This document shows positions 1-64,000 of a stretch of DNA of 64,000 bases, in pieces (the first letter of the stretch is position 1; every line of letters begins with the position of its first letter). The DNA is taken from IMG/VR virus record IMGVR_UViG_3300017655_000275. One strand, written 5' to 3'. This stretch comes from a virus (taxonomy: Duplodnaviria; Heunggongvirae; Uroviricota; Caudoviricetes). The position numbers and the translations under genes were made by a program. The notes beneath the pieces are model-generated. The model was not told the origin of the DNA. It saw nothing but the letters and a program-made list of their open reading frames with translations, and did not search any database.

Positions 1-253
1 TCGACATTGTCGAGCAACCGGTATGCCGTGCGCTGCACGGCCTGGGAGTGGAGCGCGTAACGCCCCTTGGTGAAGGCGTGGATATCCGACTTTGAGGGCC
101 AGGCGCCGCCGGATGCGCGTCGGTCGCGATGCCATTCGATGCAATCGTTCCACAGCCGCGCCGTCTCGATCTGTGCCGCGCGCAATTGTGCGCGAAGATC
201 CGCGTGACGCGGACCCTGGAGGCGGAGAGGGATGATGCGAACTGACTGGCTCA
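1..253 (-). CDS. tnpB: IS200/IS605-family TnpB (OrfB), N-terminal part; gene runs off the left edge of the window
   Basis: Reverse translation from an ATG at 253-251 gives MSQSVRIIPLRLQ...ALHSQAVQRTAYRLLDNV with no stop before the window edge. This looks like a TnpB N-terminus. It is divergent from tnpA at 328. Confidence 0.55.
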
Positions 254-327
254 TGCTTGCATTTTCGCAGTATTGCATTTATGCTGCAACATGATTTTTT
301 CGAATTTCACAAAGAAAGCATGACGCA

Positions 328-741
328 ATGAGCAATGGCATCATTCCTGATGCGACGACGCGATGGGCGCGCTACCGCATTGGCTACCATCTCGTCTGGA
401 TCCCAAAATACCGTCGCAAGATCCTGACCCCCGCCGTCTCCGGGACGGTGAAGACGGCAATCTCGACAGCCTGCGAGATCGCCGACATCGCCCTGCTCGC
501 AATCGAAACGGATGTCGACCACGTCCATGTCTTCGCCTCAGCCAAGCCTTCGGTGTCCCCGGCCGATATCGCACGCATCCTTAAGGGCGCCAGCAGTCGG
601 GCCGTGCGCAAGGAGCATCCCGATCTCGCGGCGAAATGCGGAGAGCGCGGACTCTGGGCCCAGAGCTACTATGTCGGCACCGTCGGAGACATGTCCGCGC
701 AGACGGTCAGGCACTATATTGAGAATTGCCAGGGCCTGTAG
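328..741 (+). CDS. tnpA: IS200/IS605-family Y1 (HuH) transposase TnpA
   Basis: 137 aa. Contains YRIGYHLVWIPKYRRK and the HVHVF (HuH) motif, and has the typical TnpA size. Confidence 0.8.
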   Translation: MSNGIIPDATTRWARYRIGYHLVWIPKYRRKILTPAVSGTVKTAISTACEIADIALLAIETDVDHVHVFASAKPSVSPADIARILKGASSRAVRKEHPDLAAKCGERGLWAQSYYVGTVGDMSAQTVRHYIENCQGL

Positions 742-807
742 CCCTGAAGTCAGCGCGCAGCCGCACATCCCCCAACTGAAGTTCAGGGGTTTTCCGTGCG
801 CGTGGTA

Positions 808-835
808 TAAAAAATGGCCGCGGTTCACCGCGGCC
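808..835 (-). terminator. Rho-independent terminator, read on the minus strand, for the DUF465 gene
   Basis: A perfect 8-bp stem (ggccgcgg/ccgcggcc) with loop ttca is followed on the minus strand by a TTTTTT run (plus-strand aaaaaa at 809-814). It may also be the IS605 subterminal hairpin. Confidence 0.45.
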
Positions 836-859
836 AGATTCATGATCATGACGGCGCCA

Positions 860-1027
860 TCATGCCGCGCTGAGACGCTCGATCTCTTCCTTCAGCGCCA
901 GCTTCTCGCGCTTCATCGCGGTGATGTCGAGGCTGTCCGTTCCTGGGGAGGCCTGGGCCTTGCTGATCTCGCTATCAAGATTTGCGTGTTTCTCCTTGAG
1001 GGCTTTCACGTGGTTCTCGACAGACAT
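860..1027 (-). CDS. DUF465 (YdcH-like) small protein
   Basis: This ORF is not in the six-frame track. Translation gives MSVENHVKALKEKHANLDSEISKAQASPGTDSLDITAMKREKLALKEEIERLSAA, with a GGAGGA SD 5 nt upstream. It matches the DUF465 pattern. Confidence 0.6.
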   Translation of the reverse strand: MSVENHVKALKEKHANLDSEISKAQASPGTDSLDITAMKREKLALKEEIERLSAA

Positions 1028-1108
1028 CCGTTCCTCCATTTTGGGACAGTCATATTAAAGACATGTATCTCTGATTCAGCAATGCAAGACCATTTCGGAA
1101 AGTTTTTC

Positions 1109-1666
1109 TCAGGACAATTTTCGGATTGTTGCCCCGCCCGTAATCACACGAAGTTTCGGCCGTTGCCGGGGCAGGGCTCGGGGATCGGCGCCACCAGCCG
1201 TGAGAGGGCGCACATGACCGTCGGCATGAATGATCATGCGGGAGTTCGTCCACTGGATCTCGCCGCCTGCATTCAAGGCCGTGGCGTTCGAGACGATCAT
1301 CCTGGTTTCGTCGGGACACCAATGGCCGCTGATCGTGCAGGCAGATCCGGCCTTGATAACGGCAAGGAGAAACCGGTCTGTATCGTCCTGGCTGGCTTCC
1401 AGACCATCCCTGTCGAGGAAATAGCCATGCACACCCGGTCCGGATGCCGAGATCATGATTCCCTGGGGGGTCTGGGAAACCATGCCCTGATCGCCTTTGG
1501 CACCCGGCGCTATGCCGTAACGGTCCATCCACCGATGCAACTCGCCAACATGCGAAGCTGAGAAAGGGCCGGCCCGCAGGCGGCCGTCAGGATAGCTTCC
1601 AAAGCCTGGGACAGGGCGCAAGGTGATCATGGCAACTCCATACTGATTGGAATCTGCCGGTATCAT
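1109..1666 (-). CDS. hypothetical protein (possible metal-dependent hydrolase-like fold; family unclear)
   Basis: 185-aa ORF with coding-like composition. GHWCPDE and IIHADGH His-rich patches are present. Family not recognised. Confidence 0.4.
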   Translation of the reverse strand: MIPADSNQYGVAMITLRPVPGFGSYPDGRLRAGPFSASHVGELHRWMDRYGIAPGAKGDQGMVSQTPQGIMISASGPGVHGYFLDRDGLEASQDDTDRFLLAVIKAGSACTISGHWCPDETRMIVSNATALNAGGEIQWTNSRMIIHADGHVRPLTAGGADPRALPRQRPKLRVITGGATIRKLS

Positions 1667-1735
1667 GTTCTCTTTATGTTCTCAACCTTGACGTGCGGCT
1701 TTCCTGCATTTTTTCTGATGGAAAATGCAACGGCG

Positions 1736-3544
1736 TCACATGGATAAAGGAGGAGACGAACTAAACTCCTCCTCGGGTTCTGGCTCGCCATGTAGCAGGG
1801 CCGTCTCGACCACCGCGGCAAGATTCCGGATCTCTTCCCGGTGCTCGAGCCATCGCCTGGCCAGGTCGACCTCCGCCCTGATATCTGCTTCGATATCCTT
1901 GTCCCGGATCTCTCCCATGAGATCGGTCAGGAGGCCGGCATAGTCCTCGTTGTGCCAGTCATGCACGCAATGACAGACCTCATGGAGAGCGAGGGAGATG
2001 AGCTTCTTCATCGATTTGGGATCCGACAGCTTGAACAGTCCGCGGCCGCCCTCATCGACCGGATTGAGCAGCAGGCCGTGCCGGATACCGTTAAGCTCCT
2101 TGTGGACGGCGCGATAGTTGCTGTCGAATACGAAGCCGGACACCCATTCCTCTCCCTGCAGGTCTGGATGCATTTCAACCAGCGCCTCAAGAGCATGACG
2201 ACAGGCCGCATGCCATGCCGCATGAAGCAGTTCCGCATTGCGTCCGGCGCCGCCGGGCTCAGACCAGGTGGAGGCGTCGTAGCGCTTCGCCGCCGCCCTC
2301 ATCTCGGTTGTCGCAACACCGACGTGATGGGCGAACGATATCCTGAGCGTGTTATCATGGACCGTCTCACGGAGTGCATCCGAGCTGACTTCAGCGGAAT
2401 TCCTGTTCCTGCTCCTGGCAGCCTCACGCAACTCTTGAAGGCTCATCCTCGCGGCCTCCAGTTTTTCGTCGGCTCGCGATCGATCACCGCCCTTGCCGGC
2501 GGCCCTGTCATGGGCCCGCTTTCCGATCCGTGGATTGCCAGTCATCGAGGCGTTCAGGAACAATTTCGTTTCCGGATCCCTGGCCTTTTGCGACAGGGCG
2601 GTTTTCTGGTCCACCTCGATCTTCGAGATCAGTTTTCTCAACTCACCTGCAAAGGGATGTCGAATGCTGTCCCTGGAGGCCGTCAGGACCTCCCTGGCTC
2701 TTGCTGGCTCCAGGTCGATTGTGAGTTGATAGGGTGCGGCCAGGTGGTCCTGATACATCGCCATGCCATTCACCCTGACAACGGCCCTGTTCTTCTCGGC
2801 GGTCTTGCCGCCAGACAGATGAACTGTTCCCCAAAGACCATTCTCGTCCTTGAGTTGATCAATCTCGCGGCCCTTCCTGGACCATCCGGTAAAGCGGAAA
2901 GCTCCAAGTTTCTCATCGAATGAAGCAAGCTCTTCGGGTATCAGGGGCAGAGGGTTGCCCTCAGGATCTTCTTTCGCCAGGTTCATTGTGACGGCGCAGC
3001 GGATGGAGGATTGCGCCAGGACGTTCCTGAGACCGGTATAGAGCCGCGGAATCCTGCTCGGTAGCAACTCGATGGTGATCGCGGTTCCCTTGACTGAACG
3101 CGTGTTCGGCGTCACCTCATAAAAGGCACCGTCGCCAGACACGACGATATCAGAGGTAACGATCTGGTATTTTTCCTGTGAAAAACAGGTCAGGATCCGC
3201 GCTCTGCCGAAACCGCCCACGCTGCTTTCCGACTGATCCTTCGTGGATGCACCAAGCGCCATATAGACGTTCTCGACGACATCCCGGCTCATGCCGGCGC
3301 CGTTGTCGAGAAACTCCACGATCAGGTTTTCGTCGCTGAACTTCGTGGCGATATGCACGCGCGTGGCGCCCGCGTCCAGGGAGTTGGAGATCAGCTCGCG
3401 CCAGAAGGCTTCCCGCCAATTGTCGTAATTTGAATCCCGTTCCTTCCGGAAGAAATCCTTGGGAACCGCAACCGTTTTCATGTCTGGAATTCTCCTTCGC
3501 ATCGAGGAGAGAATAGCGCTCGGACACGAAAAACCCGAGATCAA
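1736..3544 (-). CDS. GHKL (Bergerat-fold, HATPase_c-like) ATPase fused to a C-terminal SprT/zincin-like HExxH domain
   Basis: ELISNSLDAGATRVHI (N box) and EFLDNGAGM (G1 box DxGxG) are present, with LALHEVCHCVHDWHNEDYA near the C-terminus. The start overlaps the upstream gene by ATGA. An alternative start, MKTV at 3481, has an AAGGAG SD. Confidence 0.65.
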   Translation of the reverse strand: MISGFSCPSAILSSMRRRIPDMKTVAVPKDFFRKERDSNYDNWREAFWRELISNSLDAGATRVHIATKFSDENLIVEFLDNGAGMSRDVVENVYMALGASTKDQSESSVGGFGRARILTCFSQEKYQIVTSDIVVSGDGAFYEVTPNTRSVKGTAITIELLPSRIPRLYTGLRNVLAQSSIRCAVTMNLAKEDPEGNPLPLIPEELASFDEKLGAFRFTGWSRKGREIDQLKDENGLWGTVHLSGGKTAEKNRAVVRVNGMAMYQDHLAAPYQLTIDLEPARAREVLTASRDSIRHPFAGELRKLISKIEVDQKTALSQKARDPETKLFLNASMTGNPRIGKRAHDRAAGKGGDRSRADEKLEAARMSLQELREAARSRNRNSAEVSSDALRETVHDNTLRISFAHHVGVATTEMRAAAKRYDASTWSEPGGAGRNAELLHAAWHAACRHALEALVEMHPDLQGEEWVSGFVFDSNYRAVHKELNGIRHGLLLNPVDEGGRGLFKLSDPKSMKKLISLALHEVCHCVHDWHNEDYAGLLTDLMGEIRDKDIEADIRAEVDLARRWLEHREEIRNLAAVVETALLHGEPEPEEEFSSSPPLSM

Positions 3545-4140
3545 CGTGGAAGGGAAAAGAATGTCTCCGGATCACGCTCCTCGACATTGCCGGCATCGAT
3601 CTCGACGCTTTCATCCAGCTGAGATCTGGCAATGGATGCCCGCAGATCCGAAATCTCCTTTCGTGCGGCTGAAAGATCTGCCCTTGCGACGCTCAGGTCC
3701 TTGGTTAGCTCGGCAATCCAGGACATTATGGCCTTGCGTTCACGCATAAGTCGGCCGCGCGTCGTCACCACGAAGTCGGAATCGTCCTTGAGGCTGCCGT
3801 CCGCAGGCATAACGGCGCGAAAGATCCTGGCCTGGACGATCTGTTTCTTGACGAGGTCGGTTACCCGCCAAGACTCTGGCTTTCCATCATGGTCCGTGGC
3901 TTCCCGCGGTCGCGAACCGGGGCCGGGGCGTCTTTCCGGTATGCCTTTCACTTCCATTCCGATGTCCCGGGCGATTCCGAGAACCTCCCCCGGCGTGGAC
4001 CCGAACGTTTCGGCAATAGAGCTCAAGTCGCCGTAATCAATGGTGTTTCGCCGGGCTTTACTGCGTAATTCGCAGGCGGCCAGGTCGGAAAATTGCATTG
4101 GAGCAGTCCTGATTGTCATGTCATCAGACATGAAAAGCAC
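3541..4140 (-). CDS. hypothetical protein, translationally coupled to the GHKL ATPase gene (possible N-terminal HTH, coiled-coil C-terminus)
   Basis: 199 aa. There is a 4-nt ATGA overlap with the downstream gene. The C-terminal half is charge-rich and helical-looking (LSVARADLSAARKEISDLRASIARSQL). Confidence 0.5.
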   Translation of the reverse strand: MLFMSDDMTIRTAPMQFSDLAACELRSKARRNTIDYGDLSSIAETFGSTPGEVLGIARDIGMEVKGIPERRPGPGSRPREATDHDGKPESWRVTDLVKKQIVQARIFRAVMPADGSLKDDSDFVVTTRGRLMRERKAIMSWIAELTKDLSVARADLSAARKEISDLRASIARSQLDESVEIDAGNVEERDPETFFSLPR

Positions 4141-4300
4141 GTCTTGCCGAAGATTGGAACCTCCAAGATTCCCACCTCTCCGGGCGCGGGGCTGGAGATG
4201 ATGTGGATATAGCGAAAAACGTATTGCTTTTCATTTTTCAAGCACCTATTCTTCCTGTATTGGGTTGCTGTTCAATGGTGAACGCCCGGGCCCCTAATCC

Positions 4301-4337
4301 TGGACAAGGCGGGTTCGATCCCCGTGTGACCCACCAA
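4301..4337 (+). other. tRNA 3'-end fragment (T-arm, acceptor 3' strand and CCA); likely an integrase att-site remnant, not a functional tRNA
   Basis: The sequence ggcgggTTCGATCcccgtgtgacccACCA has a T-stem GCGGG/CCCGU, T-loop UUCGAUC, discriminator A and CCA. No anticodon stem can be formed in the upstream 45 nt. Confidence 0.55.
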
Positions 4338-4459
4338 ATTAGAGCGCCCTGGACGGGCAGGAGAAGATGATGACGCGCATGCAATAGATCCCTGATGAAC
4401 CGATCACCGCCGGATCTGAGGACCTGCGGCTCTACGCTATATTGCGCGGTGATCTCATC

Positions 4460-4897
4460 ATGTCGGAAGGAAAGGCAAATGCCCAGTCAGGCCATGCCTA
4501 TCTCGATGCGCTTCTCCACTCTCTCGGACATTCCGATCACTCTGTAAGGCAAGCTGCGCAAGACTATGCGCAGCTCAAGCCAGGAACCAAGATATGTCTT
4601 GATGGCGGGCCCGCCGGCGGTTTCGATCGTCTGGTCTGCGGCCTGGTGCAGGCTGGTATCCCGTTTGTCACGATCACTGACCGCGATCATGTCGAACTGC
4701 CACATTTCGATGGCAACCCGATCGTCACCGCGATCGGAATAGGACCTCTTTCAAAATCAGAGATTCCCCCCTGTCTGAAGCGACTCAAGCTTTGGAAGGG
4801 CGGTGCGCGCTCGCACCTGGGTCTTTCCCAGGGCGGCAAACCGGCCGTGTCCGATCCCGGTCAGGCCGAAGTCATCCAGGCAATTCCGTCTCGATGA
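4460..4897 (+). CDS. PTH2-like (peptidyl-tRNA hydrolase 2 / DUF2000-type fold) protein
   Basis: Motifs: GKANAQSGHAYLDAL...KICLDG...LVQAGIPFVTITDRDHVE...PIVTAIGIGP. This resembles the PTH2 pattern. Confidence 0.4.
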   Translation: MSEGKANAQSGHAYLDALLHSLGHSDHSVRQAAQDYAQLKPGTKICLDGGPAGGFDRLVCGLVQAGIPFVTITDRDHVELPHFDGNPIVTAIGIGPLSKSEIPPCLKRLKLWKGGARSHLGLSQGGKPAVSDPGQAEVIQAIPSR

Positions 4898-4926
4898 AGA
4901 ACAACTCCATGAAAAGGAACATCACC

Positions 4927-5334
4927 ATGGAACTGAAAGTCGTCACCTCCAAAACGATCAACCTGCATGCGGTCCAGGTCGCAGCGGTCATCGCCGGACG
5001 TCCGGTCCGCGAGGACCTGAAACTTGATGCGGACACGGCCTTCATGGCCGCCGAAAGCTTCTTTGAAGAAAGAGGCGTCAACGACCTCGAGAGCTATCTT
5101 GCTCACCGGTCGGAAGTGAAAGCAGGACTGCGCGTAACCGCGGCCACCATCCGCGAGCTGAAAAAGACCATCCGGCCGATGGACGGCTACAGTCAGGGAT
5201 ATTGGGAAGTCCGCAAGGACCTCGCTCTTGCGAGGAGCCGCTTCGGCGAACTCCACGACATCCGGGTCCTGGGCAAGGCCTGGTCGGCCGAGTCCCGCAA
5301 GCGGAAGGACCAGGCGGAAGAGTTGGCGGCATGA
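4927..5334 (+). CDS. hypothetical protein
   Basis: Start MELKVV with an AGGAA SD 8 nt upstream. The longer ORF-track start (4792) is a low-complexity extension. Confidence 0.45.
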   Translation: MELKVVTSKTINLHAVQVAAVIAGRPVREDLKLDADTAFMAAESFFEERGVNDLESYLAHRSEVKAGLRVTAATIRELKKTIRPMDGYSQGYWEVRKDLALARSRFGELHDIRVLGKAWSAESRKRKDQAEELAA

Positions 5335-5470
5335 TCCTGCCTGGCGCCGCGGTTGCGCGGCGCCAGGCCTTCAGATTTCGATCTGTCAAGAACGGCGGCA
5401 AAATTTCCTGTTTCACAATCCGAACTTTCGCATGCCCGGAATATAAAACTGGACAAAGAGTGATGAGGAT

Positions 5471-5944
5471 ATGATGCGTGAGATCGACAAGTCCGTGGAG
5501 CGTTGGGTGTTCGGCTATTGCTTTCCCATGGCAATAGCCCTGCACCAACATACCGGTTGGTCGATCGGCGCGATGACGGCTGACCGCGGGAATGGCCGCG
5601 GGTCACAGATGGCACATAACTGGGTTGTCGATCCTGATGGAGGATGGTGGGATGCTGCCGGAAGGCTGACCAAGGCCGACCTCGAAGAAGCCTTCCTTTC
5701 GACAGAAACGGATGAATGCCGTGCTTCCGCCCGTTACGATGTCTTTCCAGACATCGAGAGCTACAACCTTCATATTGAACAGGTCGAAGGCGGCTGGGCA
5801 AGCCAGGCGTTCAAGTGGCTGAAGCAGATGGCGCCATCAGCTGAAGAAGCTGCACTAAACCTCGTGATACCACGCCATCCAGAGCTGCAGGACGCGGTGG
5901 AGCGCAGCTTCACGGAGCCTGGATATCTGGCGCTCCAGCTTTGA
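5471..5944 (+). CDS. hypothetical protein
   Basis: 157-aa ORF with a GAGGA just upstream of the ATG. Confidence 0.45.
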   Translation: MMREIDKSVERWVFGYCFPMAIALHQHTGWSIGAMTADRGNGRGSQMAHNWVVDPDGGWWDAAGRLTKADLEEAFLSTETDECRASARYDVFPDIESYNLHIEQVEGGWASQAFKWLKQMAPSAEEAALNLVIPRHPELQDAVERSFTEPGYLALQL

Positions 5945-5945
5945 C

Positions 5946-6437
5946 TCAGGAACTGCCGCTGCGCCGCGCCTTGCGCCAGTCAGCTGGGTAATCGAAACGA
6001 CCGCCCCAGAGGCCGGTTCCGTTCCGGCGCGCGGCCTCTTCCGCGGCCTTATAGGCGCCGGCCTTGTCCATGAAGCGAACGGCATGACCGTTGCCCACCA
6101 TCCACAGCCCGATGTCGATGCCGTTCGCCTGGCATGAGGCAAGGATCCGCTTGTATCGATCGCGTCCCTGGCTTGCGCACTGGACGGTCGCGGTTCCGAT
6201 GAAGTCGGAGAGCGCCAATGCTGCTGATTGGCCGCAACGCCAGGCCGTGCCGTCCTTCTCGCAGAATTGTCCGCTTTCCGGTGCGTCGAAGCCTACGAGG
6301 CGAATACGCTCGCCGTGGATCTCGATCGTATCGCCATCGACCACCGATGCCCGGCCGGAAAGCTGCGGATCGGCAGCGTTCGCGGTGGCCGTTGCCGCCA
6401 TGAGTAGCGTGAGGGCGAGGGGCAGATATCGGAGCAT
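5946..6437 (-). CDS. secreted thermonuclease (SNase-like) family protein
   Basis: Signal peptide MLRYLPLALTLLMAATATANA. The SNase motif is present (ERIRLVGFDAPE). There is an AGGAAGGAA SD in front of M30, so the N-terminal 29 aa of the track ORF are rejected. Confidence 0.65.
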   Translation of the reverse strand: MLRYLPLALTLLMAATATANAADPQLSGRASVVDGDTIEIHGERIRLVGFDAPESGQFCEKDGTAWRCGQSAALALSDFIGTATVQCASQGRDRYKRILASCQANGIDIGLWMVGNGHAVRFMDKAGAYKAAEEAARRNGTGLWGGRFDYPADWRKARRSGSS

Positions 6438-6580
6438 CGGCGGTTCCTTCCTGGGCGTGCCGTAAGCTATCGACATACATTTTGATGGGCAAGCGAAAAC
6501 GGTGGATAAGAGAGTTATTCGCAAAACAAACTGATTTCAATCCGCTAGGATTGAGGAGATACGAGATCAGGAGTTGTCCA

Positions 6581-6985
6581 TTGCCTCACAAACATTTCGA
6601 CCTGCTGCAGGATATCGCTTCGAAGTTGCGGGCAGACTGCGCCGAACTGGAGGGCATGACAGGGATCGCCGGAGACGAATTGGTCGAGGAACTCGAAGAT
6701 CCGGCAGATTTGCCTGCGCTGCACGACATGCGCGAGCTGCTCGACCTGGCGACAAGAGTTGAAGTCTTCATGGAAATGCCGGCCAACGGCCGCCATGAAG
6801 GGTTCTTCGCCCTCGTGTCCGACCTTGTCGGGCATTTCGAACGCGAACTCCTTCTCCTTTCCGAGAACGAGGAACTTGGCGGCGCTGAGGATTTCGACGA
6901 AGTCGACGCTGATCTTCACGATCCCCTGGGCAGCATGAAGAAGCTCATCAAGTTTATCGCAGGACTGCGGCTTATTCATGGTTGA
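6581..6985 (+). CDS. hypothetical acidic protein
   Basis: TTG start with an AGGAG SD 7 nt upstream. The track start at 6482 has no SD and would overlap the nuclease promoter region. Confidence 0.35.
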   Translation: MPHKHFDLLQDIASKLRADCAELEGMTGIAGDELVEELEDPADLPALHDMRELLDLATRVEVFMEMPANGRHEGFFALVSDLVGHFERELLLLSENEELGGAEDFDEVDADLHDPLGSMKKLIKFIAGLRLIHG

Positions 6986-6999
6986 TGGTTCGCGGATGA

Positions 7000-7530
7000 T
7001 CAGGCGAAGGAGAGGAAATCCGGAGAGACGTGATCCGTCAGCCAGACACCGTTGTCGGCCCGGTAGAAGATTGCTCCAGCCAATGCCATGCCGGCGCAAT
7101 TAACGGACAGGACGACAGCCTTGCCATGGCGGCCGCCGACACGGGCGGCTGTCTCCATATCTCCGGAGAGGTGCACCATTTGCCGGCGCATTGGCTTCAG
7201 ACCTTCGGCAAAGATCGCATCCAGAACATGTCGGGCCGTGCCGTGCCAGAGGATATCGGGCGGCCTCCCAGGGGACAGCTCCAGGTCGACCTTGATGGAG
7301 TGGCCCTGTGCGGCGCGAATGCGATGGCCATCTTCCGATAAGACGAAACGCCGCTTGTCATTATCCCGGACGATGTCTTCCAGGACTTGCCGCGATATAT
7401 CGAAACCGGCTCGCTTCATCCCGCGGATGAGGTCGTCCACGCGCACCCAGCCGCCGGGACCTGGAACAAGTCCGGCAAGGTCCGGTCGGTGTCGGAGGAT
7501 AAGCGCGAGTTTTTTCGACGTTTTGCTCAT
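7000..7530 (-). CDS. kptA: RNA 2'-phosphotransferase KptA/Tpt1
   Basis: N-terminus MSKTSKKLALILRHRPDLAGL...GWVRVDDL. Catalytic region ILWHGTARHVLDAIFAEGLKPMRRQMVHLS. Confidence 0.8.
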   Translation of the reverse strand: MSKTSKKLALILRHRPDLAGLVPGPGGWVRVDDLIRGMKRAGFDISRQVLEDIVRDNDKRRFVLSEDGHRIRAAQGHSIKVDLELSPGRPPDILWHGTARHVLDAIFAEGLKPMRRQMVHLSGDMETAARVGGRHGKAVVLSVNCAGMALAGAIFYRADNGVWLTDHVSPDFLSFA

Positions 7531-7597
7531 GCGATTATGTTAGCAATACGGATGTGCCGGGACAATATCCTGCACGCAGTTGCGGATTTGGTCGACT

Positions 7598-8149
7598 TCA
7601 GATGACACCGCCCTTGCCTCGTATCCAGCCCTCCGGATTAATATAGGGAACACGCATCTCGATGATTGTTGAGCCCTTCGGATCCCTGCGATTGTCATCC
7701 GGCCCACGACATTCAAGACTGATATATCTTCCAAGGATTGTGGAAAAACCGTTGTAATAATATCCGTTTCGACTGGTCAGTCCCGCTCGCATGCTCTTGC
7801 AGATGCGTGGATCGCTGTCCTTGAACCAGAAATAGACATAGCGGGCTGTGGCTTGGCCAGGCATGGTCTCCTGGCTCATGGAGATCTGACCTCCGAAAGG
7901 GACGATACCCTTCTCGATGGCGCCGAATTTTCCCGCGCGGATCTTGCTCAGGTAGGAACCGGTCTCCAAGGTCATATCGCGATCAAGGCGCTCGAACTCA
8001 CTGACCACGATCTGGATGGCCTTGATGCGGTCGTTCAGATTGACCTGGGCCTTGGCCCGGCCATAGATCGTCAAACCGCTGAAAATCAGTCCCATGGCGA
8101 GGGCTATATAGAGCACCACTTCCATGAGAGTGAAGCCTCTCCGCGGCAT
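7598..8149 (-). CDS. prepilin-type N-terminal cleavage/methylation domain protein (pseudopilin / type IV pilin-like)
   Basis: MPRRGFTLMEVVLYIALAMGLIF matches the G|FTLxE class-III signal and hydrophobic helix. Start set at M23 of the track ORF. Confidence 0.6.
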   Translation of the reverse strand: MPRRGFTLMEVVLYIALAMGLIFSGLTIYGRAKAQVNLNDRIKAIQIVVSEFERLDRDMTLETGSYLSKIRAGKFGAIEKGIVPFGGQISMSQETMPGQATARYVYFWFKDSDPRICKSMRAGLTSRNGYYYNGFSTILGRYISLECRGPDDNRRDPKGSTIIEMRVPYINPEGWIRGKGGVI

Positions 8150-8307
8150 GACTGCCGTGAGAGGATATTGCCTCTGGAAAGAACGTCTCGCATGCCCCAG
8201 ATTCATGGCCATCACTGCAATATTTGCTTCGTATCTTCGCCGGACCTAATCTCGTTTCTGGCAAATCCTAGTGAACGTTGCGAAGAAGTGTGTGGATGCC
8301 GGTTTTC

Positions 8308-8847
8308 CTAGATACTGCCAAGAGTAATTTCTGTTACAGGATCCCGCCCGGTCAGAGCAAAATCCAGTGTTGTCGAGGCGTCGACCTCCAGCCCGGCTTC
8401 ATCGCTGCTGAGATCGTAGATGTCTCGATCCTCTGGATATTCTATCGCTTCGACGATAGTCAGCTTTTCCGGATCGAAGATGCAGATCGCGCCCTCCAGG
8501 TCGCAATCCTCCATCTCGCAGATGATGCCGTCATATCCGAGGCTCATGAGCTCCTTGCGCGCTTTTTCGAAGCGAGGCCAAGCCAACTCTCGATCGGTCG
8601 GATACAGATCGGGCCCGCCCCAGATTGCGGTATGCCGATCGAGAGCCGGAGCGAGTCGCAGGGTCTCTGCTTCGACAATCATGATTGCGCGGCCGCCGCC
8701 ATAGCCGGATGCTGCCTCGGGATCGCGGGTCAGCCAGACACCGAGAACGGAATTCGGCTCCGCTCCCATGCCGATCTGGTAAGGATCGAACTGGTCGAAA
8801 ACGCTCCTCGATCCATGAAAAAGTCGGACACTCACGGCGACCTCCAT
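8308..8847 (-). CDS. hypothetical protein
   Basis: Start moved to MEVAVSV. The track start MIQ coincides with an upstream ATGAGAAAA motif and has no SD. Confidence 0.3.
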   Translation of the reverse strand: MEVAVSVRLFHGSRSVFDQFDPYQIGMGAEPNSVLGVWLTRDPEAASGYGGGRAIMIVEAETLRLAPALDRHTAIWGGPDLYPTDRELAWPRFEKARKELMSLGYDGIICEMEDCDLEGAICIFDPEKLTIVEAIEYPEDRDIYDLSSDEAGLEVDASTTLDFALTGRDPVTEITLGSI

Positions 8848-8963
8848 CCCTGTCTGAAGGGAGATATTTCCACAACCGAAATACCCAATCCTCAAGCGCT
8901 TCTTTCTTCTTTCAGGTGATTCCTGTATCATGAGAAAAAACTAACAGTAGAAGGTGCCGTCCC

Positions 8964-9326
8964 ATGATCCCTTCAAGAGAGACGTCCATTGCCCTCGACA
9001 GATCCTGGACACAGCTGGAGTCTCGTGATCCGGAAGGTCTCGACCCGGATGTGACCGTGCACCGCGGGTCCTGTGGAAACATGAAGATCGTCGAATTCCG
9101 CACAGGCAGACACTGCCTGGTCGAGATCAGGAAAGACACGCTCTCGGAATTGCTTCAGGTTACCCCGGGCCACGGCTTGGGAAAAACCGAACTGAAGCGG
9201 GCCAGCCGTATCGTTTCACTCTGCGCATCGATGGGAGCAGGGAGCGCTCCTGCTATGAGCCGTGTCGGTCGGTTCCGTGACGAGCCCTTCAGTATCGGCA
9301 TTCCGACACCCTGTGGTGCGATCTGA
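8964..9326 (+). CDS. hypothetical protein (first gene of the plus-strand operon)
   Basis: 120-aa ORF. ATGAGAAAA motif 35 nt upstream. Confidence 0.45.
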   Translation: MIPSRETSIALDRSWTQLESRDPEGLDPDVTVHRGSCGNMKIVEFRTGRHCLVEIRKDTLSELLQVTPGHGLGKTELKRASRIVSLCASMGAGSAPAMSRVGRFRDEPFSIGIPTPCGAI

Positions 9327-9328
9327 CC

Positions 9329-10045
9329 ATGGTGGGAAAAATTACACCAAGCGCGCAAGAACGCATCCTGGCGATAAGGATGACCCTCGCCCAGATCAGG
9401 GACGCCAGGACACGCGGTTCCAGGTTTTATGCTATGGGCGAGAAAATGCTAGATAGAGCCGGCATGAATGCGTTCTGTGCCGATGCGACACATCGCCTGA
9501 TCCAATTGAAATCAGGACCCGTTACCCGGAAAATCCTGACAAACGCTTTGAGTTGGCACAATTTGATCGTCTTGAAGGGGATCATCGACAGAACCGAAAA
9601 ATCGGGACTGAGCTCCATCGCAGGGTTTGGCAGTGATATCCTGAAGGAATACGGCATTGAGGCCGGCCCGGGAGCCGCCGGCACCCAGGCCGGGCGGAAC
9701 CGGATCCTGCGCAGGATGATGCGGAAGCACTTCCAGGCGGCCTTCGAGGACCTTCCGCCTCTTGTCGCGTGTGACAAGAGGGAGGCGGCTAGCAGGCAAA
9801 GATCTGCGGAAAAGACATTCAGGATCCTGATCCGTGACATCCACGCGGGGGCGGTGGTCCTGCCGAAGGGCACGGTTCTCGAGGCCAGTAGCTCCGGAAT
9901 GTTCCGACCTTTCGACAAGAACGGTCCTGTCGTCGACGTCCATCCCTGTCACACCCGGACAGCACGCAAGCGCGACAAGAAGAAGATCCATCTGGTCCTC
10001 GCTGAGAACGGCGCGGAATTGCCTGACGATCCATCGCTATTCTGA
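9329..10045 (+). CDS. hypothetical protein
   Basis: Starts 3 nt after the upstream stop (translational coupling). 238 aa, no recognised motif. Confidence 0.45.
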   Translation: MVGKITPSAQERILAIRMTLAQIRDARTRGSRFYAMGEKMLDRAGMNAFCADATHRLIQLKSGPVTRKILTNALSWHNLIVLKGIIDRTEKSGLSSIAGFGSDILKEYGIEAGPGAAGTQAGRNRILRRMMRKHFQAAFEDLPPLVACDKREAASRQRSAEKTFRILIRDIHAGAVVLPKGTVLEASSSGMFRPFDKNGPVVDVHPCHTRTARKRDKKKIHLVLAENGAELPDDPSLF

Positions 10046-10054
10046 GGAAAAGCC

Positions 10055-11152
10055 ATGTCATTCAATTACACTCCCGGCATCGACATCGCTCAATCCGACG
10101 CCCGCTACCTGGTCAATACCGTCAACTGCAAGGGCGCTATGGGCGCGGGAGTCGCCTTGGCCATCAAGAAGCGGTTTCCGGAGATCGAGGGGCGCTACAA
10201 GGAGGCCTGCACGGCCGGAAAGCTCCTGCCTGGCGGGTTGATGGTCTCCCCGACGAAGGACGGTCGGGCCATTCTCAATATCGCCACCAAGGATCATTAT
10301 TGGACCGAGGACCGGAAGTCCGCACCCTCGCGATATGAATGGGCCGGCTATGCGCTCCTGAACCTGAATCGCTGGCTCGTCGGGATGGCGCCTGAAAAGG
10401 GCAGGGTGGCCATGCCGCTTCCGGGTGGCGGACATGGTCAGCTGGATCAGGCGCGCATAGCACGGATGTGCAGGACATATCTGGCTCCGGCACTGGAAGC
10501 CGGTTTCGATATCGATCTCATCTCGCCGGAGTTTCCGCTTGCCGAGGATCCTGTCTTCTATGCCGGGGTCGGATCGCGTGATACTCCGACAGGCGACATC
10601 GCCGATCTCATGCGGGAAATGGCGGGAATGGCGGCCGAAGACGGCTGGCTACTCAGGTCCGGAGGCGCGACAGGTGCCGATACTTTCTTTCATGAAGGTG
10701 CGCTTGCGGCCGGAGTGAAATCGGAGATCTTCCGTCACAACCGGAAATTCAATGGTCCCGAGCAGGTCTTCGAAACCAGGGATGTCCATTACCGGCTCGC
10801 GATTTCCGTCCACCCCGCGGCGACCAGGCTGAGTGAATGGGCCCTTGGGCAACATGCCAGGAACGGCTGCCAGGTTTTCGGTCCGGACTTCACCGTGCCG
10901 TCCAGCATCGTGATCTGCTGGACGAAGGACGGCGGCTATAATGGTGGAACAGCTCAGGCCATGCGGTATGCGGATCTGGCTGGGATTCCCATACTCAACC
11001 TCGGGAAGCCGGAGCTGCAGGGGATTTCCGCCACGGATGCGATGAGCCTGGCACGAAATATGATTGCGGATCGGCATTCCCGCATCGGCCAGAAATTCAA
11101 CACGGCACGTGAGGTGGATACTGCCCCGCAGGCCGGATCCTTCGGAATCTGA
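10055..11152 (+). CDS. Macro domain fused to a DprA-like (SLOG) Rossmann domain
   Basis: N-terminus: YLVNTVNCKGAMGAGVALAIKKRFPE (macro glycine-rich ADP-ribose-binding loop). C-terminus: YAGVGSRDTPTGD...LLRSGGATGADTFFHEGALAAG (DprA GSR and SGxAxGxD signatures). GAGGAA SD. Confidence 0.65.
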   Translation: MSFNYTPGIDIAQSDARYLVNTVNCKGAMGAGVALAIKKRFPEIEGRYKEACTAGKLLPGGLMVSPTKDGRAILNIATKDHYWTEDRKSAPSRYEWAGYALLNLNRWLVGMAPEKGRVAMPLPGGGHGQLDQARIARMCRTYLAPALEAGFDIDLISPEFPLAEDPVFYAGVGSRDTPTGDIADLMREMAGMAAEDGWLLRSGGATGADTFFHEGALAAGVKSEIFRHNRKFNGPEQVFETRDVHYRLAISVHPAATRLSEWALGQHARNGCQVFGPDFTVPSSIVICWTKDGGYNGGTAQAMRYADLAGIPILNLGKPELQGISATDAMSLARNMIADRHSRIGQKFNTAREVDTAPQAGSFGI

Positions 11153-11161
11153 GGAAGCGAT

Positions 11162-11770
11162 ATGCGCATCGACGTCTGGCATGGCACAAATCAGAATTTC
11201 GACAGCTTCGATCGGCAGATGTTGGGCCTGAACACGAATAATACCACATCAAGGCAGGCTTTCTTCTTCTCCGGAAGGCCTGATACGGCATGGGAATACG
11301 CGACTTTCGCCGCCAGGAACCTGGTGCCGGACCAGGTTGCCCACGAAAGGCAGGTCGCGGAGCTCATCGAAAGGGCCGCCGCGGCCGAGCGCCGGCGGGA
11401 TTTTGATCTTTACGAGGAACTGACAGCCGCCGCAGAGGAACTGGAATTCACCGCGATCCACTCACCAGCGAGCGGTGAAACACTTTTGTCATGCAGGCTG
11501 GAGATCCGGAACGCGCTGGAGGTCGAGGCGTCGGATCCCCGGATGACGTCCGGTTTCGGTGATATCCTTCAGGAAGCCAAGGCTGCTGGACATGATTGTG
11601 TGATCGTCCGGAACATGAGCGATACTCCGAGCGGTGCTTGCCAGCCGGACGATCACTATGCGCTCTTTAACACGGATCTGATCGCCATTCTTGATCGATA
11701 CCACTCGCTGGAACAGGCGCTTGCGGAGACCGGGACCGAACTGGCTTCCCCAGACTTATTCTCATTCTGA
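11162..11770 (+). CDS. ADP-ribosyltransferase-fold protein (HGT motif; Tpt1/PARP/DT-like), lacks a Tpt1 N-terminal winged-helix domain
   Basis: RIDVWHGTNQNFDSFD at residues 2-17 resembles YHGT(K/A) of DT/Tpt1 (compare kptA LWHGTARHVLDAI). Lies 10 nt downstream of the macro gene. Confidence 0.4.
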   Translation: MRIDVWHGTNQNFDSFDRQMLGLNTNNTTSRQAFFFSGRPDTAWEYATFAARNLVPDQVAHERQVAELIERAAAAERRRDFDLYEELTAAAEELEFTAIHSPASGETLLSCRLEIRNALEVEASDPRMTSGFGDILQEAKAAGHDCVIVRNMSDTPSGACQPDDHYALFNTDLIAILDRYHSLEQALAETGTELASPDLFSF

Positions 11771-11827
11771 CTTGAAGTCGGAACAGCTATCTGCCATTAT
11801 CATCGCAATGTGAAAATGGAGATGGGC

Positions 11828-12520
11828 ATGCCTGTCGAGACCGATCCCTATCTTGCAAGCCGCCCTGCGACGACGGTCGATATCGTCCTGGTGACGATGG
11901 CCGAAGGCAAGCTTCACGTGCTCGTCCATAAGCGCGCAGCAGATCCCTTCAAGGACAGCTACGCGCTTCCGGGAGGTTATATCCACATCCAGACGGATGA
12001 CAGTGCCGAGAGTGCGGCCTGGCGGATCCTTTCAGAGAAGGCAGGCCTCCCGGCCTATCACCTCGAACAGCTTGCGACCTATTCGGGACCGGATCGTGAT
12101 CCCCGGGGCTGGTCGATCTCCGTGACCTTTCTTGCCTTGGTTCCGAGGGGGGAACTCCCGGAACTCGACGGTGATGTGGTGACTCTGATTCCTGTCGATG
12201 AGATCTCGGAATGGAACCTTGCATTCGACCATGAGATGATCATCGAAGACGCGCGGATCCGCATGAAGGGAAAGTCGACATATTCGACGCTTCCTGCAGC
12301 CCTTCTGAATGAGCCTTTCACCCTTCGGGAATTGCATGCGGCTTACGAGGCCATGTCAGGCGAAACCTTCAACCGGAGCAACTTCGGACGAAAGATACTG
12401 ACTCTCGGCGTCCTCGAGGAAACCGGCGAGAGGCGGCAGGAAGGGATCAGCAGGCCGGCCCTGCTTTACAGGTTGTCCGGCGGTATCCGGGCATTCGATC
12501 GAAACCTCGGGAATTCGTGA
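11828..12520 (+). CDS. NUDIX hydrolase with a C-terminal NrtR-like winged-helix domain (ADP-ribose pyrophosphatase / NAD regulator family)
   Basis: Nudix box region ALPGGYIHIQTDDSAESAAWRILSEKAGL. The C-terminal about 90 aa are wHTH-like. The track start at 11810 is GTG. An ATG at 11828 has a GGAG SD 6 nt upstream. Confidence 0.55.
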   Translation: MPVETDPYLASRPATTVDIVLVTMAEGKLHVLVHKRAADPFKDSYALPGGYIHIQTDDSAESAAWRILSEKAGLPAYHLEQLATYSGPDRDPRGWSISVTFLALVPRGELPELDGDVVTLIPVDEISEWNLAFDHEMIIEDARIRMKGKSTYSTLPAALLNEPFTLRELHAAYEAMSGETFNRSNFGRKILTLGVLEETGERRQEGISRPALLYRLSGGIRAFDRNLGNS

Positions 12521-12546
12521 GCAAAGGCCTGATCAAAGGAAAGACC

Positions 12547-12897
12547 ATGGAACTGACTGCACAAAACGTCGAAGCTCTCTTTGCCACCTGCATGCGCGAC
12601 AGCGGATCGGTTACGGAAGGTGTCATGGGAAGCGTATTCCTGGACGTGACGGATCATGAAGAAGAGATCGGCAGCATGCTGTCCGGTCTGCCCAATGAGT
12701 TCCAACAATCCGGCGGTGGCGGATGGACCTTTCTGAACGCCTGCATGGACAAGAACGGCGAGCAATGGACTGGCATGCACCAGACCATGGATAAGCTCTT
12801 CATGCTCGGAATCGCAGCCGGAAAGGCCAGGTTCCTCCTGCCTCGCGACCTGTGGCCCGCACTTCCTGGCGGCATGCCTTATGTTTCGGTGAACTGA
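12547..12897 (+). CDS. hypothetical protein
   Basis: Start MELTAQN with an AAAGGAAAG SD. The track ORF start overlaps the NrtR-like gene by 4 nt. Confidence 0.45.
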   Translation: MELTAQNVEALFATCMRDSGSVTEGVMGSVFLDVTDHEEEIGSMLSGLPNEFQQSGGGGWTFLNACMDKNGEQWTGMHQTMDKLFMLGIAAGKARFLLPRDLWPALPGGMPYVSVN

Positions 12898-12900
12898 ACC

Positions 12901-13173
12901 ATGGGACAGAACCGGTATGGAACCTGGGACGACGCCAAAATGGAGGCGAATGAGCGGCGGTATCAGAAGCGCATGCGCGCGGCAGACGAAAAATTCGTGA
13001 ACCGCTACAACGCCGCGCTTGAAAAGTTGAGAAAAATGGAGCGGGACCATCGGGCCTGGGTGGACGAGCAGCGTCGCCTGTTCCGGGAAGAGCAGGACCG
13101 CCTTGTAACCCCACATGCCGAGACTCAATGTGAGCCAACTTGCCGGCCGGAACGCGACGCAAGTGGAACATGA
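12901..13173 (+). CDS. hypothetical small charged protein
   Basis: 90 aa, K/R/E-rich. Starts 4 nt after the upstream stop. Confidence 0.4.
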   Translation: MGQNRYGTWDDAKMEANERRYQKRMRAADEKFVNRYNAALEKLRKMERDHRAWVDEQRRLFREEQDRLVTPHAETQCEPTCRPERDASGT

Positions 13174-13188
13174 AAAAGGGAGCCGCTC

Positions 13189-13410
13189 ATGAAACATGAT
13201 GCCCAGATCGATACCGCGATCATCGTCGACAGCAAGGAAGATGCTGACCGGCTGGAGGCAGATCTTGCACCGCTTTCGACCGAGTCCTCCGTGGCCAGGC
13301 AGAGAGGCCGTTGGACCGTCTTCGCCCGGTATCCCGCGCTTAACGTCGCCAAGGTCGGACTTGCGGTCGCACGCCACCTGGATGATCGTGACGCTGCACC
13401 GGCTCCTTAG
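13189..13410 (+). CDS. hypothetical small protein
   Basis: AAGGGAG SD 7 nt upstream of the ATG. Confidence 0.4.
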   Translation: MKHDAQIDTAIIVDSKEDADRLEADLAPLSTESSVARQRGRWTVFARYPALNVAKVGLAVARHLDDRDAAPAP

Positions 13411-13454
13411 GGAACCGGGAACTGCACGTGATCGCCAAACCGTAAGGAAATCCC

Positions 13455-13931
13455 ATGTCCTGGAAGCTTCAGCGGACCAAGCAATGCGCGAAATGTCCCT
13501 GGAAGGTGTCGACCGATCCGCGTGATATCCCACACGGATATTCAGAAGATCTGCACAGATCTCTCGCCGGCACCATTGCGGACGGAACGGGAAACCTTGC
13601 TGCGGCACTGGGGAAGGAGCCACTGCGTATCATGGCTTGCCACGAGCACCCGGTCGGCAAGGAGGTTCACTGCCTGGGGTGGCTGATGAACCAGCTGGGA
13701 GATGGCAACAATATTGCCCTCCGGCTTGCCATGCTCGATTGCGAGAACCTCGATCGTGTCGATCTTGATGGTCCGCAGCATGATTGTTTTGAGGATACGC
13801 TGCCAAAGGATCCGGAGACGCCAGGCATCCAGGTGGATCACACGGACCTCATCGATGAGCTTGAGGACGCGATCAGGAAGGCCGAACAGTCCGAAGTTGT
13901 CCCCACAAGCTATAAGGTCTCCCGTTTCTGA
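13455..13931 (+). CDS. hypothetical Cys/His-containing protein (CAKCPW...MACHEHP...HCLGW), possible metal-binding
   Basis: TAAGGAAAT SD. Conserved-looking Cys/His spacing. Last gene of the operon. Confidence 0.45.
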   Translation: MSWKLQRTKQCAKCPWKVSTDPRDIPHGYSEDLHRSLAGTIADGTGNLAAALGKEPLRIMACHEHPVGKEVHCLGWLMNQLGDGNNIALRLAMLDCENLDRVDLDGPQHDCFEDTLPKDPETPGIQVDHTDLIDELEDAIRKAEQSEVVPTSYKVSRF

Positions 13932-13962
13932 GAGACCTTTTCCCGAAACCGATCCTGGCGGG

Positions 13963-14160
13963 TCACGCGCTTGCAGTATGTTCTGGCCTGGTCGAATCCG
14001 GCATCAGGAAGCCCGCCCGTCGCGCTTCTTCCAGCATCCTGCCTTGCAAGGCGCGGAATTCGACATTGTGCTGATACATTGTCAGCATATTGATCAGGGC
14101 GATCCAGTCGTTGCGGCTGACGGTCGGTTGAAACAGCGGCGACAATGAACTTTCCGACAT
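13963..14160 (-). CDS. hypothetical small protein
   Basis: 65-aa ORF between the plus operon and the restriction-modification gene. No clear SD. Confidence 0.2.
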   Translation of the reverse strand: MSESSLSPLFQPTVSRNDWIALINMLTMYQHNVEFRALQGRMLEEARRAGFLMPDSTRPEHTASA

Positions 14161-14214
14161 GATGGCAACCCATATCGTTAACAGAAGACCTTAAACGTGT
14201 AGATACTCTCGGTC

Positions 14215-17097
14215 CTATCGAGTCAATCTCTCATTTTTAAGATGCGAAAATCTTTGCTGATTGAGGTTGAACAACCTGGCAAGGATTTCATTGTCGACCA
14301 GAATTCCCTTTCTCCAGTCTTCACCCCAACCATAAGCTTCCGCCACCGCTCCATCCAGCTTCTTGTGGGCATGATCGAGCCAGGAAGGGCGTGCATTGTA
14401 GAGGTTCGTGAGGGTGCGTTTCTTCAGCTCCTTCTCGGCCAATTCATTCACGGGCAAGATGCGATCGGGATATCCCGGGACGACTTCCGGCACGCGACGA
14501 ACCAGATCAGGCGGGTTGAGCCATGTCTCGCGCAATTCGTTCAGACTGGCGGCGGCAGCGGCGATCGCCTGCGCCCGGGGGTCAGAAGCATAATCCTTGG
14601 CGGGAATGTCGGGGGTCAGGCCTTCTGGGAAAGGGAAGGTTTCGAAACCAAGGGACGGCGTGTATTGCGGGTCGTTGCCAACCCCATGCCATCCACCAAG
14701 AGCCAGCGACCACAACTCATGGAAGCATGAGTGAAGAATCCCGAATGAGGTATCGTCCTCTCTGGCGATGAGGACGACGCGGCTATCAGGAAGGGTGCGC
14801 GCATCAGACCATGCAAACAAGCGATGCTTAGCTACTCGCGGGGTGAAGATTGCCCTTCGGAGCGGTGCGACAGCCTCACGCAACTCACTGCCAGACCGGC
14901 CAAGGCGCCACCAGAACTGTTTTCTTTGAAGGTCCCTGTTTTCATCTCTCAAAGGTTTTACATGCGCGCGGACATATTCAAAAGGAGCTTCGAAAAGGCA
15001 AGCTTCTTCCTCGGTCATGGCCCCGAAATCAACAATCCACCTGCCTGAAGACCTGCGGGTAATGTCCATGCCGTTCAGAAGCGGGCGGACGACTTCTGCA
15101 TTCCGTCTTCCGTTCGGGTTTCCTGAGCGCGTCAGCCATTCACGGGCAAGATCTCCCGTTACATCGAATGGACCCACCTTGACTGGCCCCTGGAAGGCAA
15201 TGCCGAGATTTTCCACGATCTGGGAGGCTTTTGTCAGATCGTTGCCTCCACGAGCCGCCGACAAATCCGCAAAAATCTCCTGCACCTCAGAACCATCCAA
15301 GTGGACAGGCCCGCCTGGCTGGCCATCGAAGCATATCATCGAAACACGGACAGCTGCGCCGTCCACCGTCCATGGCTCGTCCGACCAGGCTTCAAAAATA
15401 CGTCCATGTTCTACAACCGGATTCAGTATATCACGATTGGCACCGCCGCGGATCGAATTGGTCGAGACCAAGCCGGCGCGGGACAGACGGCCTGCTTCGA
15501 TCATGTCCCATGCCTTGGCGAACCAGTAGCAGACGAAATCAACGCCTCCCGGCACATGGCTCCACACCCGGCGCAGCTTGGTGGTGTAGTCCTCGCCAAG
15601 CTCCGAGATCATCTTCTTATTGCCTATGAAGGGCGGATTTCCGATGACAGCATCGACGTCTGGCCATTCGGCACGGGTTCCATCCTCAGAGAGAACAGCA
15701 TCTCTGTTCTCGATATTGGATAGCGGACGAAGGATAGGGTTGCGGCCAGCCTCGAACCCATTTCGGCGCATCCACTGAATTTCTCCGATCCAGACCGAAA
15801 CTCTCGCCAGCTCGGCCGCATAGGGGTTCTTCTCGATCCCGAACACGTTTTCCGGACCGATCCTCGGAAACTCTCTCGGCAATCCCATGGCCTCGGCGTC
15901 GAGATTGACCCGGTGCTCGAGATCCTTGAGTGCGAGAAGCGCCAGGTAGAGGAAATTCCCTGATCCACATGCGGGATCGAGGACCTTGTAGTTCCTCAGG
16001 CGTTCCAGGAAGACGTTCTTCAATGCCTCCGCCTGCTTCATGGCCTTCGTTCTCGAAGAGGATGACCTCGCCGCTGCCGCCTTGCTCAAGGCGGAAGAGA
16101 TCTGTTCGCGGGCATCTTCCCATTCCGCGAGGAGCGGGTCGACGATGACGGGCTGGACGATCTGCATGATCTTGTCGCGGTCGGTATAATGGGCGCCCAG
16201 TTGGCTGCGTTTTTCCGGATCTAGGCCCCTTTCGAAAAGCGTGCCCATGATCGATGGATCGATTTCCGACCAATCAAGACGTGCGGCTGCAAGGAGTTCG
16301 GTCACATCCTGCGCTTCGAGGGGCAGTGCCTCTCCATGATCGAACAATCCGCCATTGAACCATTCGACCTGTTCGAACCCGACCATGCCACCGCCATGCA
16401 TGGCGGTGAAGAGCAGGGTTGCATTGGGTTGAAATCTGGATGGATCACGCTGCGAGGTTTCGATCATGCGCTGGAACATCCGGTCCGGCAGCAGATTCAC
16501 GTCCTCGGCAAACAGACAGAATATGAGCCGGTTCACGAAGTGGGCCACTTCGTGCGCCTCATGTCCACGCTTGCGCAGGTTCATGGCAAGAGCAGCGAAG
16601 CGGCCGGCCGCTTCCTCTGTTAGTCCCTGTCTCGTCCTGGTGGGGCGGAGCTTTTCGGGGTCGAGAAATGCCGACTTCAGCAAGTCTCTCATACCCGCAT
16701 CTGCGAGTTCCTCGAGCGAGATTTCATGGACCTGCTGGACCGTATTGGTCCAGTTGGTGTGGATCTGGATCCTGTCCATGTCGGATACGATCAGGAGCGG
16801 AGGATTCTCCAGGGCGATTGCATATTGCTGAAGTTGTGAGAACGCGGCCCTGAGGTCCTTTCTCTTGCCCTTGTATTCCCAGGCGAAGCATTCCTTTCGC
16901 CAGACATCGGCCCACCCTTCACCACCAGTGGTCTTGCTGGCCCCTTTCTCGAAGGTGAACCACTCGCCCTTCGGATCCGCCGAAACCGGATCCTCGATGT
17001 CGAGAAGCTTGCAGAGATCGATGAAGTGGGCCTGCGACGCGCTCCGCTCCTTGAGCTCGACATTGCGCCATTTTGAGATGAAAGCATGCGGGGTCAT
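14215..17097 (-). CDS. Type IIL/IIG restriction-modification enzyme, MmeI family (N-terminal PD-(D/E)xK nuclease plus gamma-class N6-adenine MTase plus TRD)
   Basis: N-terminus HAFISKWRNVELKERSASQAHFIDLC and the D...EYK motif (ADVWRKECFAWEYKGKRKDL) resemble MmeI. MTase motif I VLDPACGSGNFL and motif IV NPPF. GGAG SD before M15. Confidence 0.8.
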   Translation of the reverse strand: MTPHAFISKWRNVELKERSASQAHFIDLCKLLDIEDPVSADPKGEWFTFEKGASKTTGGEGWADVWRKECFAWEYKGKRKDLRAAFSQLQQYAIALENPPLLIVSDMDRIQIHTNWTNTVQQVHEISLEELADAGMRDLLKSAFLDPEKLRPTRTRQGLTEEAAGRFAALAMNLRKRGHEAHEVAHFVNRLIFCLFAEDVNLLPDRMFQRMIETSQRDPSRFQPNATLLFTAMHGGGMVGFEQVEWFNGGLFDHGEALPLEAQDVTELLAAARLDWSEIDPSIMGTLFERGLDPEKRSQLGAHYTDRDKIMQIVQPVIVDPLLAEWEDAREQISSALSKAAAARSSSSRTKAMKQAEALKNVFLERLRNYKVLDPACGSGNFLYLALLALKDLEHRVNLDAEAMGLPREFPRIGPENVFGIEKNPYAAELARVSVWIGEIQWMRRNGFEAGRNPILRPLSNIENRDAVLSEDGTRAEWPDVDAVIGNPPFIGNKKMISELGEDYTTKLRRVWSHVPGGVDFVCYWFAKAWDMIEAGRLSRAGLVSTNSIRGGANRDILNPVVEHGRIFEAWSDEPWTVDGAAVRVSMICFDGQPGGPVHLDGSEVQEIFADLSAARGGNDLTKASQIVENLGIAFQGPVKVGPFDVTGDLAREWLTRSGNPNGRRNAEVVRPLLNGMDITRRSSGRWIVDFGAMTEEEACLFEAPFEYVRAHVKPLRDENRDLQRKQFWWRLGRSGSELREAVAPLRRAIFTPRVAKHRLFAWSDARTLPDSRVVLIAREDDTSFGILHSCFHELWSLALGGWHGVGNDPQYTPSLGFETFPFPEGLTPDIPAKDYASDPRAQAIAAAAASLNELRETWLNPPDLVRRVPEVVPGYPDRILPVNELAEKELKKRTLTNLYNARPSWLDHAHKKLDGAVAEAYGWGEDWRKGILVDNEILARLFNLNQQRFSHLKNERLTR

Positions 17098-17157
17098 CAG
17101 GATCTCCGGTTTGGGAGATCCTGAACATTTTCCCGTCAACCCGTCAATGGGCCTGAA

Positions 17158-17400
17158 CTAACCCGGGCTCCAGGTATGTTCCGCTTCCGGATCGTCGACC
17201 CGCTCAACCAGATCCCCAGGCTCGATCGTGCCGTCTTCGTAGCTCCAGCTTCTTCCGGACCAATCGGCAACATACCATTTCGTGCCGTCGCCCGGAACCG
17301 TGCGATCGAGCTTGACCAGATCGCCGAGATGGTCCCGGAAGACCATGTCCGGGCGCAATTCATGGCGCCGATCATACCAATCTTCGCGATTTTCGGTCAT
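17158..17400 (-). CDS. hypothetical small protein
   Basis: Start at internal MTENRED with an AGGAG SD 8 nt upstream. The upstream part of the track ORF is Gly/Arg-rich junk. Confidence 0.35.
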   Translation of the reverse strand: MTENREDWYDRRHELRPDMVFRDHLGDLVKLDRTVPGDGTKWYVADWSGRSWSYEDGTIEPGDLVERVDDPEAEHTWSPG

Positions 17401-17414
17401 CGCCATCACTCCTC

Positions 17415-18959
17415 TCAGGATCCCAATCCAACTACGGCATCCGCGTCCGGAGCCGCGTAGCGTTCCGGCCAGACCCACCCGGCCTCGTCGACTTTCGATG
17501 GATCCACCGAAAGTTCCTTTGTCGAGATCAGGAACATGTCCTCGCTCCATGGAGGGGTGACGAGATCAGGACTTCCGAAGTGCTTGAAGAACCTGGTCGA
17601 GCCATGGCCGGTGGCCATGTAGACGTTCAATTCCGAACCTGGCTCGGTTTCAATGACCGCGACAGAATTATTCTTCGCATATTCATCGAGAAGCGTGCCG
17701 GCTTCCTCACGCGTAGTTGGAGCCCCCTGGACCGGCTCGTCACGATCTCCTATCCCGCCGTTTTCAGCGATGCGCTGCCCGCCGGCTACCAGGATGTCGA
17801 TCAGGATTTCCCGGTCGGCGAAGGTGACATCCCATAGGTCGCAGCAAACCTGGCCGATGACGTCAGGCCATGCGCCATCCTTCTTGCTGTAGTCGGAAGG
17901 ATCGTCCGGGTTGATGTCCCAGAGATCTTCATGATCCTCGTCGATCCAGCCGATCCGGTAGACGATGCCATCGCGTGTGACCTGCGGCACGCAATTGGTC
18001 GTATGGATCCGCATCAGACCCAGGCGCTCATAATGATCCTGCGTGCGCTCATCTACGCCTTTGTCAGCATTGATGCTTGTGCGGCTGTATTCGTCCTGGT
18101 CGTTGATACCTTCATTGAAGCCGGGGATGCGGAACCAGTCGGCCATGTATATCCGCCCGGAAGGTGCGCTGATCTTCAGATGCCTCAGTGGCTTTGGCGC
18201 ATCCCAGGGACCGAGCTCCTCGAACCGGGTCGTCTCGCCGGTCATGCGGTTCCCGTAATGCATGATGCCGGCCACCGGCTCAAGAAGGCTGTCGCTCTTC
18301 CAGGTAAGCCTCTGGTCGGTTTTGGGGCAACGCATTTCAGATGACATGCTGAAGAAACGTTTCGCACCTGATCCCATCAGAACGGCGCGTTCCGCTGCAG
18401 CTGCGGCGGCCTGGCTGACATGCTCAGGGCCAACCGGCATCAATGCCTTTGCGCCGGTTCGCCCGGACTTGTCATGGGCGGAATGTGGATCCAGGCCCGC
18501 ATCGGTCCTCAATTGCCGAATGCAATCGTAAGCGCCCTCGAAGATTCCCTGGCTGATGGCCTGCGGCAATGGACAGTGGAAAAGTGTGCTCCAACCATAT
18601 TTTGGGGCGTCAGCCGGACCCTTTTCGACGAAACGGTTCCACTCGACAGCTTCGCGAACCCCCCGCTCGGCTCCAAATGGAACAGGCCTCATCTTTCCCT
18701 GGTCGCGCAACTCCCCGAGAATTTGAAGCACCGCAAGTTGCAGAGCATCATGGTGAAAGATGTGCGGCAGAGAATGTTGGAGCGCTTCATCCGTCCCCAT
18801 TTCCTCTGCGCTTGGAAGCGGGGAGTTAAAGCTCTTTTTCACACCGCGAGAGTATCCATCCATGGTCGAAGAAATCCATCCATGGACAATCTCGGCGTTG
18901 ATATGCTTGCGGATGATCTCAGGATCGAATTCCAGTTTTCCGGTCTTCTTACTGCCCAT
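17415..18959 (-). CDS. hypothetical protein (514 aa), part of the minus-strand array ending in the restriction-modification gene
   Basis: Long ORF with strong coding periodicity. No recognised motif. Confidence 0.5.
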   Translation of the reverse strand: MGSKKTGKLEFDPEIIRKHINAEIVHGWISSTMDGYSRGVKKSFNSPLPSAEEMGTDEALQHSLPHIFHHDALQLAVLQILGELRDQGKMRPVPFGAERGVREAVEWNRFVEKGPADAPKYGWSTLFHCPLPQAISQGIFEGAYDCIRQLRTDAGLDPHSAHDKSGRTGAKALMPVGPEHVSQAAAAAAERAVLMGSGAKRFFSMSSEMRCPKTDQRLTWKSDSLLEPVAGIMHYGNRMTGETTRFEELGPWDAPKPLRHLKISAPSGRIYMADWFRIPGFNEGINDQDEYSRTSINADKGVDERTQDHYERLGLMRIHTTNCVPQVTRDGIVYRIGWIDEDHEDLWDINPDDPSDYSKKDGAWPDVIGQVCCDLWDVTFADREILIDILVAGGQRIAENGGIGDRDEPVQGAPTTREEAGTLLDEYAKNNSVAVIETEPGSELNVYMATGHGSTRFFKHFGSPDLVTPPWSEDMFLISTKELSVDPSKVDEAGWVWPERYAAPDADAVVGLGS

Positions 18960-18962
18960 TAT

Positions 18963-19625
18963 TCACATCCCCGGTTCTGCAGAGTCGGTATCGTTTTCAG
19001 CCTGATATTCCTCCACGTAATCCGTATCGGCGAGATAGACCTTGCCCTGGACAGGCGCATTCAGCCGCATCGCGGCGCTGCAATCCATGTTGCCAAGAGA
19101 CACTTTGAGTTCGCCTGACTCGGTCTCCACATAGACCTGACGCCCATCATCGAACAGGATCTCGATGGCTGCCGGGTATGTTCTGACGGCATATTTCAGG
19201 TTGCGAGGCGTCTCCTCACCTGGCTCGAGACCAAGTTCGAAAATTCGGAAATCTGACAGGGCAGAATACTGCCGGTTGCAGCCGGCATCGAGTTCTCGAG
19301 CGATCTTCCTGACATCGGTCAAATAATCGATCTCATCGTTGAAGAGTGCCCGATCCGCCGGATCGTGATTGTGACGTTCCACGGCATAGGCAAGATTAAG
19401 AAGAATGGGCGCGACGAGACGGGCAGCGACATGAAGCTGACCCCAGCCGGCATAGCGTTGCGCCGCCCGGAGCGTCTGCAGCATTTCCGACCTGACGCAA
19501 TCGGGAAAACCGTCGCTCGCCAAGGAAGGTTTTTCTGCCGTGCGGGTAAAGAGGCCCTCCCAGACAGGTAGGGCCTCTTTCAGTCTCTGCAGGCGGTCAT
19601 GAATTTGGGCATCCCGTTTCGACAT
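18963..19625 (-). CDS. hypothetical protein
   Basis: 220 aa. 3-nt gap to the downstream gene. Confidence 0.45.
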   Translation of the reverse strand: MSKRDAQIHDRLQRLKEALPVWEGLFTRTAEKPSLASDGFPDCVRSEMLQTLRAAQRYAGWGQLHVAARLVAPILLNLAYAVERHNHDPADRALFNDEIDYLTDVRKIARELDAGCNRQYSALSDFRIFELGLEPGEETPRNLKYAVRTYPAAIEILFDDGRQVYVETESGELKVSLGNMDCSAAMRLNAPVQGKVYLADTDYVEEYQAENDTDSAEPGM

Positions 19626-19635
19626 GTCATCGCCC

Positions 19636-20022
19636 TCACATTGACATCACGGTTTCCGTCTCGGGCTCATATCCCGAAAGACGTTCAACCTCCGCGGACA
19701 GACGATCCAGGGCACGAAGTTCATGCTTCCAATAGCCGGTATCATCCACATCGCCGGCCGGGTCCCAGTTGCCCGTCTGCTCTGCTTCCGAGATCTTCGC
19801 CTCGAGCGCTTCCCGGATCTGGGGAAAGCAAACGGAAGCCTCGCGTGCGTGCGGCAGCCTGCTTTCGACACTCCGATCGGTCGACCGGGAGGAGTAGAGG
19901 ATGTCGACAGCATTCACCATGTCATCACGGTCAGGGTTCGACCTGCGGAAATCGTTCAGCGCGTCAATCCAGGGCCGGTAATGGGTGACAACGTCATCCA
20001 GGGCATCCAGGTTGGGGTTCAT
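19636..20022 (-). CDS. hypothetical acidic protein
   Basis: Start MNPNLD with a GGAAGGAAAAAAGG SD. TTGCGAAAAG motif 29 nt upstream. Confidence 0.45.
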   Translation of the reverse strand: MNPNLDALDDVVTHYRPWIDALNDFRRSNPDRDDMVNAVDILYSSRSTDRSVESRLPHAREASVCFPQIREALEAKISEAEQTGNWDPAGDVDDTGYWKHELRALDRLSAEVERLSGYEPETETVMSM

Positions 20023-20111
20023 CCTTTTTTCCTTCCGGATCATCTTTTCGCAAAGGGGCAACATCACAAGAATAGGAGCGATCGTGCGAAAAAGACAACC
20101 GAAAGAGGCGA

Positions 20112-20468
20112 TCAGTCAGAGGATTTCCCCTCGACATGGAGATCCGCTTCAGACCGGACTTTTCCAGGATCCATGAACCAACGGGCGCCAAGCATCTGCT
20201 GCAGCGGATCATCACGCTCTGCCGTTGCAACGGGCAGTTCCCTGATGCGGGAAAGTGCATCCTTGAAAAATGCGGTCAGGCGATCACCTCCGGACCTGAC
20301 GCGGTTACGCGACAGGCTGGCCAGGTAGGCGAGCTGGCGCAGGTCTTGTTCATCATGGACCTCGGATGCCAAGATCTCACCTCGTGCCATCCTGCCGATC
20401 GCGATCAGCATGAAGCGCTCGCGTTCGCGGGCGCCGAGTCCTTCAAGGCTTGCAACCAGTGTCGTCAT
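20112..20468 (-). CDS. hypothetical protein downstream of, and overlapping, the DUF1814 NTase gene
   Basis: ATG (MTTLVAS) with a GAGGAA SD. Overlaps the NTase 3' end by 26 nt. The track start at 20492 is TTG. Confidence 0.35.
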   Translation of the reverse strand: MTTLVASLEGLGARERERFMLIAIGRMARGEILASEVHDEQDLRQLAYLASLSRNRVRSGGDRLTAFFKDALSRIRELPVATAERDDPLQQMLGARWFMDPGKVRSEADLHVEGKSSD

Positions 20469-21012
20469 TCCGACATTCCTCGAGAATCTCAATAGCCAGC
20501 TTTATGCTTGTGCGAATATATTCCTCGTTTCCAATGTAGTAATCAAGTGCTTCCTCAGCCCGCACCCTGACTTCCTCCGGATCGATGGGCATATGCGATG
20601 CGATCAGACGGATGTCATCCCGATCTCGCTCGATAAAACGTCCGATCTTTGATACGATCAGGTCAACCGGAGAGATTACCTTAATCGTCAGCTGCGGAAG
20701 GTCCGCAACCACTGTAGCATCGTCCTTCCAGTCCGGATGAAAGAGGCCAATGGAATCGGAAAATCCGGCATCTACAGACACCTTGACCGGGTCGCCATCC
20801 GCATCCTCCGTCATGAAGCTCTGCTGATCCATGGAAAGCAGGACACGATGAGACCATTCGATGTCCATGTCATCTGACATGCGAGCATCGGTGTAGAAGT
20901 TGACAGCTGTGCCCCCGGCCAGGTGAGCTACCACTTTTCCCCTTTTGGGATTGAAGCCCGTCGAAATGCTGGCCAGGTGCTGAAGCAGATCCTGCATCAA
21001 CCTTGTATTCAT
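20443..21012 (-). CDS. AbiEii/AbiGii-type (DUF1814) nucleotidyltransferase-fold protein
   Basis: VAHLAGGTAVNFYTDARMSDDMDIEW matches the hG[GS]...[DE]h[DE]h minimal NTase motif. This resembles the AbiEii toxin family. GGAGG SD before MNTRLMQ. Confidence 0.6.
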   Translation of the reverse strand: MNTRLMQDLLQHLASISTGFNPKRGKVVAHLAGGTAVNFYTDARMSDDMDIEWSHRVLLSMDQQSFMTEDADGDPVKVSVDAGFSDSIGLFHPDWKDDATVVADLPQLTIKVISPVDLIVSKIGRFIERDRDDIRLIASHMPIDPEEVRVRAEEALDYYIGNEEYIRTSIKLAIEILEECRNDDTGCKP

Positions 21013-21037
21013 GTTCATCCTCCATCGAAGAGTATTC

Positions 21038-21499
21038 CTATGGGGCAGGCTCTCGCGCCGCTTCCAAATCTTTCCGGGCCTCAAGAATAATCTTTTCAAA
21101 CTCGGATATCCACGTTTTCACCCTGGGCATACAGCTCTTCAGGGACTTCCTGTGCTCGCGGTTCATCCAGAAGAGATCGTCGTGCCGGTAAGGATCGGAC
21201 ATACCCTGAACATCGAGAGCATCCTCATTGAGATCCAGAATATCTCCGCCAGGCAATACCACGAACTGGTGGTCCCAGTTACCGCGGATCTTGCCGCCGA
21301 AGACCTCCCTGGCGAAGAGGGAGGTGAATTTGCAGGAACTTGACAGGTCTTGCGGTGGCGCCATGAGCCTTTCCGTGGCGCGTTCGCGCCACTTCGCAAG
21401 GACGAACTGCTTCGCGAATTCGACGTTCTCGGCTGTGGCGGCTATCGGCAAAATGCTCATGGCCGGATCATGATAATGAGTTGAGAAAAAGCAATTCAT
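21038..21499 (-). CDS. hypothetical protein upstream of the DUF1814 NTase (possible cognate partner; no obvious HTH)
   Basis: Start chosen at MNCFF (AAAGG SD). The 3' end overlaps the NTase start region. Confidence 0.35.
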   Translation of the reverse strand: MNCFFSTHYHDPAMSILPIAATAENVEFAKQFVLAKWRERATERLMAPPQDLSSSCKFTSLFAREVFGGKIRGNWDHQFVVLPGGDILDLNEDALDVQGMSDPYRHDDLFWMNREHRKSLKSCMPRVKTWISEFEKIILEARKDLEAAREPAP

Positions 21500-21545
21500 T
21501 TTTCGTTGCCTTTCCGTATTCTTCACCCAAGCCATGGAGGTTGAT

Positions 21546-21749
21546 ATGCGCCTGACCGATCAGGAAATCGAAGGACTGACCGATGAGATACTGGGACGCA
21601 TCCGGGATATCGCCCGCAACATCGAGCAGCCCGGGATTTTCATGAACCATCTCTGCCAGGCCTTGGTTCGCGAAATCATCGAACATGATCCGGGCTTCGA
21701 TATCTTCGATTTCGTCGAAGCCGCAAGGGAGCCGGTCTCATGCCCTTGA
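21546..21749 (+). CDS. hypothetical small acidic protein
   Basis: GGAGG SD 6 nt before the ATG (MRLTDQEIEGL). Confidence 0.4.
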   Translation: MRLTDQEIEGLTDEILGRIRDIARNIEQPGIFMNHLCQALVREIIEHDPGFDIFDFVEAAREPVSCP

Positions 21750-22480
21750 AACCAGCAAGAAGGCCCTTCTTCGCCAATTGCGTCGGTTGGCCAGAGGATT
21801 TGCAGATGCTCGAATTCCTGATCGAGGAGGGCGAGGAGGTTTCCCGGGACGAATTCCTGCGGCTGGTGGACAAGGAGATCCTTGCGGGGCTCGAGCGCGA
21901 TCTCGGCTACGACCGGCATCTCAGGATGAAGGACGACTATCATGTCGGCTACCGGGTGGAGCCGCGGACCGGGATTCCCTTCTTCGTGCATTCCGCGATC
22001 GAGTTCGTCTTTGCGACCAATGATGAGGTCGACGGTCTCCGCGACATTGTTCAGGACCAGATCAACAGGGAATCGGAGGTTCCAATGCAGAATACGAAAG
22101 TCAGCTATCTCTACAGGGATGGCGGAAACAACAAGATATCGCGGGATGTCGTGATCGCTGGTGCGATGACTTCATCCCAGATCGCCATGTTCTGGGAAAA
22201 ATGCGATCGGGAAATTGATGACCATCCCAGTTTCGTTCCGGGCCAGATCGGACTTCCCGACTTGCAAGCCGGTGATGAGGGCAAATACCCGTGGATCGAG
22301 GACATCGACCATCCCTGGCATATCCTGCAAGCCATAGAACATACGGATGAGGAACCAACGATACGTTTGTCGGCCGAGGATCTGGCATCCGAACTGGAAG
22401 AGATCGAGAAGGTCGAGGGATGGGATCGCGATCACCGGCCTGAGGAAGATTTCAATCCTCGGCCGGAGCTGCAAATCTGA
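21740..22480 (+). CDS. hypothetical protein
   Basis: 246 aa. AAGGGAG SD. Followed by a terminator hairpin. Confidence 0.45.
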   Translation: MPLKPARRPFFANCVGWPEDLQMLEFLIEEGEEVSRDEFLRLVDKEILAGLERDLGYDRHLRMKDDYHVGYRVEPRTGIPFFVHSAIEFVFATNDEVDGLRDIVQDQINRESEVPMQNTKVSYLYRDGGNNKISRDVVIAGAMTSSQIAMFWEKCDREIDDHPSFVPGQIGLPDLQAGDEGKYPWIEDIDHPWHILQAIEHTDEEPTIRLSAEDLASELEEIEKVEGWDRDHRPEEDFNPRPELQI

Positions 22481-22489
22481 ACCAAAATA

Positions 22490-22520
22490 CCTCCCATTCA
22501 CTGGAATGGGAGGACATTTC
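22490..22520 (+). terminator. Rho-independent terminator
   Basis: 10-bp stem (cctcccattc / gaatgggagg), loop actg, then acatttcttg. Confidence 0.5.
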
Positions 22521-22645
22521 TTGCCATGGGAATTTCGAATCCCCGTTGACCGAGAAGCAGGGTCCCGGTAAGTTTGCGAAAATTAATCAATGGCAGGGGC
22601 TTGAGCTCCAGCCCGGTGAAAGACCGGCCCGGGAGGCCGCGACCC

Positions 22646-22996
22646 ATGAACCCTGAAGCGATCGTCGATCTTATCGAGAATGCTCGCGTGGACCTGTCCA
22701 CGGAGACATTGGCTCAGCGGGGGCTTGCCCGTCTTTTCATGGACGCGGGACTCGATGCAAAAGCCGAGGTCCGGCTCAGCGACCGCGAGCGGATTGACTT
22801 CATGATCGGTCGGATCGGGCTTGAGGTGAAGATCGGACACCCGCGCCGGGCCATTTTGCGTCAACTCGAACGCTATGCGAAATCAGATGAGGTGGACGCA
22901 CTCATCCTGGTGACTTCCGTGGCCTTCCCGACGACCAACCCTCCCATCGACGGCAAACCGCTGCATGTCGCGTCCCTTTCGCGAGGATGGCTGTGA
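22646..22996 (+). CDS. small PD-(D/E)xK nuclease-like protein (VRR-NUC-like) coupled to the helicase gene
   Basis: RIDFMIGRIGLEVKIG gives a D...E-V-K motif. GGGAGG SD. Overlaps the helicase start by 10 nt. Confidence 0.4.
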   Translation: MNPEAIVDLIENARVDLSTETLAQRGLARLFMDAGLDAKAEVRLSDRERIDFMIGRIGLEVKIGHPRRAILRQLERYAKSDEVDALILVTSVAFPTTNPPIDGKPLHVASLSRGWL

Positions 22997-24741
22997 ACGG
23001 GCGGCTGGACTTCCGCGCCGGCAGCTGGACGGTCTCCGAGCTGCCGGGGCACATTTCCCTGCGCTTCAAGCAGATCTTCACCGGAATTCCGGCCGGCGCC
23101 GTCCCCCCTTTCAAACTGCGCGATACGCCGGACCGGGCGACGGATCTGGACTGGTTCATGCAGCGATATCCGCTGGAGATGAGCAAGGCGGCCCGCCGCA
23201 AGCTCGACGGATCGATCGAGGATTATCGCCAATCCCGGGAACAGCTGGCACATCTCTTGAGCGCGGCCTACCGCCCCGGCGAGATCGGGGGTATTCGCGA
23301 GCCTGAGCGGGCGGACCCGCATCAGGTGCGCGCCGCAGAGCTGATCCGCAATGCAGGGCGGCTTCTACTGCTCGACGATGTGGGGCTGGGCAAGACGCTC
23401 TCCTCCCTGGCGGCCATCGCGGATGGCTGGGGTTTGCCGGTGGCCATCGTGGTCCAGCCGCATGTCGCGGATCAGTGGCAGGCAGCGATCGAACGCTTCA
23501 CCCACCTGCGCGCGGTCCAGATCAAAACGACGAAGCCACACAAGCTCGACCCGCATGATATCTACATCTTCCGGTATACGAATATGGCCGGATGGGTGGA
23601 CATGTTCCCGGCGCTCGGGCTGAAGACGGTTATCTTCGACGAAATCCAGGAGCTGCGTCACGGCTCGGATACCGCCAAGGGCCGCGCCGCCAAGGCGCTG
23701 ATCGCGGCCTGCGACCATCATATCGGCCTGACCGCCACGCCGATCTACAATTACGGTGACGAGATCTACACTGTCGTGGAATATGTGGCGCCCGGCTGCC
23801 TTGGAACCCGAGAGGAGTTCCGCATCAACTGGTGCCGGATGCAGGGGACCCACTGGATCGTCAAGGAGCCGGAGGCGCTCGGCGCCTTCCTTCAGGCCGA
23901 GGGCATCGCGTTGCGGCGCACCGAGGACGATCCAGAAGTGGCCCAGTCCGTCCCGCCGCTCAAACGTGCCCTGTTCCAGGTGGCCTGGAACGACGGCGAC
24001 GTGGAAACGGACCGGGAGCTGCAGCGCCGCCTGGCCCAGCGGGTTCTGACCGGCAGCTTCACCCAGCGCGGCCAGGCCGCGCGCGAACTCGACATCCTGC
24101 TGCGCCAGGAGACCGGCATCGCCAAGGCCCGCGCCGTTGCGGCCTATGTGCGCAACCTGGTCGAGAACGGCGAACAGGTGATCCTGGGCGGCTGGCACCG
24201 AGAGGTCTACCGGATCTGGCAGGAAGCCCTGTCGGACCTGCGCGTCGTGATGTTCACCGGATCGGAATCCCAGAAACAGAAGCGGGATGCCAAAGAGGCC
24301 ATCATGAGGGGCGAGGCGGATGTGATCATCATCTCTCTGAGGTCCGGCGCGGGTCTCGACGGGCTGCAGTTCCGCATCCGTCATGTGGTCTTCGGCGAGT
24401 TGGACTGGTCCCCCGAGGTCCACAAGCAACTCGTTGGCCGCGCGCGCCGTCGCGGACAGTCTCGCGAGGTGACTGCCCATTACCTCTGGACCGATGGCGG
24501 CTCCGACCCTGTCATCATGGGCATGCTCGGGCTGAAAGCCTCCCAGGCGGACGGCATCCTGAACCCCTATGTCCGGGAAGACCGGAACGCGCCGGAGCCC
24601 GCCGATGAGAACAGGATGCGCGAAATGGCGCGGGCGATCCTTGATCGTCCCGATCCCGATCCAGCCCAGAATATGGCTGCAATCGCAGCTCCGCCTCCGC
24701 CCTCCGATATCCCGGATTTCAATCAAGTCGTCTGGGCTTGA
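22987..24741 (+). CDS. SNF2-family (SF2) helicase, phage-type
   Basis: LLLDDVGLGKTLSSLA (motif I), VIFDEIQELRH (motif II), GLTATP (motif III), and a C-terminal helicase domain QLVGRARRRGQ (motif VI). Confidence 0.75.
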   Translation: MAVNGRLDFRAGSWTVSELPGHISLRFKQIFTGIPAGAVPPFKLRDTPDRATDLDWFMQRYPLEMSKAARRKLDGSIEDYRQSREQLAHLLSAAYRPGEIGGIREPERADPHQVRAAELIRNAGRLLLLDDVGLGKTLSSLAAIADGWGLPVAIVVQPHVADQWQAAIERFTHLRAVQIKTTKPHKLDPHDIYIFRYTNMAGWVDMFPALGLKTVIFDEIQELRHGSDTAKGRAAKALIAACDHHIGLTATPIYNYGDEIYTVVEYVAPGCLGTREEFRINWCRMQGTHWIVKEPEALGAFLQAEGIALRRTEDDPEVAQSVPPLKRALFQVAWNDGDVETDRELQRRLAQRVLTGSFTQRGQAARELDILLRQETGIAKARAVAAYVRNLVENGEQVILGGWHREVYRIWQEALSDLRVVMFTGSESQKQKRDAKEAIMRGEADVIIISLRSGAGLDGLQFRIRHVVFGELDWSPEVHKQLVGRARRRGQSREVTAHYLWTDGGSDPVIMGMLGLKASQADGILNPYVREDRNAPEPADENRMREMARAILDRPDPDPAQNMAAIAAPPPPSDIPDFNQVVWA

Positions 24742-24813
24742 GCCTGGAAGGTGTTGGTAAAAGCCTTCTCTGCCGATCCTCCTGTCTTGATTGGAAGGCG
24801 TCGCCTTGCGATA

Positions 24814-24822
24814 ATGCGAAAA
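24814..24822 (+). promoter_or_regulatory. ATGCGAAAA motif instance (27 nt upstream of the ATG at 24841)
   Basis: One member of the recurrent 8-9-mer family; see findings. Confidence 0.3.
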
Positions 24823-24840
24823 ACACAAGGCGCGAGAACG

Positions 24841-25440
24841 ATGAACTTTTACACCGCAGATCCACATCTCATGCACGAGGCCATTATCCGCATGTGCCGG
24901 AGGCCATTTTCCACTGTCGGCGAGATGAATGAAGCCATCATCGGAAATGCCGCCACTGTCATGACAGGAAAGGATGATCTCTGGATCCTCGGGGATGTCT
25001 CTCTTGCAAAGGGGGCGGACCGGGATCTTGTCAGGGCCATGATCGGTCGGATTCCAGGTCGCAAACATCTGGTGCGAGGCAACCACGACAAAAGCTGGAT
25101 CGAGGATCTGGGCTGGCATTCGATCCACGACTTCATCGAGGTCAAGGATGGCGGGCGGCGCGTTTCTCTCTTCCATTACCCGATGGTGACCTGGCCCGGC
25201 ATTCGCCACGGAGCCCTGCAACTTTTCGGCCATGTGCATGACAACTGGCTGGGCCAGCGCAATTCGGTGAATGTCGGCGTGGACTTCTGGGGCTTCAAGC
25301 CAGTTTCCGTCGATGAGGCCGCGTTGCGCGCGGCGGAACTGCCTTGTAGTCAAGCGTTGCTGGACTGCGAGCCAGGTTACGGAGAGCCCGCCTTTGGCAG
25401 AGGCACGCCCCGCAACCGGCAACTTTGCGAGGAGGTTTGA
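24841..25440 (+). CDS. calcineurin-like metallophosphoesterase
   Basis: LWILGDVS, GNHD and GHVH motifs. ATGCGAAAA motif 27 nt upstream of the ATG. Confidence 0.6.
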   Translation: MNFYTADPHLMHEAIIRMCRRPFSTVGEMNEAIIGNAATVMTGKDDLWILGDVSLAKGADRDLVRAMIGRIPGRKHLVRGNHDKSWIEDLGWHSIHDFIEVKDGGRRVSLFHYPMVTWPGIRHGALQLFGHVHDNWLGQRNSVNVGVDFWGFKPVSVDEAALRAAELPCSQALLDCEPGYGEPAFGRGTPRNRQLCEEV

Positions 25441-25458
25441 TGGTTCTGGATGCAAGCG

Positions 25459-26253
25459 CTACCGCCTGCAGGATCGCCGAACAGAATTTCGGAGATTGCT
25501 GCCCTCGCTACCGGCCAGGTTCTTCAGGTTGATCGCGGCATTGATGTCGCGGTCATGATCGGCGCCGCATGTGGCGCAGGTCCAGGAACGGACCGAGAGT
25601 GGAAGCTGATCCACCTTGCTGTGACAGCCGGAACAGGTCTTGCTCGAGGGAAAGAACCTGTCGGCGACCATCAGTCGCCCGCCGGCCCGCTCGAGCTTGT
25701 AGCCGAGCTGACGGCGGAATTCGTAAAAGCCCATATCGGCGATCGCCCGGGCAAGACGGCCATTGCCCATCATGCCCCGGACATTGAGATCCTCGATCGC
25801 CACGCTGCCAAAGCGGCGCGACAGCATCGTCGTCAGCTTGTGCAGGCTGTCCTGGCGGATATTGCGGATCCGGGCATGGAGCTTCGCGATCCGCGCCCGG
25901 GACCGGGCCCGGTTCTTGCCGCCCTTCATCTTGCGGGCGTGCGATCTCTGCAGTTTCGCAAGCTTCCTGAGATGCGAGCGCAGCGCCTTCGGACCCGCGA
26001 TCTTCTCGCCAGTGCTCAGGGTCGCCAGATCGGTGATCCCGAGATCGACGCCGACCGCCGGCCGGTGATTGTGCAGGGGCTGCTCATGGTCGATCTCGGC
26101 CATGACCGCGGCAAACCAGCGACCGCCCTCCTTCGAAATCACCACCGATTTCAGATCGGGGTTGAGATCCGGGCTGAAGCGATAGGCCTCGTGCATCCTG
26201 ACCCAACCGATCCGCGGCAGCTTCAGGCGCCGTCTACTACGTCTTCCATATAT
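25459..26253 (-). pseudogene. tnpB: IS605-family tnpB remnant (N-terminally truncated by about 110 aa; RuvC-I/II/III and zinc finger retained)
   Basis: KLPRIGWV, GVDLGI (RuvC-I) and CSGCHSKVD...CATCGADHDRDINAAINL (zinc finger / RuvC-III) are present. The reading frame is closed by a stop at 26254-26256. No tnpA nearby. Confidence 0.7.
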
Positions 26254-26469
26254 TCAGCCGGGAGCGCTGGTGCATGGCGGAGCAAATTCTCGGAGTCGAA
26301 GGTAACGGACCTCATGCGAGCGAGATGGATCGGCTGAATTCGCACCGCATGTTCAAGAATGTCTGGTATCGGACACCCGAACTCGGGAAAAAGATTCGCA
26401 AGTTTCGTATCGAAGGCTCATTTGAAATGATGTTCCCTGAACCAGGATCCCAATCAGGAAGAGATAATC

Positions 26470-26979
26470 ATGTCGAACAGGACGATCAGGACAAATGGCG
26501 CGCCGAAGCCCGTGGAGAAGGCTGGGGCGGCGGCGAAAATCATGGCTGGACCCGCCTCTGCCGTCTGCCGGGACGCCTATTCCGTCGGTCCTGACGCAAG
26601 CCCTTACGATCTGCGCAATCTCGTCACTCATGGCGACATCATCGTGGAGAAGGACAGGAGTGCGAATGTCCGATCGATGTGGCTGCGCTACGAGGGCCAG
26701 GATATCCCGATGCCGAACGGCTTCGAGGATGAGCACATCAAGATCCTGCTGGAAAGCGCCGGATATATCTTCGAGGGCAGGCGGAATGTCTTTCAGCTTG
26801 CAAACAGCCTTGCCAACCTGTCGACCTCATCCGAGATGGAGAAGTCGGGCGCAAGCAACGCCAACCCCGATTGGATCGAGGACAATACGATGGCTCTCGA
26901 CGGGCTGATCTCGCAGGCACGTCAGATTACCGGAATTGAGCCGGAGCTGGATTTCGGCTCCGCTGCGCCGGGCATGTAA
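26470..26979 (+). CDS. hypothetical protein
   Basis: CAGGAAGAG SD 8 nt upstream. 169 aa. Confidence 0.45.
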   Translation: MSNRTIRTNGAPKPVEKAGAAAKIMAGPASAVCRDAYSVGPDASPYDLRNLVTHGDIIVEKDRSANVRSMWLRYEGQDIPMPNGFEDEHIKILLESAGYIFEGRRNVFQLANSLANLSTSSEMEKSGASNANPDWIEDNTMALDGLISQARQITGIEPELDFGSAAPGM

Positions 26980-26983
26980 GCGC

Positions 26984-27430
26984 ATGGACGATCTTGACAT
27001 GGATATGGATCTGAATCTCGTCGTCTACACGGGAGACATCTCCCGGCATTGGGACCCCGTTGCCGATGATGTCTGGGGTGTTGGCATCACCTGGGATATG
27101 GTCCATGCATGCCTCTCCGATGTATCGCTCAGGATCGATACGCCGGTAGGCGCCAACTCCGATGACCCGATGATCCATGCAGGCAGGATCGCCTGGCTCG
27201 CGATGAATTCCTGGCCGGACCCAGTCCAGCTCGAGTTCACCCATCAGGGGTTTCGGGTTGAGGACGGAAACCATCGGCTGGCAGCAGCCATTCTCCGTGG
27301 CGACATGTTCATCGAGGTTTCCATCGGCGGATATCTTGATATCGCTGAGGAGTTCCTGGGCAGCCGCGCTGGCTTCCGGAACGCGGATTGCAACCTGGAG
27401 GACAGCGATCATGAGCTTGAGCCCTGCTGA
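26984..27430 (+). CDS. ParB/Srx-like nuclease-domain protein
   Basis: EDGNHRLAAAILRGD resembles the ParB N-terminal DGxHRxxA motif. Start uncertain (several Met at residues 17-24 of the track ORF). Confidence 0.4.
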   Translation: MDDLDMDMDLNLVVYTGDISRHWDPVADDVWGVGITWDMVHACLSDVSLRIDTPVGANSDDPMIHAGRIAWLAMNSWPDPVQLEFTHQGFRVEDGNHRLAAAILRGDMFIEVSIGGYLDIAEEFLGSRAGFRNADCNLEDSDHELEPC

Positions 27431-28289
27431 AAAGGTTCTTGAGATCAGGACATTGATCTCCGCGATCGAGGAGCGGCATGCCATTCGTGTCATGGCGGCC
27501 GTCGAAGGGGGATCCAGAGCGCATGGATTTGCTTCACCAGACTCTGATCACGATATCAGGTTCATCTTCCGCCTGCCGCCTGAACGGCAATTCTCGCTCG
27601 TCGATGGAAAGGACCATCTCACCCTGAAGATGAAGGATCTTCCCTACGACCCTGGCTTCGAGATCGAGTTCGACGGGATCACGGTGAAGAAAGCCTTGTC
27701 CATGGCGGTCTCATCGAAGCCCGAGATCAGCGAATACGTGCGCAGGGCAGGGCAGATGGGTGTCTTCAATCATGGATACGCCGGCGATGACGGCTTCATC
27801 CGCTCCATGCTGTCCCTTTCATCCGGTCTCCAACCGCGGCCGGCGGCGCATAATTTTCGCGGCCTGGCGAAAAAGAACCACTTCCGGGACGTTGATGGTT
27901 CAGGAGCGCCCATGCTCAAGACCTACCTGCACTCGGCCAGGGCCCTGATGCTTTCCAGGTGGATCTACGACAATCACCAGCGGGCTTTCGAGTATCCACT
28001 CGATTTCGATGATCTCCTCGCACAAGCAGAGCTTCCGGGTAATGTCGCTCAGGCCATCGCTTCGGTCCTTGACTGGAAGCGGGGCGCTCTGGACAGCAAG
28101 TCCCGTTACCGGATCGAAGTGTTGGACGACTGGATCGCTTCGGAATTCGAAATTCTGGAGAGGATCATTCCATCGATCCCCGATTATCCGATGATCGATC
28201 CCGACCGTGCCACCGCAATCCTGCTTGATTGTTATGGAATCTCGCCCGAAAAGGAGCGCGAGCATGCAATCCAGCCAGGACTGATGTAA
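27411..28289 (+). CDS. Pol-beta-superfamily nucleotidyltransferase with a C-terminal helical domain
   Basis: GGSRAHGFASPDSDHDIRFIF matches [GS]x9-13DhDh. Overlaps the ParB-like gene by 20 nt. Confidence 0.5.
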   Translation: MSLSPAEKVLEIRTLISAIEERHAIRVMAAVEGGSRAHGFASPDSDHDIRFIFRLPPERQFSLVDGKDHLTLKMKDLPYDPGFEIEFDGITVKKALSMAVSSKPEISEYVRRAGQMGVFNHGYAGDDGFIRSMLSLSSGLQPRPAAHNFRGLAKKNHFRDVDGSGAPMLKTYLHSARALMLSRWIYDNHQRAFEYPLDFDDLLAQAELPGNVAQAIASVLDWKRGALDSKSRYRIEVLDDWIASEFEILERIIPSIPDYPMIDPDRATAILLDCYGISPEKEREHAIQPGLM

Positions 28290-28419
28290 AGAGCAAACCG
28301 GCATCGGTTATCCACAGAAACAGGACTGCGCCATGTAGCCGATTGCGCGAACACCTCTATTTTCCACGAGAATTCGGCCTGCAACCAGGCTGTCGACACA
28401 TGAACGATCGGGGAAAATT

Positions 28420-29064
28420 ATGACGCCAACCGGCAATCAGGCAGGCGAGAGCCAGGTAAAACTGTGTGCAAGCGGAAGTGGCTTGCCTTGCACATGCGGT
28501 TCACGGGCCCAGCAGGGCTGGTTCGACAGGACATTCTTCTTCCTGGAGCAACAATTCGAACAGGCCATCTATGCCTGCAGATGGTTGATGGCGCCGATCT
28601 ATGTCGGTCTTGGCGTGACGCTACTGATGATGCTCTATATGTTCATGAGAGAACTGTTTCACTATATCCTGATCCTGCCAGAGATGCAGGTGGCTGACCT
28701 GATCCTGGCGACACTCTCCCTCATCGACCTGTCCCTCGCGGCAAACCTGACCGTGGTGGTGCTTTTTGCGGGATACGAAAACTTCGTGTCCAAACTCCAT
28801 CTGAAGCCAGGAACCGACCGGCCGTCGTGGATGGGAAAAGTCGACTTTTCAGGGCTGAAAATGAAGCTGATCGCGTCTATGGTCGCAATCTCCGGAATTC
28901 ACCTTCTCAAGACGTTCATGTCTCTCGGCAAACCCACATCGACCGTAACCCAGGACGATCTGTTCTGGCTTGTCGTGATTCATGTGATTTTTGTTGTCTC
29001 TGGTGTTCTGCTGGCGATCATGGACTGGATCGCTCACAAGACCCCAAGCCTGAACAAGGACTGA
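28420..29064 (+). CDS. yqhA: UPF0114/YqhA-family inner-membrane protein
   Basis: LEQQFEQAIYACRWLMAPIYVGL...FAGYENFVSKL...VAISGIHLL resembles E. coli YqhA. The 40-aa N-terminal extension makes the start uncertain. Confidence 0.65.
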   Translation: MTPTGNQAGESQVKLCASGSGLPCTCGSRAQQGWFDRTFFFLEQQFEQAIYACRWLMAPIYVGLGVTLLMMLYMFMRELFHYILILPEMQVADLILATLSLIDLSLAANLTVVVLFAGYENFVSKLHLKPGTDRPSWMGKVDFSGLKMKLIASMVAISGIHLLKTFMSLGKPTSTVTQDDLFWLVVIHVIFVVSGVLLAIMDWIAHKTPSLNKD

Positions 29065-29227
29065 GTCCGCGCCTCAGGTTGATTGCGAACACGGAGCCGC
29101 TCCTTGCAGGGCGGCTTCCTCTTTTGGATCCATCCGATTGGATCGTTTTAGCGATTTTCCGTCCGGATTTTCTTGCCATCTGCTGATATTCCCTTTCAGA
29201 ACAGTTCCGCAGAAGAAAGGCCATCCC

Positions 29228-29545
29228 ATGGAAAAGAAGGATTTCGTGATTGAAGTGTCCCTCCTCGTCGACCTGGACGATCTCGATCCGGACGATCTGA
29301 ACGAGCATGGCGAATCCGCCCATGATGGCAGCTATCTTGTTACGCTGGATTGGCCGGAAGGCTGGTCGCTCGGAGACCTTATGGGCCGTTCCCTGGAGGT
29401 CTTCCATGAACAGCACGAGATCATGGAGCCATCTGATTTCAATATCCTATGCCGTCCCCGCAACAAGTTCGACCAGGATGCCGACTTCATCGTCCTTGGC
29501 GAGTTCGAAGCCAAACCTGGTGTATCTGACGATCCTCAGCCTTGA
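29228..29545 (+). CDS. hypothetical acidic protein
   Basis: Start MEKKDF with a GAAAGG SD 8 nt upstream. Confidence 0.4.
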   Translation: MEKKDFVIEVSLLVDLDDLDPDDLNEHGESAHDGSYLVTLDWPEGWSLGDLMGRSLEVFHEQHEIMEPSDFNILCRPRNKFDQDADFIVLGEFEAKPGVSDDPQP

Positions 29546-29771
29546 GGCAAGCCTGATCGCGGACGGATTCAGACGCCGGCTGGCATTCTGCCGGGAAACA
29601 CGGAATGAGCATATGCGTTCTCAGGCGTGCTGTCGGATATAATTATGTGCGAAAATGTATAAACTGGCAATCAAGGGGACCGAACTTGTCTCAAAGAACA
29701 GATCTGCCACGCTGGCTTTGAATGATAGCCTGGGTCCAGTTTCAAGATTGTTCAGTTACCCAGTCGAGTTC

Positions 29772-29802
29772 ACTCCATCCTACGGGATGGAGTTTTCGTT
29801 TC
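29772..29802 (+). terminator. Rho-independent terminator (may end a small transcript that begins near the GTGCGAAAA motif at 29647)
   Basis: 9-bp stem (actccatcc / ggatggagt), loop tacg, then TTTTCGTTTC. Confidence 0.5.
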
Positions 29803-29901
29803 GGCCATCGCCAATCGCCTTTGGTATCTGCGACACCTGTATTTTTCTCACGGTGTGAATAGATTTCCTGTGCTCCAGAACCTCAGGACAAGGGACGCAC
29901 C

Positions 29902-30291
29902 ATGAAAGTCTATGCACCTCCGGCAGACGTCACCTTCTCCGAAGTCGACTATCTGAACTACGATCGCGAGCGCGAGATCGCACGCGAGGCCGAGAACAAC
30001 GAGATGGTGCGGGCCTGGCTGAAAGAGCAGGGCTTCATCGGCAAGCACAGCGGAAAGATCATGTCATTGCCGTTCGCGGATGGACATGCTCAATACATGC
30101 TCGCCGATGGCAAGCCTGGGACGGCATCCTTCCTCGTCCACCTTCCGCATGGCGATGCCTACCACAATCCTCTGGCCAGCGGACTGACCAAGAAGGCTGT
30201 GATCGATGAGATCATCCGGGGTGAAAAACTCGCAGAAATCTTCGCGAAGCCGAAAGACGACCCTGATGCAGATGCCGGGATGGAGCCCTGA
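29902..30291 (+). CDS. hypothetical protein
   Basis: AAGGGA SD. 129 aa. Confidence 0.45.
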   Translation: MKVYAPPADVTFSEVDYLNYDREREIAREAENNEMVRAWLKEQGFIGKHSGKIMSLPFADGHAQYMLADGKPGTASFLVHLPHGDAYHNPLASGLTKKAVIDEIIRGEKLAEIFAKPKDDPDADAGMEP

Positions 30292-30294
30292 TCC

Positions 30295-31305
30295 ATGCTG
30301 AAGAATATCTCCGAGGCGATCGCAAGCTACAGGACGCCGGACCCTAAAGGGGAGATCGCCGAGGGCGTCCGTATTGACGGGTCGATCCTCAGCGCCGAGC
30401 AGATCGACGCCATGATGGGCCATGGAGAACATTGGAACCACCCGAGGTTCTCCGTATGGGCCCGAAGCAATGACAAGCGCTGGGATGCCGTCGATCTCTA
30501 TCGGGATGAAGAGCTTCTTTCTACGACCTACCGGACGAAGACCGGTTCGAAGAGTTTTACGATCACCATCGCGGAACTGGCCCAGGATATGGACCGTATC
30601 GAAACCATCTTCCAGGCTGCCGCGGAATTCTGCCTCCAGCGGGACGCCAGGATCCGGAGCCGTGCCGAGATACTGGAAGCCGATGTCATGTCGGCATTCA
30701 AATCGATCGGTATCGCTGTGCCGCGCCGCGCCATGGATGACGATCTCGAAATCATGCTCGATGGTGGCTATTTCGAGTTCAGCAATACCGCAGCGCGGAG
30801 TCGAAAGCTCCCCGCCGGGTTCACGCTCGTGACCGACCAGGCTGCCGAAAATGGCTCCCCTGGGGTCTTCGATCCTCTTGGGGGATACATCGCCGACCAC
30901 CGGTTGAGCTACATGGGTAAGGAGCTTCTCCACGTTCAGGTGTGGCATATCACTGAAAAGGTCAGCACTCAGGTCAACGAGATCGCCTGGGGTATGAAGG
31001 AGGTGCTCTTCGGCATGGTCATGAATGAATTCGACCATGTGAAATCCCTGGAGAGGAACAGGATCATCGAAGATCTGTCGCGGGAAAGTCTTGATAGGGA
31101 GGAATCCCTCGACGGAATCTGGCAGGATCTTCTGCCGGAAATACAACCCGGCAAGGCATCAGGGTCCACCGGCGCACAGGATGCAGCGGAGGGCTGGGTC
31201 GCCTGGGCGGAGATACTCGAAAGAACTGGAGATGGGGAAGCAGAGCCGGATCCTGTTAAGGACGACTGGTCTCAGGAAGACAAAGCTCCTGAGATGGTCA
31301 TGTAG
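30295..31305 (+). CDS. hypothetical protein
   Basis: Starts 4 nt after the upstream stop. 336 aa. The antisense 360-aa ORF was rejected. Confidence 0.45.
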   Translation: MLKNISEAIASYRTPDPKGEIAEGVRIDGSILSAEQIDAMMGHGEHWNHPRFSVWARSNDKRWDAVDLYRDEELLSTTYRTKTGSKSFTITIAELAQDMDRIETIFQAAAEFCLQRDARIRSRAEILEADVMSAFKSIGIAVPRRAMDDDLEIMLDGGYFEFSNTAARSRKLPAGFTLVTDQAAENGSPGVFDPLGGYIADHRLSYMGKELLHVQVWHITEKVSTQVNEIAWGMKEVLFGMVMNEFDHVKSLERNRIIEDLSRESLDREESLDGIWQDLLPEIQPGKASGSTGAQDAAEGWVAWAEILERTGDGEAEPDPVKDDWSQEDKAPEMVM

Positions 31306-31345
31306 TTTCACCGCTTGTCACGATTAAATTTATCGCTTACTCTGC

Positions 31346-31354
31346 ATGCGAAAA
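31346..31354 (+). promoter_or_regulatory. ATGCGAAAA motif instance (25 nt upstream of the ATG at 31371)
   Basis: One member of the recurrent motif family. Confidence 0.3.
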
Positions 31355-31370
31355 TGCGGAGTAACCAGCT

Positions 31371-31763
31371 ATGACCGATACCATTCAGTCCGTGAAGGCC
31401 TTCGTGAGGAGCTTCCTTCATCGAAGCTGCAAACCGGTTCCGGCGATGCGAGCTGGTAGCGGGAAGGTTCATCTTGAAGTATGGGAGACCGCGAGCGGAC
31501 GGACCAGGCCAGTCGGTGTCGAATTCGATCACGATGGTGTCGTCAATCTCTGGCTGGTCACCATGCATGTTTCGGCCGATCTGCCAAATACGGTTCTGCG
31601 TGCCGACAAGATGCCGGCGGGGCGGAAATGGACTGACGTCCATGGCGATGGCGCCAATAGCAATCTGAGCGCATATGAACAGTTCCGCACCAAGAAGATC
31701 ACGCGCCTTGGTGTTAAGAGCATCGCGGATGCCGAACTGGTTCTCGACCGGCTTGCAAATTAG
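31371..31763 (+). CDS. hypothetical protein
   Basis: ATGCGAAAA motif 25 nt upstream. 130 aa. Confidence 0.4.
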   Translation: MTDTIQSVKAFVRSFLHRSCKPVPAMRAGSGKVHLEVWETASGRTRPVGVEFDHDGVVNLWLVTMHVSADLPNTVLRADKMPAGRKWTDVHGDGANSNLSAYEQFRTKKITRLGVKSIADAELVLDRLAN

Positions 31764-31810
31764 CCTTTTCAGGCCCTCCGGTCACGTAGATGCGAATAAA
31801 GGAAGACCAA

Positions 31811-32920
31811 ATGCCTGACGTTGCCCTTGACCATACCGTCACCGAAGCGCTGTTTTGCAACGCTCCCGTCGCCATCGGCGTTTCGGGCGGCAAGGACAGC
31901 CAGGCGGCAGCCATCGCGACGATCGCCTATCTCGACACGATCGGACATTCCGGACCGCGCATCCTGATCCATTCCGACCTGGGTTCTGTCGAATGGAACG
32001 CGTCCCTCGATGTCTGTGAGGAAATGTCGAAGCATTTCGGACTTGAGCTCGTCGTCGTCGCCCGCAAAGCGGGCGGCCTCATGGAACGATGGGAGTCGCG
32101 TTGGGCTTCGAGCGTCAGCCGCTACGAGGCGCTGGAAACGGTGACACTTGTGCCATGCTGGTCGACGCCCTCCATGCGATTTTGCACGAGCGAGATGAAG
32201 ACCCATATCATCACCGCGGAACTCAAGCGCCGCTTCCCGGGCGAGACTGTCGTCAACGTAACCGGCGTGCGTCGCGAGGAAAGCGCACAGCGGGCAAAGC
32301 AGCCCGTCTCAGATAAAAAGGGTGCCCTGATCAACTGGCGGCCGATCATCGACTGGACCATTGAGGAAGTGTTTGCAGCAATCGACGCCAGCGGCATGAC
32401 CCCGCATGTCGCCTATCGAGGCTTCGGTATGACCCGGGTATCCTGCCGGTTCTGCATCATGTCCAGCATGCCTGATCTGGTCGCCGCGGCCGCCCAGGAA
32501 GAAAGCCGTGATCTCTACCTGCGAATGGTAGCGCTGGAAGCCGTAAGCAGCTTCGCCTTCCAGGGATCGCGCTGGCTTGGGGATGTGGCGCCTCACCTCA
32601 TCCAGGGGCAACTTGCCGATGCTCTCGCTGCAGGCAAGGCCAGGGCGGAATCCCGCAGGAAGATCGAGGCGACCATCCCGCAAGAACTGCTCTATGTCAG
32701 CGGCTGGCCCACACGCATGCCGACCCAGGATGAGGCTGATCTGTTGGCAGGCGTGCGGAGCCAGATAAACGATCTGTTCTCCTTTGATGCGAAATACCTG
32801 GATGCCCAAGGTGTGACCGAGCGCTATGCCGAACTCATCTCCCTGAAGAACGCACGCGATGCCAGGAAGGTGGATCAGGCGCTGAAGCGGCAGGCACGAC
32901 TGGAAAGGATCGCCGCATGA
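31811..32920 (+). CDS. PAPS-reductase-family PP-loop ATP pyrophosphatase (DndC/CysH-like fold)
   Basis: VAIGVSGGKDSQAAAIA contains the SGGxDS PP-loop. CRFC Cys pair. AAGGAAG SD before MPDVAL. Confidence 0.6.
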   Translation: MPDVALDHTVTEALFCNAPVAIGVSGGKDSQAAAIATIAYLDTIGHSGPRILIHSDLGSVEWNASLDVCEEMSKHFGLELVVVARKAGGLMERWESRWASSVSRYEALETVTLVPCWSTPSMRFCTSEMKTHIITAELKRRFPGETVVNVTGVRREESAQRAKQPVSDKKGALINWRPIIDWTIEEVFAAIDASGMTPHVAYRGFGMTRVSCRFCIMSSMPDLVAAAAQEESRDLYLRMVALEAVSSFAFQGSRWLGDVAPHLIQGQLADALAAGKARAESRRKIEATIPQELLYVSGWPTRMPTQDEADLLAGVRSQINDLFSFDAKYLDAQGVTERYAELISLKNARDARKVDQALKRQARLERIAA

Positions 32921-33555
32921 ATGGGATCGACTTCTCCCAAAGTGCCTGCTGGTATGACGACAATGCGGCCAGCTTCATCTCCGGTGCAGATCCTCTGGAT
33001 ACCGGCCCCGACATGCGGCGGTTCCTTGATCTGCTGCCGGTCAAGGTCTCACCGAGGATCCTCGATATCGGCTGCGGATCAGGGCGTGATCTCGAGGCCT
33101 TCCAGGCTTTGGGATGCCGTATCGGCGGGATCGATCCGAGCGCGGCCATGATCGGGAACTGCCGGGCACGCCTGAAAGGGGAGGTGATGCTCGAGCAGAC
33201 CGACCTGGGCGGTCTGTTCATGCCTCCCGCCTCCTGGGATGGCGTCTGGGCCATGGCCAGCCTGCTTCATATTCCACTGTCCGGACAGGAGCAGGCCTGG
33301 TGCACGATTGCGCACCATCTGGCCCCTGGCGGAGCAGCCATGGCTTGGGTGAAGGCGCCAAAGGATGTCGATGCCCGCGAGTTTATGGATGAGCGGGGGC
33401 GGCCGATGTGCCATTACGGATCCGAAACCGCCCTGCTCCTGACCGAGCGGGCATCGATGCGATATCAGGCATCCGTCACTGTGGACAGGATCGTCAGGCT
33501 GGATTCCCGCGGCGATGAGACCATTTGGACAGAAATTCTCATGCAGCGGAGATGA
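32917..33555 (+). CDS. class I SAM-dependent methyltransferase
   Basis: ILDIGCGSGRDL (motif I). ATGA overlap with the PAPS-reductase-like gene. Confidence 0.65.
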   Translation: MNGIDFSQSACWYDDNAASFISGADPLDTGPDMRRFLDLLPVKVSPRILDIGCGSGRDLEAFQALGCRIGGIDPSAAMIGNCRARLKGEVMLEQTDLGGLFMPPASWDGVWAMASLLHIPLSGQEQAWCTIAHHLAPGGAAMAWVKAPKDVDAREFMDERGRPMCHYGSETALLLTERASMRYQASVTVDRIVRLDSRGDETIWTEILMQRR

Positions 33556-33660
33556 AGAAAAGGCGCGTTATCGGAGTTCCGAGAAGCGCATCTGGCCGTT
33601 GAAAATCGTACAATCTTCGGCAATATTGCTGGAAATAAATCCAACCATAAGGAGAATCGG

Positions 33661-33885
33661 ATGTTGGGACTGCTGATTGGTATCGTGATGGTCGTCGTCG
33701 GTGGGTATATGGTCATCAAGGTGCAGAAAAGGAATTTCGAGCGCACGAATGGTGCCGGTGTGCTCGAATTCGACAACTTCAAACAATCCTACTGGTTTGG
33801 TGTCGGAAACCGCTTCATGAACGCCGTCGGTTACGTTCTCCTGGTGATCGGGCTCTTCACCACTTTCATCTCGCTGGCTACCTGA
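33661..33885 (+). CDS. small membrane protein (two TM helices)
   Basis: AAGGAG SD 7 nt upstream. Hydrophobic LLIGIVMVVVGGYMVI and VGYVLLVIGLFTTFI. Confidence 0.55.
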   Translation: MLGLLIGIVMVVVGGYMVIKVQKRNFERTNGAGVLEFDNFKQSYWFGVGNRFMNAVGYVLLVIGLFTTFISLAT

Positions 33886-33937
33886 ACCTTCTGATCCGCC
33901 CAAAGGCAGGTTCGATTGATCGGGCCTGCGGACACCA

Positions 33938-33974
33938 TCCATTCGCCTGCAGCCATGTGCACCGCGCATGGCTG
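33938..33974. repeat. perfect 14-bp inverted repeat with a 9-nt loop (cgcctgcagccatg...catggctgcaggcg)
   Basis: Read directly from the sequence. No U-tract on either side, so it is not a terminator. Confidence 0.6.
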
Positions 33975-34031
33975 CAGGCGAAAAGAGTAATTTATGCAGC
34001 GGTGCAGGATCTCGTTCCTATATCACTCGGT

Positions 34032-34502
34032 ATGGAACATTATTCGATCAAGGATCTGAGCGGAGAGCATTTCTGCGAAAGGCTTCTCAGAGAGCACTTT
34101 TCCGATCTGGACAGTGAAGGTCTGGTTGCGCGTTTCCTGGCGCGGATCAAGCCAGAAGTCATGGCGTGCCGGATCGCGAAAAGCAATCCGGTCGTGAGGC
34201 TTGCCGTTTTCAATGGCGGGCGGATCGTCGGTCTTCTTGATGCTTATAAGCTCGGCAATCTCGATATCGAGATCGGGATCTCTGTTACCAAGGATATGCA
34301 GGGCAGGGGGATCGGCCGGACGCTTCTCGCACAAGCCCTGTCGGATGCCAGGCTGTCCGGTTCCAGAAAGGTCATCCTGCTGATGTCCTGCGACAATATG
34401 AAGATGCGAGGCCTGGCTCAGAGGCTTGGGGCGGCATTCCAGCGTCTGGACGGTATGCTTGCTGCCATGTTCGCTCCGGGCTGCTCGACGGCCGCGACCT
34501 GA
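34032..34502 (+). CDS. GNAT-family N-acetyltransferase
   Basis: QGRGIGRTLLAQAL (motif A). Start moved to MEHYSIK because the track start lies inside the inverted repeat. Confidence 0.5.
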   Translation: MEHYSIKDLSGEHFCERLLREHFSDLDSEGLVARFLARIKPEVMACRIAKSNPVVRLAVFNGGRIVGLLDAYKLGNLDIEIGISVTKDMQGRGIGRTLLAQALSDARLSGSRKVILLMSCDNMKMRGLAQRLGAAFQRLDGMLAAMFAPGCSTAAT

Positions 34503-34598
34503 TACTCCGTTGCCGAGGAGCTTCTCACCATCGCCGAGGAGCATGCCTGAGCAGCTCCTTGGCGATGGCCATGGTCATAATCATGGCTCCAGGATGTA

Positions 34599-35654
34599 TT
34601 ATCCGATCTCCGGATGCCTGAACAAGCCGCCTTGCCATTCCTCCATTGATACGGGTGGACGCTTGACCGAGAGGGCGACACCCTCAAGGGAGATTGTCCG
34701 GGCGCCCTCAGTCAGGAATGCGCAGGGATCTGCAAAGGTCATGCCGGCGGGCCCGCCCTCCAGAAATAAGACCTCCCCCTTGGCAGAAAGCAGGAAGTCC
34801 AGCGTAAAGTCCTGGCGATCCCATCCCTCCTTGCCGGCGGTGTCGCTTCCAGGAGCGATGCGCTTGTTGCCTATGCCGAGACCCAGGTTCTGCATGGCAT
34901 CCAGCATGGCTTGTGCAGAGGACAGCGCACCATCAACCGCCTTGCGAATGGTTGCCTCTGGAATGGCGCCGCTGTCACCCATCCCCATTTGCCGGTAGTA
35001 GTTGGCCAGGCCGGAGATCTGTCCATCCCGAATAAAAACGCGAAATTCGATCGGCCAATTGCCATCGGCACCATCGAACTGGCCGCTCTCCTTCATCGGC
35101 GGGATATAGGGACGGACGAAAGCCCTGATTTCGGCCGATCCCAGATCTCTCAGCGTCGAGTAGAAGCGCTCATCGTATATCTCGGGGAACATCTTCCCGT
35201 CGACACCGCGGATCAGACCGTTAGAGATTTCCCCTCCATCCGAAAGACTTGCCTTCACATCTCCAGGCGCCACCTGTTCGAACCGAAGTATCTCACCTTC
35301 CTTCAGATTTTCGACGATTTCGTCGGAAAACGCATCGATTCCGCTGCCATCACTCAGCGCGTCCATCACAAGAAAATATTCTGTCGCGCACGTCGTTGCG
35401 ATCTGCCTGGCCGGGATCGATGGGACACCTGCATGATCGGCGATGGCAAGCCAGGCGGTCAGGCTGATGACGTTGAACCTGGCCGGCTCAGCGTCTCTTT
35501 CACGGCATGAGATCTCTTCCGAGCTGATGAGATGATCTTCGCTCCATTTCACGCCGGCAGCAATCTCTTCACGGATTTCCTTCTCGCGCTCTTTCGGAGG
35601 TTTTGGCTCCGGAAAGTTCATCGCTCCGAAAACGGTTGAAAGAGCATACACCAT
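34599..35654 (-). CDS. hypothetical protein
   Basis: 351-aa ORF. No recognised motif. Confidence 0.45.
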   Translation of the reverse strand: MVYALSTVFGAMNFPEPKPPKEREKEIREEIAAGVKWSEDHLISSEEISCRERDAEPARFNVISLTAWLAIADHAGVPSIPARQIATTCATEYFLVMDALSDGSGIDAFSDEIVENLKEGEILRFEQVAPGDVKASLSDGGEISNGLIRGVDGKMFPEIYDERFYSTLRDLGSAEIRAFVRPYIPPMKESGQFDGADGNWPIEFRVFIRDGQISGLANYYRQMGMGDSGAIPEATIRKAVDGALSSAQAMLDAMQNLGLGIGNKRIAPGSDTAGKEGWDRQDFTLDFLLSAKGEVLFLEGGPAGMTFADPCAFLTEGARTISLEGVALSVKRPPVSMEEWQGGLFRHPEIG

Positions 35655-35660
35655 TGCTCA

Positions 35661-36497
35661 TCACATCCCCGGTGCCGGGTCGTTGTTTACCGAAGGATCA
35701 TTCCAATCCTGGATCTCAAAGCCAAGATCCACCGGCGCAGCCGTCTCGTTCGAGGCGAGGAAGGCCTCGTAGATGGCCTCCGCCGGAGAGGACGGGATGA
35801 AATCGCTGTCGTGTCCCGAGTGACGAGCCGCCACTGAACTTTGCATCTTGAAGAGCATGCCGTTCGTGACCTCGACACTCAGCCTCGCCGTCATCTCCGT
35901 ATCCGACCTCTGAACGATATCGACATTATCCAGGACAGCTCCGAGATCGTCGGCAATCGCTGCCAGGAAAAGTTCATCCTTGAGATCCTTGCCGGTGACT
36001 TCGGCGAAGCTGGAGACGAAATACTCTTCGAAGCTTTCATCGTCATAGAGTCGCAGGACAATGTCACAGTGCTTGATCCCGGTTTCAAAAGCCTCGCCGA
36101 AGGGCAGGGCGAGCCCAAAATCCCTGTGCAGATCTTCCAGTGAAAGGATAAACTCGGGAATCTCGTCATTGCCGATTGGCGCCTCAGACAGAGTATAGGC
36201 GGCAACGGATCCATCCGAGAAAATGCGGGCGCGCATGATGCTGGCCATTGGAACATCTTCAAGACGGTCATAGTGATCGGCGAAGTCTCCTGCACGGCAA
36301 GCTTCGAAAATGGCCCTTGCATCGTCCTCTGCGGACATCGTGGCGGCGCCGGCCGTTTGATGGGCATCATAGACTTCAGCCCATACATCCGGAGTGATGT
36401 GATCGGGAAAATCGAAATCTTCCTGCGGCGAAACATCAAGCATGCGTTCGAACCCAGGCTCGGACTTGAAGAGAAGGAAGCGATCGACATGTTGCAT
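35661..36497 (-). CDS. hypothetical acidic protein
   Basis: Start at MQHVDRF (M31 of the track ORF). 6-nt gap to the downstream gene. Confidence 0.4.
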   Translation of the reverse strand: MQHVDRFLLFKSEPGFERMLDVSPQEDFDFPDHITPDVWAEVYDAHQTAGAATMSAEDDARAIFEACRAGDFADHYDRLEDVPMASIMRARIFSDGSVAAYTLSEAPIGNDEIPEFILSLEDLHRDFGLALPFGEAFETGIKHCDIVLRLYDDESFEEYFVSSFAEVTGKDLKDELFLAAIADDLGAVLDNVDIVQRSDTEMTARLSVEVTNGMLFKMQSSVAARHSGHDSDFIPSSPAEAIYEAFLASNETAAPVDLGFEIQDWNDPSVNNDPAPGM

Positions 36498-36619
36498 GAG
36501 CCTGAACCTCGAATGATGTAAATTCCGTTCCCTCAAAGATAGCCATTCAAGACGAAAAAAGAGCCCGGGAAATATCCCAGGCACCACATCCCTTGCTCCT
36601 GCGGGAACAGATTAATAGA

Positions 36620-36628
36620 ATGCGAAAA
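36620..36628 (+). promoter_or_regulatory. ATGCGAAAA motif instance (25 nt upstream of the ATG at 36645)
   Basis: One member of the recurrent motif family. Confidence 0.3.
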
Positions 36629-36644
36629 AAAGGATGTCATCGCA

Positions 36645-37451
36645 ATGCCCGTTTCCACAGATTGGATTCCCTTGCCCCACGGACTCGAGGTTGAAGAGCA
36701 TCTCTTCGTGATCGGCGATGTGCATGGAAATGCCCACCTTTTGGAGGAGGCTCTCGATTGGTCCGGCCGCCAGCCGCAGCTCGGTGAACAGGAACTGGTC
36801 TTTCTGGGCGATATCATCGACCGCGGCCATGAAAATCTTCGGTCGATCGGACTGGTCATGACCGGTCTTCCTGGCATGAAGACCGACATTCTTCCTGGTA
36901 ATCACGAGATCGAGCTTCTTCGCTTCCTCGACGGAGATGATCAGGCTTACGATGCCTGGCTCAATATCGGTGGAGCAACCATGATCCAGGAGATCGATGG
37001 GCTCGAGGATGCGCGCGGTTTCCGTCGGATCAGGTCGATGCTTGTCGATGCCATTCCTGAAGGCTTCCTGCGCGAGATTCGCAGCGGGCCGGGACATCTG
37101 GTGCGAGGTGGATTTCTTCTCGTTCATGCAGGTGTCGACCCTCATGTCGAAGATCCCGAAGCCTACCTGTCCATGAAGTTCGACGAGGGTGACAGGAAGA
37201 CCCACTGGGCCTGGATCTTCGACAGCTTCAGCGAATGGGCAGATGGTTGGGAACGCTTCAATGCCGAAGCGGTCGTCCATGGACATCAGCCCGTCCTTGT
37301 CGAGAACTGGCCACAGGCATTCCAGGCCAGCTATGGGGATCTGGTATCACATCGCCGCCTCAATCTCGATTTCGGTAGCGGGGTGATCGATCGCCTTGGC
37401 GGTGCCGAAATTCACGGCAATCGGCTGCGATTTTTCGGGTGCGGCAAATGA
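36645..37451 (+). CDS. PPP-family Ser/Thr protein phosphatase (lambda phosphatase / ApaH-like)
   Basis: GDVHGN, GDIIDRGHE and GNHE motifs. ATGCGAAAA motif 25 nt upstream. Confidence 0.7.
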   Translation: MPVSTDWIPLPHGLEVEEHLFVIGDVHGNAHLLEEALDWSGRQPQLGEQELVFLGDIIDRGHENLRSIGLVMTGLPGMKTDILPGNHEIELLRFLDGDDQAYDAWLNIGGATMIQEIDGLEDARGFRRIRSMLVDAIPEGFLREIRSGPGHLVRGGFLLVHAGVDPHVEDPEAYLSMKFDEGDRKTHWAWIFDSFSEWADGWERFNAEAVVHGHQPVLVENWPQAFQASYGDLVSHRRLNLDFGSGVIDRLGGAEIHGNRLRFFGCGK

Positions 37452-37648
37452 TCATGTCGCGACTTGGTTCAATCATGCTGATCGCCACCATGACTGCGCT
37501 CGCAGGTTGCAATACCGTATCGGGCGTCGGCCAGGATATCTACATCGGAGCGAACTTCGTTCAGGGATACATGCCGCCGGAAATGCAGGCACCGCCGGAC
37601 CGTGCAACGATCGGCGGTAGCGGCATTCCATCACTCGGATCGATGTGA
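37451..37648 (+). CDS. entericidin-family small lipoprotein
   Basis: Lipobox LAGC followed by NTVSGVGQDI (entericidin GCNTxxGxGxDI pattern). Confidence 0.5.
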   Translation: MMSRLGSIMLIATMTALAGCNTVSGVGQDIYIGANFVQGYMPPEMQAPPDRATIGGSGIPSLGSM

Positions 37649-37654
37649 TCCCGT

Positions 37655-37936
37655 TCAGGATGAATCACAGCCTGCGCCGAATGCTCCCGTCTCGAGCAAT
37701 GCGTTCCGGATGATTGGGTCGATCCACGGCTTCTCCCGCATGCCGGGGATATGGGCATGAGCATTGCGAAGCAATCCACACCAATAGCGGCCCTCATCCC
37801 ATTCCAGTGCGGGACAGGGGCCTTCGACGGCGTGGATGAGGTCGCGCGCCAGAATGCAGGGAATGGCTTTGCAACAAGCACCGCAACCATTGCATGGCGC
37901 GCCATAGTCTGGTTTTTCCGGGGCCGTGCTGTTCAT
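37655..37936 (-). CDS. YkgJ-family (CxxCxxCC) zinc/iron-chelating domain protein
   Basis: CNGCGACC plus additional Cys residues. 93 aa. Confidence 0.45.
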   Translation of the reverse strand: MNSTAPEKPDYGAPCNGCGACCKAIPCILARDLIHAVEGPCPALEWDEGRYWCGLLRNAHAHIPGMREKPWIDPIIRNALLETGAFGAGCDSS

Positions 37937-37981
37937 GGCCGGAAGTCTACCATCCCATGCCGTTTTCGCAAGTCTTGCTGA

Positions 37982-38644
37982 TCACATCGACAGGCTTGCC
38001 TCTTCCTCCTGGCAGGCCCAGCCGACAGGCTCTCCCGTTTCCACATCGACAGCCAGATCCGCGTCAAAGAGATGCCACTCATGCTCCAGGCTGTTTTCCC
38101 CAAAGCCGCCCAGGCAGACGGAATCGTAGCCGGCATCCTTCAGCGCCTGGACGAATTCAGGCACCTCCAGTGCCCGGAACCCGAGAACCGGCGGCAATCG
38201 GTCGAGGCGTTCCGGCCAGGCCTCGATCATCTCGCCGAGATACATGCCGGTTTCCCGATGGATCTCATCATAGCCACCGGTGTCCTGGATAGCGGCGCTG
38301 CAATCTCTTGCAACAGCCCTCAGCACGTCCCGGCCAAATTCCAGAGCGATGACATCGAGATCGAAGAACGGGTCTTCGTCATCCTGTTCGATCAGAACAT
38401 ATGGTTTCTGCACCGCGAGACGAACCTCCCAGATCCGGGGATGCAAGATCCTGCCGGCGGCGAGTGATCGATCGTTGGGCTGACTCGCATAGAGCGCCGC
38501 CGTCTCCCTCGTGCCGAAGGAGATCGTGGGCAGATTGGTGCGTATGCCATCGGCGCCGCACCATTGCCCGCGAAACACGGTGGTCGCCCGTATGGCTTCA
38601 AGAGCCTGGCGGGCATATTTCTCGCGGATCTCGGGCAACATCAC
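37982..38644 (-). CDS. hypothetical protein
   Basis: ATGA overlap with the upstream gene. Confidence 0.45.
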   Translation of the reverse strand: MMLPEIREKYARQALEAIRATTVFRGQWCGADGIRTNLPTISFGTRETAALYASQPNDRSLAAGRILHPRIWEVRLAVQKPYVLIEQDDEDPFFDLDVIALEFGRDVLRAVARDCSAAIQDTGGYDEIHRETGMYLGEMIEAWPERLDRLPPVLGFRALEVPEFVQALKDAGYDSVCLGGFGENSLEHEWHLFDADLAVDVETGEPVGWACQEEEASLSM

Positions 38645-38994
38645 GGACCTTCGATATCGGCATCCGGTTCCGGTTCGAGGGCAAGCAGAATCGCATCATG
38701 AACAATCTCGCACACGATCTCCGTCGGCATATCCGATGAGGATTCCCGAAGGGCCGTTCGAACCTCTTCGTCCGTCTTCCCTTCGCACGCATCAGGAAAC
38801 TGCGAGCGCACCTCTGAGATATTGGCGGTGTAGAAAACCTCATAGGATTCGGTGAATTCGGCACCTACCGCGGTCTGGAAATCCTGAATCAGATCCTCGG
38901 GGTTTCCGACAGTATCCTTGATGCGCGCAAGCTCTTCAATGAGCGGGCGCAGGAGGGCGTCGCGAGATTTATAGTCGAGAACGGGTTTTGTCAT
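38641..38994 (-). CDS. hypothetical acidic protein
   Basis: 117-aa ORF overlapping the downstream gene by 4 nt. Confidence 0.4.
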   Translation of the reverse strand: MTKPVLDYKSRDALLRPLIEELARIKDTVGNPEDLIQDFQTAVGAEFTESYEVFYTANISEVRSQFPDACEGKTDEEVRTALRESSSDMPTEIVCEIVHDAILLALEPEPDADIEGP

Positions 38995-39063
38995 GGTTTC
39001 TCTTTCTCTTCAGGCATGGCAGGAGAATAGGATCTCCCTCAGAAAATGGAGGCTCCTCCCGGG

Positions 39064-40809
39064 TCAGACCCAGGAGATATCATTCACATCGATGTCCCGC
39101 GGGTCCGTCCCGTCCAGAGGCGCCGGAATATCTGCAATCCGGGCAACTTCCGCGGCTTCCGGGTCGGTTGCAGCCGCAATTGCGGGAACCGGTGTGGGCA
39201 GGGCCTTCACCTCGGCAAGCGGAAACAGGTCCGGCACTGCGAAGACGGCATCGAAGGCCCGGCCGACGATCTGGATTTCATCGCCCTTCGGGTAGGGATA
39301 CTGGTCTCCATCCCGCCCGAGAAGGGCCGATTCCGCCGCGAAGACCTGCTCATCGACGATATTCGCAAGGTAGTCGTTCGAGCGTCCATTGGCTTCCAGC
39401 CTGTCGATCACCCAGGTTTCGAAAGACCTGGCCGTCATTTCGAGAGCCAGCGAGAAATATGGGGCGCTGCGTGTCCGGTCGAGAAGAGAAGACCTCATCG
39501 GGAGTTGCGTGGCTCCAATCGCCTTGATGACGTTGAAGAGGGCTTCGGCCGCCGGCTCGTGCTCTGGATTGCCGCGCTTGCGCTGCGCGCTCGCATCCCC
39601 CATCCGGTCTCCCATCCAGCGCGAGACGGCATTGGCGAGCCCATGCCACCATTCATGCGCGAGCGATCCGGCTCCCTTGTTCTTGGTCAGGTTGATAACA
39701 ACATGGCCGGGCTCATAATGTGCTTTCGCTGCATTGATGCCGCCGGTTCCCCTGGCGCCGAAGGCCATCCCCAGCTCTCCGTTGAGCGAAAGGGCTCGCG
39801 GTTCGACCCCGAGGATCTCCGCCAGGTCGATGAAGGCGTCATAGCAGTCGTTGAGATCTTCCTGGCGCCGTGGGCCCTCGACGTAATTGCCGAACTGAAC
39901 GCCGCGGAAGCCGAAGGTTTCCATGAACATGTCAGGGCTGACATTCCTGCCCTCACGATGATCCGGCCCGACCCGGTCGCGGTTCTCGCCACGACGTTCG
40001 GCCGGAACCGTTTTCATCCGTTCCCAGAGATCCTCGACCGCGTCCTGATGCTCCTTCAGATAGGCTTTCGCATCCGTCATGTTCTCGAAGCCCTTGATCT
40101 CGATGACCCGGGTTCCGACTTTCTTGGCAATCATGGCAGGCCCGGTGCGATATTTGCTCTTCCAGTAGAGATCGAACTTCGTCCCCTTCTTCCTTGTCTC
40201 TGCCTGTGCGTCCGGATCGGCGCGGAACTTCTCTGCCAGAGCGTGGAGCAACGCATCCCTGGAAGGTTCTGACGCAATGAGCGCCATCGATCTGGCAGAG
40301 CCTGTATATGCGTTCCACAGGAACCTGGTTTCAGGGAGGCGGACGCCATCCTCATAGTTCTTCCCGACCTTACCGATGGTGATGTCCTTGAGGGAACGGC
40401 TGTGGCCGGTCATCTCATAGAGTTCGATCTTGCAGTCGATCTTCTGCTTCAGGCCGGCATTCGAGGGGCGGTCGAGGATGGACTGGCAGGTTTCCTTCTC
40501 GATTTTTCCGGAGAACATGTCGATCGTGATATTGCGGATCGACTCCACCGTCCTGGCCCACATGGCAAGATGGTGCAACCGCTTGGGCTTGGTATCGATC
40601 GAGTCACGCAGGGCCCTGGCGAAACTCACCAGCCATGGATCCATGCCATCGGCCAGAAGTCCGGTCCAATTCGGTTCAGGGAAAGTTTTCGCAAATGGTT
40701 CCCTGGCGATCTGCTCGCCGACATAAAGGGAGGCCTTGTGCAGCCATGCTGCCCGTTTTTCCTTGGCTGCTCCCGGGATATGCTCGCCGAAATCGGTGAT
40801 CTTCTCCAT
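39064..40809 (-). CDS. zincin-like (HExxH) metallopeptidase-domain protein, 581 aa
   Basis: GAGSLAHEWWHGL contains HExxH, with a downstream Glu-rich region. No signal peptide. Confidence 0.45.
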   Translation of the reverse strand: MEKITDFGEHIPGAAKEKRAAWLHKASLYVGEQIAREPFAKTFPEPNWTGLLADGMDPWLVSFARALRDSIDTKPKRLHHLAMWARTVESIRNITIDMFSGKIEKETCQSILDRPSNAGLKQKIDCKIELYEMTGHSRSLKDITIGKVGKNYEDGVRLPETRFLWNAYTGSARSMALIASEPSRDALLHALAEKFRADPDAQAETRKKGTKFDLYWKSKYRTGPAMIAKKVGTRVIEIKGFENMTDAKAYLKEHQDAVEDLWERMKTVPAERRGENRDRVGPDHREGRNVSPDMFMETFGFRGVQFGNYVEGPRRQEDLNDCYDAFIDLAEILGVEPRALSLNGELGMAFGARGTGGINAAKAHYEPGHVVINLTKNKGAGSLAHEWWHGLANAVSRWMGDRMGDASAQRKRGNPEHEPAAEALFNVIKAIGATQLPMRSSLLDRTRSAPYFSLALEMTARSFETWVIDRLEANGRSNDYLANIVDEQVFAAESALLGRDGDQYPYPKGDEIQIVGRAFDAVFAVPDLFPLAEVKALPTPVPAIAAATDPEAAEVARIADIPAPLDGTDPRDIDVNDISWV

Positions 40810-40922
40810 GAATCCGCTCCTGTTCTGTTACCGGGAGAATAGCTTCCTCCTGTGAAAAAACCGTGCGTTCAGATTGCCCGGACACCGAACTTTTGGATTT
40901 CGGTGGGGCGGGATACGTTATT

Positions 40923-40931
40923 ATGCGAAAA
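40923..40931 (+). promoter_or_regulatory. ATGCGAAAA motif instance (29 nt upstream of the ATG at 40952)
   Basis: One member of the recurrent motif family. Confidence 0.3.
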
Positions 40932-40951
40932 CGTAAATCAAGGAACCCGTC

Positions 40952-41485
40952 ATGCCCCTCGATCTTTCGCAATCCGTGCGACAGTCGCTTCTGCGCGAGA
41001 TCGCGGCGCTTTCACGTGACCCCGGGGAAGGCTTCGACGTGGTCATCGCGGACGAGGCGATCAACGGTGGACTCGTTTTCGAGGCCAATGCAATCGAACT
41101 TGCGGATCACGACACGCTCAACCACCCCGGATGGGGGATTGCGCCTGTTCCAAGCCATACTGGATTCACACTTCTCCTCACCAAAGACGCGAAGGTCATC
41201 GGGCAGCTTTCCCTTACCCTCGACAGGTTTGGCCTGTGCATTGAAGGCGTCGCGGTGGATTTCCGGTATCGCGGCAAGGAACACAGCGAGAAGCTCGTGG
41301 AGGCCTGCGTCGGGATCTTCTCAAGAGCGGTGCGGGATCTTCCCGATGAGGAGGATGCGACATGGCTTCTCGCCCAAGAGGTATGGGGCGATTTCAACGA
41401 TGCCGGCGAATACTTCGCCCTGCGGCTCGCCCAGCACTTTGAAGAGGCGCTCAGGCGCCTGGATGCTGCCGGACCGGAGATCTAA
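40952..41485 (+). CDS. GNAT-like acetyltransferase-fold protein
   Basis: GVAVDFRYRGKEHSEKLVEA. ATGCGAAAA motif 29 nt upstream. Confidence 0.35.
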   Translation: MPLDLSQSVRQSLLREIAALSRDPGEGFDVVIADEAINGGLVFEANAIELADHDTLNHPGWGIAPVPSHTGFTLLLTKDAKVIGQLSLTLDRFGLCIEGVAVDFRYRGKEHSEKLVEACVGIFSRAVRDLPDEEDATWLLAQEVWGDFNDAGEYFALRLAQHFEEALRRLDAAGPEI

Positions 41486-41487
41486 TC

Positions 41488-42033
41488 ATGATACTCCAGA
41501 TCGGGCCTGCCTTTCGCAGGGGCATAAGGGCGGCACATGATGCATATGCGAAAATTCCAATTGGCGTAGGCGTTGTTCGAATGAACGACGACGAATATCC
41601 CGAACTGGTCGAGATGATCGATGACATGCATCGTTTCCCGGAAGACAGGATATCTCCATCCTATGGCGTCGTGCCGTATCCGGATGGCGAAATGTTCACC
41701 CTCGCCATCTTGGAGCGGGGACAAGTCATCTCGCAGATCAGCATGACGGTTTGTGTTTTTCGATCCGCTGTCGAGGTGACTGTCGAGAGCTGCTATACGG
41801 ATTGCCGGCACCGGGGCAGGGGACTGGCCACATGCCTGGCCGGTATCGTGGGAGAGATTGTTCTGAGCGGATACATGTCCGCCGGTCAAGTCGACGAAAC
41901 GTTCCCGGAAAAGGTCCGGCCCGTCATCTGTGGGGATTTCACGGAAGTAAGCAGGAAAGTCGGTGAAAAAATAAGAATGTCATTGGAATCCGGACTGCAT
42001 CACATCGCCGGCCAGCCCGACATGGTGATGTAA
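41488..42033 (+). CDS. GNAT-like acetyltransferase-fold protein (tandem paralogue)
   Basis: CYTDCRHRGRGLATCLAGIV. Lies 3 nt after the upstream stop. Confidence 0.35.
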   Translation: MILQIGPAFRRGIRAAHDAYAKIPIGVGVVRMNDDEYPELVEMIDDMHRFPEDRISPSYGVVPYPDGEMFTLAILERGQVISQISMTVCVFRSAVEVTVESCYTDCRHRGRGLATCLAGIVGEIVLSGYMSAGQVDETFPEKVRPVICGDFTEVSRKVGEKIRMSLESGLHHIAGQPDMVM

Positions 42034-42079
42034 GGACGGTCGTGCGAAAATGGATTGTCATGTTGAAAAGGAAGTGCCC

Positions 42080-42592
42080 ATGAAAATCGTTATCCTCGTG
42101 CATCCTGGTTCGGTCTTTGTGTCCGCTGCCGACCAGGTGTCCGCCAGCCTTCTCGATCCGGCGATCGATGCGATGGAAGATCTCATCGATATATCTGATG
42201 GATTGATCGTGATCCATGGGTTCCTGAGCGAGCACATGTCGCGCGGCGACCGCTCCTGGGTCGATGATCTGATGAAAGCCAAATCAGCGGCTGGACAGAT
42301 CGCCTGGAACCTCTGGGGGTGCGACGATGGCAGCGTACCGTCGGACAAGTTCTGGCCCGAAAAAGATATCTTCGAACATCAGACGGATGCCGCCCGAGCC
42401 CTTCACGAGTGGCTGCCGGAGAATGCAGAAATCACAGTGACTGGTGCCTGGGCTTGCGTTGACGAGCCAGGTGCGCTCGGTTGTGTAAATTCCGTCGCGC
42501 AAGTGCTGCGTAAGGCAGGGAGAACCGACGTTCGCATACACGAGGGCGCGGTCATGGATGCCTGGATAGGAGATGATGATCCGTCGCCATGA
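42080..42592 (+). CDS. hypothetical protein
   Basis: Start MKIVILV with an AAAGGAAG SD. GTGCGAAAA motif 38 nt upstream. Confidence 0.45.
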   Translation: MKIVILVHPGSVFVSAADQVSASLLDPAIDAMEDLIDISDGLIVIHGFLSEHMSRGDRSWVDDLMKAKSAAGQIAWNLWGCDDGSVPSDKFWPEKDIFEHQTDAARALHEWLPENAEITVTGAWACVDEPGALGCVNSVAQVLRKAGRTDVRIHEGAVMDAWIGDDDPSP

Positions 42593-42614
42593 GACATTGC
42601 CAGCCGATCCCCGA

Positions 42615-43130
42615 TCAGGGGACGAGATCATCGGCCGGCTCACCGACCAGCTCCGCGCGGATGCGATTTCCGAATTCGCGGTCGTAGCCAACCGCGGTCC
42701 GCACATGGGTCAGCCCGTAATCTAGCGCGGCAACGACGCATCGATGCCAGCCGTCAAGAGGAACCACCTTACCACCCTCGAGCTTGACGATGATCGGGCT
42801 CTGCTGGATCGCGACCTCGGCCCCGCCTGACTTCGTCATCCATTTGCGGACAGATCTCCAGCGCATGGAAGCTTCCGTTGCCGTCTCACCGTCGAGACGA
42901 ATGCGGTCGTCGATCCGTTCCGGCGGGAATATCTCGGTAATCGGGAAGTCGACAATACACCAGTCGAATTCATCGATCTCGTCGGGATGGAGGATGTAGC
43001 CCATGTCCAGCACTCTGTCGATCGGAAAGGGCTCGGCCTCCTCCATGATCAACTCCGCGAGGCGTTCATGGCTCGCGATCGGCAATAGTTGGAAAGCGGC
43101 ATTTCCAGAAACATCCACAGCGTCGTTCAT
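42615..43130 (-). CDS. ParB/Srx-like nuclease-domain protein
   Basis: VPLDGWHRCVVAALDYG (DGxHR motif). The track N-terminal 88 aa were rejected as a compositional extension. Confidence 0.4.
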   Translation of the reverse strand: MNDAVDVSGNAAFQLLPIASHERLAELIMEEAEPFPIDRVLDMGYILHPDEIDEFDWCIVDFPITEIFPPERIDDRIRLDGETATEASMRWRSVRKWMTKSGGAEVAIQQSPIIVKLEGGKVVPLDGWHRCVVAALDYGLTHVRTAVGYDREFGNRIRAELVGEPADDLVP

Positions 43131-43185
43131 CTCACGGTCCCGTTCAGCATGCCTGACGGATATATCTGGAAGAGAGGAAAAACGT

Positions 43186-43443
43186 TCACGGCTGATGGTC
43201 TCGAAAGAGACCATCGTTAACAAGGCCAAGGTCCGACAGTTCGACGAAGCCGACGGGACAGATGCGAACGAATCCGCCATCGTTGATCCAGGCTCCTCCA
43301 GGCATGATGCCATCCGACCAGCGCGCGATAGCTGCTGGAGCGCCAAATGCTCCGGAATCGGAGCCATCGGAAAGCAGCATGATCCAGCGGCCATCCTTGG
43401 CCTTCTCCAGATCCGCTTCGAGGCCCTTGTGCATCAGCGGCAT
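43186..43443 (-). CDS. hypothetical small protein overlapping the stop of the DUF4258 gene (TAATG)
   Basis: 85-aa ORF whose start overlaps the reconstructed stop of the IS-disrupted gene. Confidence 0.35.
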   Translation of the reverse strand: MPLMHKGLEADLEKAKDGRWIMLLSDGSDSGAFGAPAAIARWSDGIMPGGAWINDGGFVRICPVGFVELSDLGLVNDGLFRDHQP

Positions 43444-43445
43444 TA

Positions 43446-43571
43446 CGTTGCCTCTTTATTCAAGCTTTGCATCGCCTTCCATTTCGCCAACTGGATACGC
43501 GCCTGGGCTCTGTGTTCCTGCGGGACGGTCAGGACGGTGACGATAGCATCTCCCTTCACCGCATAGAGAAG
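43446..43571 (-). pseudogene. 3' part of a DUF4258 (RelE/BrnT-fold toxin-like) gene split by the IS3 insertion
   Basis: After removing the IS and one AAG copy, the reading frame continues as ...KAYLGANDLLYAVKGDAIVTVLTVPQEHRAQARIQLAKWKAMQSLNKEAT. Confidence 0.55.
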
Positions 43572-43627
43572 TGAATAGCCCCATGTTTCGTGGACGCCTT
43601 CTTCGCTAACTTTGAGGCAAGGAGGCC

Positions 43628-43900
43628 ATGATGGGCACGGGCAATTTCACTGACGACTTCAAGCGCGATGCTGTCGCGCAGATCACGGAACGGGGTTATC
43701 CGGCAAAGGAAGTTTCGGCACGGCTGGGTGTGAGCACGCACTCGCTCTATGCCTGGAAGCGCAAGTTCGCGAAGGCGGTGTCGGGTGACACGGAGAAGGA
43801 TGCCGAGATCCGTCGGCTGAAGCGTGAGCTGGTCCGGGTGTCGGAGGAGCGCGACATCCTAAAAAAGGCCACCGCGTATTTCGCCAGGGATGCAAAGTGA
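43628..43900 (+). CDS. IS3-family transposase OrfA (HTH)
   Basis: 90 aa. Slippery A AAA AAG heptamer at 43862-43868 near its 3' end. Confidence 0.8.
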   Translation: MMGTGNFTDDFKRDAVAQITERGYPAKEVSARLGVSTHSLYAWKRKFAKAVSGDTEKDAEIRRLKRELVRVSEERDILKKATAYFARDAK

Positions 43901-44772
43901 GATACGCGTTCGTAGCCGAGCATCGGGGTCAGTTTTCGGTGCGGGCGATGTGCCGGTGCCTGCGTATCCAGCCGAGCGGGTTCTACGCGTGGCTGAAGAC
44001 ACCGCTGAGCCAGCGGGCGCAGGAAGACAGGCGCCAGACCGAACTGCTGCAGAAGGCTTGGGCCGAGAGCGGCAAGGTCTACGGCTACCGCAAGCTGCAT
44101 GACGATCTGGTCGAACAGGGCGAAAGCATTTGTCCGAACCGCGTTTCCCGACTGGCGCAACTGGCGGGGATCAAGGCACAGATCGGCTACAAGCGCCGCC
44201 CCGGCAGCTATGGCGGCAAGCCGTCGGTCGTGGTCGACAACACCCTCGACCGGCAGTTTGATGTCGAGGTTCCGGACAAGGTTTGGGTAACCGACATCAC
44301 CTACATCCGGACGCAAGAGGGGTTCGCTTACCTCGCGGTGGTCATCGACCTGTATTCCCGGCGCGTGGTCGGCTGGTCGATGCAAAGCAGACAGACGACA
44401 GATGTCGTCCTGCAGGCCCTGCTCATGGCCGTCTGGCGGCGCAAGCCGAAGAACAAGGTGCTGATCCATTCAGATCAGGGCAGTCAGTTCACCAGCATGG
44501 ATTGGGCTGCGTTCCTGCGCGCCCACAATCTTGAGCATTCGATGAGCCGCCGCGGCAACTGCCATGACAACGCCGTTGCCGAGAGCTTCTTCAACCTGCT
44601 CAAGCGCGAGCGGATCAGGCGCAGAACCTACCGGACCCGCGAAGACGCAAGGCAGGACGTGTTCGATTACATCGAGATGTTCTACAACCCGAAGCGCAAA
44701 CATGCGAGGAATGGGATGTTGTCGCCCGCCGAGTTCGAGCGGCAGCAGAAGATGAGACGTGAAGGCGTCTAA
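43897..44772 (+). CDS. IS3-family transposase OrfB (DDE catalytic domain), expressed as OrfAB by -1 frameshift
   Basis: VWVTDITYI contains the first catalytic D. rve-like region. Overlaps orfA in the -1 frame. Confidence 0.8.
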   Translation: MRYAFVAEHRGQFSVRAMCRCLRIQPSGFYAWLKTPLSQRAQEDRRQTELLQKAWAESGKVYGYRKLHDDLVEQGESICPNRVSRLAQLAGIKAQIGYKRRPGSYGGKPSVVVDNTLDRQFDVEVPDKVWVTDITYIRTQEGFAYLAVVIDLYSRRVVGWSMQSRQTTDVVLQALLMAVWRRKPKNKVLIHSDQGSQFTSMDWAAFLRAHNLEHSMSRRGNCHDNAVAESFFNLLKRERIRRRTYRTREDARQDVFDYIEMFYNPKRKHARNGMLSPAEFERQQKMRREGV

Positions 44773-44790
44773 GAAACTCGGGGCTATTCA

Positions 44791-44979
44791 AAGATCGTTC
44801 GCCCCCAGATAGGCTTTCGAATGATGCAGCATGCCCAGATGGTCGACGAAACGGCGAAGCCGGCCGCCCATTTCCGTCCCCGGCATCATCGTCTCGACGA
44901 CCTCGCTCAAGCTCTTCTCGGCTGCCCGTTTGGGAATGCCGCCGCGTTCCTTCAGCCTTTTGGTTGCGTGCCGGGTCAC
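44791..44979 (-). pseudogene. 5' part of the DUF4258 toxin-like gene interrupted by IS3
   Basis: GFVTRHATKRLKERGGIPKRAAEKSLSEV resembles the DUF4258 N-terminus. A GTG start in a GTGA overlap with the upstream 99-aa gene. The frame ends at a TGA created by the IS right end. Confidence 0.55.
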
Positions 44980-45275
44980 GAATCCGCCTCCGTCTCGAAT
45001 TTCTCGATCCTGATCCGCCAACTGCCAGATGGCACGCCGCGAACGGTCAGGTTTTTCACCTCGATCTCGATATCCTCCGCGCCCATTTCATTGGCCTTGC
45101 TGATCAGATATCCGGCAACCGCGGTCTCACCGCTGGCCTTGCCGTCATAGGCAGTCATGTTCGCGAATTGCCGGTTCAGGGCGTCTCCATAGAAGATTCC
45201 CATCGGGAAGAAGGTCTCGACAAGCCAATTGATCGGTTTTCGCAGCAGGCGCTGCGCCAGGTTATGCTGTGCCAT
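44976..45275 (-). CDS. hypothetical protein, upstream partner of the DUF4258 gene (possible antitoxin)
   Basis: GGGAGG SD 7 nt upstream. 99 aa. Confidence 0.45.
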   Translation of the reverse strand: MAQHNLAQRLLRKPINWLVETFFPMGIFYGDALNRQFANMTAYDGKASGETAVAGYLISKANEMGAEDIEIEVKNLTVRGVPSGSWRIRIEKFETEADS

Positions 45276-45966
45276 TCTTTGCCTCCCGGCTCTCCAGAAA
45301 GTCCTGAAACACGTCCAGATCGCCCATCCTGCAGCGGTAATGCATCGCGGGCGGACCCTGCACCTCCGAGGGGTGGCGTGTCATGTGATGGCCTGTCTTC
45401 GGCTGTTCCAGTTCGAGGCTGGCGGGTGCGTAAACCTGGCCTGGGAAATTGAAGGAGATCTCCGCCTCGATCATGGTCATGACACCCTCGATCTTCCTGA
45501 CATTCGCTGAAGGGCGGAAATCCCCCGTCCTGATGATCTCCACATCACCACATCGCTTGCGGATCATATCCGCCATCATGTCGAAATAGGCCTCGCTGAA
45601 CGCCGTCTTTCCGGCTCGGGAGGCCAGATCCTCCATACGGCAATGATGACAGCAATGGATGGCAAGATCGTAGAAGCCTACGACATCTTCGCTTCGCATT
45701 TCCTCATCGTCCAGGCTCCCCGAAGAGAGGCTCATGCCGCAGCCGTCACAGTCGAGGATCCATCCTTCATCGATCAGAACCGATGCGGGGATCTTCCCTC
45801 CCTCATAGATATCGAGGTTCTCGGCGCGCCTGACGACGATCGCATCCTCATCTGGATCCATGTCGAGAACGGTCTGAGCACCACGGGTCTTCGCCTCCTC
45901 CATCGTCTGAGCGAAGACGATACCACCTGTGTTTTCATGGTGTTCGGTTACGATGAAGGCGGGCAT
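45262..45966 (-). CDS. hypothetical Cys/His-rich protein (CDGCG...CCHHC)
   Basis: 234-aa ORF. The 3' end overlaps the next gene by 14 nt. Confidence 0.4.
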   Translation of the reverse strand: MPAFIVTEHHENTGGIVFAQTMEEAKTRGAQTVLDMDPDEDAIVVRRAENLDIYEGGKIPASVLIDEGWILDCDGCGMSLSSGSLDDEEMRSEDVVGFYDLAIHCCHHCRMEDLASRAGKTAFSEAYFDMMADMIRKRCGDVEIIRTGDFRPSANVRKIEGVMTMIEAEISFNFPGQVYAPASLELEQPKTGHHMTRHPSEVQGPPAMHYRCRMGDLDVFQDFLESREAKNGTA

Positions 45967-46023
45967 CCAATGACCTCGAGTTGCGCGTATGGATTGCGGT
46001 GACGGTCGCTTGCGCCTGACCTG

Positions 46024-46623
46024 TCACGAATGACCGGTCGGCATCGCAGCCGGCGACAGGAACTTGCGGACGATATCCGTAATCCGATCCTGGTGGAGCC
46101 AGACCGGCGGATCCTCTTCTCCGGCCTTCGTTTCGATCTTCCTGACCAGGTTGGCGAGCAGTATCTCCTCGGTGCCATCACCCTGAGCTCCGGTCGCAGT
46201 CATGCCAGACTGTCCGGACCTGACCTTTTCACTGAGGCGAGAGATTACCTCCGAAGCCCGTGAGGGCCAGAAATCCGGGGCCAGGTCATCCACCCAGGAA
46301 CAGAAACCGCGCGTGAAGGCCAGGCTGTTCTTCCTGTCCGCCCAACCACAAATCCCGACGAAACCATCCCGATTGAACGTAACGGCTTCCCGGTTGTCGA
46401 AATAGTCGGAGCTGCAGCGGATCTCGACAATTCGCCTCCCTCCGATACCGACGATCCGGATGCGCCCACCGACTTTTATGTCCCGCATATCCTCGCTGGT
46501 CGACCTGATAGATCGGTTGAGGTGTCTCACCAGAAGACGGAAATCTTCCCGATCAAGATCCTCAATGGACAGGCCGCTGGAGGCGAGATACTCCCTTGCG
46601 TGACAGCGGGCATGCAGGCTCAT
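46024..46623 (-). CDS. hypothetical protein
   Basis: Start at MSLHARC. ATGA overlap with the ASCH gene. Confidence 0.4.
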   Translation of the reverse strand: MSLHARCHAREYLASSGLSIEDLDREDFRLLVRHLNRSIRSTSEDMRDIKVGGRIRIVGIGGRRIVEIRCSSDYFDNREAVTFNRDGFVGICGWADRKNSLAFTRGFCSWVDDLAPDFWPSRASEVISRLSEKVRSGQSGMTATGAQGDGTEEILLANLVRKIETKAGEEDPPVWLHQDRITDIVRKFLSPAAMPTGHS

Positions 46624-46919
46624 GCCGTCTGTTCCTCCACCATGCGCAGACCGAGGACACACCAGCCTGGCGCAATTCCATCCTGACCGCCCTGCTGAAC
46701 GAATTCGATGCGGAAGCTCTTCCTGATGGAGTTCCGGGTCTGAGGATCCATTTCAGCATAGCGACCCGTGTCGTCCATCATGCGATAGACGATGATGTCC
46801 CCCCGCTGAAAGTCGGCATGGACCGGTCTTGTGTCGAAGGAGCGATCGCCGGCCGCGAGCAACTCGAAGCGGTGCTTGATCAGGTCCAGCTTGTGAATGC
46901 GGGTCATCGATATCTCCAC
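46620..46919 (-). CDS. ASCH (PUA-like) domain protein
   Basis: IKHRFELLAAGDRSFDTR...FQRGDIIVY matches the ASCH pattern. Confidence 0.5.
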   Translation of the reverse strand: MEISMTRIHKLDLIKHRFELLAAGDRSFDTRPVHADFQRGDIIVYRMMDDTGRYAEMDPQTRNSIRKSFRIEFVQQGGQDGIAPGWCVLGLRMVEEQTA

Positions 46920-47006
46920 ATGAGAATTTGTTCGATGTTACCCGATCGCCTGTCAGAAAGGCAAACAATTTCACATGGCGCAATGCCGTTGTATGCTGGT
47001 CGCCGA

Positions 47007-47516
47007 TCAGAGACCAGGTGCATCCTCCAGGTCCTGGCCTGGCGTCTGTCCCGCCTCGATGATCTCCAGGGTTCCGCGCTCTGGAAGCACCACCGGCGCA
47101 CCCCAATAGTTCACGCCAACCCGGTTCAGAGCGTCCCTCCAGCCATCAGCTGATGGCACCGAAACGATGCCATTATCATCATAGGTCGGAAGGATATCGG
47201 AATACTCGACCCCATCCCGGTCGATATTGATCCACTCCGCTCCCAAGCCGCGCGCAAGCGCCTGGATCAGCACCAGATCCGGATGGCGTTCAGCAAGAGG
47301 CTTGAAGAGCCCCGCAGTGAAAGCGCGATCGAGGGGTGCATCATCGCCCCGATAGGAGTTCACCAGGAACCCTTCCTCCCGGATAGCAATAGACGGGCCC
47401 TCGGACATATCACCCTTTTCCGCCTCGATCCTCTCGATCGTGTCACGGGAAAGATGTGCTGTCGAAATGGTGAGGATCGTGGCTTGCTCGATCCCGAATT
47501 CGTTCTGCTTTGTCAT
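47007..47516 (-). CDS. hypothetical protein
   Basis: 169 aa. Inverted TTTTTTTCGCAT motif upstream on its strand. Confidence 0.4.
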   Translation of the reverse strand: MTKQNEFGIEQATILTISTAHLSRDTIERIEAEKGDMSEGPSIAIREEGFLVNSYRGDDAPLDRAFTAGLFKPLAERHPDLVLIQALARGLGAEWINIDRDGVEYSDILPTYDDNGIVSVPSADGWRDALNRVGVNYWGAPVVLPERGTLEIIEAGQTPGQDLEDAPGL

Positions 47517-47579
47517 GACGTAACCTCACTGTCGGTCCACACTAATATAGAAGAGCGATGCGAAAAAAATGCAAACCAA

Positions 47580-48131
47580 TCAGGGAGCGGGAGATGTATC
47601 GAGCTCCGTTTCCGGAGGGGATATCGAAGTCCAGCAGTCGGATACCCATATCTCGATATCTTCGGGCGCGATCGATCTGGAAACGAACCAGCAGCCATCG
47701 GCCTCCCTCGGATCTGGGTTCCTGTCCTGCAACCTATCTTCCTTGATCCTGAGCAGGCAGGGGCGCGTTTTCGACATTTGCACCGCATAGAACTCCGCAG
47801 CCCGGATCGTGTCACAAAAGAAGACCCGATCCTGCCTGTGGAGCGCATATCCGTCCTTGGCCCAGGAGCTTTTCTTGTTGGGTGCAAGTCCTTCGATCCC
47901 GATCAGGCGAGCTCGGGACATCGATGTCCCGTGATAAAAAAAGCCAGCTTCGGTGATGGGAATGGGAATTCCGCTTGCCGCCGCCTGAGATGCAATCATG
48001 TCACGTTGCTCTTGCGTCATCCTGAACAACTCGGTGGGAGATATCTTCTCTCTGACGACCCACGCATTGAATCGCCTGCCTTTTGCAGCGATCCTGTCCA
48101 ACTCGAAACGGTCCATGTCCGGCGCCCTCAT
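47580..48131 (-). CDS. Tpt1/KptA-like ADP-ribosyltransferase-fold protein (divergent paralogue, different N-terminus)
   Basis: FFYHGTSMSRARLIGIEGL compared with E. coli KptA FLYHGTASRFLDEIKKQGL. Confidence 0.45.
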   Translation of the reverse strand: MRAPDMDRFELDRIAAKGRRFNAWVVREKISPTELFRMTQEQRDMIASQAAASGIPIPITEAGFFYHGTSMSRARLIGIEGLAPNKKSSWAKDGYALHRQDRVFFCDTIRAAEFYAVQMSKTRPCLLRIKEDRLQDRNPDPREADGCWFVSRSIAPEDIEIWVSDCWTSISPPETELDTSPAP

Positions 48132-48865
48132 CAGTGCTCGAAACCAGGAGTCGCATCATCGTCGATGTCAGGATCGATCCCCAAATCCCTGATCGCACCA
48201 TCCGGATCCTCCGGCGGCCAGATCCTTTCCTGTTCGGCATGGATCAGATGAAGCCCCGGGAGCTCGCCCCGCGGGTCCAGAGCCAGGGACCAGCCATGAT
48301 CTTCGGCGACTTGGTAAAGGCGTTCCTGCCGCACCATATCGATACGCTCCACCATCGGGAACTTCATGTCCCGGAACTCCTCGTAGCTTCCCATCCGCGG
48401 ATGGGATTTCCCCAAATCCGTGAGTGCCCAGGATCTTGCCATGCTGGTGCGGGTGTTGTCGTCCCAGACCGGGCGGACGAACCCTTTCGTCTGCAGCTCA
48501 TCGAGCGCCATCATGGCTGTCTGATGAAGCTTGATCTCCACATTCGAGACCGTGAACACCCGATCCCTGTCGCCGAACTGGCTGAACAGGACGGCCTTCG
48601 CCGCAGGGGAGATATTGGGCAGGTCCAGGACATCCCAGATCAACTCGCGCGGGGGGCTCTTGTCCTCCCATGCGACAGCCTTTCCATCGGGGTAGACGTG
48701 ACCATGCGATGTTTTCCCGACCTCGACAAAGGAATAGGCGTCGCCCACAGCAATTTCGTGTTCCTCGACCAGCCTGTTGAAGATCTCCACAGGCTGGTCG
48801 TCAAGGCCAGTCCTGGCAATGATGGGGTCGCGACCGCGTGCGCGTAGAACGTATTTTTGTGCCAT
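48131..48865 (-). CDS. hypothetical protein
   Basis: Start MAQKYV. The stop overlaps the downstream start by 1 nt. Confidence 0.4.
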   Translation of the reverse strand: MAQKYVLRARGRDPIIARTGLDDQPVEIFNRLVEEHEIAVGDAYSFVEVGKTSHGHVYPDGKAVAWEDKSPPRELIWDVLDLPNISPAAKAVLFSQFGDRDRVFTVSNVEIKLHQTAMMALDELQTKGFVRPVWDDNTRTSMARSWALTDLGKSHPRMGSYEEFRDMKFPMVERIDMVRQERLYQVAEDHGWSLALDPRGELPGLHLIHAEQERIWPPEDPDGAIRDLGIDPDIDDDATPGFEH

Positions 48866-49052
48866 GTCGATCCTCATCCATCAGCATGCCTTCAAGTTAG
48901 TCCGGCCTGTCGAAAAACCCATAAGCCTCGGTGAAAAACGCGACGGGACCGGTTTCCGGACGGTGTTTGCAACCACCGCCGGACCTGGTCCCGCCACTTC
49001 GCTCCCGCCGTTCCAGATACGCGGACCGGGCGCGCAACTCAGACACTGAGCC

Positions 49053-49643
49053 TCAGTGCATCTTGCCTTTCAAATGAATCATCACGCATTGAAATTCACC
49101 GTCATCAATCGACACCCGGGGGCCGGCCGCCTCCGCCTCGAGGCCACACCGGCTGAAAAACCGTGGCCAAGTGGCATCGGTCAGTGCGATGAGATGAAGT
49201 GCTCCCAACTCACGGGCTGTTTCAATGATCGATTCCACAAGACGCATTTGCACCCGGCGCCGGCCGCCTTGGGGGATGGCGTGATCGATGAAGACGCGGG
49301 TCAACTCCCAGGTATTCTGGTCGACCGGCGCTTCTGAATCCAGAAGATTCTCCGGGATCGACCCGCCAAGAATTCCGTTCTGGGCGTCGCGGATCATGTA
49401 ACTGTAGCTGCCGCATACCGCCGTGGTCGGAGTCAGACGGAATCCGGCAAGCACGCGCTCACTGTCGTGAATCGCGATCCACCTGCTCATCGGCGTATCG
49501 TATTGGTCGAATTCCATTCCATCGGTTTCCGGAAGCTGCCACTTCCGACGGTCGATGAAATGTTGCTTCCTCGCGCGAAACAAATTCGCGAAGAGCTCCC
49601 CATGTTTATGGATGTTCGAATAGGATAGGGTGGTCGTCTGCAC
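49053..49643 (-). CDS. luxI: acyl-homoserine-lactone synthase, LuxI family
   Basis: LFRARKQHFIDRRKWQL...EFDQYD, RLTPTT and ELTRVFI resemble LuxI conserved blocks (R24/F28/W34/D45/D48/R68-equivalent). Confidence 0.7.
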   Translation of the reverse strand: MQTTTLSYSNIHKHGELFANLFRARKQHFIDRRKWQLPETDGMEFDQYDTPMSRWIAIHDSERVLAGFRLTPTTAVCGSYSYMIRDAQNGILGGSIPENLLDSEAPVDQNTWELTRVFIDHAIPQGGRRRVQMRLVESIIETARELGALHLIALTDATWPRFFSRCGLEAEAAGPRVSIDDGEFQCVMIHLKGKMH

Positions 49644-49727
49644 GAAAATCGTTCCTGTTCAGCAAAAAGTTGATCGTTATTGGATCGGGATTTACGGATC
49701 TGGCCTTCAGACGCTGCCTCAGCGACG

Positions 49728-49991
49728 TCACGTGCGGCAAGCCAGCGTCAGAATATGCGGCTTTCCCTGTCCGCTCTTGCAATTTTCCTCGTCGCAGATC
49801 CTGATGTCCTGGATGCGCGGCCGGTCGCGCAGGGCCGTGTAGAATGGACTTGCGACTGCAGAAGCGGCACATTCCGCCATGGCTTCGGCTTCTGCCACGC
49901 TATGAGCATTGAAGGCGCTTCCGCGGAAAGCCTTGCGGACCGCATCGGCGACAGCCTCCCTGACCTGGAGATAGGCATCGACGTCAGTCAT
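49728..49991 (-). CDS. hypothetical small protein
   Basis: ATGA overlap with the downstream gene. Confidence 0.35.
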   Translation of the reverse strand: MTDVDAYLQVREAVADAVRKAFRGSAFNAHSVAEAEAMAECAASAVASPFYTALRDRPRIQDIRICDEENCKSGQGKPHILTLACRT

Positions 49992-50800
49992 GGCTGAACC
50001 TCGTCCTCGATCTCATCCTCTTCCAGATTCTGGATCCATCCGGCCCAGGCTTCTTCCTCTGCCTGGCTCAAGTCGAAACCGAGATTGCGCAACTCCGACA
50101 GCATCTCGCGGCCGCCCTCTGCGGTTTCATCGAAATCGATGATCGCAAGACCGCCGAGAGACAGGTTGGCCTGGCCGCAAGAGGGAAAGGCGGGCTTGCG
50201 TTCCTCCTCGCTGGCTGCCTGATGAACCTTCAGGTATTCCAGAAGGCGGGGATCATCCTCACTGCGGACATCGCGTGGAAAAACGAGTTCGAATTTCTCA
50301 CGGGCGGTTCTTTCGATTTCGGTTACCTCGTCATAGGACCGTTCGCCAGGGAAGGTGGCCGTGGCAAATGACGCATTCAGCCATTCGACCGATGCCCCAT
50401 GGGTCTCCAGGAAGAACTCGACATCCTTTCTGGAGATGGTGAGCTCGTATGAGGTGATCAGGCCCGCCTCGGAGAGTTTGCGCAGTTGGGCATGATGGCT
50501 GTCCATGTCGGCATAGACATTCGAGAAGGCGAGGATCCTCGTCAGATCCGTATAACCCTGCATACTGAGGATGGATCCGGTCATGAAATCCGTCACGATC
50601 AACCCGTATCCAGAAGGATGAAGACCATCCGACTTCTGCTTGCCATCGGTGATTTTCCCGATCGCATACTCGATGCCTGCGTTTTCCCCGCGGGCAAATG
50701 CCGGTGTCAGCATCCCGGTCGGAAGCGTGTTCGTCCAGCCTGTAAAGCATCGGACTGATCCGGTCGCATCCCTGATGACCCAGTTGAGTGTGCCGCCCAT
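49988..50800 (-). CDS. hypothetical protein
   Basis: Start chosen at M9 (GAAAGG SD), which removes a 23-nt overlap. Confidence 0.4.
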   Translation of the reverse strand: MGGTLNWVIRDATGSVRCFTGWTNTLPTGMLTPAFARGENAGIEYAIGKITDGKQKSDGLHPSGYGLIVTDFMTGSILSMQGYTDLTRILAFSNVYADMDSHHAQLRKLSEAGLITSYELTISRKDVEFFLETHGASVEWLNASFATATFPGERSYDEVTEIERTAREKFELVFPRDVRSEDDPRLLEYLKVHQAASEEERKPAFPSCGQANLSLGGLAIIDFDETAEGGREMLSELRNLGFDLSQAEEEAWAGWIQNLEEDEIEDEVQP

Positions 50801-50801
50801 C

Positions 50802-51359
50802 TCAGGACCTTTCCATATCTTCATGAATGGGTTTCACGATTGGCGGTAGCAATGCATCGATGCGGGACCGATCGACAGGGTTTTCGAGAGGATAGATACC
50901 GTATTGTGCCTTCAGGTAGCGATTTGCCGCCGACAGGATATCGTCCTGCGCCATTTTCACCGTGTATTGAAGCGCCTCCTGGTCTGAAAGGCGGGGCAGC
51001 GCCCTGATTTGCCCAGAGTAGATCATCGCCGAACGGTCACCATCGATGCGTGGTGTCAGGTAATCTCCATCCCTGTCCCGGCCTAACGCCCAAGTGTCGA
51101 TGATCCCGGCCGCCCGCCGGATGGTCGCTTCTTCGATACCGGCGACAAGCTCCTCGGCCTTTTCAGCCCGATAGTTTTCCCTGACCCAGTCGACCTGAAG
51201 GGCATCGCACTGCTTCTTCAGGCGGTCGACCTCCGCCCGAAGCTCACGGCTTTCATCCGCGAGCTTTCGCAGCTGCGCCCGGGACAGGACAACCGGCCCG
51301 TCACCGTTCAGGATAATCCCGATACGGGTCTCCGGGTCATCTTGAGGTTTTTCACACAT
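50802..51359 (-). CDS. hypothetical protein
   Basis: 185-aa ORF in the co-directional array. Confidence 0.4.
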   Translation of the reverse strand: MCEKPQDDPETRIGIILNGDGPVVLSRAQLRKLADESRELRAEVDRLKKQCDALQVDWVRENYRAEKAEELVAGIEEATIRRAAGIIDTWALGRDRDGDYLTPRIDGDRSAMIYSGQIRALPRLSDQEALQYTVKMAQDDILSAANRYLKAQYGIYPLENPVDRSRIDALLPPIVKPIHEDMERS

Positions 51360-51990
51360 CGGAGGCGCTCAGTTTCTGAAGGAAGTTCCTGGTCTGCTCC
51401 GATGATCCGCTATCCTGAAGCAACGCCTCGGCAACTGGATCACCGCGTTTCAACAGGCCCAGGATGACATTCGCGGCAAAGCGCGTCAGGGCCGGACAGG
51501 CGGCCGGTGTCGTGACCGTCAGTGCCTCTCCAACAGGTTTGACCGCTTGTTTGCTGCGGATTTTCTCGACCTTCGTCCAGACCCTGGAGAGTTCCTTTTC
51601 GCCGGCATCATGCATGTCGATGCCTTGCTTCAGGCAATAGGCGGCCAGTGTCAGCATGACGCCGCCGACCTCCTGCTCGGGCTCCCCCTTGGGACGTGAC
51701 CAGACATAGCCGATCATCGCCGCGGCGCGCTCGATCGGATAATCCCCGGACTGAAGCAGCTCGAGGACCTCTTCCAGGAGGCGATCACCTCGCTCGAGGT
51801 GATCGTTGCTGATCTCGGGTCCGAAGCAAGCCTCCATCCATGGTGCTACCCGAGACTGGAGACTTCCCTCAGCCTCCCGCATCGCCGATGCCGAAGAAGG
51901 CGCCCAATACAGCTCCCGTCCATCGGGAAGCCGCCCCACGGGACGATAAGGCGCCTCAGCAGCGCTGTCGCTCGCTGCGGCCTTCATCAC
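51352..51990 (-). CDS. MazG-like nucleoside-triphosphate pyrophosphohydrolase-fold protein
   Basis: DHLERGDRLLEEVLELLQ (E..E..E then D pattern). Confidence 0.35.
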   Translation of the reverse strand: MMKAAASDSAAEAPYRPVGRLPDGRELYWAPSSASAMREAEGSLQSRVAPWMEACFGPEISNDHLERGDRLLEEVLELLQSGDYPIERAAAMIGYVWSRPKGEPEQEVGGVMLTLAAYCLKQGIDMHDAGEKELSRVWTKVEKIRSKQAVKPVGEALTVTTPAACPALTRFAANVILGLLKRGDPVAEALLQDSGSSEQTRNFLQKLSASDV

Positions 51991-52217
51991 AAGCCATCCC
52001 GGTTGACGCTGTGCATGACGCAGTCGCCGCTGATGACCCAGCCGAAGCGATCCCCGTCACCGCCCCAGCCACGACCGTAATGATTGTCCATCCTCGCACA
52101 TTTACATCCCAGAGCCATGGCGGCATCGCTGCCTGGCTTTGGCGGGAGAGCGGAACCACCGGGAGGTGGCGCATAGGATGACTGCATCGCGGGGGATGAC
52201 TGAACTGACATGCTCAT
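51987..52217 (-). CDS. hypothetical small protein
   Basis: ATGA overlap with the MazG-like gene. Confidence 0.3.
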   Translation of the reverse strand: MSMSVQSSPAMQSSYAPPPGGSALPPKPGSDAAMALGCKCARMDNHYGRGWGGDGDRFGWVISGDCVMHSVNRDGL

Positions 52218-52229
52218 CTTCGCCTTTCC

Positions 52230-52430
52230 TCAGTCCGGCCACTCGACACGAACCCGATGGCCGCAGCTGTCGCAGCGATAGTCGTCGCAACATCCGTCCG
52301 AGCAGCCACCGTCATCGGCCATCGGCCGATCGCAGCATTGCGGCCCTTTGACCCGACCGGCATCCAGGACCTCGGCGGGCTTGTATCCGCTCGGAGCTTC
52401 GCGGATCTCCGTATTCGACATGTATGGCAT
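52230..52430 (-). CDS. hypothetical small Cys-rich protein
   Basis: 66 aa with 10 Cys (CCDRP...CSDGCCDDYRCDSCGH). First gene of the minus array. Confidence 0.35.
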   Translation of the reverse strand: MPYMSNTEIREAPSGYKPAEVLDAGRVKGPQCCDRPMADDGGCSDGCCDDYRCDSCGHRVRVEWPD

Positions 52431-52480
52431 TCCGACCTCTTACGTTTTCCTGATCATACAACAGCCCAACCGTGACTGTC

Positions 52481-52489
52481 ATGCGAAAA
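52481..52489 (+). promoter_or_regulatory. ATGCGAAAA motif instance in the divergent region 52431-52621 (a second copy, ATGAGAAAA, at 52593-52601)
   Basis: One member of the recurrent motif family. Confidence 0.3.
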
Positions 52490-52621
52490 TGTATTGGAGA
52501 ATCCGTATCGATGAGAGCGGGTCGTTGATCTGTAATCAGGATCACGCAATGATTTCAGCGCTGGTCAGGCGAAAACCTGCGTGATAATCTGCATGAGAAA
52601 ATGCCTCAAGAGGAAAGCACC

Positions 52622-53602
52622 ATGGGTCTCATTTCTGCCATCGTCTGGCTGATCGTCGGTCTGATCGCCCTGAGCCTCGCGCTCTCGATGATCGTCATCA
52701 CCCCGCAGCGCCACGTGAAGGTTCTCGAAACCTTCGGTAAGTATTCCGGCTATCGCAAGGCGGGCCTGAGCTTCAAGGCGCCCTGGCCGATCCAGGCCGT
52801 GTCCGCCGTGAAATCGCTGCAGACCATGGAGATCTCGCAGGAGGTTTCCGTGATGTCGGCAGACAACGCCTCGGTCATCCTGCCGATCCGGATCCAGATG
52901 ACAGTCGATGAATCGGATGTGGAAGCGGCAACCTACAAGCTCGACAATCCCGCGCAGCAGATCAAATCATATGTGACCAACCAGGTCAGGGCCACTGCCG
53001 GGCGGATGAAGATGATCGACCTGTTCAAGGCGCGTGATGCCTTCAAGGACGATATCGAGCAGGAGCTCAGCGCGAAGATGGCCGAATGCGGCTATCGGAT
53101 CATCGACGTACTGGTCGACGATCCGCAGCCTTCGGCCGAACTCCGGGCGGCATTCGAACGTGTCCTGGCCTCGGAGCGGCTGAAAGAGGCGGCAATCAAC
53201 GAGGCCGAGGCAAACAAGACCATGCTGGTGGCAACCGCAAAGGCCGAAGCAGAAAGCGTGCGTGAAAAAGGGAAGGGCCTGGCCGATTTCCGCAACACCA
53301 TCGCAGAAGGGCAATCTGCCGCCATGAAGAAATTCATGGATGGGACCGACCTGACGCATAAGGATGCCCTTTCGTTCATGCTGGCCGTCAACGAGATGGA
53401 AGCGCTGACGACTGTCGGCCAGTCGGGCGGCAAGGTGATCTTCGTGACGGGTTCTGCCGGCGGGCGGGACAACAGCCCGGCGATGTTTCCGCTTCTGGCG
53501 GCAAACCTGGAGCCTGGCAGTGCAGCGCCGAAATCCGCGGCAAAGCCACCGCGCAAACCATCGGCTGTGAAGGCCGAGAAGGTGATCGAAGCAGAAGCTT
53601 GA
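52622..53602 (+). CDS. SPFH/Band-7 (stomatin/prohibitin-like) membrane protein
   Basis: N-terminal TM helix, then SPFH-like region. AGAGGAAAG SD. ATGAGAAAA motif 29 nt upstream. Confidence 0.65.
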   Translation: MGLISAIVWLIVGLIALSLALSMIVITPQRHVKVLETFGKYSGYRKAGLSFKAPWPIQAVSAVKSLQTMEISQEVSVMSADNASVILPIRIQMTVDESDVEAATYKLDNPAQQIKSYVTNQVRATAGRMKMIDLFKARDAFKDDIEQELSAKMAECGYRIIDVLVDDPQPSAELRAAFERVLASERLKEAAINEAEANKTMLVATAKAEAESVREKGKGLADFRNTIAEGQSAAMKKFMDGTDLTHKDALSFMLAVNEMEALTTVGQSGGKVIFVTGSAGGRDNSPAMFPLLAANLEPGSAAPKSAAKPPRKPSAVKAEKVIEAEA

Positions 53603-53620
53603 TCCAACGCATATGAGAAA

Positions 53621-53660
53621 ACAATATAGCCGGCGGAGTTCCCGCCGGCTATATTGTTTG
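53621..53660 (+). terminator. Rho-independent terminator (16-bp GC-rich stem)
   Basis: Stem acaatatagccggcgg / ccgccggctatattgt, loop agttc, then ttg. Confidence 0.5.
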
Positions 53661-53679
53661 CAACGGTCGAGGAACCTCA

Positions 53680-53922
53680 ATGGCGAAAAAGCTTCTCTGG
53701 GTCGAAAACGAGGGTGAGCCACCCTACGCGGAGGCTGATACGGGCACCTATGTGATCAATGAACATTACCGAATGGTCGAAAGGATCATCGGCCATGGCC
53801 GATCGTTTCAGACGCGACTGGAACGCATCAGCCTCGAAAAGGGAGCAAGCCTGGAAGACCTCAAGACGGCTGCGCAGGACGATATGGACGCTCGCATCGC
53901 TCAATGGTCAGGTGTGGCATGA
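53680..53922 (+). CDS. hypothetical small protein
   Basis: GAGGAAC SD. Confidence 0.4.
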   Translation: MAKKLLWVENEGEPPYAEADTGTYVINEHYRMVERIIGHGRSFQTRLERISLEKGASLEDLKTAAQDDMDARIAQWSGVA

Positions 53923-54344
53923 TCGAAGGGTTCTATTGGCCGGCCGCCGCCGCGGATGCCGAAGCGGCCGCAGCTGAGGAGGTGCGGAGGCTCCTGAAGA
54001 CGCCTTTGCGCAGTTCCGCACTGGATCCAGGGTCATGTTTCGATCCATGGCTGCTCTTCACATCCATCTTCGGCGCCGACGCGTCATTCGATGAATGCGC
54101 GATCGCGGTTCTCGAAGACCTGGAGAAGATGACGGACAGGCGTTGCGACCTCGCCGGGCTTATGTTCAGGGAGATGCTTTGTAAGGCCAGGCTTTGCGAA
54201 TATGAGGAAAGTCCCCATGCTTGTCGGGCTACCTCGGCATTCAGGCCCCTCCTGTCGGAACTGCTTGCCAGATGGAGAGAATTTGCCTCGATGAAAACTG
54301 GATTCCACGAGGGAAACGGAAGAAATCTTCGGCAATCCGCATAG
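53919..54344 (+). CDS. hypothetical protein
   Basis: ATGA overlap with the upstream gene (start MIEGFYW). Confidence 0.35.
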   Translation: MIEGFYWPAAAADAEAAAAEEVRRLLKTPLRSSALDPGSCFDPWLLFTSIFGADASFDECAIAVLEDLEKMTDRRCDLAGLMFREMLCKARLCEYEESPHACRATSAFRPLLSELLARWREFASMKTGFHEGNGRNLRQSA

Positions 54345-54394
54345 ATAGAAAGAAGAAACTGTTCCTGGAGCATTTTCAAGAGGGAAGGCGAAAA

Positions 54395-54778
54395 ATGAAA
54401 ATCCTTGAGCGGATATCGTTCTTTTTCGGTAAAAGAAACAAAGAAAAAGAGCAGTCGGAAAAAACTCCAAAAACTCAAAACCGACTTCCTGGAAGGTCGA
54501 GCTCTGGCCGGAACACGGATACGTCAGGTAATCTCGCCATCCACCAGACATTCCTCAACCTGACCGATCCTGGTCATGATGGGGCCAGAAAATCTGGCAA
54601 TCGACACGATCGGGTAGAGGATCAAGCCGCCGATCGGACCGATGGTGGCATTCAGGATTCCGGCCGGGAGAGTGGTGCCAACTGGTCGGGGAGTTACAGC
54701 AGTTCCTCGAGTTACGACAGCTCCTCAAGTTCCTCGAGTTACGACTCGTCGAGCTCTGGAAGCGATAGCTCCTATTGA
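54395..54778 (+). CDS. hypothetical protein with a Ser/Tyr-rich low-complexity C-terminus
   Basis: AGGGAAGG SD. The C-terminus (SSSSSYDSSSSSSSYDSSSSGSDSSY) is encoded by a short tandem DNA repeat (agttcctcgagttacgac x2). Confidence 0.4.
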   Translation: MKILERISFFFGKRNKEKEQSEKTPKTQNRLPGRSSSGRNTDTSGNLAIHQTFLNLTDPGHDGARKSGNRHDRVEDQAADRTDGGIQDSGRESGANWSGSYSSSSSYDSSSSSSSYDSSSSGSDSSY

Positions 54779-54785
54779 GGCCGGG

Positions 54786-55916
54786 ATGAGGGAAACAGAA
54801 AAGGCTGCCTGGAGCAGATTTACCCAGGATATTCCTGCTGACCTTCACGATGACATCCAGAAGTCGATGTTCGAGCTCGCCCATTATGGCGGATCGCATC
54901 CCTATGTGACCATCACCGACGTCGTCCATCATGACGTGCTGAACCTCAGCGCAGAAGGGATCGTGACAATCGGCGATCGCGAATTCTCCTTTACGATCAG
55001 ATCCGGAAACAATAACGGCTCCGAGCTTCTTGACTGGGATACTGGTAAAGGTATCGATCGAACACCCCCGGTCGTCGAAGTGATCGCACCTGTCTATTCG
55101 CGTATTGCTGAGATCCGGAGTGCGGCAGATGCTGCCGCACTCCTCAGCGAGTGGGACGATGCGCTCGACCCCGCGACGGAGATCGGGAAGAACCTGTCGG
55201 GACTGGCTGGCAAACGTGCCTACGACCGGCATTTCGCTCCAGGCACGGGAACCTCGCGCCATTGGGACCGGAAGGCGGGCGAAAGAGGCTATGAGATCGT
55301 CGAGGAGGATGTTGCCATAGACAGGCGCAAAACCCTCCTGGGGGCTGTTCTCACGGTGCGCCCAACCTACGCAAAGTTGCTGAAGGGGAAGGGTGCCTGC
55401 GCTACTCTCCGGGCCTGGACAAGCCTGCAAACGACACCTGGAGATCTTTCCGAGCGCCTGAACGGCCATCTCGCCGCGGTTATCGACCGACTGTCGCAAG
55501 GCAGGGGAACATGTGTCCTCTATGAGGAGCAGAAGGTCGTCTGGAAAGACGGCTATGAGATCTGCGACGGAATCCAGGCACGAGCCACGAAAGAGCACCT
55601 CGTGATGCGGAGTCTGCGACTGGAACCCATCCCCGGTTTCGACAGGAAAGACCTTCCCGAGAGCATGATTTCCTCCTTCATCAGAGGATTTCCCCATTTC
55701 AGAGAAGATTTCCCGGAACCAATCAGGGTTGATCCACTTCGGGAAGGGGCAAGACTTGTGCTTGAACTGGCGTCCGTTGTCTCCAGGCGGGAAGGGCTCG
55801 ACATACCGCAATCCTTCCGCGATAAGGCCGCGGAAATCGGTTTTACGATCGGATGGATCGACGACATGGCAGCATTGACGCCTGAACTGCAGGATGCGGA
55901 TCTGCCATGCCCGTGA
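54786..55916 (+). CDS. hypothetical protein
   Basis: Start MRETEKA with a GAGG SD. 376 aa. Confidence 0.45.
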   Translation: MRETEKAAWSRFTQDIPADLHDDIQKSMFELAHYGGSHPYVTITDVVHHDVLNLSAEGIVTIGDREFSFTIRSGNNNGSELLDWDTGKGIDRTPPVVEVIAPVYSRIAEIRSAADAAALLSEWDDALDPATEIGKNLSGLAGKRAYDRHFAPGTGTSRHWDRKAGERGYEIVEEDVAIDRRKTLLGAVLTVRPTYAKLLKGKGACATLRAWTSLQTTPGDLSERLNGHLAAVIDRLSQGRGTCVLYEEQKVVWKDGYEICDGIQARATKEHLVMRSLRLEPIPGFDRKDLPESMISSFIRGFPHFREDFPEPIRVDPLREGARLVLELASVVSRREGLDIPQSFRDKAAEIGFTIGWIDDMAALTPELQDADLPCP

Positions 55917-56311
55917 AACACGGGGAAGGCCAAGAGTGGAAACAGGGTTTCGAGCTCGTTTGTGCAAAAGCCGCCGAGAAGCGGGTCACTGTCTCCGGCC
56001 GATGCCTGCTCTCGGGATCCGGCCGCAGGACGTTGATCCTTCAAACCGTCTTCGTGCCGCCAGAGGACAGGGGTTGGGGCATCGGAAGCGGGATCATCCG
56101 GGGTATCCTTGCCTGGGCCGACCAGGCTGGAACGACAGTCAGGCTGACGCCGGACGCGACATTCGCGGGGATGAGCCTGCCGCGCCTGGAGCGTTTCTGG
56201 AGAAGCTTCGGCTTCGTGCCGAACCAGGGTGCCAACGGGGATCCGGTCTTCGCACAGAGCCTGGTTCGGGCGCCTTTGGCAGAAGAAGATCTGGCCGCCC
56301 TTCCGAAGTAA
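55907..56311 (+). CDS. GNAT-family acetyltransferase
   Basis: EDRGWGIGSGIIRGILAWA (motif A). 10-nt overlap with the upstream gene. Confidence 0.45.
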   Translation: MPVKHGEGQEWKQGFELVCAKAAEKRVTVSGRCLLSGSGRRTLILQTVFVPPEDRGWGIGSGIIRGILAWADQAGTTVRLTPDATFAGMSLPRLERFWRSFGFVPNQGANGDPVFAQSLVRAPLAEEDLAALPK

Positions 56312-56375
56312 AGGCGGTGGAAGAGGCTGCTCTCGCTACGGTCGAGAGCCGGGCGGCTGGGACGGGATCGCAGTC

Positions 56376-56834
56376 CTAAAGACCCAATGCCGCCCTGGCC
56401 AATGCGCGCGGATCGTTATGGCCGCCGGCGATCGCCTCCAGGGCGCGTCTCAATTGATCATCGTGCTGAATCGCTGCCTTTCTCGGAGTTCGGGTTCGGG
56501 GAAGGTAATTCGCCGGCGGTAGGACCGTTCCAGCGACATACCTCGCGATCGAACCATCGCCATCGGGCACCCATTGCAGCGAAACCGGAAACAGCGGTGG
56601 GGTGATCCGTTCCCAATAGTCCGCCGCGCAGGCCGGTTCAAAACCGCTAGGGCCACCACAGGCTGGAGATTTCCGACCGATACGCGAGCCGTCGCGGTCA
56701 TAGAGGACCAGATCCAGGAGAACCGCCTCATCGGAACCCGGATCCCGGTAGACGTCTTTCACCTTCCCGACATTTCTGTGATCGCCACGGGATGCGACCC
56801 AGTCGCCAGGCTTGAAAGGAAACGGCTTCTGCAT
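56376..56834 (-). CDS. hypothetical protein
   Basis: Start MQKPFPF with an AGGAG SD. The track start is TTG. Confidence 0.4.
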   Translation of the reverse strand: MQKPFPFKPGDWVASRGDHRNVGKVKDVYRDPGSDEAVLLDLVLYDRDGSRIGRKSPACGGPSGFEPACAADYWERITPPLFPVSLQWVPDGDGSIARYVAGTVLPPANYLPRTRTPRKAAIQHDDQLRRALEAIAGGHNDPRALARAALGL

Positions 56835-56863
56835 GGCATGATCTCCTGGGTCCGATGAGAATT

Positions 56864-57274
56864 TCAATGAGCGTCTGGAAGAGAGTTGAACTCGTTCTTC
56901 ACCTTTTCGACTTCTTTCTTCCGCGTTTTCTCGTTTTCAGAATTCGTCGAAGATCCGGAAGAGATGATCACCGCCGGGCGATTTTCCTTCTCCATGCGTT
57001 TAGCGTTCTGTTCCACGATCGCAGAGCTGACCGCCGGCGCGGAGATATCGTTCCTGGGCATCCAAACCGATGAGCGGCCAGCGGTCAGCAGCGCCAGGAC
57101 CAGAACGGTCCCGAACAGGAGAAGGCGCCCGACAGGCAGGGCTGCGGCTTGAGATGCGGATTTCCTGGCGTTGTGGTTCCTGAGAGTGCCCGCGATCCCA
57201 GAAACGGCAAACACCGCAATGGACAGACAGGCAATCAGAATGGCCCAGGAAAGAAGGATATACGAAAGTGTCAT
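56864..57274 (-). CDS. membrane protein (two TM helices)
   Basis: Start MTLSYILLSWAILIACL with an AAAGGAAAAG SD. Confidence 0.45.
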   Translation of the reverse strand: MTLSYILLSWAILIACLSIAVFAVSGIAGTLRNHNARKSASQAAALPVGRLLLFGTVLVLALLTAGRSSVWMPRNDISAPAVSSAIVEQNAKRMEKENRPAVIISSGSSTNSENEKTRKKEVEKVKNEFNSLPDAH

Positions 57275-57327
57275 GGCTTTTCCTTTATTTTGATTGAGCA
57301 AAGGGGCGGATAACCGCCCCGATCCCA

Positions 57328-58269
57328 TCATTGGCGCGCGGCTTCCCGCGCTTTGCGCTGATCCTCGAAGGCCTTGCCAAGGCCGCCGATCATCACCGAA
57401 GGGTTGTTCAGGGCCTCGGTGGGCAGGAAGACGATCTGGTTGTCGGATTTCGCCAGCTCTTCGAGGATCCGAAGACCGCGCTGAGCGACGAAGGCATCGG
57501 AGAAGCCCTCCTTCAGCTTCTGTTCGACCAGGACCTGGGTTTCAGCCTCTTTCAGGTCGACAGCCTGCTGAAGTTTGGCAACTTCCAGCGCGGCTTCTGC
57601 TTCGCGCAACGACACTTCCTTGTTGGCTTCCGCCTGCAGGATGGCGATCTCTCGCTCCTTGCGCTTCAGCTCAGCTTCGGTCACGACCGAAGGGGGCTGT
57701 GCATCGTTCAGGCCGAAGTTCAGCACCTTGACCGGCCGGCCTTCAAGGGCCTCGACCACCTCCGCGAAAAGCTCGGCACTGATTGAATCACGGTTCTCCA
57801 TGACCGTCGCGATATCATATTTCGCAAGCACGGAGCGTGCTTTTTCACGCACGATCTGCTGGGCGTAGGTCTCGTAGACCGTGGAAGCGCGGATCGCCTT
57901 CACCCTTTCCGTCACCGGCTGGGCCGAAACCCGGCTGAAGATCATCGACAGGTCCTTCTCGGTATCCGAGGTGGCAAAGGTGCCACGGACATCGACCGTC
58001 AGGTTCAGGCGATCCTTCGGCATATAGAGCTCGAAATTCTCGGAGATGCCGTAATCGCTGATCTCCGCGATGATCAGCGAGTCGCACGTCAGGCACATGT
58101 TCGACAGCCGGATCTTCGATGGCGGCAGGACGCCCTCTTTCAGGCCGGCGCTGGTGCTGATCATTCCGCGATGCGCGGTCGGCACCTCGACCGTTTCGCC
58201 GATACAGCCGGCGAGGGAGAGCGCCATGCCCAATGGGACGAGGACGCGCAGAAAACGGCGAAAATTCAT
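57328..58269 (-). CDS. SPFH/Band-7 domain lipoprotein
   Basis: Lipobox LSLAGC. SPFH-like core followed by a coiled-coil region. AAAGGA SD. Confidence 0.6.
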   Translation of the reverse strand: MNFRRFLRVLVPLGMALSLAGCIGETVEVPTAHRGMISTSAGLKEGVLPPSKIRLSNMCLTCDSLIIAEISDYGISENFELYMPKDRLNLTVDVRGTFATSDTEKDLSMIFSRVSAQPVTERVKAIRASTVYETYAQQIVREKARSVLAKYDIATVMENRDSISAELFAEVVEALEGRPVKVLNFGLNDAQPPSVVTEAELKRKEREIAILQAEANKEVSLREAEAALEVAKLQQAVDLKEAETQVLVEQKLKEGFSDAFVAQRGLRILEELAKSDNQIVFLPTEALNNPSVMIGGLGKAFEDQRKAREAARQ

Positions 58270-58304
58270 GGTTCATCCTTTCAAACTCGAGGCTTCTGCC
58301 CTTC

Positions 58305-58353
58305 ATGCGAAAACTATCATCGTGAGGTGTTTGCAACAATAACATTTTCGCAT
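58305..58353. promoter_or_regulatory. inverted pair of the ATGCGAAAA / TTTTCGCAT motif in the divergent intergenic region
   Basis: ATGCGAAAA at 58305-58313 and TTTTCGCAT at 58345-58353, between divergent genes (57328-58269 on the minus strand, 58449-59468 on the plus strand). Confidence 0.35.
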
Positions 58354-58448
58354 GACATGGAATCCCGCTCAGGAAAGGAATTACCGTTGATTTTTCCAGA
58401 GAACCATATCATGTGGTTGCACCTTTCATAGTGCCAGGGATGTCGGGA

Positions 58449-59468
58449 ATGCAGTTTGTAATCAGTTCGGACCTCGAAGCCGGAAGCAGTCCACAGATCA
58501 AGCGGATCTTGTCTGGGAAGGACGTACGGATCGCTTCGGCATTCCTTGGCAGCGGAGCGGAAGACGCTGTCCAGGCAGGGTCCAGGCTGATTTGCGATAT
58601 CGGCATGGGCGGCACAAACCCCCACGCATTGAAGGCGCTTTCCGAAAAGCTCGGCGAAAACCTGAGATGGCTGCCCGACTTCCATGCGAAGGTATATCTC
58701 TCGGACGAGGGCTGCGTTGTTGGCTCGGCCAATCTTTCAAGCCGCGGAGTTGGCTTTCTTTCGCCCGCCAGGCTGATCGAAGCTTCAGTGCTCATGGACG
58801 GGAATGAGGAGGCTGCCCGGACCGCGGCCGATTGGTTTGAAACCAACTGGAAGGAGGCTTCCATCGTCGGCCCAAGGGAAATCGCCTGGGCCCTTGCCAC
58901 CTGGAACTCCGACAAGCGCGGTGCCCCGGTCGGGAAGCGGAAATACGGATCCTTCCTCGAGGCGCTCGAGGACCAAACGGGTGTCGCGCGCGAATGGAAG
59001 TATATCCTTACCAGGGAGCAGTTAAGCCCTGGCTTCGCAAAGGCAGCCGCCGAAAAGGAGAGCGAGATCATCCGCGCGGCAGGATGGCAGCCTGAAGGCA
59101 AGATCGACGTCTATGCCAATCTGAAGGGGGCCGACGACATGGGCGGTTACTATATCGGCCTCCATCGCGGGGGCGGCGGCCGGCTGCACCTGCTCGCGCT
59201 GCGCTTCATCGGCAATATGGACCTGGAGGATATCGATGATGAGGACGACTCCGGCACCGCATCCTATTTCGCCATTCTTCCCTGGTCCGTGACCGGAATG
59301 CCGGCGTTGGGCGATGAGGATAAAAAAGCGAAGGGCGCCCTGAGCGCGGCTATCCGGGATGCCCGGAAGAAGAGGTTCGGTCGTGCGATCAGTGCGAGCA
59401 AATTTGCCGGCGTCCTCCGTCAAGGCCTGACTCTCGCCGAGGACCGACCCTCCTGGGGAAGCGCATGA
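58449..59468 (+). CDS. PLD-family (single HKD motif) nuclease-like protein with a C-terminal domain of unknown function
   Basis: HAKVYLSDEGCVVGSANLS (HxK...D...GSxN). The start is uncertain (track GTG at 58413, ATGs at 58440 and 58449). Confidence 0.5.
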   Translation: MQFVISSDLEAGSSPQIKRILSGKDVRIASAFLGSGAEDAVQAGSRLICDIGMGGTNPHALKALSEKLGENLRWLPDFHAKVYLSDEGCVVGSANLSSRGVGFLSPARLIEASVLMDGNEEAARTAADWFETNWKEASIVGPREIAWALATWNSDKRGAPVGKRKYGSFLEALEDQTGVAREWKYILTREQLSPGFAKAAAEKESEIIRAAGWQPEGKIDVYANLKGADDMGGYYIGLHRGGGGRLHLLALRFIGNMDLEDIDDEDDSGTASYFAILPWSVTGMPALGDEDKKAKGALSAAIRDARKKRFGRAISASKFAGVLRQGLTLAEDRPSWGSA

Positions 59469-59543
59469 AAAAAAGTGGGTCGAAGATATGCCCCCCTCCA
59501 AGCTACGGCATTGGTGGGGGGCATGGGTCTTGATGAAGCACGA

Positions 59544-60020
59544 TCACATGGCGTAAACGAGCCCATCATCATCAAGATCGAGATTGACCGGTCCCCAAGC
59601 CTCGCAGGCGTTGGTGAGGCGCTCGGCCGCTTCTTCGGCTGCGCCGGTGAAACCGCGATCCCAATATCCGACACCTGCGCCGTCGCGGGTGAACAGGAAA
59701 TCGATCCCGGCGTTCTCCATCGTATATCGATCACCAGGCCGCGAGCCTGGCGCGATCAGGATCGCAAGATCTGCGGCATTCTCCTCGCAGAACCTGGCGC
59801 AATCCGTTTTCATTTTCTCAAGGGTTTCCAGTCCAAGATCCGTGAAACCGTGTTCCTTCAGATCCGGCTCACCGTCGCACTCACCCAGCGGCGCCGTGAA
59901 GAAGACAGCGGAAATATATCCTCGCAAAAAGGGAGGAAGGCTCCTGAATTGCTCGGTTGCACTGCCCCCAAGGTAGAACTGGTCTCCCGGAGGACGACGG
60001 GAAGGGTCATCGAAATGCAT
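59544..60020 (-). CDS. hypothetical protein
   Basis: Start moved to MHFDDP to avoid a 110-nt out-of-frame overlap with the SD-supported small gene upstream. Confidence 0.3.
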   Translation of the reverse strand: MHFDDPSRRPPGDQFYLGGSATEQFRSLPPFLRGYISAVFFTAPLGECDGEPDLKEHGFTDLGLETLEKMKTDCARFCEENAADLAILIAPGSRPGDRYTMENAGIDFLFTRDGAGVGYWDRGFTGAAEEAAERLTNACEAWGPVNLDLDDDGLVYAM

Positions 60021-60036
60021 ATCGTTATTCCGTTCC

Positions 60037-60249
60037 TCAGAGGCCTGGGCCGCCATTGCCTGCAACGCCAACCACCTCGGGATCCCTGGCGACCCATTCG
60101 ATGGATTCATCATCATCAGGAAGATAGCTGGAGTTGTCGAAGTCATAGCTCCGCATCATCTCCAATGCTTCTTCTTCGGTATCGGCCTCGACCAGGAACG
60201 TCCTGTCGTAGGTCTCGACGACACGCGCCTTGATTTCGAATTTTGCCAT
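60037..60249 (-). CDS. hypothetical small acidic protein
   Basis: Strong AAGGAG SD 8 nt upstream. Confidence 0.45.
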   Translation of the reverse strand: MAKFEIKARVVETYDRTFLVEADTEEEALEMMRSYDFDNSSYLPDDDESIEWVARDPEVVGVAGNGGPGL

Positions 60250-60259
60250 GGATCACTCC

Positions 60260-60910
60260 TTAAAGCGACAACGGGTCGTTTTCCGGCTCTGATGCGGCCG
60301 CATGAATGGCCTCGATCAGCGCGATTTCGCATTTCAGCGTGTGCTTCAGGTTTTCGTAGACGAGTTCCTGGCTCGGGAAGTTAGCCTTCGCCTTCTTCAG
60401 CATGGGGAAGAAAAAATCATTGGTCTCGTCGATGTATTCCCGCTGTTTCTCCAGACTGAACACGCCGACCATGGACGAATGGTTGTGATGGCGATCGGCA
60501 CCTTTCACCACCGAGGCGATCGGGTCGGCTGCGATTGCCTCGAACACAAGCTCCGGGCGCCGCTTGCGGCCGCGGACGACTTTGGTCAGCGCGTCGACAG
60601 CACTGGCTGTCATTGCCCCGAAACGGTCGCGGATATCGCGATCCGATACGTCAAAATCTTCCCGGACATCATGCAGGAACACCGCAGCGAAGGTTTCCTG
60701 CGGATGCTGAAGGGATGGGCTCAATGTCCTCAGATATTGCGCGATGGAAATCTGATGATCGAATTCAGGAGTGATGCCATCCTTCCGCGTCCCGGTATGA
60801 AACCCGCGCGCATAGTGCATCGCGTCCAGGGCCATGTAGTGACCGCGCCCTGTAAGCCAGCCGATGAGCTGGGTCTTTCTCTTCTCGATCTCGAGCATCT
60901 TTTCATCCAT
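60260..60910 (-). CDS. HD-domain phosphohydrolase, RelA/SpoT-like (p)ppGpp hydrolase fold (small alarmone hydrolase-like)
   Basis: HYARGFHTGTRKDG...HQISIAQYL...AAVFLHDVREDF resembles the SpoT HD region. ATGCGAAAAGGAAAGCTT ATG places the start at MDEKML. Confidence 0.5.
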   Translation of the reverse strand: MDEKMLEIEKRKTQLIGWLTGRGHYMALDAMHYARGFHTGTRKDGITPEFDHQISIAQYLRTLSPSLQHPQETFAAVFLHDVREDFDVSDRDIRDRFGAMTASAVDALTKVVRGRKRRPELVFEAIAADPIASVVKGADRHHNHSSMVGVFSLEKQREYIDETNDFFFPMLKKAKANFPSQELVYENLKHTLKCEIALIEAIHAAASEPENDPLSL

Positions 60911-60932
60911 AAGCTTTCCTTTTCGCATGAAT

Positions 60933-61862
60933 TTACATGGCCGGGACCGGAGCCCTCAGTCCTTCGATAACGGCTTCTGCCGAAGGAAGCCCGGACAATT
61001 CCGGATCCTCAATGTCGATCTGTGCAAGTCCCAACTCGGGAGCAAGGGAATCCAGGACCCTGTAAGGCTCGAAATTCGTGACCTGTCCGGGATATCCCAT
61101 CATGTTCGAGGTGAATGCGATCGGCCCATGCAAGCCGTTCACGATCCCCCGCCTAGCCTGATGGGTATGCCCCGAAATCCAGGCATCCACCTTCAAGCCA
61201 AGAACGTCTTCACGCAGGTCACTGACATAGGCAGGCGCGTAAGGTCCTTTTCCGGCACTCTCGGCCAGAACCTCCGGAACCGGGAGGTGATGGGTCATGA
61301 CAACGGTCGGACCGTCGAAATCCTTGCGCAACGCCTCGACCAACCAGGACCGGTCATGAAGATGCATGGCGCGTGTGTCTTCAGGCTGAAGATAGCGGTC
61401 GCGGACCTCATCCGACACGATGATCTTTCGATAGTCGTTGATGACCACAGATGCCCCGAACATCTGGTCCTGGTGATTGCCGACGATGTCGAAATCGGTC
61501 CACAGAGTGCATGCAAGCAAGCGCGTGCCCGCAATCTCCATGCTTTCCCGATCCAGGACACGAATATCATGGCCCTGTTCGCGGGCGCGCTTGACCGCAT
61601 CGGACATGCGTCCCGGCAATGATGTGAACTCATTGTGGTAGAATTCGTGGTTCCCTCTGATAGAGATCACGGGGACCTTCCAGGCCTCATGGATCTCCAC
61701 CAGCGCATCGACATGGTCGATACCGCAGGCGAGGTCGCCTGCGATCAGGATCCCATCGACCGAGCCTGCAGGGCAATCGAATGTCGGCATGGGGAAGTCG
61801 ACCGGCTGCGAGGCATTGCCGAATTCACGATGCAGGTCCGACCATTGAAGAAAACGCGCCAT
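60933..61862 (-). CDS. calcineurin-like metallophosphoesterase (Icc/phosphodiesterase-like)
   Basis: GDLACG, GNHEFY and GHTHQ motifs. Only the C-terminal 310 aa of the 654-aa track ORF are taken. The rest is antisense to tyrS. Confidence 0.6.
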   Translation of the reverse strand: MARFLQWSDLHREFGNASQPVDFPMPTFDCPAGSVDGILIAGDLACGIDHVDALVEIHEAWKVPVISIRGNHEFYHNEFTSLPGRMSDAVKRAREQGHDIRVLDRESMEIAGTRLLACTLWTDFDIVGNHQDQMFGASVVINDYRKIIVSDEVRDRYLQPEDTRAMHLHDRSWLVEALRKDFDGPTVVMTHHLPVPEVLAESAGKGPYAPAYVSDLREDVLGLKVDAWISGHTHQARRGIVNGLHGPIAFTSNMMGYPGQVTNFEPYRVLDSLAPELGLAQIDIEDPELSGLPSAEAVIEGLRAPVPAM

Positions 61863-61967
61863 GCCGTTGATCCCGGTTGTTCTCTCCCAGTTTAGAATGC
61901 CCTTGCGAAAAAGACACGCCAGAAATAGAATGATAAGCACTTTCTCATAAGGCGAACGGGCAGGGTA

Positions 61968-63209
61968 ATGGCGGCTGAAGTTCGATCTGACTTCCTCCAG
62001 ATCATGCAGGAGCGGGGATTTGTCTCCGCCTGCACCAACATGGCGGCACTCGACCAGATGCTGACCAAAGCGCCTGTCACCGGCTATATCGGCTACGATG
62101 CCACGGCGCCAAGCCTGCATGTCGGGCATCTGGTGAACATCATGATGCTGCGCTGGTTTCAGCACTGCGGTCACAAGCCGATCGTGTTGATGGGCGGCGG
62201 GACCACCCGGATCGGAGATCCGTCGTTCCGATCGAGCGAACGCCCCATGCTGACCCATGAGGAAATCGCTCGCAATATGGAAGGTCTGCTGAGACCATTC
62301 CACCTTCTTCTTGACGATCCCACCAACCCGCCGCTCATCCTGGACAATGCGGATTGGCTGGATGGCCTGAAATTCATCGATTTCCTGCGGGACATCGGTC
62401 GTCATTTCTCGGTCAACCGCATGCTGTCCTTCGATTCCGTCAAGATTCGGCTGGACAGGCTGGAGAGCCTGAGCCTTCTCGAGTTCAACTACATGTGCAT
62501 GCAGGCTTATGACTTCCTGCACCTCGGCAGGGTGCACGGCTGCCGGTTGCAGATGGGAGGATCGGACCAATGGGGAAATATCGTCAACGGGATCGAGCTT
62601 GCACGACGGGCCGACGGGCGTGAGCTTTTCGGTCTGACAACGCCGCTCATCGAAACATCCGATGGAAAGAAGATGGGCAAGTCTTCGGGCAAGGCCATCT
62701 GGCTCAATCCGGACATGCTTTCGGCCTACGAGTTCTGGCAGTTCTGGCGCAACACTCATGATGCGGATGTGGGCCGTTTCCTGAAACTGTTCACGGAGCT
62801 GCCTGTTCCTGAATGCGACAGGCTGGGAGCCCTCCAGGGAGCAGATATCAACGAAGCCAAAAAGGTCCTCGCCGACGAGGTCACAATGCTGATCCATGGT
62901 CCAGACGCGGCACGAGAGGCCTCGGAGACGGCCGGTAATGTCTTCGGGCAGGTCGGCGACGGATCCGGCCTCGACGAGATTATCGTCTCGGCGGATGTGC
63001 TCTCGGAAGCGGTTTCCGCATCCAGGATCGTTGTCCTTACCGGACTGGCCGCTTCAGGCAAGGAAGCAAAACGCCTGATCCAGGATGGCGCTGTGCGCTT
63101 TGACGGATGCCTGGTCGACTTGGCCACGAGAACGGACCCGAACCACATCCAGGACGGGTTGGTCGTCTCGATCGGGAAAAAGAAACACCGGATGCTCCGG
63201 GTTTCTTGA
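61968..63209 (+). CDS. tyrS: tyrosine--tRNA ligase
   Basis: HVGH (HIGH) and KMGKS (KMSKS) motifs. C-terminal S4-like domain. 413 aa. Confidence 0.9.
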
Positions 63210-63230
63210 AAGGAACGGAAAGGAAATACG

Positions 63231-63482
63231 ATGTCTTCATATCCGCGCTCCCTGGAGGGATTCAACCGCGCTTTCGAACAGGCGAAATGGATGGCCAGAA
63301 ACCATCCGGACAAGTCCTACGGTCTTTACGTGGATATCGACAGGCCGGATGAATACGGTCTGTCGCTTGCCTCGCTGATTGCCAAGGAAAAGGTCGCTCC
63401 TGGCACCGCGGCGAACATCATCGACGCGGAAGGGAATATGACCCGCATGTTTGCCGAGGACGACGGGCCTGAACCGGCCTGA
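63231..63482 (+). CDS. hypothetical small protein
   Basis: AAAGGAAAT SD. 83 aa. Confidence 0.4.
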   Translation: MSSYPRSLEGFNRAFEQAKWMARNHPDKSYGLYVDIDRPDEYGLSLASLIAKEKVAPGTAANIIDAEGNMTRMFAEDDGPEPA

Positions 63483-63562
63483 ACCGGTTGTTCATTCATG
63501 AGCATGGAGAAAGCGAAAGCCGGCACATTGTGTCGGCTTCATGATTTCGTCGCCTGATCCGT

Positions 63563-64000
63563 TCAACGCTTGTTGCCCAGAAGTCTCAGCAGGGTCAGGA
63601 AGAGGTTGACGAAATCCAGGTAGAGGGTCAGTGCGCTCATCACCGCGACCTTCCGCAAACTCTCATCACCACGGCCCGCAAGCTGCAGATACTCACCCTT
63701 GATCTTCTGGGTATCATAAGCCGTCAATCCGGCGAAAATCAGGACACCGAGCACCGAAAGCGTAAGGTCGAGGGCTGTAGACTGAACGAAGATGTTCACC
63801 ACCATCGCGATGATGAGGCCAAATAGACCCATGATCAGGAAAGCTCCCACGGCGGAGAGATCCCTTTTCGTCGTGTAGCCAAAAAGCGACAGTCCGGCGA
63901 AAGCCGCGGATGTGACGAGGAAGGTCTGGACGATTGATCCTGTCGTGTAGACGGCAAAGATCGTGCTCATCGACAACCCCATCAATGCGGCGAAGAGATG
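63563..64000 (-). CDS. Bax-inhibitor-1/YccA-family membrane protein, partial (N-terminus beyond the window end)
   Basis: Multi-TM C-terminal region ending LRLLGNKR. The ORF runs off the right edge. Confidence 0.6.
   Translation of the reverse strand, partial: HLFAALMGLSMSTIFAVYTTGSIVQTFLVTSAAFAGLSLFGYTTKRDLSAVGAFLIMGLFGLIIAMVVNIFVQSTALDLTLSVLGVLIFAGLTAYDTQKIKGEYLQLAGRGDESLRKVAVMSALTLYLDFVNLFLTLLRLLGNKR

Follow-up and report, generated by a model that had tools for sequence, protein, structure and literature searches.

A receptor-less LuxI-family gene of the Paracoccaceae PdeI clade in a very large phage-like element

The window, i.e., the whole stretch of 64,000 nucleotides analyzed here, carries an orphan gene of the LuxI family. 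We consider it somewhat probable that this gene was captured and then kept by selection, and that it would provide a very large phage-type element with a receptor-independent sender of a host-type long-chain AHL. This reading draws on the enzyme family and the integrity of the gene, its clade, the synteny of its relatives together with the loss of the receptor, its amelioration, and the phage hallmark genes present on the same contig. A preliminary description of this DNA had proposed a LuxI-type synthase without receptor on a phage-like mobile element, a proposal now supported by the family assignment, by a receptor search extended to 93 kb, and by the tail fiber genes.

The synthase gene and its relatives

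The gene is carried on the minus strand, and its boundaries were identical in public gene calls on four independent contigs.

49053..49643, minus strand: luxI, predicted AHL synthase gene of the LuxI family, PdeI clade (196 aa, 591 bp, GTG start)

The LuxI family had been recognized at first from conserved sequence blocks, and this assignment held. The ORF matched the Pfam profile PF00765 (Autoind_synth) over profile positions 8-160 of 183 with 57.6 bits (E=1.6e-15; score cutoff, 24 bits). A sequence search of solved structures returned the AHL synthase TofI as the top match (E=1e-11), with further matches to BjaI, LasI, RpaI, and MesI. An AlphaFold model computed from 34 sequences (pLDDT 76.6, pTM 0.75) had AHL synthases as all of its top ten PDB fold matches (TofI, MesI, BjaI, LasI, and RpaI; TM 0.65-0.71, E 4e-13 to 4e-10), whereas generic GNATs matched at E 1e-7 or weaker, approximately five orders of magnitude below the AHL synthases. 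In an alignment with TofI, window LuxI keeps R25, F29, W35, E44, D46, D49, R69, E113, and R116; in LuxI numbering, R25, F29, W35, E44, D46, D49, R70, E101, and R104 are what we take to be the conserved catalytic and SAM-site residues of LuxI, EsaI, and LasI. The F84-equivalent position is Ile96 throughout the clade of window LuxI, and the Ser preceding the last Arg is replaced by Thr115 both in this protein and in the majority consensus of its relatives. The Pfam score, the fold of the model, and the retained residues confirmed the ORF as a predicted LuxI-family AHL synthase that is intact. TraI-type NCBIfam equivalogs scored far under their cutoffs (34 bits for TraI, below its threshold of 250), and the ORF is therefore of the LuxI family without being TraI. 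Together with the absence of traR and of any T4SS or relaxase domain from the window, this score ruled out a quorum-sensing system of the TraI/TraR conjugative-plasmid type.

Among 5.8 billion proteins searched, identical sequences came from metagenome contigs only, the longest of which measures 229.7 kb. An entry first taken as a possible sequence variant (P0345) was discarded, as its protein is identical and simply has the GTG start entered as Val. The nearest nonidentical relatives share 68-70% identity with window LuxI and include proteins of named Paracoccus genomes; below this level, the matches form a very large family of 196-aa proteins of Paracoccus, Rhodobacter, and other Paracoccaceae. 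Identity to the relatives of the Paracoccus clade ranged from 62.8 to 70.4%, with a median of 66% compared to 73% within the clade. In a neighbor-joining tree, window LuxI was nested inside the Paracoccus clade on a moderately long branch. When a column was defined as invariant if at least 95% conserved among 81 relatives, window LuxI retained 69 of the 69 clade-invariant columns. Based on identity, tree position, and invariant residues, the predicted protein is a member of the PdeI clade of Paracoccaceae. The alternative that the clade corresponds to CerI of Cereibacter sphaeroides was ruled out, since CerI groups with SsaI-type synthases.

The genome loci of 80 relatives were then fetched. 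In 70 of them, the relative sits between rplQ, a 203-aa gene with an Autoind_bind domain, and mgsA/rarA, and a receptor gene lies close to it in 75. Receptor-less relatives were found as well (loci L036, L038, L039, and L063). The ancestral arrangement is thus pdeR-pdeI, within an rplQ-pdeR-pdeI-mgsA core locus of Paracoccaceae. Published primers for pdeR of Paracoccus denitrificans (Pden_0786) encode MSSRAEIN... and ...AKDYRLL (PMC9399729), which are the N- and C-termini of the 203-aa receptor family. From these primer-encoded termini, and not from the PdeI sequence, we infer that P. denitrificans PdeR/PdeI belong to this locus family. PdeI of this species makes N-hexadecanoyl-homoserine lactone (C16-HSL), a signal that suppresses aggregation and biofilm (PMC9399729, PMC11536421); the PdeI/R regulon comprises approximately 1,000 genes, and C16-HSL opposes aggregation (PMC11536421). 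The partner genes of the core locus are absent from the window, where the best tblastn matches were at noise level (E values of 3.1 for the receptor, 0.99 for RplQ, and 0.57 for MgsA). A tblastn comparison of all window proteins with the flanks of the 80 relatives revealed no other shared gene.

Receptor search and the luxI gene array

The absence of a LuxR-type receptor from the 64 kb, which had been stated from the open reading frames, withstood Pfam, tblastn, profile HMM, and HHalign searches. Neither PF03472 (Autoind_bind) nor PF00196 (GerE) was detected by Pfam in the called genes between 9.3 kb and 63.5 kb or in the 150 longest remaining six-frame ORFs, all of at least 98 aa. An HMM of the PdeR family, built from 74 receptors, was run on each six-frame segment with a length of 50 aa or more, across the window and its two flanks (92.9 kb in total), and gave a best E value of 3.4, compared to 3.5e-100 for the positive control. 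No luxR was therefore found just outside the window either, a location that had been named as one that would overturn the orphan status of the gene. When all 242 ORFs with 90 aa or more were compared with the receptor profile by HHalign, the best result was a 24% probability over 13 residues, in a noncoding frame. As judged by homology, luxI was confirmed to be receptor-less within the ~93 kb examined of the ~230-kb contig. We also derived a pdeR promoter/operator core, TTGAC-N17-YTGTCTAAAAAG-N2-ATG, which is conserved upstream of pdeR. The window contained four two-mismatch matches to this core compared to 2.9 expected, none of them near the luxI array; at this chance level, nothing suggests that the element listens through PdeR.

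The gene lies in a long array with the following features.

44788..52430, minus strand: co-directional, tightly packed array of 15 genes, mostly ORFans, with luxI approximately seventh (public gene calls)
43628..44772, plus strand: IS3-family insertion sequence at the downstream limit of the array, single-copy in the assemblies looked up
46024-46623: phrog_24658 gene of the array (Pfam/PHROG)
46620-46907: DUF3850 (ASCH-like) gene of the array (Pfam/PHROG)
47007-47516: DUF5983 gene of the array (Pfam/PHROG)
51352-51987: phrog_14118/8593 gene of the array, labeled "MazG-like" in the preliminary description (PHROGs of unknown function)
7000-7530: Tpt1/KptA gene, outside the array and 42 kb from luxI
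48934..48997, minus strand: terminator-like element 3′ of luxI, with a long GC-rich hairpin (48997-48940) and a U5 run (48938-48934)
49644..49727, no strand: 84-nt gap upstream of luxI, lacking both a sigma-70 consensus promoter and a pdeR-type operator core
49652..49656, minus strand: putative Shine-Dalgarno-like AGGAA, 8 nt upstream of the luxI GTG, read from the sequence
52453..52482, minus strand: candidate sigma-70-like promoter of the array, ATGACA-18-TATGAT (10/12), the sole good match

PHROG families were matched by 4 of 10 array proteins. The neighbors of luxI had been described as MazG-like, ASCH, and Tpt1-like genes, a picture that needs correction in two places: the ASCH-like gene is present as DUF3850, while the supposed MazG-like protein has no match to a MazG family or structure and falls only into PHROGs of unknown function, and the Tpt1-like label within the array finds no support in Pfam or the PDB, the genuine Tpt1/KptA gene being the distant one listed above. 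A scan of the 84-nt gap recognized no promoter directly upstream of luxI. Since sigma-70-like matches in the array region did not exceed the count expected by chance, the match at 52453..52482 is only a candidate. On the 3′ side of luxI, the hairpin was kept in the centroid structure, and the whole gap of ~187-190 nt was not more stable than shuffled sequences (z=-1.2). A simple terminator scan missed this hairpin. The two gaps flanking luxI are the largest in the array. Read from the sequence, the setting of luxI would be moron-like in its terminator-like hairpin and large gaps, without a recognized upstream promoter and with a composition like that of its neighbors. No Rfam family was detected across 44-53 kb.

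No syntenic array was found in annotated plasmids or phages with a concatenated query of 14 array proteins, of which the product of a 212-aa gene and LuxI matched separately. Plasmid-borne LuxI proteins are only 30-45% identical to window LuxI. The IS3 transposase, used as a probe for further genomic contexts, proved to be single-copy.

One alternative is that the signal serves a private channel of the element, with a receptor encoded elsewhere on it or a non-LuxR array protein acting as receptor, and that it steers lysis-lysogeny or transfer. In Rhodobacterales, prophages with LuxI/LuxR modules that control lysogeny have been documented (PMC13345283), and the receptor search covered ~93 of 230 kb. 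The array is, moreover, full of ORFans, and the 244-aa gene immediately downstream of luxI shows a faint winged-helix (PadR-like) signal (E=0.097). However, in known phage modules luxR and xre adjoin luxI, and the pairs share <30% identity with the host system (PMC13345283), whereas the window synthase is 63-70% identical to the host-type clade and keeps every invariant residue. Neither an XRE-type HTH or xre gene nor a luxR was found in the array, which also has no pdeR-type operator core. Given this balance, we regard a private channel as unlikely.

The carrying element

The window corresponds to part of a much longer contig (ENA ERZ27256359 k141_493614), on which window position w is contig position w+135262. 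The contigs carrying the element measure 195, 199, and 230 kb. Besides k141_493614, with its 229,702 bp, the element is represented in ERZ27256370 k141_25898 and JGI 3300017565.

1..64000, no strand: accessory region of a phage-like element of ~200-230 kb, with defense, anti-defense, NAD, and tRNA-repair genes and ORFans

Approximately 65% of the window genes are ORFans. The remainder include genes for an MmeI-type restriction-modification enzyme, an SNF2 helicase, RlaP, a PAPS reductase, several GNATs, a Macro-domain fusion, DUF3850 and DUF5983 proteins, and two SPFH proteins, along with an NrtR-type Nudix gene, an AbiEii/DUF6036 gene, two ART-PolyVal genes, PTH2, SNase, and Tpt1/KptA genes, and a tRNA-Arg(CCT). 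A protein with LPD5 and LPD1 domains matches the middle of giant phage polyvalent proteins. Insertion sequences are represented by an IS200/IS605 element and the IS3 element, besides a separate IS605-type OrfB (TnpB-like) gene. No integrase, relaxase, T4SS, or phage structural domain was detected in the 64-kb window.

The richness of this region in defense and counter-defense genes (MmeI-type, AbiEii, Macro, ART, Tpt1, and NAD salvage) might suggest another role for the synthase. LuxI enzymes consume SAM, and the enzyme could deplete SAM or acyl-ACP and so blunt, for example, SAM-dependent restriction or BREX-type defenses. Such a substrate drain is without precedent, and all clade-specific residues are strictly conserved, including those outside the SAM site, which argues that the specific AHL product matters; we find this explanation hardly credible.

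On the 229.7-kb contig, the flanking sequence read extends ~10 kb beyond the left edge of the window and ~19 kb beyond its right edge. The left flank encodes an NAPRTase, an FtsH-like protease, a second class I aaRS (337 aa; TrpRS-like), AbiEii, and an IS605 element. The right flank contains a Bax1-I gene interrupted by an IS, seven ORFans, an M15 peptidase, a topoisomerase IA, and UvrD, as well as three consecutive genes (615, 943, and 481 aa) with BppL_N and Peptidase_S74 domains. The latter three matched dozens of PHROG tail fiber families with E values down to 1e-29, and the M15 peptidase matched PHROG endolysin families. Tail fiber and endolysin-type genes thus lie 13-20 kb beyond the window on the same contig. 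The phage-like setting proposed initially is borne out by these genes and by the PHROG matches in the array, and not by any hallmark gene inside the window itself. The absence of relaxase, T4SS, and integrase from the window and the tail fibers on the same contig led us to reject an ICE or the leading region of a plasmid.

The topoisomerase belongs to a small backbone family of 104 proteins, which come from contigs measuring 129-280 kb and from a small number of Rhodobacterales isolates. In an isolate of Paracoccus litorisediminis, the topoisomerase, the M15 peptidase, and the 4-5 ORFans that follow are collinear with the element at 29-63% identity, and a UvrD helicase and a tail fiber gene lie upstream of the topoisomerase. 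Its nearest matches in cultured phages were two cyanobacterial jumbo phages, at 25-30% identity. A megablast search with 40-64 kb of the window retrieved nothing from phages and the IS3 element alone from plasmids. IMG/VR scans with TyrRS and topoisomerase found no relatives, and the scan with LuxI found only an unrelated 31-kb viral contig (45% identity). The presence of a tRNA gene, two aaRS genes, PTH2, and Tpt1 also speaks for a phage-type element. Most probably, the window is the variable accessory region of a very large phage-type element, the host of which is presumably an uncultured relative of Paracoccus. Several insertion sequences, an unusual load for a strictly lytic phage, point to a long stay in cells. 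Within the ~93 kb inspected of the ~230-kb contig, we saw neither a capsid nor a terminase or portal gene; given this and the IS load, the element may exist as a prophage or a phage-plasmid, or form an island adjacent to a prophage.

At the right edge of the window lies a TyrRS gene whose product is 60-64% identical to Paracoccus TyrRS proteins, themselves 75-99% identical to each other. It departs from the family in 47 of 245 near-invariant columns and keeps the HIGH and KMSKS motifs. This gene bears on the possibility that the contig is the chromosome of an unsampled Paracoccaceae genus, in which pdeI moved into an island beside a prophage while pdeR stayed elsewhere, e.g., at the rplQ locus. 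Both TyrRS (60-64%) and LuxI (63-70%) are Paracoccus-like but distant, as would be expected for another genus, and the TyrRS divergence, which also fits a host from an unsampled genus, counts against capture. Receptor-less or relocated copies exist among the genome relatives, as noted above, and orphan luxI genes are common in roseobacters (PMC3824088). On the other hand, the housekeeping-type genes in the 93 kb are limited to isolated TyrRS, TrpRS-like, FtsH-like, NAPRTase, and topoisomerase genes among ORFans, none of them in its usual chromosomal neighborhood. The number of changed TyrRS columns is atypical of an essential single-copy gene, LuxI is nested inside Paracoccus and not outside it, and the contigs bearing relatives of the backbone topoisomerase measure 129-280 kb. 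A relocated chromosomal gene is consequently rather improbable in our view.

Selection, signaling role, and known systems

The luxI gene has a GC content of 56.7% and a GC3 of 67.5%, close to the element means of 58.0% and 68.1%, and its base composition does not differ from that of its neighbors. By comparison, the GC3 of its Paracoccus-clade relatives averages 84% (range, 73-92%). The DNA of luxI is identical in all contigs carrying it, at least four from different datasets. Its start codon is GTG, compared to ATG in 83 of 87 relatives. Full amelioration with none of the 69 invariant columns changed implies long residence under purifying selection. This combination is the strongest in silico argument for the enzyme and indicates that it is probably used. 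As a side observation, the neighboring TyrRS copy, with 47 of its 245 near-invariant columns changed, contrasts with luxI in this respect.

The GTG start and the lack of a recognizable promoter directly upstream could instead mark a silent or decaying passenger without current function. The frame is nonetheless intact, all 69 invariant columns survived complete amelioration, the DNA is identical in the contigs from different datasets, and the Shine-Dalgarno-like AGGAA is correctly spaced, which makes a passenger of this kind very doubtful.

In the scenario that we favor, namely, a captured sender kept by selection, the ORF would encode a functional synthase making a C16-type AHL, as PdeI of P. 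denitrificans does. A very large phage-type mobile element of ~200-230 kb would have taken an ancestor of luxI, but neither pdeR nor its promoter, from a Paracoccus-type chromosome, and selection would then have kept luxI as an accessory gene. Chromosomal pdeI lies directly behind pdeR; luxI would instead be transcribed from element promoters, with or within the long co-directional array, and end at its own terminator-like hairpin. With neither pdeR nor its promoter, synthesis of the signal would be uncoupled from PdeR- and density-dependent control, so that, at any cell density, carriage of the element or infection by it would lead to production of a host-type long-chain AHL. Both the host and neighboring cells may perceive this signal through PdeR-type receptors, and the element, which would presumably benefit, would talk without listening. 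A more specific version, in which a jumbo-sized phage or phage-plasmid uses a domesticated, long-selected, receptor-less synthase of the host lineage to forge a C16-type "high density" signal, is offered more tentatively, as a possibility. Forgery of this kind would push infected and neighboring cells into the quorum state, i.e., dispersed and nonaggregating with the ~1,000-gene regulon switched, and thereby favor spread of the element.

If the enzyme is active, the window would provide a clear natural example of a mobile element equipped solely with the sender half of the core quorum-sensing circuit of its host lineage, complementing phage receptors that only listen and prophage LuxI/LuxR pairs that form private channels. 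If the signal is indeed forged, this would be distinct from the private phage channels and eavesdropping receptors described so far. With an active enzyme, the density-dependent behavior of Paracoccus-type populations, important members of denitrifying biofilms and wastewater systems, could be reset by carriage of the element or by infection. The analysis also draws attention to uncharacterized, very large phage-like elements that form a family in Rhodobacterales and have relatives in cultured strains, e.g., P. litorisediminis.

Among known systems, PdeI of P. denitrificans shares its clade, on the evidence of the pdeR primer termini, and its 196-aa length with window LuxI. Window LuxI differs in lying outside rplQ-pdeR-pdeI-mgsA, with no adjacent pdeR and no pdeR promoter/operator core, and in the GTG start, the lower GC3 (67% compared to ~84% in PdeI-clade genes), and its location among ORFans in the array of a phage-like element. 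Roseobacter phage RDJL Phi 2 has a stand-alone LuxI-like gene, gp55, annotated as an AHL synthetase, and Dinoroseobacter phage R26L has a LuxI-like gene listed as gp44 (PMC11981692). As in the window, these are phage-borne LuxI-family genes with no LuxR annotated within 4 kb, and they are regarded as auxiliary genes that may alter host quorum sensing. These phages are, however, siphoviruses of 63-80 kb in which luxI adjoins the terminase gene and encodes a protein 27-35% identical to window LuxI; the roseophage genes are known from annotation. Window LuxI clearly derives from the core synthase of the host lineage and is carried by a much larger element.

Modules of the xre-luxR-luxI type occur in prophages of Phaeobacter and other roseobacters (bioRxiv 2026, PMC13345283). 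They resemble the window in placing horizontally mobile AHL synthases that interact with host quorum sensing on Rhodobacterales phage genomes, but they combine a complete synthase-receptor pair with an XRE repressor, private signals, and lysogeny control, in contrast to a host-type synthase with neither receptor nor xre. The legend of Figure S6 of that study has a symbol for phage-harbored luxI outside such operons, and orphan-luxI clusters were excluded from its analysis (PMC13345283). Other orphan luxI genes likewise have no adjacent luxR, such as sscI of Ruegeria sp. KLH11, those of the roseobacter H/I/J topologies, AgpI of Archangium gephyra, and the Sphingomonadaceae solos. These genes are chromosomal, the roseobacter ones often lie beside histidine kinases, and sscI arose by recent duplication of a resident gene, whereas window luxI is diverged, ameliorated, and located in a phage-like accessory region. 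Phage-encoded LuxR-type receptors, including that of Aeromonas phage ARM81ld, provide the converse case (mBio 2019, PMC6456758). These mobile elements likewise carry one half of a LuxI/LuxR circuit interfacing with host signaling, and as described there they listen without talking; the window element, which would talk without listening, would be their mirror image (PMC6456758). Receptor-less phage luxI genes and orphan luxI genes are thus already known from roseophages and Rhodobacteraceae, and the arrangement has precedents. The present case stands out in that the synthase comes from the core PdeI clade of the host lineage, that it has stayed intact through full amelioration, and that its carrier belongs to a larger, undescribed element family. 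In the PHROG search, window LuxI was already matched by an existing family, phrog_31881.

The pdeR upstream element and receptor loss

Across Paracoccaceae, among the relatives of the synthase, the start codon of pdeR, the LuxR-type receptor gene of the core locus rplQ-pdeR-pdeI-mgsA, is directly preceded by a strongly conserved element, TTGAC-N17-(C/T)TGTCTAAAAAG-N2-ATG (loci L005 to L085, ~40 nt upstream). This element often forms the palindrome TGTCT-AAAA-AGACA in these loci. It looks like a promoter/operator core whose transcript would be near-leaderless, and it is a candidate site for PdeR autoregulation. A PdeR-type receptor was not detectable within 8 kb of the synthase in 4 of the 80 genome relatives sampled (L036, L038, L039, and L063). 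The first three are non-syntenic, while L063, a Marivivens metagenome-assembled genome, keeps the order rplQ-luxI-mgsA without pdeR, i.e., the receptor was lost from the ancestral locus itself.

In the window, the terminator-like hairpin of luxI is directly followed by an ORFan:

48131-48865 (-), ORFan, 244 aa

Searches of Pfam, PHROGs, and PDB detected no homologues of this protein, whose residues 124 to 158 give a weak winged-helix (PadR-like) signal (E=0.097). It is the only candidate DNA-binding protein of the array.

Phage-type backbone and translation genes

To the right of the window, metagenome contig ERZ27256359 k141_493614 carries three consecutive tail-fibre genes:

L098 2380-8847 (13-20 kb right of the window), tail-fibre genes, BppL_N + Peptidase_S74

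Genes for UvrD and topoisomerase IA lie alongside this trio, as do an M15 endolysin-type gene and a stretch of conserved ORFans. The backbone aligns collinearly with locus L101 of a cultured Paracoccus litorisediminis strain. The topoisomerase family comprises only 104 members, found on contigs of 129 to 280 kb. These data suggest that Rhodobacterales harbour very large phage-like elements of an undescribed family.

The element also encodes PTH2 and the following genes:

61968-63209 (+), tyrosyl-tRNA synthetase (TyrRS), the element's own copy
L090 4450-5463 (left flank), second class I aminoacyl-tRNA synthetase, 337 aa
4262-4336, tRNA-Arg(CCT)
7000-7530 (-), Tpt1/KptA
27258-28289 (+), RlaP

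Together, these look like a translation/tRNA-repair toolkit of a kind typical for very large phages. The element TyrRS shares 60 to 64% identity with Paracoccus TyrRS proteins, versus 75 to 99% among the latter, and is altered at 47 of 245 near-invariant columns, with intact HIGH and KMSKS motifs.

An IS5-type (DDE_Tnp_1) insertion interrupts a membrane-protein gene just past the right edge of the window, and the same insertion causes breaks here in assemblies from two further datasets:

63563-63985 (-) and L088 8324-10270, split Bax1-I (YccA-like) gene

Defence, NAD, and ADP-ribose genes

NAD/ADP-ribose conflict genes are clustered at 9329-12520, 7981-8508, and L090 1-178:

10055-11152, fusion of a Macro and a DprA-like domain
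11162-11770, first ART-PolyVal protein
~7981-8508 (-), second ART-PolyVal protein
11810-12520, NrtR-type Nudix regulator
L090 1-178 (just left of the window), NAPRTase

Further genes include a restriction-modification enzyme, in which all five MmeI domains were detected, with three genes lying ~10 kb or less from it, and a protein with two LPD domains:

14215-17139 (-), MmeI-type (type IIL/BREX PglX-like) enzyme, 974 aa
22987-24741, SNF2 helicase
20443-21099, AbiEii/DUF6036 nucleotidyltransferase
25459-26196, IS605 OrfB (TnpB)
39064-40809 (-), LPD5+LPD1 protein, 581 aa

The last matches the middle (positions 902 to 1434) of the 2793-position profile phrog_616 of giant polyvalent proteins (E=2e-88) and looks like a free-standing polyvalent-protein fragment.

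C-terminal methionines

The last codon before the stop is Met (ATG followed by TGA, TAA, or TAG) in 10 of about 87 called window genes, versus ~2 expected at a Met codon usage of ~2.5%:

18963-19625 (-), 19636-20067 (-), 35661-36587 (-), 37982-38644 (-), 1736-3544 (-), 60933-62897 (-)
26470-26979 (+), 27258-28289 (+), 30295-31305 (+), 41488-42033 (+)

These tails could represent a common C-terminal signal, a translational-coupling sequence, or paralogous tails. In three of the genes, an acidic tail precedes a terminal (A/E)PGM; two terminate in MVM.
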